In this document: piece after piece, positions 1 through 19,964 of the stretch
How the letters are laid out: each line of letters begins with the position of its first letter
How positions within the stretch are numbered: the first letter of the stretch is position 1
Source: Candidatus Iainarchaeum sp.
GTDB lineage: Archaea > Iainarchaeota > Iainarchaeia > Iainarchaeales > CSSED10-239
DNA: 19,964 nt
Assembly: GCA_937968065.1 (NCBI GenBank)
Contig: CALBUD010000001.1
Span: 1-19,964 of the forward strand
Direction: 5' to 3'
Translations under genes and position numbers: made by a program
The notes under the pieces: model-generated
Told to the model about the DNA's origin: nothing
The model's input: the letters and a program-made list of their open reading frames with translations, nothing else
Databases searched by the model: none

Positions 1-28
1 ATTACTCTGATTTTCATTGTTGTTTATT

Positions 29-304
29 TTAAAGTTTATTAAAAAAAGTTATTTTTTTCTTTTTTTTTAAAATATCAAATGGTTTATTATTTGTTTTTTT
101 AAGATTTTTTAATTCTTTTTCTTTTTTAATATTTTCTTGTTTTTTAACTTTTTTTTTCTTTTTAAACAATTTATCTACAATATTTTCTTGGTATCTTAGA
201 TTTTTTTTATCATATTTAATCTTTTTTGGTTTTTCAATAGTATCTAAAGAAGTATCTTCAGCATCATAAATAGCTTGATTTAAATAATCTTGATCTTTTC
301 CCAT
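29..304 (-). CDS. hypothetical small lysine-rich protein (acidic N-terminal half, poly-K/E C-terminal half)
   Basis: The ORF-track frame 29..313 opens at GTG. The in-frame ATG at 304 lies 4 nt downstream of TGTGAT (plus-strand 309..314), the same SD-like motif seen before neighbouring genes. No family recognised, and the low-complexity K-rich tail keeps this uncertain. Confidence 0.45.
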   Translation of the reverse strand: MGKDQDYLNQAIYDAEDTSLDTIEKPKKIKYDKKNLRYQENIVDKLFKKKKKVKKQENIKKEKELKNLKKTNNKPFDILKKKKKITFFNKL

Positions 305-436
305 AACTATCACATTTTATATTAAAAATAACAATAGAAATTATTAAAATACCTTTTAATTTAGAAAACTAACATAAAAGATAAATATATAAATATATAT
401 ATGTATCATATACATATAGTAAAATATTTATTTTAT

Positions 437-441
437 GGTGA
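437..441 (+). promoter_or_regulatory. Shine-Dalgarno-like GGTGA, 6 nt upstream of ATG 448
   Basis: Read directly. It is complementary to the conserved archaeal 16S rRNA 3-prime end (GAUCACCUCC). Confidence 0.5.
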
Positions 442-447
442 CTATAA

Positions 448-1098
448 ATGGTAAGATTAAGAAAGAAAAATTTAATTGAAAATGAAAAAGAAATCTTAAG
501 TTTAAATCCAAAAAGCTTAGTTTCTCATTTTTATGAAAAAATAGATGTTACCACTGCTGGTATAGTTTTGTTTGTAGCTATTTTCTTAGAATCTTTAATT
601 TTTTTATTCTTAAAAATGCCAAATATTTTAGAATATTTCACAATTAAGTTAATTACTAATTTTGTAGTTACTTGGATAATTTTAGGTTTTGTTCTATATC
701 TTCTATTATATTTAATAAAAGGTAAAAGTAACTTAAAAGGCGGAGAATACAAAAAAATATTATCTGGTCTAGTTTCTTTTAGAGTTGTATCTATCTTTGC
801 AATATTAATAATGTTATTAATATTTATGATTTTTATGCCAAATATCTTTCCAATTTTAACAATGCTTTTAAATAATCCAAATTTTCTTCTTGAAACAGGA
901 CTTTTACCTGCAATTGGTATTTGGGGTGGTATTGGTATATTCCTTTCTGTAATTTTTATGATTTTAATAGTTGTTTATTATCTTACAATGTTATATAATT
1001 TTGTTAAAAAGATGTATGAGTTTGAAGGTTTCTTTCCAAACTTTATAATGATGATAATTATATTAATAATAATGGGATTTTTATCATCTTTAATCTAA
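448..1098 (+). CDS. hypothetical polytopic membrane protein (about 5 TM helices)
   Basis: 216-aa ORF with an SD-like motif upstream. It has several long hydrophobic segments (GIVLFVAIFLESLIFLFL, VVTWIILGFVLYLLLYLI, IFAILIMLLIFMIFM, GIGIFLSVIFMILIVVYYL, IMMIIILIIMGFL). No catalytic motif recognised. Confidence 0.6.
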   Translation: MVRLRKKNLIENEKEILSLNPKSLVSHFYEKIDVTTAGIVLFVAIFLESLIFLFLKMPNILEYFTIKLITNFVVTWIILGFVLYLLLYLIKGKSNLKGGEYKKILSGLVSFRVVSIFAILIMLLIFMIFMPNIFPILTMLLNNPNFLLETGLLPAIGIWGGIGIFLSVIFMILIVVYYLTMLYNFVKKMYEFEGFFPNFIMMIIILIIMGFLSSLI

Positions 1099-1112
1099 TT
1101 TTTATTTTTTTT
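1099..1112 (+). terminator. oligo-T tract (tttttatttttttt) just after the 448..1098 stop; candidate archaeal terminator
   Basis: Archaeal termination commonly uses oligo-T runs. The call is weak because the whole locus is T-rich. The adjacent tttataaaaata, about 20-25 nt before the polB ATG, could be its TATA box, which would give a leaderless or near-leaderless mRNA with no SD. Confidence 0.3.
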
Positions 1113-1134
1113 ATAAAAATATAAAAGATAATTT

Positions 1135-3555
1135 ATGACTTTAGAAAAAGTATCTAAAAGTACAGGTATTTTTATTACTGCTTTTTATGATTCTGGTTTA
1201 TTTTTAACAATAAAAGAAAATGATAAAAAAAAAGATTTTTCTTATGATTTTTTTCCTTATTTTTATTTAGTTTCAGATAATTCTCTTATAGATAAAGATT
1301 TAGAATTACTTGAAAAAAATCTTAAAGGTATTTTTCAAATTACAAAGGTAAAAAAAGATAATCTAGAAAATGTCTATAAATTAGAATTTGAAAATATAGA
1401 ATCATTAATTTCTTCAAAAGAACATTTATCAAAAAAAGAAATTAATTTATCTGTTAATTATTCATTAAAAGAATATGATATTCCTTTTTTACAAAGATTT
1501 TTTATAGATCATGATCTTTCTTGTTTTAAAAAAATAAATTTTACCTATAAAGATAACAAAATTCTTTCTTTTGAAATTATAGAAGATGTTTTGCCAGAAA
1601 CTTTATCTCATTTAACTTTTGATATTGAAGTTTTACCTTTAAAAGATCTTTCTTTTCCAGAACCAAAAAGTTCTCCCATAATATCTATTTGTTTAATGGA
1701 TGAAAATTATTTAAAAAAAGTTTTTTTCTTAAAAGAACTCTCTTATAATGAAACTAATTTTAATAAAAAAGAGTTTGAAAATACAAACATATCCTTTTTT
1801 ACAGATGAATCTTTAATGATAGAATCTTTTTTTAAATATTTAGAAGAAAAAGATCCTGATTTAATATTTACATATAACGGAGATAGGTTCGATTTTGATT
1901 ATATTTATAAAAGATATAAAACAATTAAATCTAAAGAAATTGTTTTTTCAAAAAAATTAACTTTTCATAAAAAAGGAAATGTCTCAGTTTCTTTAAATAA
2001 TATAATCCACATAGATACATATATTCTAATGAGACTTTTAAATTATCTACAAATATTTAATTTTTCTAAATTAGATTTAAACACAGTTTATCAAAAAATA
2101 ACTGGAAACAAAAAAATTATTTTAAAAGTTTCAGATTTTAGAGAACTATATGAAAAAAAAGAATATTCAAAAATTATAGAATACAATATAGATGATGTTG
2201 TTTCAACTTATTATTTATCAATTAATTATCTTTCAATAATAAATGAAGTTTCAAAATTAATTTCAACACCAATTTATGATGTTTTAAGAATTTCTGCAGG
2301 ACAAATGATTGAAAAATTATTTATTCTTAATTATTTTAGACAAAACCTAATTATTGAAGAAAAACCAGATAAAGAAACAATTTCAAGAAGATATGAATAT
2401 AGTTTTACAGGTGCTTTTGTAAAAGACCCTGTGGTTGGAATTCATGAAAATATTGCTATTGTTGATTTTAGAAGTTATCATATATCTATACTTATGGCAT
2501 ATAATATAAGTTTCGATACTATAAATATTCCTTCAAAAGAATCTCAAGAAGTAATTGGTTATAAAATTTCAAAAGATAAAAAAGGTTTTGTTCCTGAATT
2601 ATTAAATAATTTTTTAAATTTAAGAATTTCTATAAAAGAACAAATGAATAAAGCAAAAAAAGAATCTCAAGAATATAAAAATTTATATGCAAAACAATAT
2701 GCTCTAAAAATATTGCTTGCTTCAACTTATGGGTATATGGGGTTTTCAGGAGCAAGATGGTATTGTAGACCTTGTCTTGAAATCATGTATCATTTAGTAA
2801 GAACAAAAATACAAGAAACAATAAATAATTTTTCTTCTTTAGGTTATCTTGTAATTTATAGTGATACTGACTCTTGTTTTATAAAATTTGATGATTTTTC
2901 AAAATTTAAGAAAGATTTAGAAAAAATAAATAAATCTTTACCAGAATCAATGTCTCTTGAAACAGAAGGTTTTTTTAAAACAGGTCTTTTTGTAATGTCA
3001 AGAGATAAAAAGAAAGGTGCTAAAAAAAAATATGCTCTATTAGCAGAAGATGATTCTTTAAAAATAAAAGGTTTTGAATTTGTAAGAAGAGATTGGTGTT
3101 CTCTTGTAAAAGAAGTTCAAAAAGAACTTTTTATGATTCTTTTAAAACAAAAAGATATAAAAAAAGCAATTGATTATGTAAGAGAAAAAATTATTTCTCT
3201 TGAAAACAGAAAAATCCCTCTTGAAAAACTAGTTCTTCAATCTTTTATTCATAAAAAATTATCAAACTATAAAACAATTAATCCTGCAATATCTGCTTTA
3301 TCTTTTGCAAAAAAAGAAGGTAAAAATATTAAAGAAAAAGATTTGGTTGAATATGTAATAATCAATTATCCTTCTAAAAACATTTCTGAAAAAGCAAGGC
3401 TTTATGATGAATCTCTTTCTCAAGAGTATGATGTAGATTATTATCTTAATCATCAACTTTTTCCTGCAATTATACCTATCTTAGAAGTATTTGATGTTTC
3501 TAAAGATGAGTTATTAACTGGAAAAAAACAAAAAGGATTAAAAGACTTTGTATAA
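1135..3555 (+). CDS. polB: family B DNA polymerase (archaeal PolB)
   Basis: 806 aa with ordered family-B motifs: Exo I FDIEV, Exo II YNGDRFDFDY, Exo III YNIDDV, motif A DFRSYHISI, motif B KILLASTYGY, ARWYC, motif C YSDTDS, KKKYA and FVRRDW. No intein-sized insertion between motifs. Confidence 0.95.
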   Translation: MTLEKVSKSTGIFITAFYDSGLFLTIKENDKKKDFSYDFFPYFYLVSDNSLIDKDLELLEKNLKGIFQITKVKKDNLENVYKLEFENIESLISSKEHLSKKEINLSVNYSLKEYDIPFLQRFFIDHDLSCFKKINFTYKDNKILSFEIIEDVLPETLSHLTFDIEVLPLKDLSFPEPKSSPIISICLMDENYLKKVFFLKELSYNETNFNKKEFENTNISFFTDESLMIESFFKYLEEKDPDLIFTYNGDRFDFDYIYKRYKTIKSKEIVFSKKLTFHKKGNVSVSLNNIIHIDTYILMRLLNYLQIFNFSKLDLNTVYQKITGNKKIILKVSDFRELYEKKEYSKIIEYNIDDVVSTYYLSINYLSIINEVSKLISTPIYDVLRISAGQMIEKLFILNYFRQNLIIEEKPDKETISRRYEYSFTGAFVKDPVVGIHENIAIVDFRSYHISILMAYNISFDTINIPSKESQEVIGYKISKDKKGFVPELLNNFLNLRISIKEQMNKAKKESQEYKNLYAKQYALKILLASTYGYMGFSGARWYCRPCLEIMYHLVRTKIQETINNFSSLGYLVIYSDTDSCFIKFDDFSKFKKDLEKINKSLPESMSLETEGFFKTGLFVMSRDKKKGAKKKYALLAEDDSLKIKGFEFVRRDWCSLVKEVQKELFMILLKQKDIKKAIDYVREKIISLENRKIPLEKLVLQSFIHKKLSNYKTINPAISALSFAKKEGKNIKEKDLVEYVIINYPSKNISEKARLYDESLSQEYDVDYYLNHQLFPAIIPILEVFDVSKDELLTGKKQKGLKDFV
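3529..3552 (+). other. C-terminal PIP-box-like peptide QKGLKDFV of PolB (candidate PCNA-interaction motif)
   Basis: The last 8 codons fit Q-x-x-L-x-x-F-[hydrophobic] and lie at the extreme C-terminus, where archaeal PolB PIP boxes are found. Confidence 0.6.
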
Positions 3556-3569
3556 AATATATAATTATT

Positions 3570-4148
3570 ATGAAAAAATCTTTAAAACCTAGGCTCTTAA
3601 AAAATAAAACACCCACTAATCTAGTCATAAAAGAAAATAAAATAATTTTAAATCTTAAAAAAACTTCTATAAAACTTTTAATAAACACAAGTAATTTACC
3701 TAAAACATTTTATTCAACTACAAATGTTTCTAATTTAAAATCAATTAGACAAAAATTATTATCTGTTGAAAAAATATTAAAAGATGCAGAATATAAAAAT
3801 TCTTCTCAATTAATTTTTTTAGATAAAAAAGAATTAGATAATTTTATTTCTTTTTCTAAACTTTATAAACAAAAATTAGTTTCTTTAAAACTTAAATATT
3901 TAGATTCAAAAATATCTTCAACAATGATAGAAATTTTAAAAGAATTATCTGCACACACAAATAAATCTAATTTAAAAGAAAATCTTAAATTTTTTGATAA
4001 CTTTTTAGATGTTTATAATTTTTATAAACGGAAAAAAAATGATGAACCAAATAAACAATTATTCTCTTTAATGTTTAACTCTGCTTACAAAGGAGAAGAA
4101 CAAATAAAAAGATTAAAAAAAATAATAAGTCAAAGATATTTTACTTAA
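3570..4148 (+). CDS. hypothetical K/N/S-rich protein, probably co-transcribed with polB
   Basis: 192-aa ORF starting 14 nt after the polB stop. No recognisable motifs. An open frame this long is unlikely by chance in DNA this AT-rich. Confidence 0.5.
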   Translation: MKKSLKPRLLKNKTPTNLVIKENKIILNLKKTSIKLLINTSNLPKTFYSTTNVSNLKSIRQKLLSVEKILKDAEYKNSSQLIFLDKKELDNFISFSKLYKQKLVSLKLKYLDSKISSTMIEILKELSAHTNKSNLKENLKFFDNFLDVYNFYKRKKNDEPNKQLFSLMFNSAYKGEEQIKRLKKIISQRYFT

Positions 4149-5050
4149 ATCTTTTTCTTTAATTGATTTACCCAAAAAGATAATGTCTCTGGTGAAAAAA
4201 CACCTTCTTCTGTAATGAATTTATCAATTAATTCATTTGGAACAACATCAAAAGCAGGATTTTTAATATTTAATTTTTCTGGTCTTTCTTTTTCTTCCCA
4301 AACTTCATTAATATCTCTTTCTTCAATATTTTGAACAATGCTTAAAAAATCATCTGTTTCAACACAATGTGTAGAAGTTAAAACAATATGTGGTGTTTTA
4401 TATTCTTTAGAAGCAAGACTTATAAGATTAGTTCCTAATTTATTCATAATAGATCCATCTTGAAAAACCACATCTGCTCCTGTAAAAAAATAATCCGTTT
4501 GTTTTAAAAAATGAGTCACAGTTGATTCTGTTATAAGTGTTGTTTTAATGCCATATTCAGATAAATTTCTTGCAGTTATTCTTCCTTGATACCTAGGTCT
4601 TGTTTCAGTACAAAACACTTCAAAATCAATTCCTTTATCATGTGCTTTTTTAAAAGCATTTTCAACTAAGGTAGAATGACAATGTGTTAAAACCTTCATC
4701 CCATTTGTTATTAGTTGAGAGGCCATTTCAGAAATGGTTTCATTTCCATTTTTTGTTTTTTCTTTATATTTTATAACTTCTTCTATTATTTTTTCTTTAT
4801 CTTCTGAAAAACTTTTAACTTTTTGATAAATATAATTCATTGAATTTCTAAGTTTTGGTTCATTTGGTCTTTGAATAACCAATAGATTTATGTTTTCTTT
4901 TATTTCTGTAATTAGTTCTTTTTCTTTTTTATCTGTTTTTTTTAAAAGCTCTAATATTCCTTTTATTGATTCAAGTTCAATGTTACTTGCACCTTGTATC
5001 TTTATTTCTTTAATATCTTTTGCAATTTTTTGTATTTCTTTATCAATCAT
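4145..5050 (-). CDS. eIF-2B alpha/beta/delta-like family protein, most like archaeal ribose-1,5-bisphosphate isomerase (e2b2)
   Basis: 301 aa with family motifs VLTHCHS, CTETRPRYQGRITA, FTGADVV..DGSIMNKLGT and NPAFDVVP..ITEEG. The Cys in THCHS and the Asp in GAD sit where the R15P isomerase catalytic residues lie. The size fits the short e2b2 form rather than MtnA. Confidence 0.78.
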   Translation of the reverse strand: MIDKEIQKIAKDIKEIKIQGASNIELESIKGILELLKKTDKKEKELITEIKENINLLVIQRPNEPKLRNSMNYIYQKVKSFSEDKEKIIEEVIKYKEKTKNGNETISEMASQLITNGMKVLTHCHSTLVENAFKKAHDKGIDFEVFCTETRPRYQGRITARNLSEYGIKTTLITESTVTHFLKQTDYFFTGADVVFQDGSIMNKLGTNLISLASKEYKTPHIVLTSTHCVETDDFLSIVQNIEERDINEVWEEKERPEKLNIKNPAFDVVPNELIDKFITEEGVFSPETLSFWVNQLKKKI

Positions 5051-5189
5051 GAAAAAAACCTTTTAAAAAGCAGTATTTTAATTATATATTAGTATAACAG
5101 TATTATATTTAAAGGTTTCCTCACTATAATATATAATTAATATATACTTATTTTATTAATAGGATTTATTTTTCTTAGAGGTGGATATT

Positions 5190-6242
5190 TTGAATAAAGA
5201 TTTAAACAATGCAGAACTTGAAGAATTTTTAAGCTCTTCTCTTCCAAAAATATGTGTAATTGGTGTTGGAGGAAGTGGAAATAATACAATCGAAAGAATA
5301 ACAAATGTTGGTGTTGAAGGTGCATTTACAGTTGCTTTAAATACAGATGCTCAAGCTTTAATAAAAGTAAATTCTGATAAAAAAATATTAATAGGTAAAA
5401 AAACAACTAAAGGTTTAGGTGCAGGATCAAATCCAGATGTTGGAGAATCTGCAGCAGAAGAATCAAAAGAAGAATTAATAGATATAATTAAAGGAAAAGA
5501 TTTAGTTTTTGTAACTTGTGGTCTTGGAGGCGGAACAGGAACAGGAGCTGCTCCTGTTGTTGCAAGACTTGCAAGAGAACAAGGTTCTTTAACAATTGGT
5601 GTTGCAACTTTACCATTTGCTGTTGAAGGAAGAAAAAGAATAGAAAATGCTTTATCAGGTCTTGATAAATTAAAAAAAGAAGTTGATACTTTAATAATAA
5701 TTCCAAATGATAAAATTTTAGAAATAGCTCCTGATCTTCCATTAAATGTAGCTTTTCAAGAAGTTGATAAAATCTTAACAGAAGCTGTAAAAGGAATAAC
5801 AGAACTTATAACAAGAGCAGGAATAATAAATCTTGATTTTGCAGATTTAAAAACCATTCTTTCAAAAGGAGGAATGGCAATGATTGGTGTTGGAGAATCA
5901 AATCTTGAAAAAGGAAATGATGCAAGAGCAATGGAAGCAGTTGAAAATGCTTTAACTTCTCCTCTTTTAGATATTGATGTATCTAGTTCAACAAAAGCTC
6001 TTGTAAATGTTATTGGTGGTTCTGATTTAACAATTAAAGAATCTGAACTTATAGTTGATACTGTTGCTTCAAAGATAAACGGAGATGCTCATATAATTTG
6101 GGGTGCAATGATTGACGATAATCTTGCAAATAAAAAAGTAAAAGTTATGGTTGTTATAGCAGGTGCAAATATTCCTTATTTAGAAGAAGGTTATGAATCT
6201 CTTGATTCAAAAGCAATGGAACTAGATATAGATAGTGTTTAA
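5190..6242 (+). CDS. ftsZ: cell division GTPase FtsZ
   Basis: Tubulin signature GGGTGTGAAPVVA, N-terminal GVGGSGNN, and T7-loop NLDFADLKT. The ORF track starts at GTG 5181, but that GTG is part of GAGGTG (5178..5183). TTG 5190 follows the motif by 6 nt and is my preferred start; 5181 remains possible. Confidence 0.93.
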   Translation: MNKDLNNAELEEFLSSSLPKICVIGVGGSGNNTIERITNVGVEGAFTVALNTDAQALIKVNSDKKILIGKKTTKGLGAGSNPDVGESAAEESKEELIDIIKGKDLVFVTCGLGGGTGTGAAPVVARLAREQGSLTIGVATLPFAVEGRKRIENALSGLDKLKKEVDTLIIIPNDKILEIAPDLPLNVAFQEVDKILTEAVKGITELITRAGIINLDFADLKTILSKGGMAMIGVGESNLEKGNDARAMEAVENALTSPLLDIDVSSSTKALVNVIGGSDLTIKESELIVDTVASKINGDAHIIWGAMIDDNLANKKVKVMVVIAGANIPYLEEGYESLDSKAMELDIDSV

Positions 6243-6245
6243 AGA

Positions 6246-6251
6246 AGTGAT
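6246..6251 (+). promoter_or_regulatory. Shine-Dalgarno-like AGTGAT, 6 nt upstream of secE ATG
   Basis: Read directly; the same motif class occurs before other genes here. Confidence 0.5.
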
Positions 6252-6257
6252 AAATTT

Positions 6258-6422
6258 ATGGGTAAATTAAAAGAGTTTTTTGCATCATCAAGAAGAATAT
6301 TAAATATTTCTCAAAAACCAACTAAAAAAGAATTTTGGTTTATGGCAAAAATAATAGCTTTAGGTATTTTAGTTATAGGTATTATAGGATATCTTGTAAA
6401 ATTAATTGCAAGTATATTTTAA
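6258..6422 (+). CDS. secE: protein translocase subunit SecE / Sec61 gamma
   Basis: Not in the ORF track (54 aa). Manual translation gives MGKLKEFFASSRRILNISQKPTKKEFWFMAKIIALGILVIGIIGYLVKLIASIF. It has the archaeal SecE pattern KPTK.E followed by a single TM with ALGI...GIIGY, and it sits in the conserved position directly upstream of spt5/nusG and rpl11. Confidence 0.88.
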   Translation: MGKLKEFFASSRRILNISQKPTKKEFWFMAKIIALGILVIGIIGYLVKLIASIF

Positions 6423-6423
6423 A

Positions 6424-6429
6424 AGTGAT
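6424..6429 (+). promoter_or_regulatory. Shine-Dalgarno-like AGTGAT, 5 nt upstream of spt5 ATG 6435
   Basis: Read directly. It supports ATG 6435 over the track start TTG 6429, which overlaps the motif. Confidence 0.5.
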
Positions 6430-6434
6430 TGAAC

Positions 6435-6872
6435 ATGATTTTTACAATAAGAACAACTGTTGGTCAAGAAAAAGTAATTATAGACCTTTTATCAAATAAA
6501 GCAAAACAAGAAGAACTTGAAGTTTTTTCAATAGTTGAAATGGCAGACTTAAAAGGATATCTTTTAGTTGAAGCTGATTCTAAAAAAACTGTTGAAATTT
6601 TAGTTCATAATGTTCCACACATAAAAGGTGGAAAGATTGTTGAAGGAAATATAAATATAGGTGAGATTGCAGGTGTCTTAGAATCAAGACCATTGATGAG
6701 TTCTATAAAACCAGGTCAAACAGTAGAAATTATTCTAGGTTCTTTTAAAGGTTTTAGAGCAAAAGTTATAAGAACAAATCTTGCAAAAGAAGAAGTTGTT
6801 ATTGAACTTTTTGATGCAAGTGTAAAAATACCAATAACCATAAAAGCAGAAAATATAAAATTATTAAATTAA
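6435..6872 (+). CDS. spt5: transcription elongation factor Spt5 (archaeal NusG)
   Basis: The N-terminus MIFTIRTTVGQEK is typical of archaeal Spt5 (NGN domain). KOW motif GQTVEIILGSFKGFRAKVIR is present. Flanked by secE and rpl11. Confidence 0.93.
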   Translation: MIFTIRTTVGQEKVIIDLLSNKAKQEELEVFSIVEMADLKGYLLVEADSKKTVEILVHNVPHIKGGKIVEGNINIGEIAGVLESRPLMSSIKPGQTVEIILGSFKGFRAKVIRTNLAKEEVVIELFDASVKIPITIKAENIKLLN

Positions 6873-6885
6873 AAATATTATAAAA

Positions 6886-6892
6886 GAGTGAT
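6886..6892 (+). promoter_or_regulatory. Shine-Dalgarno-like GAGTGAT, 6 nt upstream of rpl11 ATG
   Basis: Read directly. Confidence 0.5.
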
Positions 6893-6898
6893 AGAAAT

Positions 6899-7369
6899 AT
6901 GCCAACAATAAAAGTTTTAATTGAAGCTGGAAAAGCAAATGCTGGTCCTCCAATAGGTCCTGCTTTAGGTCCATTAGGTGTTAACACCATGGAAATTGTA
7001 AATGAAATTAATAATCAAACAAAACATTTAGAAGGTATGGAAATACCTATAAAGATACATATTGATACTAAAAAAAAGTTTTCAATAGAGTTAGGTTCTC
7101 CACAAACAGGAGCCTTAATAAAAAAAGAACTAAATATTAAAAAAGCAGCTTCAAAGGTAAAAGAAGAAGTTGTAGGAAACTTAACTTTTGATCAAGTTTT
7201 AAAAGTTACAAATGCAAAATATTCTCAACTTGTTTCAAAATCTAAAAAATCAGCTGTTAAAGAAATTTTAGGTTCTTGTAGAGCGATGGGTGTTAATGTT
7301 GAAGGTCTTCCAGCTCAAGAAATTATTAAAAAAGTAAATGCTGGAGAGTATGATTCTAAATTAAATTAA
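6899..7369 (+). CDS. rpl11: 50S ribosomal protein L11 (uL11)
   Basis: The N-terminal domain GKANAGPPIGPALGPLGVN is diagnostic. 156 aa, following spt5 as in most archaea. Confidence 0.95.
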   Translation: MPTIKVLIEAGKANAGPPIGPALGPLGVNTMEIVNEINNQTKHLEGMEIPIKIHIDTKKKFSIELGSPQTGALIKKELNIKKAASKVKEEVVGNLTFDQVLKVTNAKYSQLVSKSKKSAVKEILGSCRAMGVNVEGLPAQEIIKKVNAGEYDSKLN

Positions 7370-7378
7370 AGAATCATA

Positions 7379-7394
7379 TTTTTTTCTCTTTCTT
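7379..7394 (+). terminator. oligo-T tract (tttttttctctttctt) 10 nt after rpl11 stop; candidate archaeal terminator
   Basis: A 7-T run followed by more pyrimidines, at the start of the 109-nt gap downstream of rpl11. This marks the end of the ftsZ-secE-spt5-rpl11 run. Confidence 0.35.
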
Positions 7395-7466
7395 AAAATA
7401 AAAAGCTTTTTATTACTTAACTACTATATATTTATTAGTTTTTATAAATATATTTATAAGTAAAAA

Positions 7467-7473
7467 AGGTGAT
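7467..7473 (+). promoter_or_regulatory. Shine-Dalgarno-like AGGTGAT, 5 nt upstream of TTG 7479
   Basis: Read directly. It supports the non-ATG start of the following gene. Confidence 0.55.
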
Positions 7474-7478
7474 TTTTC

Positions 7479-7958
7479 TTGAAAATTCAAATAAAATATT
7501 TAATAGGTTTCTTTTCAATTTTTTTATTATTATTTGTAACAAGTAATATTTATGCATATAACGATCAATCAATAAGAATTGAAATGGTAAATACTGTAAG
7601 ATCTGGTGCTAATTTTAATGTTCAATTTATAGTTGAAGGAGGAACCAGAAACTTTGATTATAATGTTTACTCTCCTGCTGGTGGAAGTTCTATAGCTAAT
7701 GGATCAGGATCTGGAACCAAAACAGTACAAATAAATGCAACTGACTTTGAACCTTCTGCAAACCCATACCTTATAAGAGCAAAACTTAAAGATATTGACG
7801 ATAATCCTTCAAATGACATCTATTATAAATATTTCACAGTCATAAGATCAGAAGATAAAACACCTGTAAGTGACTTACCTTTATTTTCAGGAATTTTTAT
7901 TGCTTTAATAGCTGTTGCATTTATATCTTTTAGAAATTCTAAAACTAAAAAAAAATGA
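7479..7958 (+). CDS. small secreted/surface protein with N-terminal signal peptide and C-terminal tripartite anchor or sorting-signal-like tail
   Basis: TTG start with a strong SD. The N-terminus is MKIQIKYLIGFFSIFLLLFVTSNIYAY. A roughly 100-aa beta-rich core follows. The C-terminus is PLFSG-IFIALIAVAFISF-RNSKTKKK: a short motif, then a hydrophobic helix, then a basic tail. Confidence 0.6.
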   Translation: MKIQIKYLIGFFSIFLLLFVTSNIYAYNDQSIRIEMVNTVRSGANFNVQFIVEGGTRNFDYNVYSPAGGSSIANGSGSGTKTVQINATDFEPSANPYLIRAKLKDIDDNPSNDIYYKYFTVIRSEDKTPVSDLPLFSGIFIALIAVAFISFRNSKTKKK

Positions 7959-7964
7959 GAATGA

Positions 7965-8894
7965 ATGGAAAATCAAACAAAAGAATATGACTTAGATATT
8001 TTAAAAAAAGCAGGAAAACTAAATTTTAAAACTCAAAAATTTGCACAAAAAATAATAAAGGTTGGTTGTGATCTTTCAAAAATAGGTCTTGAGATAGATA
8101 AGTTTATTTTAGATAACGATGCTGTTCCTGCCTGGCCTGTTAATCTTTCAATAAATAATGAAGCTGCTCACAACACCTATGATCTTGAAAACTCTGTTTT
8201 TTTAAAAGAAGATGATATTTTAAAAGTAGATGTTGGAGTTTCAATAAATGGAAATATTGCAGATTCAGCTCAAACAATTATTTTTAATAAAAAACATCAA
8301 GATTTAAAAGATGCAAGTTTAAATGCTCTCTTATCTGTTAAAAAAAAAATATTAGAAGATTATAAATCTTTAAAAATATCAGATATTGGAAAAATAATAG
8401 AAACTGAAATTAAAAAAAAAGGTTTTCTTCCTGTTTCAAATCTTACAGGACATGCTATTGAAAGATATAAGCCTCATGCCTCTCCTTCTTTTCCAAATGT
8501 TTCAAACAACATAAATATTTTTCTAAAAGATATTAACCTTCCTTTTGCAATAGAACCTTTTGCATCAACAGGAACTGGTTTTGTAAATGAATCTGAAAAA
8601 GTAATCATCTTTGAACATGTAGAAGATAGACCTGTAAGAAACAAAGATGCAAAAAACATTTTAGAAGAAATTAAAAAATATAATGGTATGCCTTTTTCAG
8701 AATACTGGATAGGAAAATCATTATCCACTTTTCAAAGAAGATTTGCTTTAAGAGAGCTTTTAAAAAATGAAATTATTTCAAGCTATCCAGTCTTAATAGA
8801 TGTTAAAGATAGTTTTATCTCTCAAGCAGAAACAACCTTTATAATTGATGAAAAAGAAGGTGCTTTAGATTTGGTGAATATTGATGAATTATAA
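7965..8894 (+). CDS. map: methionine aminopeptidase, type 2 (archaeal M24 family)
   Basis: All five metal-ligand contexts are present in order: LKVDVG, NIADSAQT, LTGHAIERYK, FAIEPFAS, SQAETTFII. PAWPVNLSINNEAAHNT matches the archaeal MAP pattern. Confidence 0.9.
   Translation: MENQTKEYDLDILKKAGKLNFKTQKFAQKIIKVGCDLSKIGLEIDKFILDNDAVPAWPVNLSINNEAAHNTYDLENSVFLKEDDILKVDVGVSINGNIADSAQTIIFNKKHQDLKDASLNALLSVKKKILEDYKSLKISDIGKIIETEIKKKGFLPVSNLTGHAIERYKPHASPSFPNVSNNINIFLKDINLPFAIEPFASTGTGFVNESEKVIIFEHVEDRPVRNKDAKNILEEIKKYNGMPFSEYWIGKSLSTFQRRFALRELLKNEIISSYPVLIDVKDSFISQAETTFIIDEKEGALDLVNIDEL
8873..8877 (+). promoter_or_regulatory. Shine-Dalgarno-like GGTGA inside the map 3-prime end, 6 nt upstream of ATG 8884
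   Basis: Read directly. It implies translational coupling, with an 11-nt overlap between map and the next gene. Confidence 0.45.
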
Positions 8895-9858
8895 AGAAGT
8901 TTTTAATAAAAGAGGACTTTTAAAAATGTCTTTAATATCTGCATCAATAATTATGTGGATGTTTTTTTATACTTCTTCAAATATTTCAATTAACTCAATA
9001 ATCATCTTTGATCTTCCAAGAATAGTCACAACCATTTTAACTCTAGACTTTTTGTTTTTTCTTTTATTTTTTCCAATAACCACAGCAATTTGTATAGCCT
9101 TGTCTGTCGGAAAAGACAAACATGTTGATCTTTTAGAGATATTTTTAGGTATAACTGTTGGTTTTTTAGCCTCTTTTTTATTATTTACATTCTCATCTAA
9201 CTTTTTATTATTTGCAATGTTTTATCTAGTATCTCATCTTATCTTATCTATTCTAACTTATAATAAATTTAAAGATAGAGGTAATCTTACAACTCTTGCA
9301 AATTTTGCAAATTCAAAAATAGTTCTTTTAATATGTCTTTCTTTGTTTTTAACAGTTTTTTTAATAATTCTTCCAAATCAAGCAAGCTATTCTGAAAAAA
9401 TGAAAGTTGGTCTTGTAAATCTTTTTGTTGGAGATGATATTAGTAATTGGCTTGGCACTTCATATAGCATAAGTAAAGCAAGCACAGTTTCTGCTGTAAA
9501 CTTTATAACAGAGAAAGAAGAATACCAAAGATTAAAAAACATACAGAATACAGATGTTTATAATTATATAGATTTTATGGAAGATTTAAAAAAAGAGGTT
9601 TCTGAAAAAACCTCAAAAGAAGAAATTCAAAGAATATATGCAAATCTTGATTCTTTAGAAGTTAAAAATAATATTTATCATACAATTTCAAATATGCCTT
9701 TAATGATTGTCTTTAATCAATTTTTTGCATTGTTTTATGCAATTATTTTTGCAACAGTTGCACAATTATATCTTTCAATTGCCTTTTCTTTAATAGGACT
9801 TTTATATGTTTATATTTTCTTTAGAGTTTTTTATGGAAAAAAAGAAAAAGAGGATTAA
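8884..9858 (+). CDS. hypothetical polytopic membrane protein (N-terminal TM bundle, about 100-aa soluble loop, two C-terminal TMs)
   Basis: The track ORF starts at TTG 8881; I prefer ATG 8884 on SD spacing. Hydrophobic segments occupy the first ~170 aa and the last ~55 aa. No GxGD or other catalytic motif seen. Confidence 0.6.
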   Translation: MNYKEVFNKRGLLKMSLISASIIMWMFFYTSSNISINSIIIFDLPRIVTTILTLDFLFFLLFFPITTAICIALSVGKDKHVDLLEIFLGITVGFLASFLLFTFSSNFLLFAMFYLVSHLILSILTYNKFKDRGNLTTLANFANSKIVLLICLSLFLTVFLIILPNQASYSEKMKVGLVNLFVGDDISNWLGTSYSISKASTVSAVNFITEKEEYQRLKNIQNTDVYNYIDFMEDLKKEVSEKTSKEEIQRIYANLDSLEVKNNIYHTISNMPLMIVFNQFFALFYAIIFATVAQLYLSIAFSLIGLLYVYIFFRVFYGKKEKED

Positions 9859-9871
9859 AAAAAGATTATAT

Positions 9872-11182
9872 ATGAAAAAAATATTTTTAATTATTGGCTT
9901 TTTAATTTTACTATCTTCTCAAATATTCTCTTTATCTTTATTTGGTGCTCAAGATATTTCAAAAAAATATCTTTCAGAAAATGAAATGATAGATACTTTT
10001 ACACAACCAAAAATATCTTGTGAAAATCAAGATTATTTTGTAATACCAATAATTAATTCTTTAGGAGAACCTGTTCTATTTATTCCAATTTCTATAAAAG
10101 ATTCAGAACTTTATATAAGTAAAACAGATTCATTTAACATAAAGCTTATAAAAACTGAATATCTTTTAAAAGAACTCATAAATTCTGATCCAAATAACTA
10201 TTTATCTTCTCAATTAATAGATAGGTTTGATTCTTTAATAAATGTTCTCAATTCTAAAAAGGCACAACTTGAAGGTCTTTCAAACAAAGGATATTCTTTT
10301 GATGTAAATGATAAATTAACGATAACTACAAACAATTTAGATAATTTAATTTCTTCTTTAACTATTTTAAGAGAGAATCTAAATCAATTAATAATAAATC
10401 AAAATTCTTTTTTATTTTCTCCTGATTGTGATGACACCTCTTCTCTTTTAGTTTCTTTTGAAGATTCTTTTAAAGGATATAATGAACTTTCACAAATATC
10501 TCAAAATTATCTTCAATCAACAGATCAATTAATAACAGCAATTGTTTCTGATGAATCAATACCTTCTCAGGACACTTCAAGTATTATCTCAATAGCATCA
10601 GCTCCTCAAAATATAACTTCTCAAATAAACTATATTTCTGAAAGATTATCTTCTACAAGTTCTTTTTATTTAAAAATATCAAATAACCTTAAAGGTTCTT
10701 TAGGAGATCAAAAAATAAAAATACATGTTGATAATTTAGTTTTAAGAAAAAATTATGTAATTTTAAAAGATCTTTATGAAAAATATGATTCTTCTTTTCC
10801 AAACTATAGCAACTTAGAGGCTGTTATTCAAACAATTTTAAATCCAGAATATAGATTTTACTGGAAAGAGATAGAAGAAGTAAATAATATTCAATCTTTG
10901 TATAACGATATTAAAGAACATTCTCAAAAAGCTCAATATTCTCAAGCAATTTCAAAAACATCTATTTTAAAAACAAAATCTTTAAAAGTTTTAGAAGCTG
11001 GTTTCAATGATCAAGAAACAGAAACTGATTGGTTTTATTATATTTCTATTGGAGTTATAATTATTATTTTAATTATCTTTTTAATAATTTTAAGAAAAAG
11101 AGGGTTTTCTAAAAAAAAGTTTTCAAAGAAAAAAACTTCTAAAAAAGAAACTGATGTTTTTAATTTTGAAGATCCTTTTTAA
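9872..11182 (+). CDS. large secreted type I membrane protein (signal peptide, S/N/L-rich helical ectodomain, C-terminal TM, basic FSKKK-repeat tail)
   Basis: The track ORF opens at 9806 and overlaps the previous gene. The in-frame ATG 9872 gives a classic signal peptide, MKKIFLIIGFLILLSSQIFSLSLFGAQD. The C-terminal TM is WFYYISIGVIIIILIIFLIIL, followed by RKRGFSKKKFSKKKTSKKE. Confidence 0.6.
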   Translation: MKKIFLIIGFLILLSSQIFSLSLFGAQDISKKYLSENEMIDTFTQPKISCENQDYFVIPIINSLGEPVLFIPISIKDSELYISKTDSFNIKLIKTEYLLKELINSDPNNYLSSQLIDRFDSLINVLNSKKAQLEGLSNKGYSFDVNDKLTITTNNLDNLISSLTILRENLNQLIINQNSFLFSPDCDDTSSLLVSFEDSFKGYNELSQISQNYLQSTDQLITAIVSDESIPSQDTSSIISIASAPQNITSQINYISERLSSTSSFYLKISNNLKGSLGDQKIKIHVDNLVLRKNYVILKDLYEKYDSSFPNYSNLEAVIQTILNPEYRFYWKEIEEVNNIQSLYNDIKEHSQKAQYSQAISKTSILKTKSLKVLEAGFNDQETETDWFYYISIGVIIIILIIFLIILRKRGFSKKKFSKKKTSKKETDVFNFEDPF

Positions 11183-13182
11183 TTTTTAAAATTTTCTTTT
11201 TGTTTATAATCTCTTAAAAATTTATTAAACTCAACATAATCTTTTGGAACTTTTTCAACAAGTTCTAAAATAAATTTAGTTCTGTTTAATATTATTTCAG
11301 ACATTCTTACTTTTGATATGTTATGTTCAGTACAAATTTCTTTTAAAACATCACTATTATAAACAATTGGAAGTTCTTTTGTAAAAAGATCACTTTGAGA
11401 GGTTACGCTTTTTTCTTTAAATTTATCTATTGATTTATAAATAACATTATATTCTATTTTATTATCTTTTTTATTAAATCCTTTAATCTCATCAATTTCT
11501 TTTATTTCTCTTTTATTTTCACCAATACCTGCAAAACCAGTTACAACAACAATATCAAGACTTGTTAAAAGTGAAGGATCTAAAGAGATTGGTGGTGTTG
11601 TTATTCTTGTAATTAAACTTTCTGTACTCTTTGAGTGAACTGTAGATAAAGAAGAGTGACCAGAAGCCATACCCTGAAACATTAAAGACATTTCTTCTCC
11701 TCTAACTTCACCAATGATTAAATAATCAGGTCTTTGTCTGAATGATTCTTTTAAAAGATCATTCATTGTTATTTCACCATATTTTTTTCCTGTACTATCA
11801 GGTGGTCCAAAACCAGGTCTTGTTATTTGTGGAATCCAATTTTCAAGTAAAAGATTAATTTCTCTTGTGTCTTCAATTGATACAACTCTTTGTGCTTCTG
11901 GGATAAAAGAAGAAATTACATTTAAAAGTGTTGTTTTTCCACCAGCTGTAGGCCCTATAAGAACCATATTTTTTTTAAACTCAATTAATGTCCAAAGATA
12001 TGCAACAATCTCTGGTGTTACAGTTTCTGATTTTATAAGATCAACTGTGGTTAAAGGTTTTTGAGGAAACTTTCTAATTGTAAATGTAGGTCCTCTAGTT
12101 GAAACATTTGAAGTTAAAGTTGCATTTACACGAGAACCATCTGGTAAAATAGCATCTAAAAGAGGAGAGGCATATGAAACATAACTTTTACAAAGATGTG
12201 CTATTTTTATAACAAATTGTTGAAGTTCATTTTCTGTATTAATAGATATATTTGTAACTATGTGTCCATATTTTCTATGAACTATAAAAATAGGTATACC
12301 TATACCATCACACTCAATATCTTCAATTAATGGATCATGCATTAATGGTTCTATCTTATCAAGTCCACTTACCTGTCTCATTATATAATATACTATTTTT
12401 TCTTTTTTTTCTTTATCAAGTTTTACTTTATTTTTTGTAAATATTTTTTCAATTAAAGTATACATTTGATTTTCATCATTAAGGTCTGATAATGAGATTT
12501 TATTTATTAAAGTATCTCTAGTATTTTTTAAAACTTGTTCTTCTTCTTTTGTAAGTTCTGGTTCTGCAACAACATATGTTCTTCCATTATTATTTTCTTT
12601 TATGAAAGCATATGCAAAACCATGTATAAGCACTTGATAATTTTCAGGAAGTAGTTCTTTTGGAGGTTCAAAAACAGGTTTCGCAATTTCTAAAGATTCT
12701 TTTTTAGCTATTTTGTTTAATTCTTTTTTATCTTCTTTAAATGTAAAAATTTTTGAGAAAATACTTGCTCTGTCTTTTTTAACAACTTTTGAAACAGGTT
12801 TTTCTTTTCTTTCTTCAATTACAGGTTCTATTTTCTTTTCAATAACTTTTTCTTTAACTTTAGTTGGTTTTTTAGAAAATAGTTTTTTAAAGAAAGAAGG
12901 CTTTTTAATTTTATAAATAGGTATTTTTTTAAAATCTAGTTCTTTTGAAAATTCAGATAATAGGTTATTTAACTCTATAAATTCTAATATTTCTTTTTGA
13001 TTTTTCTTTTTAAAATTAGAGTATAATTTTTTTTCTTTAAGTTTTAAAATAGCGTCTTTTTTAGAAATTTTTCCTAATAAAAAATTTGAAATAATTTTTT
13101 CTTCTTCTTTATCTTCTTCAATTTTTTGAAGTATTTCTATTTTATTTGTTATTTCTTTTGTTTTTAAAGAAGAAAAAATCAT
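11179..13182 (-). CDS. type II/IV secretion-family ATPase (archaeal FlaI/ArlI / PilB-like type IV filament assembly ATPase) with long N-terminal extension
   Basis: Walker A GPTAGGKTT (nt 11929..11955), Asp box RVVSIEDTREI, Walker B PDYLIIGEVRGEE, His box SGHSSLSTVHS. The N-terminal domain pattern YVVAEPELTKEE is typical of archaeal members. Residues 1-177 are K/E-rich and have no counterpart in the canonical family. Confidence 0.9.
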   Translation of the reverse strand: MIFSSLKTKEITNKIEILQKIEEDKEEEKIISNFLLGKISKKDAILKLKEKKLYSNFKKKNQKEILEFIELNNLLSEFSKELDFKKIPIYKIKKPSFFKKLFSKKPTKVKEKVIEKKIEPVIEERKEKPVSKVVKKDRASIFSKIFTFKEDKKELNKIAKKESLEIAKPVFEPPKELLPENYQVLIHGFAYAFIKENNNGRTYVVAEPELTKEEEQVLKNTRDTLINKISLSDLNDENQMYTLIEKIFTKNKVKLDKEKKEKIVYYIMRQVSGLDKIEPLMHDPLIEDIECDGIGIPIFIVHRKYGHIVTNISINTENELQQFVIKIAHLCKSYVSYASPLLDAILPDGSRVNATLTSNVSTRGPTFTIRKFPQKPLTTVDLIKSETVTPEIVAYLWTLIEFKKNMVLIGPTAGGKTTLLNVISSFIPEAQRVVSIEDTREINLLLENWIPQITRPGFGPPDSTGKKYGEITMNDLLKESFRQRPDYLIIGEVRGEEMSLMFQGMASGHSSLSTVHSKSTESLITRITTPPISLDPSLLTSLDIVVVTGFAGIGENKREIKEIDEIKGFNKKDNKIEYNVIYKSIDKFKEKSVTSQSDLFTKELPIVYNSDVLKEICTEHNISKVRMSEIILNRTKFILELVEKVPKDYVEFNKFLRDYKQKENFKN

Positions 13183-13206
13183 ATTTCATCAATATTCCCT
13201 ATAAAA

Positions 13207-13554
13207 TCAATTTTTTTCTTTTATTTCAGCACTATTATCTAGTTCTGTTTTTTTATTATAAAGATCTTTTAGGATATTAAGTTTATCACTTACATCGTTA
13301 ATCATATCTGCAATCTCATTCCAAATAATTTTTCTTTGATTTGTATTATATTCAAGATTTTTTTGATTAACTTCTTGTAAAGTTGCATAAGTAAATTTTG
13401 TAATTTCTTCTTTTTCAAGTTTATCTTTAGTTTTTTTAATTTCTTGTGAAATTGTTTCTTTGTGTTCCTCAAGAGCTCTTAAAATCTCTAACTTTGCCAC
13501 TATAGAATTACAATTTGTTGAAATTGTACCAATATTTTCTTTTATTTCGTTCAT
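13207..13554 (-). CDS. hypothetical small soluble coiled-coil protein immediately upstream of the ATPase
   Basis: 115 aa. ATG lies 8 nt downstream of AGGTG (plus-strand 13563..13567). Heptad-like charged sequence with no TM and no Walker motif. A 24-nt gap separates it from the ATPase start. Confidence 0.55.
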   Translation of the reverse strand: MNEIKENIGTISTNCNSIVAKLEILRALEEHKETISQEIKKTKDKLEKEEITKFTYATLQEVNQKNLEYNTNQRKIIWNEIADMINDVSDKLNILKDLYNKKTELDNSAEIKEKN

Positions 13555-13562
13555 ATTTTTAA

Positions 13563-13567
13563 CACCT
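13563..13567 (-). promoter_or_regulatory. Shine-Dalgarno-like AGGTG for the 115-aa gene
   Basis: Plus-strand cacct, which reads AGGTG on the minus strand, 8 nt before ATG 13554. Confidence 0.5.
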
Positions 13568-13635
13568 TCTAAATAATTTTCATAAATATATTATAAATTA
13601 TTAGTTCGTTTACTTTATAAAGCTTTCTTTTTTAA

Positions 13636-14097
13636 TTATTGTGTGTGTACCATTTTTTCTTTATTGTTGTATATCTCTATATAGTATTTAAGATTTTCAG
13701 CTCTTAAAATTTCAAAAAAACATTCCCCAAAACTAATATCTTCAAAAACATCATCTTCAGAAAGAGTAATTGTATTATTATCTTCTATGATGTCATAATC
13801 TTCTTTAAGATAATTACTTAGATAATAATTTTCTTCTCCGTCATAAACCACAACACAGATTTTACTACTATAGTTATTTGATTTAATATAATCTACAAAA
13901 GAAGAATTTAAAAGATCTAAACTTTCTTCAGAAAGCTCATTTTCAACTAAATATTTTATTTCATTTTTATAATTATTAATTATTTTTTGAGCTTTGTTTT
14001 CTTGAAAGTTAATATTTTTTGAAAGTAAGAATAACATTGTTGTAAATATCATTATAAAGATAACAATTATAATATATGTAAATCCTTTTTCTTTCAT
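13636..14097 (-). CDS. type IV pilin-like / FlaF-FlaG-like small protein with class III signal-peptide-like N-terminus
   Basis: The track ORF starts at TTG 14118. The in-frame ATG 14097 lies 4 nt downstream of AGTGA (14102..14106) and gives MKEKG-FTYIIIVIFIMIFTTMLFLL: a short basic leader, then K-G, then a hydrophobic helix, resembling the prepilin G/FT(L)I motif. The remainder is soluble and beta-rich. Confidence 0.6.
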   Translation of the reverse strand: MKEKGFTYIIIVIFIMIFTTMLFLLSKNINFQENKAQKIINNYKNEIKYLVENELSEESLDLLNSSFVDYIKSNNYSSKICVVVYDGEENYYLSNYLKEDYDIIEDNNTITLSEDDVFEDISFGECFFEILRAENLKYYIEIYNNKEKMVHTQ

Positions 14098-14101
14098 TTT
14101 T

Positions 14102-14106
14102 TCACT
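14102..14106 (-). promoter_or_regulatory. Shine-Dalgarno-like AGTGA for the pilin-like gene
   Basis: Plus-strand tcact, 4 nt before ATG 14097 on the minus strand. Confidence 0.45.
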
Positions 14107-14108
14107 TT

Positions 14109-14480
14109 TTATGTCCAAATCAATATATTTAATGTTTTATGACTATCAAAAAAATAATAGTTAACTGCATAAACAGGAAGATTTTCAGGAATTGTTTCTC
14201 CAAAAGTTAAACAATTTTCACTCTCTTCTAAAAAATCACAAAGTTTTACAGAATATTTTAAATTTATATGTGTATAAAAAGAATTATAGATTGCTTCAAC
14301 ATTATTTTCAGAAACACTCTCTCTAAAATCATTTTCTTGTGCTTTAAGATTTATAACATCATAGGTTTTATCTAAAAGTGTTTTCTCTTTATAATCATTG
14401 TAGGTATAACTATTAAATAAAACTAACATAAACAATATAAGAATCATAATAGCTATTATAGCTTCAACAGACTTTATCAT
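14109..14480 (-). CDS. small protein with pilin/FlaG-like N-terminal hydrophobic helix
   Basis: 123 aa beginning MIKSVEAIIAIMILILFMLVLF. The hydrophobic helix starts at residue 5 and carries a Glu at position 6, reminiscent of the pilin +5 Glu. There is no canonical K/R-G/A cleavage site. The soluble C-terminal domain is about 95 aa. Confidence 0.5.
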   Translation of the reverse strand: MIKSVEAIIAIMILILFMLVLFNSYTYNDYKEKTLLDKTYDVINLKAQENDFRESVSENNVEAIYNSFYTHINLKYSVKLCDFLEESENCLTFGETIPENLPVYAVNYYFFDSHKTLNILIWT

Positions 14481-14494
14481 AATTATTTCAAAAT

Positions 14495-15469
14495 TTACTT
14501 TAATAAACCATATAGCATATTTTCAACTATAGAATAATATTTAGCTTCATCATCATTTTCTATTAAATATTCTGGAGGAAGAGCATAATAGGCAACTCTA
14601 TTAGAATTACTTAAAACAATTAATGGAAAGACTCCATCAGAACCATAAGAGGTTTCTTGATCTGAAAAAAGTCTTGATCCATAATCAAGTTTTAATGGAG
14701 TTGTTATAGGTCTTAAAGTTTCAATAATTGCAAAATCATCTCTTACTTCAAGAAAACTTCTAAGTCCATAGACAATAGAATGATCTGAAGAAGGCACTAA
14801 AACTCCGTTATTTGTAACTGGCCTTTTAAATTCTAAAACTATTCCTGAATATTCAGAAACTGTTTTTTTTTCACATTCTTTAACTTCACAATAGTTTTTA
14901 AGATAGGTAACTCCTAAAAAATCATCAAATCTTATCATATAATTATCAGCATTTAATCTTGCCCATCCACTTACAAAGTTTGAATCAAAAGAACCTTCAA
15001 TATCTCCTTTTGTTAAATATTGATCACTCTGTGTTTCAAGTTCAATTCCAGCATCTCCAACCCAGACAAGTCTTCCTCCTTTAGATACATAGTTCATAAA
15101 CATTTCAAGCTTTGGAGTTGATATTTTTCTTGATCTTGTAACTATTACTAAAGCTTCACTTTTAAGTTTTTCTTCACTAAGATAATTAATATTTTCTAAC
15201 CTAACATTCATCCCAATTATCTTATTATCTTTTATTGTTTTTTCAAGAAGATATGGATTTCCAAGTCCTTCTGTATCATTAGGGTTATAGACTATAAGAA
15301 TGCTTGGTTGTTGTTTACCTGTCATTAATGTTTGAGTTCCCCAATATAAAGAACACATGCCAGGAACAGATCTACATCTCAGGGTTCCTGCCCACACCAT
15401 TAGATAAAGTAAAATAATTATTAATAACACTATTGTTATAATTTTCCAAATAAGTTTTTTTTTAATCAT
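14495..15469 (-). CDS. N-terminally anchored (or Sec-secreted) extracellular protein with two Cys pairs
   Basis: 324 aa. MIKKKLIWKIITIVLLIIILLYLMVWAG is a signal anchor or signal peptide. Cys pairs occur at TLRCRSVPGMC and NYCEVKEC. The central stretch ALVIVTRSRKISTPKLEMFMNYVSKGGRLVWVGDAG weakly resembles flavodoxin/GATase1-like stack domains; this is tentative. Confidence 0.6.
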   Translation of the reverse strand: MIKKKLIWKIITIVLLIIILLYLMVWAGTLRCRSVPGMCSLYWGTQTLMTGKQQPSILIVYNPNDTEGLGNPYLLEKTIKDNKIIGMNVRLENINYLSEEKLKSEALVIVTRSRKISTPKLEMFMNYVSKGGRLVWVGDAGIELETQSDQYLTKGDIEGSFDSNFVSGWARLNADNYMIRFDDFLGVTYLKNYCEVKECEKKTVSEYSGIVLEFKRPVTNNGVLVPSSDHSIVYGLRSFLEVRDDFAIIETLRPITTPLKLDYGSRLFSDQETSYGSDGVFPLIVLSNSNRVAYYALPPEYLIENDDEAKYYSIVENMLYGLLK

Positions 15470-15524
15470 ATTTTATCTTTCTCTTTACATAAATATTATA
15501 AGAGTAAGTTATTTAATAGTTTCC

Positions 15525-15544
15525 TATATATTAATATATATTAA
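15525..15544. promoter_or_regulatory. perfect 16-bp palindrome TATATATTAATATATA (15525..15540), also a tandem 10-mer tatatattaa x2 (15525..15544), in the divergent intergenic region
   Basis: Read directly. It lies between the divergent starts at 15469 (minus) and 15557 (plus) and is a candidate pair of back-to-back TATA boxes. Significance is limited by the AT-rich background. Confidence 0.3.
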
Positions 15545-15556
15545 TGGTGTTATTTT

Positions 15557-15721
15557 ATGAAATTAAAACAAATGAAAAATACAAATCAAGGTCCAAGTAG
15601 TGTAATTGGAATAATGAAATTTAATGAAAGCATGGGTGGATATAAACTATCCCCTGAAATGATTATTGGTTTATCATTAGGTTTTGTTGTAGTTATATTA
15701 ATTTTAAAAATGTTTATTTAA
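15557..15721 (+). CDS. secG: protein translocase subunit Sec61 beta (archaeal SecG)
   Basis: Not in the ORF track (54 aa). Manual translation gives MKLKQMKNTNQGPSSVIGIMKFNESMGGYKLSPEMIIGLSLGFVVVILILKMFI. This fits the archaeal Sec61beta pattern: an S.(A/I)G(L/I)..(Y/F).(D/N)E block, then a conserved Pro, then one C-terminal TM. GGTG sits 7-8 nt upstream of the ATG. Confidence 0.75.
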   Translation: MKLKQMKNTNQGPSSVIGIMKFNESMGGYKLSPEMIIGLSLGFVVVILILKMFI

Positions 15722-17547
15722 TTAGGTTTTATTAAAACCTTTACAATTTCTTCTTCTCCATTTTGATTTAGATATTTTGAGATTCTTTCAAATAATTTAA
15801 AATTTCCTACAAATCCATAATTTCCAATTTCAATATTTTCTTTATTATTAAAAATATTTATATAATAATCATCTTCATTATCTTCATTATTTATGTTATA
15901 ATCTTGTATTTTTTCATATGTTATTAATGTTTCTTTTTCTTTATAAAAATTAACAATTGGATTTTCTTGTATTTCTTCTCTAATTCTTGATTTAACAATT
16001 GTTTTTCTATCACAATCATATATTTTTAGATTTCCATTTGTAATCTCAATTAAACAATTTGTTTTTCTATTATTAATATCTAAAAAATTAAATAACAAAT
16101 ATTTATTTTCTAATTTATTGATTATTTGTATGTTTTGTTCAGTTTCAAATGATTTGTCTGAAAATAAAAGTGAATCGTTTATAGTTGTTACATTAATAAC
16201 ATTGTTTGGTATTCTGACCTCGTGATTTATAAGATCATCTTCACTTGTATTTTCAATTTCTAATCTATAAAGGTTATTTCCTAAATTATAAACAGTTACG
16301 TCTGGATTTGTTTGAGAGTTATAATCTTTTAAAAAAGAATCTTCTGGTTGAAATCCATCTGTTTTTTTAAGATAAATTGTTTTCATACTATTTTGGTCAA
16401 TATCCATATTTATCCAGATATAAAAAGATTCATCTTCTTCTATTTCATAATCATAATGATTTATTTGTAAGTCTTCTAAGATAATTTCAATTTCTTCATC
16501 TTCTTCTATAATTATTAAAAATTCAGGAGTGTTTGGAAAACCTATAAATTTATGTTCATTTAAAGAATTTTTTATAACTACAGGGTGATTTTCTTTTAAA
16601 GAATAGTTTAAAGTGTCTTGATAGTTAAGAGTTATTTTTCCAAAAGTTTCTCTATTATAAAATAAATCTATTTCAATATTATTGTTATCTATTAAAAAAT
16701 CATAATAATTAGTTTGAATTTTTGCATCTTCAATAAGTGAGTTATCAAAAAATAAAGTTAATCTGTCAATATAATGTTCTTGTTTATTTTTAATAATTAT
16801 TTTTCCTGAGTTTATAGAACTTTGTGTATTATTATTTATTTGATAATCATTTATCTTACATTCAGCCTCTCCTAAAAAATTACTTTTAAAATTAAAATTA
16901 ATATACCAATAATCATCTAAATTAACATCTACATTATCAATTAGATAAAGTCCACTTATATTTTTGTCATACAATTTTAAATTATTTTCTTTTAGTTCAC
17001 ATAAAGAATAATTATCATTATCTTGATAATTAAAATAAATATTTACATCCACCGGTTCAATTATATATTCTCCAAAAATATTTGAATAATTTTGTTTACT
17101 TTCAATAGTAGTGTCTTCAAAAGCATAAGCTTCTCCTTCAAAATTAATTATCTCTCCACTAATAATTTCTATATTTTTAAGATTATTAGTATCTAAAAAA
17201 GATTCTTTAAAAATATTTGTTTTTGTTGGAATTTCTAAAGAATTAAAATTATAAAATTTAGAGTTATTTAAAATTGTTCCATAAAGATAATCATCTTCTA
17301 TAACATAATTACTATTTGCTCTTCCATAATTATTATCTAATAATAAAAGATAAGTTTGATTATAATTACTATCTGTATAAAAATTATAAATAATTATGTT
17401 ATCTATTAACTTTGAAAAAACTAAATTTGAAAATTGTGCATCTTCTTGAAAAGAAGTTTCTGGTAGAAATTTAGGGATGGCTGTAATTACAGCTAAAATA
17501 ACAAAAACAAATATTACAAAAGAAACTATCCAGTCTATATGCTCCAT
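15718..17547 (-). CDS. large N-terminally anchored Asn/Ile/Tyr/Asp/Glu-rich extracellular protein, no recognisable family
   Basis: 609-aa uninterrupted ORF. The N-terminal helix is MEHIDWIVSFVIFVFVILAVITAIPKF. The remainder is hydrophilic and beta-prone. Starts 12 nt after the stop of the upstream 491-aa gene. Confidence 0.65.
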   Translation of the reverse strand: MEHIDWIVSFVIFVFVILAVITAIPKFLPETSFQEDAQFSNLVFSKLIDNIIIYNFYTDSNYNQTYLLLLDNNYGRANSNYVIEDDYLYGTILNNSKFYNFNSLEIPTKTNIFKESFLDTNNLKNIEIISGEIINFEGEAYAFEDTTIESKQNYSNIFGEYIIEPVDVNIYFNYQDNDNYSLCELKENNLKLYDKNISGLYLIDNVDVNLDDYWYINFNFKSNFLGEAECKINDYQINNNTQSSINSGKIIIKNKQEHYIDRLTLFFDNSLIEDAKIQTNYYDFLIDNNNIEIDLFYNRETFGKITLNYQDTLNYSLKENHPVVIKNSLNEHKFIGFPNTPEFLIIIEEDEEIEIILEDLQINHYDYEIEEDESFYIWINMDIDQNSMKTIYLKKTDGFQPEDSFLKDYNSQTNPDVTVYNLGNNLYRLEIENTSEDDLINHEVRIPNNVINVTTINDSLLFSDKSFETEQNIQIINKLENKYLLFNFLDINNRKTNCLIEITNGNLKIYDCDRKTIVKSRIREEIQENPIVNFYKEKETLITYEKIQDYNINNEDNEDDYYINIFNNKENIEIGNYGFVGNFKLFERISKYLNQNGEEEIVKVLIKPN

Positions 17548-17559
17548 ATTTATTCAAAA

Positions 17560-19035
17560 TTATTCTACAGTTATTGTAAGATTGTTTGTAATAATGTTTG
17601 TTTCTTCCATTCTAAATGGATGTTTGTACTCCACAACAATATTACACATTCTAATATTATTTATAAGATTACCTATAAGGTTAGGATCAATAGCACTAAC
17701 ATTTACTAAAATTTCTGGTTTTGTATTTCTATTAACTTTCATATTTAAAAGTGCATTTTCAGATATGAAAATAAAATTATTACAATCTTTTCTAATAGGA
17801 TCAAGATCTAAAACTTCAATTGAAGCAATATCTATATCAATTGTACTTTTATTATCAAGAGTTAGTCTTAATATTTCAACATTTGTGACATTATTATTCA
17901 CATCATACTTTAGTTTAACATCTGTTTTATTTAAACTTGTTGTAAAACTTATGTTTGGTTCTTTAATAGTTATTGTTATTGGAATTTCTTTTACTTCTCT
18001 AAAAACAGAACTATTAAATATTAATTTTCCTTCTAAACTATCATCTCTTGCAGTCTGTGGAACTGATATTGATATACTTTTTGTTTCATTTTTAGACGCA
18101 TCTACAAATATGTTTCCTAAAGGATATGTAAACCAAGAATTTACATCTTCATTATTGTTACTTGTAATTTCTAAAGATAAAGTTAAATCAGGAATTGAAA
18201 TTTTATTTCTGGAATTATTTATTGTTATGTTATAATTTTTATTTTCTCCACTTTTTATTTCTCCAGATAAATTTCCTGTAATAGGTACGTTTGGTTCTTC
18301 TATAATTTCAAAATTTATTTTTTTTTCTTGTTCTTTATATTTTACTCGTACACTAATGTTATTAGTTTTCTTTTTAGTATCTTGCACAATATATCTTAAA
18401 CTTATTTTATCTTCTGTTAAAGGATATAATAAAGCATCTTGTTTACTTATCGGGTCGTTATAAAAATCAACAGTTATAAAATCCCATTCTTTAATATCTC
18501 CCTCTATAATTAAATCATCTACATTATAAGTTGTTGTTTGAGAGGTATTTTCATAATAAATTTCTAAAATTGCTGTTTGTCCAACATATACTTTTTCAGG
18601 AAAAACAATATTCTTAATATTAATAGGAATATTTTTTTCTAAAGTTACTGTTTCAAGTTTTATTTTTGTGCTTTTAAGATCAATTTCTTTTTTTAATTGA
18701 TTATATCCAGTTGCTTGAACACTATAATGATAATTTCCTTTTTTTATTTTTGTAATTTCGTTATTTGATAAAGTTTTAATCACGTTTGTAATCATTGGAT
18801 CTTTTGAAATTCTAATAACTGAAGGAATCACATCTCCTTCTGTGTTCTTAACATCAAAACTTACTTCTACTTGATTTAAAAATAAAAAACTAACGGCATA
18901 ATAGATTCCAAAACCAATAAGCAAAATAACTAAAATAACTGTTATCATCTGATTATTGTGTTTATTTGGTTTATCTTTATAACTATCTGAATAATAACTA
19001 TTATTTCCTGAAAAAGGATCAAAATCTTTACTCAT
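17560..19035 (-). CDS. bitopic membrane protein: ~29-aa cytoplasmic N-tail, one TM, ~430-aa ectodomain of Ig/PEGA/CARDB-like beta-sandwich repeats
   Basis: 491 aa. TM is MITVILVILLIGFGIYYAVSFLFL. KGNYHYSVQATGYNQLKKEIDL resembles the PEGA/carboxypeptidase-regulatory-like pattern, and PEKVYVGQTAILEIYYENTS resembles CARDB-like domains; both are pattern-level resemblances only. The start codon directly abuts the upstream stop (TAAATG). Confidence 0.65.
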   Translation of the reverse strand: MSKDFDPFSGNNSYYSDSYKDKPNKHNNQMITVILVILLIGFGIYYAVSFLFLNQVEVSFDVKNTEGDVIPSVIRISKDPMITNVIKTLSNNEITKIKKGNYHYSVQATGYNQLKKEIDLKSTKIKLETVTLEKNIPINIKNIVFPEKVYVGQTAILEIYYENTSQTTTYNVDDLIIEGDIKEWDFITVDFYNDPISKQDALLYPLTEDKISLRYIVQDTKKKTNNISVRVKYKEQEKKINFEIIEEPNVPITGNLSGEIKSGENKNYNITINNSRNKISIPDLTLSLEITSNNNEDVNSWFTYPLGNIFVDASKNETKSISISVPQTARDDSLEGKLIFNSSVFREVKEIPITITIKEPNISFTTSLNKTDVKLKYDVNNNVTNVEILRLTLDNKSTIDIDIASIEVLDLDPIRKDCNNFIFISENALLNMKVNRNTKPEILVNVSAIDPNLIGNLINNIRMCNIVVEYKHPFRMEETNIITNNLTITVE

Positions 19036-19872
19036 TTATTTTACCTCATTTGCTTTTGATAAAGCATATCGTGTACTTAAAAGTTCGTCTTTAAGTTCTT
19101 TTATAAGTTCTAATGCAATTTTTTCTTTTTCATTATTACTTCTGTTAATTTCATTAACATCGTTATTTAATTTTTTAATAACTCTATACATTTCTGTAAT
19201 TTCATTCTCAACTTTTATTAAATGAACATTAAGTAATGTTGAATTTTTTTCATTAATTTTTATTTTTTTAATTAATTCATTTTCAAGATTAGTTACAAGT
19301 GATTCTTTTGCTTTTTCTTTTGCTGAAAGCCATTTATAATCTTGTATTTTTTTAGTAAGCTCTCTTATTGAGTTTTCTTTTTCACTAATTATTCTTAATA
19401 GTTCTTCTATTGATTTTTTTTGAGTTAAAATATTTAAATATTTATGTTTTATTTTTTCTTTAGCATCTTCTACAAAAGAATTAAATAAATTTATTTCGTT
19501 TTTTATTTCTTCTTCTAAATCATAGAATATTTGTGGTCTTGTAATTGCTTCTTTAATATTTATTAACTCGTGATTTATTTCTTTTTTGTTTATTTCAAGA
19601 AAAATTTGAGAGTTAATTTTATTTGATATCATTAAAAAATTTTGATAAAAAAGATCCATTTTAGACCCAATTAATTCTGAGGAATACTGTATTGCAGTAT
19701 ATTTATTAATTTCTAGTATTTTTCTTGCAAGAAGATCTATATTTTCTTTTAAATAGTTTAATTTTTCAATAAGTTCTTTTTTTTCTAGTTTATATAAAGG
19801 AGTTGACATTTCTCTATAAATCTCTCTTGATTTTAATAGAACTTCATCTAAATATTCAAGTATATTTTTCAT
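19036..19872 (-). CDS. soluble all-helical coiled-coil protein, first gene of the three-gene module
   Basis: 278 aa, rich in K/E/I/L/N with long heptad-like stretches. No TM and no nucleotide-binding motif. Its stop abuts the ATG of the next gene. Confidence 0.6.
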   Translation of the reverse strand: MKNILEYLDEVLLKSREIYREMSTPLYKLEKKELIEKLNYLKENIDLLARKILEINKYTAIQYSSELIGSKMDLFYQNFLMISNKINSQIFLEINKKEINHELINIKEAITRPQIFYDLEEEIKNEINLFNSFVEDAKEKIKHKYLNILTQKKSIEELLRIISEKENSIRELTKKIQDYKWLSAKEKAKESLVTNLENELIKKIKINEKNSTLLNVHLIKVENEITEMYRVIKKLNNDVNEINRSNNEKEKIALELIKELKDELLSTRYALSKANEVK

Positions 19873-19964
19873 ATCTTCTCATCTATATATAATATAATAA
19901 TTTAATAAACATATCTTTTTTTAAAAATTATATAATATTCTATATATTAGCTTAAAAAAACCTT

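Follow-up and report, generated by a model that had tools for sequence, protein, structure and literature searches.

Current surveys define every archaeal type IV filament (TFF) system by an ATPase together with a platform protein and describe an ATPase/TadC module (PMC4858521; bioRxiv 10.64898/2026.04.22.720090), to which pilins are often encoded in trans (PMC4858521). The first-pass annotation of the DNA analysed here had likewise taken archaeal loci to pair the two genes. Against this background, a separation of ATPase and platform is unusual. In the canonical locus of DPANN archaea, genes for PilA-like pilins and a large adhesin-like protein precede those for a pilin-like protein (~120 aa), a prepilin (~170 aa), and a soluble, probably helical protein (~115 aa); the ATPase gene comes next, and two TadC-like T2SSF platform genes end the locus. 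T2SSF genes directly follow the ATPase gene in the nearest relatives of our ATPase (L009, L011, and L012) and also in L010, L006, L013, L046, and L047; L048 and L049 carry the same T2SSF pair, with the upstream gene cut by the contig end. A prepilin peptidase encoded away from the locus is ordinary in archaea.

The window, i.e., the whole stretch of DNA analysed, is an entire 19,964-bp contig of an Iainarchaeum-like archaeon. It had been annotated with eight minus-strand genes, only one of them of recognisable family, and all eight open reading frames (19872 to 11179) were present at the annotated positions, with Sec61beta as the sole interruption (Table 1). Profile-HMM searches with all eight proteins assigned the 667-aa ATPase, and none of the other seven reached the Pfam or NCBIfam thresholds. 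The annotated type IV filament-type locus around a FlaI/PilB-family ATPase was thus borne out, and of the two readings offered for it, a split system or an uncharacterised machine, the former is the better supported. We consider it probable that this is a lineage-specific, rearranged TFF (pilus-type) locus of a DPANN archaeon, a split system descended from the canonical DPANN arrangement. The "Asn-rich" character ascribed to the ectodomains, on the other hand, is a composition effect of the 23% GC genome, as the two cytoplasmic proteins also contain 10–12% Asn.

Table 1. Features of the filament-type cluster and its convergent neighbours in the window.
Feature	Position	Strand	Description
278 aa	19036-19872	(-)	Cytoplasmic, no TM segment, read as coiled-coil
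491 aa	17560-19035	(-)	Single-pass membrane protein
609 aa	15718-17547	(-)	N-anchored surface protein
Sec61beta, 54 aa	15557-15721	(+)	Pfam Sec61_beta match
324 aa	14495-15469	(-)	TM anchor and putative GATase1-like ectodomain
123 aa	14109-14480	(-)	Pilin-like, leaderless N-terminus
160 aa	13636-14118	(-)	Pilin-like, class III (prepilin-type) signal peptide
115 aa	13207-13554	(-)	Soluble, read as helical or coiled-coil
ATPase, 667 aa	11179-13182	(-)	FlaI/GspE/PilB (VirB11-like) family
325-aa polytopic and 458-aa genes	8881-11182	(+)	Convergent neighbours of the ATPase

In profile searches, the ATPase matched NCBIfam FlaI (1.5e-91) and Pfam T2SSE (1.1e-31). Among solved structures, the best match was GspE of Archaeoglobus (2oap, 2.4e-90), and FlaI (4ii7) matched at 2.6e-64. 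The motifs reported for it, Walker A (GPTAGGKTT), Asp box (SIEDTREI), Walker B (PDYLIIGEVRG), and His box, were confirmed and are kept across 59 clade ATPase clusters. The core of these averages 76% identity, against 30% for the N-terminal extension, a poorly conserved, Lys/Glu-rich stretch of ~190 aa. The intact catalytic motifs and the core identity argue for a working enzyme rather than a relic.

Could the cluster be an archaellum, or a rotary apparatus like one, that has been reduced to flaG-flaF-flaH-flaI and lacks flaJ? The match to the FlaI model and the two small N-terminal-TM proteins and small soluble protein ahead of the ATPase, an order in which the first-pass annotation heard an echo of flaG-flaF-flaH-flaI, would fit such a reading. 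However, the FlaI score (307.8 bits) falls far short of the 550 cut-off, and the non-archaellar GspE (2oap) is a nearer relative of the ATPase than FlaI is. The 115-aa protein in the FlaH position has no Walker A, as had been pointed out, and no KaiC/RecA match, and we rejected it as a FlaH; profile searches of the window proteins found no archaellin, FlaJ, FlaX, or FlaCDE. Furthermore, the 123-, 160-, and 115-aa proteins have their homologues among the accessory genes of the canonical DPANN pilus-type loci, in which PilA-like pilins and a pair of T2SSF genes are present. An archaellum-derived apparatus is already contradicted by these results, and we regard it as highly improbable.

The homology of the small proteins to the canonical accessory genes was seen by both pairwise and profile comparison. 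The 115-aa protein, which has no TM segment and no Pfam or NCBIfam family match, is 47–81% identical across the clade and aligned over its full length with a 115-aa gene at the same place in the canonical locus L011 (BLAST, 28% identity, E 1.8e-13); its family matched the sister family in hhalign with 60% probability (E 8.5e-5). Its gene lies directly upstream of that for the ATPase, and we infer that it is a cytoplasmic ATPase partner. The two proteins annotated as small and pilin-like proved to be so and are paralogues of each other (hhalign, 92.7% probability). The 123-aa family matched its sister family at 96.8% probability (E 3.1e-10), and the 123-aa protein matched a 128-aa gene of L011 (BLAST, E 1.3e-8). 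Its N-terminus, M-[IT]-[KR]-S-x-E-x-x-I-[AS], is near-invariant in 27 distinct orthologues and begins at about the mature end of the leader-bearing homologues, such as those of L010 (RRRG/FLHVFEVVFAI) and L013. This sequence pattern suggests a membrane-anchored protein that lacks a leader and is either minor-pilin-like or FlaF/G-style.

The 160-aa protein matched no Pfam family, and its family matched the sister-locus family at 98.4% probability (hhalign, E 7.6e-15, 142 columns). The BLAST match to L011 had an E of 2.9e-5, and the full-length alignment of the family includes the L011, L012, and L009 homologues. The last residues of the leader are K/N/R-G, after which come F-T-Y-I-I and a hydrophobic helix. 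This cleavage-site motif, [KNR]-G-[FY] (consensus K-G-F-T-Y), is kept in ~26 distinct orthologues, while the leader varies from 2 to 14 residues. The true start is most likely the internal ATG at 14097, which would give MKEKGFTY and a protein of ~153 aa, like the orthologues. Retention of K-G/F-T-Y while the leader length varies is the signature of cleavage by an A24 peptidase, which implies that such a peptidase is supplied in trans, i.e., that at least the prepilin peptidase would be encoded elsewhere in the genome.

The 609-aa protein corresponds to the large, adhesin-like protein encoded in the canonical loci. Its pilin-like, leaderless N-terminus, M-E-H-I-D-W-I-V-S, resembles the start (MHYIDWVVG) of a 2211-aa FG-GAP/LamG protein of L011, to which its N-terminal 194 aa matched in BLAST at E 3.6e-8; the L013 homologue has MQKRG ahead of DSHVDWVIS. 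The N-terminus and the position that it has in common with the canonical large protein indicate that the 609-aa gene belongs to the system. The ectodomain evolves fast (24–52% identity within the clade), with a DUF2341 match in the L008 orthologue (1.9e-10) and a weak profile match to the neurexin LNS domain (E 0.043).

The arrangement is not confined to this contig. We found the order Sec61beta/324/123/160/115/ATPase in ~39 loci of the Iainarchaeum-like clade, judged wherever the contig was long enough, and a 609-aa homologue upstream in most, not all, of the loci reaching that far. Conservation, therefore, holds for an invariant 324-123-160-115-ATPase core of the eight-gene order, and not for the variable 278/491 pair. 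Compared with the canonical DPANN loci, four collinear homologues remain (the 609-aa protein, in its N-terminal part, and the 123-, 160-, and 115-aa proteins), whereas the ATPase no longer has the platform pair and the PilA-like pilins as neighbours, and the genes for Sec61beta and a new 324-aa protein lie inside the cluster. The Sec61beta assignment (Pfam, 1.1e-6, 29 bits, cut-off 27) is of a protein outside the filament system. Its gene has the same position in every clade locus covering it, shares 4 bp with the end of the 609-aa gene, and is separated by an 87-bp spacer from the divergent 324-aa gene; because it sits between them on the opposite strand, the eight genes must form at least two transcription units.

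The 324-aa gene is the most conserved accessory gene (42–76% identity, 38 clade loci), and no homologue was detected in the sister loci. The protein has an N-terminal TM anchor followed by an extracytoplasmic domain, with four invariant cysteines (C32, C39, C194, and C199). An AlphaFold2 model from a 23-sequence alignment (pLDDT 75.7, pTM 0.75) was compared with the PDB by Foldseek, which returned ThuA-like proteins (4jqs/4pxy), PurQ (3d54_D), GH42 enzymes, and the IFT52 N-terminal domain (5fms) at E 1.6e-7 to 1e-5, with target TM-scores of 0.54–0.64 for the single-domain ones. Weak, repeated Pfam matches to ABC_transp_aux and IFT52_GIFT fell on the same segment. The predicted fold of the ectodomain is GATase1-like (ThuA or GldG-IFT52 "GIFT"-like).

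The absent platform is the only unusual absence in the locus. As the first-pass annotation had noted, the window has no T2SSF platform or A24 peptidase gene, no polytopic T2SSF gene follows the ATPase, and the ATPase stop runs into a convergent gene. That gene encodes 458 aa (9806-11182), and the overlap is 4 bp long. Neither a T2SSF gene nor a PilA-like pilin was found in the ~39 clade loci within flanks of up to 10 kb on each side, and the T2SSF HMMs matched every sister locus in the scan and no clade locus. The platform-less arrangement is thus a conserved lineage trait and not an accident of one contig. The spot taken by platform genes in canonical loci is occupied by the genes for the polytopic 325-aa membrane protein and for the 458-aa protein, which has a signal peptide and a C-terminal anchor; both adjoin the ATPase in every clade locus of sufficient length. 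Neither showed signs of being a platform protein: hhalign of the 325-aa family against T2SSF profiles gave 7%, 10%, and 1% probability, and T2SSF HMMs matched neither protein of the pair. One of 12 members of the 325-aa family matched EMC3_TMCO1 weakly. As the whole block downstream of the ATPase is syntenic (MetAP, L11, Spt5, SecE, FtsZ), adjacency alone is no functional evidence.

Could the ATPase, then, work without a platform? If the TadC-like proteins were lost clade-wide and the ATPase used another membrane partner, for which the convergent 325-aa protein and the single-pass proteins of 324, 491, and 609 aa are candidates, the locus would encode a new attachment or secretion device. The absence of T2SSF genes from the ~39 loci, the loss of the PilA-like pilins as well, the strong constraint on the ATPase, the gain of the conserved 324-aa gene, and the constant presence beside the ATPase of a polytopic protein without a known family all fit this. 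In addition, neither a platform nor a peptidase gene of the clade came to light: word-index T2SSF searches, and an exhaustive profile search over its best 150 matches, yielded none on the large clade contigs of 671, 698, 813, 839, and 977 kb. However, these searches were short of whole genomes and so insensitive that members of the query family itself (L009, L012) were missed or would fall below the best 150, and the negative consequently weighs little either way. The prepilin site kept in the 160-aa protein shows a continuing need for TFF components encoded in trans, and the 325-aa protein has no T2SSF similarity and sits within a housekeeping block that is syntenic as a whole. We know of no demonstrated case in which a PilB/FlaI-type ATPase works in the absence of a PilC/FlaJ/TadC partner. 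We therefore regard a platform-independent device as unlikely and the locus as a conserved oddity of its lineage, so far only possibly a new kind of machine. No second ATPase at or above ~44% identity was found on the 671-, 839-, and 977-kb clade contigs; a shared platform would then have to be that of a distant paralogue or be encoded on its own.

From the observed gene content and ATPase family, we infer each step of how the split system might operate, with the roles of the 115-, 123-, 324-, and 609-aa proteins taken from position, topology, and fold only. The ATPase would assemble as a hexamer at the membrane together with its 115-aa partner and drive a TadC-like platform protein encoded elsewhere in the genome. 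A PibD/FlaK-type peptidase, whose gene would likewise lie elsewhere, would cleave the 160-aa prepilin behind its conserved Gly. The processed pilin, the leaderless 123-aa protein, and the N-anchored 609-aa protein could then prime or tip a short filament displaying the variable 609-aa ectodomain, and the 324-aa ectodomain may act at the base, outside the cytoplasm, as a scaffold or a partner that binds glycans. A role in cell-cell contact would be speculation.

The membership of the 278- and 491-aa proteins in the system is uncertain. Neither had a family or PDB match, and the 278-aa family was unrelated to any sister-locus family in hhalign. There is a somewhat less than even chance that these distal genes, and perhaps the 609-aa gene, are unrelated to the ATPase module and that the eight-gene locus reflects the synteny of closely related small genomes. 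The entire region, housekeeping genes included, is syntenic clade-wide, Sec61beta parts the two halves of the cluster, and the pair is missing upstream in L008, L021, L023, L024, and L039, with glycosylation genes at that place in L008. Orthologues of the 491-aa protein occur only in the window, L001, L002, L004, L015, L016, L027-L030, and L033; in L001 and L002, a flippase gene (Polysacc_synt) lies between the 491- and 609-aa genes. On the other hand, the kinship of the 609-aa protein with the canonical large protein limits this explanation to the 278/491 pair, for which it is compatible with a split, rearranged filament locus. The pair is an optional and probably separate membrane module. 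The 491-aa protein has a ~30-aa cytoplasmic tail with an F-D-P-F motif, a TM segment at 28-54, and a ~430-aa ectodomain, and the 278-aa gene (40–77% identity among orthologues) is always paired with it and equally patchy in distribution.

The cluster of minus-strand genes ending in the ATPase gene is derived from a type IV filament (TFF) system and has no platform gene in cis. To that extent, the interpretation in the first-pass annotation stands; its analogy with the archaellum operon is wrong, the absence of a peptidase gene that it had stressed is ordinary, and the unit comprises fewer than the eight genes it had delimited. The eight ORFs themselves were all confirmed at the coordinates assigned to them, encoding, in order, proteins of 278, 491, 609, 324, 123, 160, 115, and 667 aa, by which we name them; nothing but the 54-aa Sec61beta gene, encoded on the opposite strand between the 609- and 324-aa genes, interrupts the series. 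As had been claimed, only the 667-aa protein has a recognizable family (Pfam T2SSE, 1.1e-31), and the other seven fell below every Pfam and NCBIfam threshold. The "Asn-rich ectodomains" proved to be a composition effect, two cytoplasmic proteins being equally Asn-rich. No gene of the platform family T2SSF (FlaJ/TadC/PilC) or of the A24 prepilin peptidase family was found anywhere in the window by the Pfam and NCBIfam scans.

The window makes up a complete contig of 19,964 bp, with a GC content of ~23%. The family scan identified several archaeal housekeeping genes in it, encoding a family B DNA polymerase, an IF-2B-family protein, FtsZ, SecE, Spt5, a Peptidase_M24 (MetAP-type) protein, and Sec61beta, and L11 was identified from its translation and from an annotated orthologue in L008, a locus of the same lineage. 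The tRNA and Rfam scans of the window gave zero matches, and a bacterial-type promoter/terminator scan was uninformative on this AT-rich archaeal sequence.

Coordinates of the genes and ORFs discussed in the text (forward-strand numbering for the window; the arrow marks the predicted cleavage position)
Feature	Sequence	Position	Strand
Eight-gene stretch	window	19872-11179	-
ATPase, 667 aa	window	11179-13182	-
123-aa pilin-like protein	window	14109-14480	-
609-aa protein	window	15718-17547	-
325-aa protein	window	8881-9858	+
458-aa protein	window	9806-11182	+
159-aa protein	window	7479-7958	+
252-aa ORF	window	17477-18235	+
Flippase gene (Polysacc_synt/MurJ type)	L001	4304-5758	-
ORF at flippase position	L002	4064-5521	-
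Flippase, GT22/PMT-like, GT2, and GtrA genes	L008	1-3050	
Homologue with leader, RRRG↓FLHVFEVVFAI	L010	16722-17132	
HD-domain gene (YfbR-like)	L011 (JBDRCV010000008.1)	12154-12690	
ATPase with intein matches, 1486 aa	L013 (JAIYQX010000004.1)	5330-9790	
Homologue with leader, MQKRG-DSHVDWVIS	L013 (JAIYQX010000004.1)	12213-13043	
503-aa orthologue of the 160-aa prepilin	L023	11355-12866	

The 667-aa protein belongs to the FlaI/PilB/GspE (VirB11-like) family of TFF ATPases, and its Walker A, Asp box, Walker B, and His box are kept in 59 protein clusters from an Iainarchaeum-like DPANN lineage, hereafter the clade. The best solved relative is GspE of Archaeoglobus fulgidus (PDB 2oap, 2.4e-90), with Sulfolobus FlaI (4ii7) behind at 2.6e-64. 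Its N-terminal and ATPase domains align with these structures (2oap/2oaq and 4ii7/4ihq) over ~410–450 residues, including all the nucleotide-binding motifs; unlike them, the window ATPase is extended at its N-terminus by a further ~190 aa rich in Lys and Glu, and its gene has no adjoining platform gene. This extension (residues 1–190) is ~30% conserved in the clade, compared with 76% for the ATPase core, and in the sister-clade ATPases it varies greatly in length (1–464 aa). The orthologues in the ~59 clusters are 56–74% identical, several belong to MAGs that carry the label Candidatus Iainarchaeum, also spelled "ainarchaeum" in the sources, and some lie on contigs of 671–978 kb, which may be near-complete genomes. 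At its 3' end, the ATPase gene overlaps the convergent 458-aa gene by 4 bp at the stop codon.

The next-closest ATPases (~40–50% identity) are encoded in three DPANN loci outside the clade, L009 (CAZKED010000004.1), L011, and L012 (Ga0366834_1052608); L010, L006, L013, L046/L047, and probably L048/L049 are farther away. In these canonical loci, two T2SSF genes lie directly 3' of the ATPase gene or past one inserted gene, and the upstream regions examined (L006, L009–L013) encode several PilA-like prepilins with sites of the K-G↓V-S-P-L-I-A type. Immediately upstream of the ATPase, L009, L011, and L012 encode, in order, a surface protein of 675–2211 aa and proteins of ~120 aa, ~170 aa, sometimes ~240 aa, and ~113 aa. 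The window has the same collinear series of a large N-anchored protein, a ~120-aa pilin-like protein, a ~170-aa prepilin, a ~115-aa soluble protein, and the ATPase. Profile–profile alignment (hhalign) matched the 160-aa family to the sister ~170-aa family with 98.4% probability (E 7.6e-15), the 123-aa to the ~120-aa family with 96.8% (E 3.1e-10), and the 115-aa to the ~113-aa family with 60% (E 8.5e-5). BLAST against L011 gave E 2.9e-5, 1.3e-8, and 1.8e-13 for the same three proteins, and the first 194 residues of the 609-aa protein matched the 2211-aa FG-GAP/LamG protein of that locus (E 3.6e-8). These results indicate that the proximal part of the locus is both collinear and homologous with a canonical DPANN pilus-type locus. 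On the other hand, neither the pair of T2SSF genes nor PilA-like K-G↓V-S-P pilins are encoded in cis in the window clade, which also lacks the DUF7289-like pilin of 235–245 aa present in L009 and L012 and has gained the 324-aa protein and the inserted Sec61beta gene. No counterpart of the 324-, 491-, or 278-aa proteins was detectable in the sister loci. Four previously undescribed families recur in DPANN pilus-type loci: the ~115-aa ATPase-adjacent family, the two pilin-like families, and the family with an H-[IV]-D-W N-terminus. The canonical loci L009, L011, and L012 resemble the DPANN "System 1" or subsystem 4A of earlier surveys (bioRxiv 10.64898/2026.04.22.720090; PMC4858521).

A separate observation concerns L013, a low-GC DPANN locus, in which the T2SSE ATPase is 1486 aa long, with Intein_splicing matches on either side of T2SSE and a LAGLIDADG endonuclease match; the surrounding locus is otherwise of the canonical pilus type.

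Archaellum operons contain arlF, arlG, arlH, arlI, and arlJ (formerly flaF, flaG, flaH, flaI, and flaJ), in which ArlH is a KaiC/RecA-like ATP-binding protein and ArlF and ArlG are stator proteins. What the window locus shares with them is an ATPase of one superfamily and, ahead of it, small proteins whose N-terminal helices resemble those of pilins; of these, the 123-aa protein is perhaps uncleaved. In contrast to the archaellum, it has no KaiC-like ArlH, no ArlJ, and no archaellin: the Pfam and NCBIfam scans gave zero matches to ArlH, ArlJ, ArlF/ArlG, or archaellins among the eight proteins, and the 115-aa protein lacks a P-loop. The ATPase scored 307.8 bits with the NCBIfam FlaI equivalog model NF058587, under its cut-off of 550. 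On the family scans, this score, and the hhalign links to pilus-type loci, we reject the archaellum reading.

Is the missing platform peculiar to this contig? Our sample of the clade comprised seven genomic loci (L001–L005, L008, and the window) and 32 metagenomic loci recruited by the 324-aa profile. Every sufficiently long locus has the same order: Sec61beta on the opposite strand, the 324-, 123-, 160-, and 115-aa genes, the ATPase gene, and the convergent 458- and 325-aa genes. HMMs of DPANN T2SSF proteins matched no ORF in the ~39 clade loci, with up to 10 kb of flank on each side, so that the ATPase is not paired with a platform in cis in any of them, and were positive on all sister loci in the scanned set. 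The absence of a platform in cis is consequently a fixed trait of the lineage rather than an accident of assembly. PilA-like major pilins are also absent from the clade flanks (up to 10 kb on each side). The closest canonical relative, L011, has an HD-domain gene inserted between its ATPase gene and the two T2SSF genes, which indicates that the ATPase–platform junction was already open to insertion in this group.

The 160-aa family (~26 distinct sequences) starts with a charged leader of 2–14 residues that ends in [K/N/R]-G; F-T-Y-I-I and a hydrophobic helix come next. A variable leader with a conserved Gly is the hallmark of the class III signal peptide cut by A24 prepilin peptidases (PMC4858521). 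The predicted site in this family conforms to that pattern, and in the clade flanks (up to 10 kb on each side) no protein other than the 160-aa one is a consistent class III candidate; from the N-terminal sequence of the 160-aa protein, we infer that it is cleaved by a prepilin peptidase. The 123- and 609-aa families begin with M-[IT]-[KR]-S-x-E and M-E-[HY]-[IV]-D-W, respectively. Since homologues with the same motifs in L010 and L013 carry a normal leader, the window 123- and 609-aa proteins look leaderless, as if starting near the mature end. These leaderless N-termini are not tied to the missing platform, because L011, which has platform genes, has such leaderless forms too. In the metagenomic clade locus L023, we also observed a 503-aa orthologue of the 160-aa prepilin that keeps the K-G↓F-T-Y-I-I start and has a much longer C-terminal part.

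The 324-aa protein is the best-conserved accessory gene product (42–76% identity), with homologues found in the Iainarchaeum-like clade only. A single TM segment lies at its N-terminus, and four of its cysteines are invariant. An AlphaFold2 model from the single sequence (pLDDT 38.5) was discarded, and one computed with 23 orthologues reached pLDDT 75.7 and pTM 0.75. This predicted model has a flavodoxin-like alpha/beta fold superposable on ThuA, PurQ, and the N-terminal domain of IFT52. The Foldseek matches in the PDB were ThuA-like proteins (4jqs, 4pxy), the PurQ glutaminase subunit (3d54_D), GH42 beta-galactosidases, and the IFT52 N-terminal GIFT domain (5fms, 5fmr), at E 1.6e-7 to 1e-5 and with target TM-scores of 0.54–0.64 for single-domain matches. 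The fold agrees with weak Pfam matches to ABC_transp_aux (GldG) and IFT52_GIFT that recur on the same segment in four orthologues (E 0.005–0.08; 12–16 bits versus cut-offs of 27–35). The ectodomain thus shares a predicted fold with non-catalytic GATase1-like domains such as those of ThuA-like proteins and GldG/IFT52, but differs from the ThuA and GIFT proteins in its sequence (10–15% identity, sub-threshold in Pfam), its anchorage outside the membrane, and its two conserved Cys pairs. After the strand at residues 133–137, the sequence reads G-D-A-G, which, from the general fold architecture, we take to be the position of the glutaminase nucleophile. If so placed, the site has no catalytic Cys, and the domain is probably non-catalytic. 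We found no prior report in the literature that connects a GATase1-like/GIFT fold with TFF loci; to our knowledge, this is the first link of such an ectodomain protein to a pilus-type locus.

Could the platform be encoded elsewhere in the genome? We favor this possibility and consider it fairly probable that the system is split, with its platform in trans. Both the strong constraint on the ATPase, whose motifs are intact, and the predicted cleavage site of the 160-aa protein, which would require a peptidase encoded in trans, argue for a split system. Trans-encoded parts are, moreover, known in archaeal TFF systems: the haloarchaeal and other archaeal ATPase/TadC modules with trans pilins (PMC4858521) are a precedent for a TFF system divided over several loci. 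In those modules, it is the pilins that are encoded elsewhere, the ATPase–platform pair remaining joined; in the present locus, minor pilin-like genes have remained next to the ATPase gene, and it is the platform gene that is absent. What speaks against a platform in trans is that current surveys hold the ATPase and platform to be the defining core of all archaeal TFF systems (bioRxiv 10.64898/2026.04.22.720090) and describe an ATPase/TadC module (PMC4858521).

Two word-index searches with T2SSF profiles returned 46 and 40 proteins, none on the large contigs of the clade; these searches were insensitive and missed members of the query family. In an exhaustive T2SSF profile search, we examined the best 150 of 4854 representatives, with a floor of 252 bits. 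The low-GC representatives among these 150, judged by cluster and context, all lie in canonical ATPase + T2SSF loci of other DPANN lineages. The T2SSF proteins of L009 and L012 scored 249 and 236 bits on the same profile, under the floor of the best 150 of 4854, so that a diverged T2SSF protein of the clade could easily be hidden. No second ATPase with at least ~44% identity shares the 671-, 839-, or 977-kb contigs with the clade ATPase.

Alternatively, the clade may have no TadC/FlaJ platform at all, the ATPase and its putative 115-aa partner driving a filament or a device for surface display by way of a membrane partner that is not homologous to the platform, with the GIFT-like 324-aa protein as a new core part. 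We regard this as improbable. If true, it would be a major finding: the type IV filament superfamily would gain its first member that works independently of a platform, and the mechanism of the whole superfamily would need an exception. Such a device might serve contact with host cells; the first-pass annotation had named the locus a plausible candidate for cell–cell contact should the host be a DPANN-type episymbiont. Under the split arrangement that we favor, the clade would offer a natural example in which the ATPase has become uncoupled from its platform. As the surveys take the two as a core, locus-based detection expects both, and our inference is that locus-based classifiers would probably under-call such systems. 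In either case, a well-sampled DPANN lineage has kept a constrained ATPase and minor pilin-like genes with no platform or PilA-like pilin in flanks of up to 10 kb. Because DPANN archaea are believed to need contact with other cells, their surface machinery is of direct interest.

The distal genes are less uniform. Judging from its N-terminal homology and position, the 609-aa protein is part of the system; its ectodomain diverges fast (24–52% identity), and the L008 orthologue has a DUF2341 domain. Profile searches of the PDB with the 324-, 609-, 491-, and 278-aa families found nothing significant, the sole hint being a neurexin LNS match (E 0.043) for the 609-aa family. The 278/491 pair is found at both ends of the clade, in its closest and its most distant members, and is missing upstream in L008, L021, L023, L024, and L039; we treat it as an optional neighbor. 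In L001, the 491- and 609-aa orthologues are separated by a flippase gene, and flippase and glycosyltransferase-type genes lie upstream in L008, which suggests that the pilus-type module borders a variable surface-glycosylation region. At the position of the L001 flippase, L002 has an opposite-strand ORF of similar size. Rich in Ile, Leu, Phe, and Ser, the 252-aa ORF antisense to the 491- and 609-aa genes of the window most probably represents a spurious frame of AT-rich DNA.

The two genes convergent to the ATPase gene have no Pfam or NCBIfam match. The 325-aa product is a polytopic membrane protein with a ~100-aa soluble insert, and the 458-aa product has a signal peptide and a C-terminal anchor. 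We considered the 325-aa protein as a diverged platform and rejected it (hhalign probabilities against T2SSF of 7%, 10%, and 1%; no HMM match). A YidC/EMC3-like identity was also dropped, as a weak EMC3/TMCO1 match in 1 of 12 members was not reproduced in the orthologues. Farther along the window, a 159-aa protein with no family match carries a signal-like segment at its N-terminus and a TM anchor with a basic tail at its C-terminus; in relatives, ORFs of 163–170 aa occupy the same position, between the L11 and MetAP genes.

Follow-up and report, generated by a model that had tools for sequence, protein, structure and literature searches.

We tentatively read the three adjacent genes g1, g2 and g3, in the 19,964-nucleotide stretch of DNA analysed here (the window), as two juxtaposed units, a g1–g2 pair and g3, in a DPANN archaeon of the Iainarchaeota (Diapherotrites). 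Our joint probability for this whole explanation, including the roles proposed below for g1–g2 and for g3, is about 0.45. The reading draws on gene architecture, folds, family distributions and linkage patterns that we established directly: the g1–g2 pair is kept across the whole phylum Iainarchaeota, and g3 is found in the window's own clade only. The three are uncharacterised yet fairly ordinary cell-surface genes. The window contains archaeal markers and has 22 % GC; its relevant features are collected in Table 1.

Table 1. Positions of the genes and sequence elements discussed, in window coordinates.
Feature	Coordinates	Strand	Description
g1	19872..19036	-	278-aa ORF
g2	19035..17560	-	491-aa ORF
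g3	17547..15718	-	609-aa ORF
Shine-Dalgarno-like motif GAGGT for g2	19047..19043	-	read from sequence
g2 cytoplasmic N-tail (aa 1-27)	18955..19035	-	disordered; invariant D6-P7-F8 in F-D-P-F motif
g2 transmembrane helix (aa 29-53)	18877..18951	-	AlphaFold2 model, sequence analysis
Sec61-beta, 54 aa	15557..15721	+	ORF; homologues with weak PF03911 Sec61_beta match
Type-IV-filament-like operon	11179..15469	-	co-conserved with g3
p324, signal-anchored	15469..14495	-	type-IV-filament-like operon
p123, pilin-like	14480..14109	-	type-IV-filament-like operon
p160, pilin-like with KG|FTYIII	14118..13636	-	type-IV-filament-like operon
p115, cytoplasmic coiled coil	13554..13207	-	type-IV-filament-like operon
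FlaI-like ATPase, 667 aa	13182..11179	-	Pfam T2SSE, NCBIfam FlaI
p325, polytopic membrane protein	8881..9858	+	part of conserved block

The three ORFs and the spacers between them are real and their coordinates were confirmed: g1 and g2 abut with a 0-nt spacer (TAAATG at 19038..19033), and 12 nt (17559..17548) separate g2 from g3. The original prediction had taken this tight packing to imply co-translation and probably a complex. Because nearly all same-strand spacers in the window are small (the others measure -53, -14, -10, 6, 14, 14, 24, 26 and 36 nt), the 0-nt and 12-nt spacers are unremarkable, and spacing at this background level therefore implies no complex on its own. The GAGGT motif of g2 lies inside the 3′ end of g1, 7 nt upstream of the g2 ATG. 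Translational coupling, also part of the original prediction, is probable for g1 and g2 in the window's clade, where the genes are contiguous, but the arrangement is derived there, as elsewhere the two are usually kept apart by a conserved opposite-strand gene of 138 aa. The predicted architectures (a soluble coiled coil, a bitopic beta-sandwich protein and an anchored all-beta protein) proved correct, as did the expectation that none of the three belongs to a recognisable family: searches of Pfam, NCBIfam and PDB returned no family above threshold.

g1 is predicted from its sequence to be a soluble cytoplasmic, all-helical coiled-coil protein with heptad periodicity. It contains 2 prolines, 1 glycine and zero hydrophobic or transmembrane segments. 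Hydrophobic positions recur most strongly with a period of exactly 3.5 residues, above all within aa 106–190 and 211–266. We identified 41 homologues (39-77 % identity). An hhalign comparison (97.8 %, E 7e-13, 259 collinear columns) shows the 278-aa protein to be homologous to a long form of 340-400 aa; the window's g1 represents the short form in a family spread over the Iainarchaeota. Most loci of this family are in 'Candidatus Iainarchaeum'/Diapherotrites records, Ca. I. andersonii among them. g1 is not actin-like, and Pfam, NCBIfam and PDB gave no match for it.

We infer that g2 is a bitopic envelope protein oriented N-in. In the AlphaFold2 model (pLDDT 86.8), its ectodomain comprises four beta-sandwich domains: a PEGA/CarboxypepD_reg-like domain with a G-x-Y...GY signature, followed by three Ig-like domains of the CARDB/NEW3/ASH type. 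Foldseek searches with the model gave generic tandem-Ig matches only. The window's g2 itself has no domain match at E <= 0.1; its homologues match CarboxypepD_reg (16/30), NPCBM_assoc (13/30), PEGA (7/30) and CARDB (3/30). A profile search recovered 161 cluster representatives, most of those listed being 480-530 aa long, over which the architecture and the tail motif are conserved. C418 and C464 are invariant in 76 sequences, and an aromatic-acidic-x-Pro/Ser motif occurs near the N-terminus of the 18-52-aa tail in 53 of 76 family members; D6, P7 and F8 never vary among 17 close homologues, and F5 hardly does. The full-length architecture (tail, transmembrane helix, four domains, about 490 aa) appears to mark a distinct family restricted to Iainarchaeota.

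Linkage of g1 and g2 extends well beyond the window. At 61 of the 80 other species-level loci, g2 is found on the same strand, downstream of a longer g1 homologue, and most of the remaining 19 have no flanking sequence. Spacers between the two genes measure 0–14 nt in the loci L001–L008, and in L095/L096 the genes are contiguous. The conserved 138-aa opposite-strand gene separates them in about 58 loci, where they are therefore not co-transcribed. A possible mechanism is that oligomeric g1 docks on the cytoplasmic tail of g2, a short acidic/aromatic segment (FDPF here) that leads into the single transmembrane helix. The four outer domains of g2, one PEGA-like and three Ig-like, would extend outward as a rod bearing the conserved disulfide pair, and together g1 and g2 may span the membrane as a scaffold by which a surface array of g2 is positioned or organised. 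The trans-membrane scaffold was originally proposed for all three proteins; as a hypothesis it is reasonable for g1–g2 alone. Since the housekeeping block around the genes is conserved and the opposite-strand gene intervenes in most lineages, a physical interaction between g1 and g2 is something that we only infer.

The same observations bear on a somewhat unlikely alternative, namely that nothing functional links g1 and g2, which would be syntenic neighbours solely because this region is rarely rearranged in small DPANN genomes. g1 would then be a housekeeping cytoplasmic protein of the RMMBL/GatCAB/aaRS/Nop5-fibrillarin block and g2 an independent surface protein, and the 0-nt junction in the window's clade would reflect compaction of the genome once the 138-aa gene between them had been lost. 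The neighbourhood is indeed a housekeeping block (an RMMBL gene, GatCAB, AspRS, ProRS, Nop5 and fibrillarin) and is conserved about as often as g2: of 83 loci, 71 have RMMBL and 66 have g2. The gene intervening in 58 loci and the small spacers usual throughout the window also fit simple synteny, as do evolutionary rates, g1 evolving far more slowly than g2 in the same genomes (74–77 % versus 49–61 % identity). Pairwise distances cut both ways. Of the genes compared, none follows g2 more closely than g1 does (r 0.82–0.85, against 0.58–0.75 for the housekeeping neighbours), but g1 itself tracks gatA at r 0.95, above its correlation with g2, and the co-evolution signal is therefore non-specific. 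What argues against synteny alone is that the same-strand order has been held phylum-wide despite divergence of g2 to about 20 % identity, that a conserved tail on the cytoplasmic side of g2 implies a partner of some kind there, and that the genes became contiguous in one clade with the Shine-Dalgarno motif within g1.

The second unit of the favoured reading is g3. Its AlphaFold2 model (pLDDT 80.1, pTM 0.75) has a transmembrane helix at aa 2-23 and then an all-beta region (48–542), for which Foldseek returned, among others, clostridial-neurotoxin Hc domains (E about 3e-6), CBM66 (TM 0.64) and GH16 (TM 0.64). As modelled, g3 is a clade-specific, membrane-anchored, lectin-like surface protein of the concanavalin-type jelly-roll kind. 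Its N-terminus (MEHIDWIVSF) is nearly invariant, its C-terminus (EIVKVLIKPN) is strongly conserved and four cysteines are invariant. By the positive-inside rule the orientation is ambiguous, with an acidic MEHID N-terminus and K/R after the transmembrane helix, and the N-terminus contains no canonical class III signal peptide. The terms 'giant' and 'Asn-rich', originally applied to this protein, overstate a length of 609 aa and an Asn content of 14.4 %, compared with 9.0 % in 13 analysed window proteins of this 22 %-GC genome.

The gene downstream of g3 encodes Sec61-beta, which adjoins g3 in 13 of 15 related g3 loci; in the other two the contig stops just past g3, and wherever the contig continues the pilus-like operon comes next. 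In the window, the Sec61-beta gene is convergent with g3, overlaps its stop by 4 nt tail-to-tail and splits the trio from the ATPase operon, so that the two are not contiguous. The ATPase matches Pfam T2SSE (1e-31) and NCBIfam FlaI (1.5e-91, below the FlaI cutoff), and the prepilin-like N-termini of the operon's pilin-like proteins are conserved. On the other side of g3, relatives carry a flippase gene (L001) or 8–10-kb glycosylation islands (L007, L097 and L101) between g2 and g3. g3 may belong both with the adjacent type-IV-filament-like block, which includes two pilin-like proteins and the FlaI-like ATPase, and with the variable glycan-synthesis island at the g2–g3 junction of its relatives; it would most likely be a glycan-binding adhesin or an accessory of the pilus-like surface apparatus.

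We consider it improbable that, as in the original model, g1, g2 and g3 make up a single trans-envelope complex, taken here to serve the FlaI-like ATPase machine as a type IV filament alignment or stator-like subcomplex comparable to PilM/N/O or FlaF/G/X. The array g1-g2-g3-Sec61b-p324-p123-p160-p115-ATPase-p458-p325 is conserved in the window's clade, and p325, the block's only polytopic membrane protein, directly follows g2 in 9–10 other Iainarchaeota species. There must be unrecognised components, since no platform protein can be recognised in the pilus-like block, and this too counts for a single complex. However, g3, the FlaI-like ATPase, pilin-like genes and Sec61-beta occur within 10 kb of g1–g2 in 0 of the 80 loci from other Iainarchaeota species. 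The g1–g2 linkage persists in other genomes, but the trio does not hold together as one ATPase-tied module. Insertions can part g2 from g3, the convergent Sec61-beta gene makes the trio and the ATPase operon distinct transcription units, and housekeeping genes are just as syntenic at this depth. Nor is g1 actin-like, and p325 matches nothing in Pfam or PDB, T2SSF included. Improbable too, in our view, is a role for g2 as the main S-layer-like envelope protein of Iainarchaeota, with g1 as cytoplasmic organiser and g3 as a lectin binding the glycosylated layer. g2 is fast-evolving and single in nearly every locus examined, its PEGA/CARDB-type domains are common among archaeal surface proteins, and glycosylation islands insert beside it. 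It nevertheless has an N-terminal signal anchor with a tail in the cytoplasm instead of combining a signal peptide with a C-terminal anchor, matches no S-layer family in Pfam or NCBIfam and, at 491 aa, is small for an S-layer protomer.

Several known systems resemble the two units in part. In the alignment pair PilM-PilN of the bacterial type IVa pilus and in GspL-GspM of the T2SS, the gene for a cytoplasmic protein is contiguous with that for a bitopic partner, whose short conserved N-terminal cytoplasmic peptide is the docking site. g1 is similarly a predicted cytoplasmic protein encoded beside bitopic g2 with its short conserved N-terminal tail. Unlike PilM, g1 is an all-helical coiled coil rather than an actin-like ATPase fold, and the g2 ectodomain has four Ig-like domains where PilN has a coiled coil and a ferredoxin-like fold; the pairs share no sequence match, and g1–g2 is linked to a pilus ATPase in one clade only. 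Archaellum FlaF/FlaG and FlaX likewise bring membrane-anchored beta-sandwich and coiled-coil proteins together beside a FlaI-type ATPase. FlaF/FlaG are beta-sandwich proteins with an N-terminal transmembrane segment, whereas g2 has four domains and a cytoplasmic tail, and g1 lacks the transmembrane segment of FlaX, a coiled-coil ring. Unlike in the archaellum, genes for archaellin, FlaH and FlaJ are absent from the locus, and g1–g2 occurs without the ATPase in the 80 other loci.

Archaeal type IV filament (TFF) loci can carry adhesin-like accessory proteins, and reduced TFF systems have been reported in DPANN members (PMC4858521; bioRxiv 10.64898/2026.04.22.720090). The window similarly groups an ATPase with short pilin-like proteins, whose N-termini are of class III type, and with the large, beta-rich, adhesin-like g3. 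In the block, however, neither a platform protein nor a prepilin peptidase is recognisable; g3 has no canonical class III signal, and its head is concanavalin-like rather than PilY-like or hook-like. The g3 domains superpose on the concanavalin A-like lectin/glucanase superfamily (CBM66, GH16, neurotoxin Hc-N; Foldseek E 5e-7 to 1e-4) with domain TM-scores of about 0.6 and just 8–12 % sequence identity; neither catalytic nor sugar-binding motifs were found in g3, and its domains differ in being fused to an N-terminal transmembrane helix. The window's g2, itself without a family match and distinct in full-length architecture, nonetheless resembles PEGA/CarboxypepD_reg/CARDB surface proteins in its first-domain signature and in the domain matches of its homologues.

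The three genes encoding the cytoplasmic coiled-coil protein g1, the bitopic Ig-like protein g2 and the anchored all-beta protein g3 constitute two units, not one module. The original prediction had read them as a translationally coupled trio tied to a secretion ATPase, in part because of their tight packing. Its coordinates, spacers and architectures are correct, as judged from the ORFs, the sequence, AlphaFold2 models of g2 and g3, and the periodicity of g1. The g1/g2 junction is a TAAATG (19038..19033), with a GAGGT motif 7 nt upstream of the g2 start, and 12 nt separate g2 from g3. Since most same-strand gene pairs in the window have spacers of -53 to 36 nt, the 0-nt and 12-nt spacers of the trio are background for a compact genome and make a weak argument for a module. 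The strand opposite g2 and g3 also contains a 252-aa ORF; since the genes on the minus strand have conserved homologues and confidently predicted folds, this ORF is almost certainly spurious. The window has a GC content of ~22% and encodes archaeal PolB, aIF-2B, FtsZ, Spt5, L11 and methionine aminopeptidase (MAP). Source records of homologues are overwhelmingly assigned to 'Candidatus Iainarchaeum'/Diapherotrites, among them Ca. Iainarchaeum andersonii and Ca. Forterrea. On these grounds the organism belongs to the DPANN phylum Iainarchaeota.

Features of the g1-g2-g3 region and the neighbouring filament-like locus (window coordinates)
Feature	Position	Strand	Description
p325	8881..9858	+	Polytopic, ~7 TM, 100-aa soluble helical insert; in conserved pilus-like block
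p458	9806-11182	+	Signal peptide, long Ser/Asn-rich helical ectodomain, C-terminal TM helix
Type-IV-filament-like operon	11179-15469	-	324-aa signal-anchored protein (p324), two pilin-like proteins (p123, p160), 115-aa coiled coil (p115), 667-aa FlaI-like ATPase
p160	13636-14118	-	Pilin-like; listed with TTG start
p324	14495-15469	-	Signal anchor, then Cys motif
Sec61-beta	15557..15721	+	54 aa; tail-to-tail with g3, 4-nt overlap of stop; weak Sec61_beta Pfam match of homologues
g3	17547..15718	-	609 aa
Antisense ORF	17477-18235	+	252 aa
g2	19035..17560	-	491 aa
g1	19872..19036	-	278 aa

g1 has no hydrophobic or TM segment and contains 2 Pro and 1 Gly. It is helical, with a dominant hydrophobic periodicity of exactly 3.5 residues that peaks at residues 106-190 and 211-266. 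We identified 41 homologues at 39-77% identity, and within the same genomes g1 is far more conserved than g2. Distant g2 genes have a 340-400-aa helical protein upstream, and an alignment of this long form (42 sequences) is collinear with the short form over 259 columns (hhalign 97.8%, E 7e-13); the g1 of the window is thus a C-terminally shortened member of a single family. Scans of all window proteins against Pfam and NCBIfam gave nothing at threshold for g1, and PDB profile searches with the short and long forms returned noise alone. The best PDB profile match, a borderline one to an SPX domain (5ijj, E 4.5e-4), involves only the N-terminus of the long form (residues ~7-98, e.g. in the related locus L010, 45-1079), where a W..LNR.GF motif occurs and where the short g1 of the window shows no conservation.

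The g2 model (pLDDT 86.8) comprises a disordered tail (residues 1-27), a TM helix (29-53) and four beta-sandwich domains. An exact look-up found no record of the window's g2 sequence, and g2 has no match at threshold in Pfam or NCBIfam. When 1.84 billion cluster representatives were searched with a g2 profile, 161 proteins were recovered at E ≤ 1e-3, and most among the matches listed are 480-530 aa long and aligned end to end. The 17 close homologues (33-61% identity, all ~490 aa) share an invariant D6-P7-F8, within an FDPF motif, and two invariant Cys; these two Cys, both in the last domain, are the sole invariant residues among 76 diverse members. The cytoplasmic tail varies from 18 to 52 aa, with an aromatic-acidic-x-Pro/Ser motif near the N-terminus in 53 of the 76. 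Weak to moderate Pfam matches among 30 homologues (CarboxypepD_reg in 16, NPCBM_assoc/NEW3 in 13, FixG_C in 12, PEGA in 7 and CARDB in 3) make the earlier 'PEGA/CARDB-like' label an apt one. The g2 of the window itself has no PEGA, CarboxypepD_reg or CARDB match at E ≤ 0.1, and its predicted fold is consistent with such domains. Foldseek comparison with the PDB returned generic tandem-Ig/ASH matches alone, including ciliary central-apparatus proteins, titin and CFA/I pilins, and these matches do not allow any inference of homology.

Using the long-form g1 alignment to scan one genome per GTDB species, we identified 103 relatives and analysed 80 loci by HMM and jackhmmer searches on six-frame ORFs. 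At 61 of the 80, g2 is the downstream gene and shares the strand of g1; most of the other 19 have a contig end within 4 kb, and at one locus g2 is in divergent orientation. g1 and g2 are an ancient Iainarchaeota pair. Across the phylum the modal gap between them is 450-700 nt, and in 58 loci this gap contains a conserved opposite-strand gene (e.g. L010 1084-1497 (-), L047 11104-11520 (-)). The 138-aa product has a flavodoxin-like sequence pattern and no Pfam match, and neither the window nor the related loci L001-L008 carry the gene. None of the 80 g1 loci has g3, the FlaI-like ATPase, p324, p123, p160, p115 or Sec61-beta within 10 kb. This result, together with a variable g2-g3 junction, leaves a three-gene module tied to a secretion ATPase unsupported. 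The association of the trio with the ATPase stands within the window's clade (the close relatives that share g3 and the pilus-like block) and disappears elsewhere, and unrelated housekeeping genes are equally syntenic at that depth.

The most economical mechanism for the g1-g2 unit would have a coiled-coil g1 oligomer bind the conserved cytoplasmic tail of an N-in bitopic g2. The oligomer and g2 could together span the membrane as a scaffold on which Ig-domain rods are arrayed at the surface, a plausible role. A serious rival explanation is that g1 and g2 are neighbours by synteny only, because the pair sits within a conserved housekeeping block, the two genes are not co-transcribed in most lineages and their coevolution signal is unspecific. 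The commonest neighbours of g1-g2 are housekeeping genes, encoding a 328-aa RMMBL protein (71 loci), GatC/A/B, AspRS, ProRS, Nop5, fibrillarin and an HhH-GPD glycosylase. In mirror-tree and partial-correlation analyses, g1 is the best correlate of g2 (r 0.82-0.85); g1 tracks gatA more closely (r 0.95), and the mirror-tree signal is therefore not specific to the pair.

A homologue of p325 directly follows g2 in 9-10 loci (L044, L047, L058, L063, L065, L068, L071, L074 and L078; in L032 it lies ~3 kb downstream). In its full form, the scaffold reading would make g1 and g2, joined by p325 in some lineages, an Iainarchaeota-specific trans-membrane scaffold in which a coiled-coil polymer grips the acidic/aromatic g2 peptide and couples the cytoplasm to the envelope. 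We regard this as unlikely, with a probability of about 0.15. Such a scaffold, if real, could organise a surface coat or a cell-cell attachment site from families without characterised relatives.

The second unit is g3, a clade-specific lectin-like surface protein whose gene accompanies both a reduced type-IV-filament-like locus and a glycan island of variable content. Its model (pLDDT 80.1, pTM 0.75) has a TM helix at residues 2-23, a disordered linker and an all-beta region at 48-542. Asn makes up 14.4% of g3 and 9.0% of the 13 window proteins analysed, an excess that largely reflects AT bias. Searches of Pfam and NCBIfam gave no match to g3 at threshold, and a PDB profile search returned noise alone. 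Foldseek places the ectodomain in the concanavalin-like jelly-roll class, with matches to CBM66 (4b1m, TM 0.64-0.65), GH16 (3d6e, TM 0.64), BoNT Hc (E ~3e-6), calreticulin and a levanase C-domain. Identity to these relatives is 8-12%, and no conserved sugar-binding motif can be assigned. A role as a glycan-binding adhesin, or an accessory one, is plausible.

A large protein collection contains 12 g3 homologues, all from the window's clade, and further homologues, more distant at 24-30% identity, came from a metagenome scan. Every locus that extends beyond g3 has the opposite-strand Sec61-beta gene next, always tail-to-tail. On contigs that run further, the next genes are those of the p324-p123-p160-p115-ATPase operon and, after it, p458-p325-MAP. 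This order was traced in L001, L002 and L004-L006, and also in L094-L097, L100, L101 and L104, where some of the contigs are truncated. An 87-nt divergent promoter region (15470-15556) remains for Sec61-beta and the pilus-like operon. On the other side of g3, the junction with g2 is 0-20 nt in the window, L004, L005, L095 and L096, and it is occupied by an opposite-strand Wzx-type flippase in L001 (11480-12934). In L007 (12372->20846), L097 (1-9514) and L101 (898-9904) it harbours 8-10-kb glycosylation islands that hold methyltransferases, glycosyltransferases GT1/2/4/9/17, a radical-SAM enzyme, a PMT_2-type transferase and a flippase. The 12-nt spacer of the window (17548-17559) is the insertion site for this variable glycan-biosynthesis island in relatives.

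The FlaI-like ATPase of the pilus-like operon matches T2SSE (1e-31) and, below the cutoff, the NCBIfam FlaI model (1.5e-91), and it carries a Lys-rich N-terminal extension of ~190 aa. The prepilin-like N-termini of p160 (KG/FTYIII) and p123 (MIK[ST]/[VL]EA) both fit the class III signal pattern of a basic n-region, a small residue at -1 and a hydrophobic helix right after the cleavage site (slash). The nearly invariant N-terminus of g3 (MEHIDWIVSF...) does not fit this pattern, as its MEHIDWIV start lacks both a basic residue and a G/A/S at -1. For p160, the listed TTG start probably lies too far upstream and would give a 10-nt overlap with p123. Because homologues begin M(K)KxKG/FTYII, the likely start is an internal ATG at 14097, which yields 153 aa and an 11-nt spacer after p123. 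p324 is always the first gene of the operon; its Cys motif (WAGT.RC[RK]S.PG.C) is strictly conserved, and it has a weak ABC_transp_aux/GldG-like match (E 0.0065). p458, which has a 53-nt overlap with p325, shows conservation only within the window's clade. No T2SSF platform protein or prepilin peptidase is recognisable anywhere in the window. We considered p325, the only candidate, as a hidden T2SSF platform protein and rejected it: it gives no Pfam signal even at E ≤ 10, and its profile found noise alone in the PDB.

Iainarchaeota are uncultivated DPANN archaea, and to our knowledge almost nothing has been established about their envelope or their contact with other cells. Our analysis defines two uncharacterised families, g1 and g2, that are apparently near-universal in the phylum, and provides a confident fold for g2; we found no paper on the g1, g2 or g3 families. 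It also assigns the lectin-like g3 and a variable glycosylation island to a reduced type-IV-filament locus. The apparent g1-g2-g3 trio dissolves on comparison with more distant genomes, a caution that in compact genomes a module cannot be established from zero-length spacers and a gene order shared by close relatives. Were the g1-g2 scaffold to be demonstrated, it would represent an envelope system of moderate interest that is confined to this DPANN phylum.

We compared the two units with characterised surface and secretion systems. The g1-g2 pair resembles PilM/PilN in combining a cytoplasmic protein with a bitopic partner that has a conserved short N-terminal cytoplasmic peptide. The cytoplasmic partner in PilM/PilN (or GspL/M) has an actin-like (ASKHA) fold, whereas g1 is helical with heptad periodicity and has no Pfam, NCBIfam or PDB match. 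Nor do g1 and g2 share the linkage of PilM/PilN to ATPase and platform genes, as a T2SSE ATPase occurs within 10 kb in 0 of the 80 other g1-g2 loci. The pair thus fails to qualify as a PilM/PilN-type alignment subcomplex. The genes for the archaellum proteins FlaF/FlaG/FlaX lie in a fla operon that also encodes archaellins and FlaH/I/J, whereas the window has no archaellin, FlaH or FlaJ match; FlaX has an N-terminal TM helix and g1 has no TM segment. g1 and g2 therefore do not classify as FlaF/G/X accessory proteins. Archaeal S-layer proteins are very abundant; they have lattice-forming domains and a cleavable signal peptide and are usually anchored at the C-terminus. g2 has an N-terminal signal anchor and matches no S-layer family in Pfam or NCBIfam. 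Type IV pilins bear a class III signal, which g3 lacks and in place of which g2 has its 27-aa tail. The pilus-like block fits the general description of archaeal TFF systems (PMC4858521; bioRxiv 10.64898/2026.04.22.720090); of their set of ATPase, platform, pilin and class III signal peptidase, it shows the ATPase and two pilin-like genes. Within the concanavalin A-like lectin/glucanase class, the g3 model superposes on members with the jelly-roll beta-sandwich.
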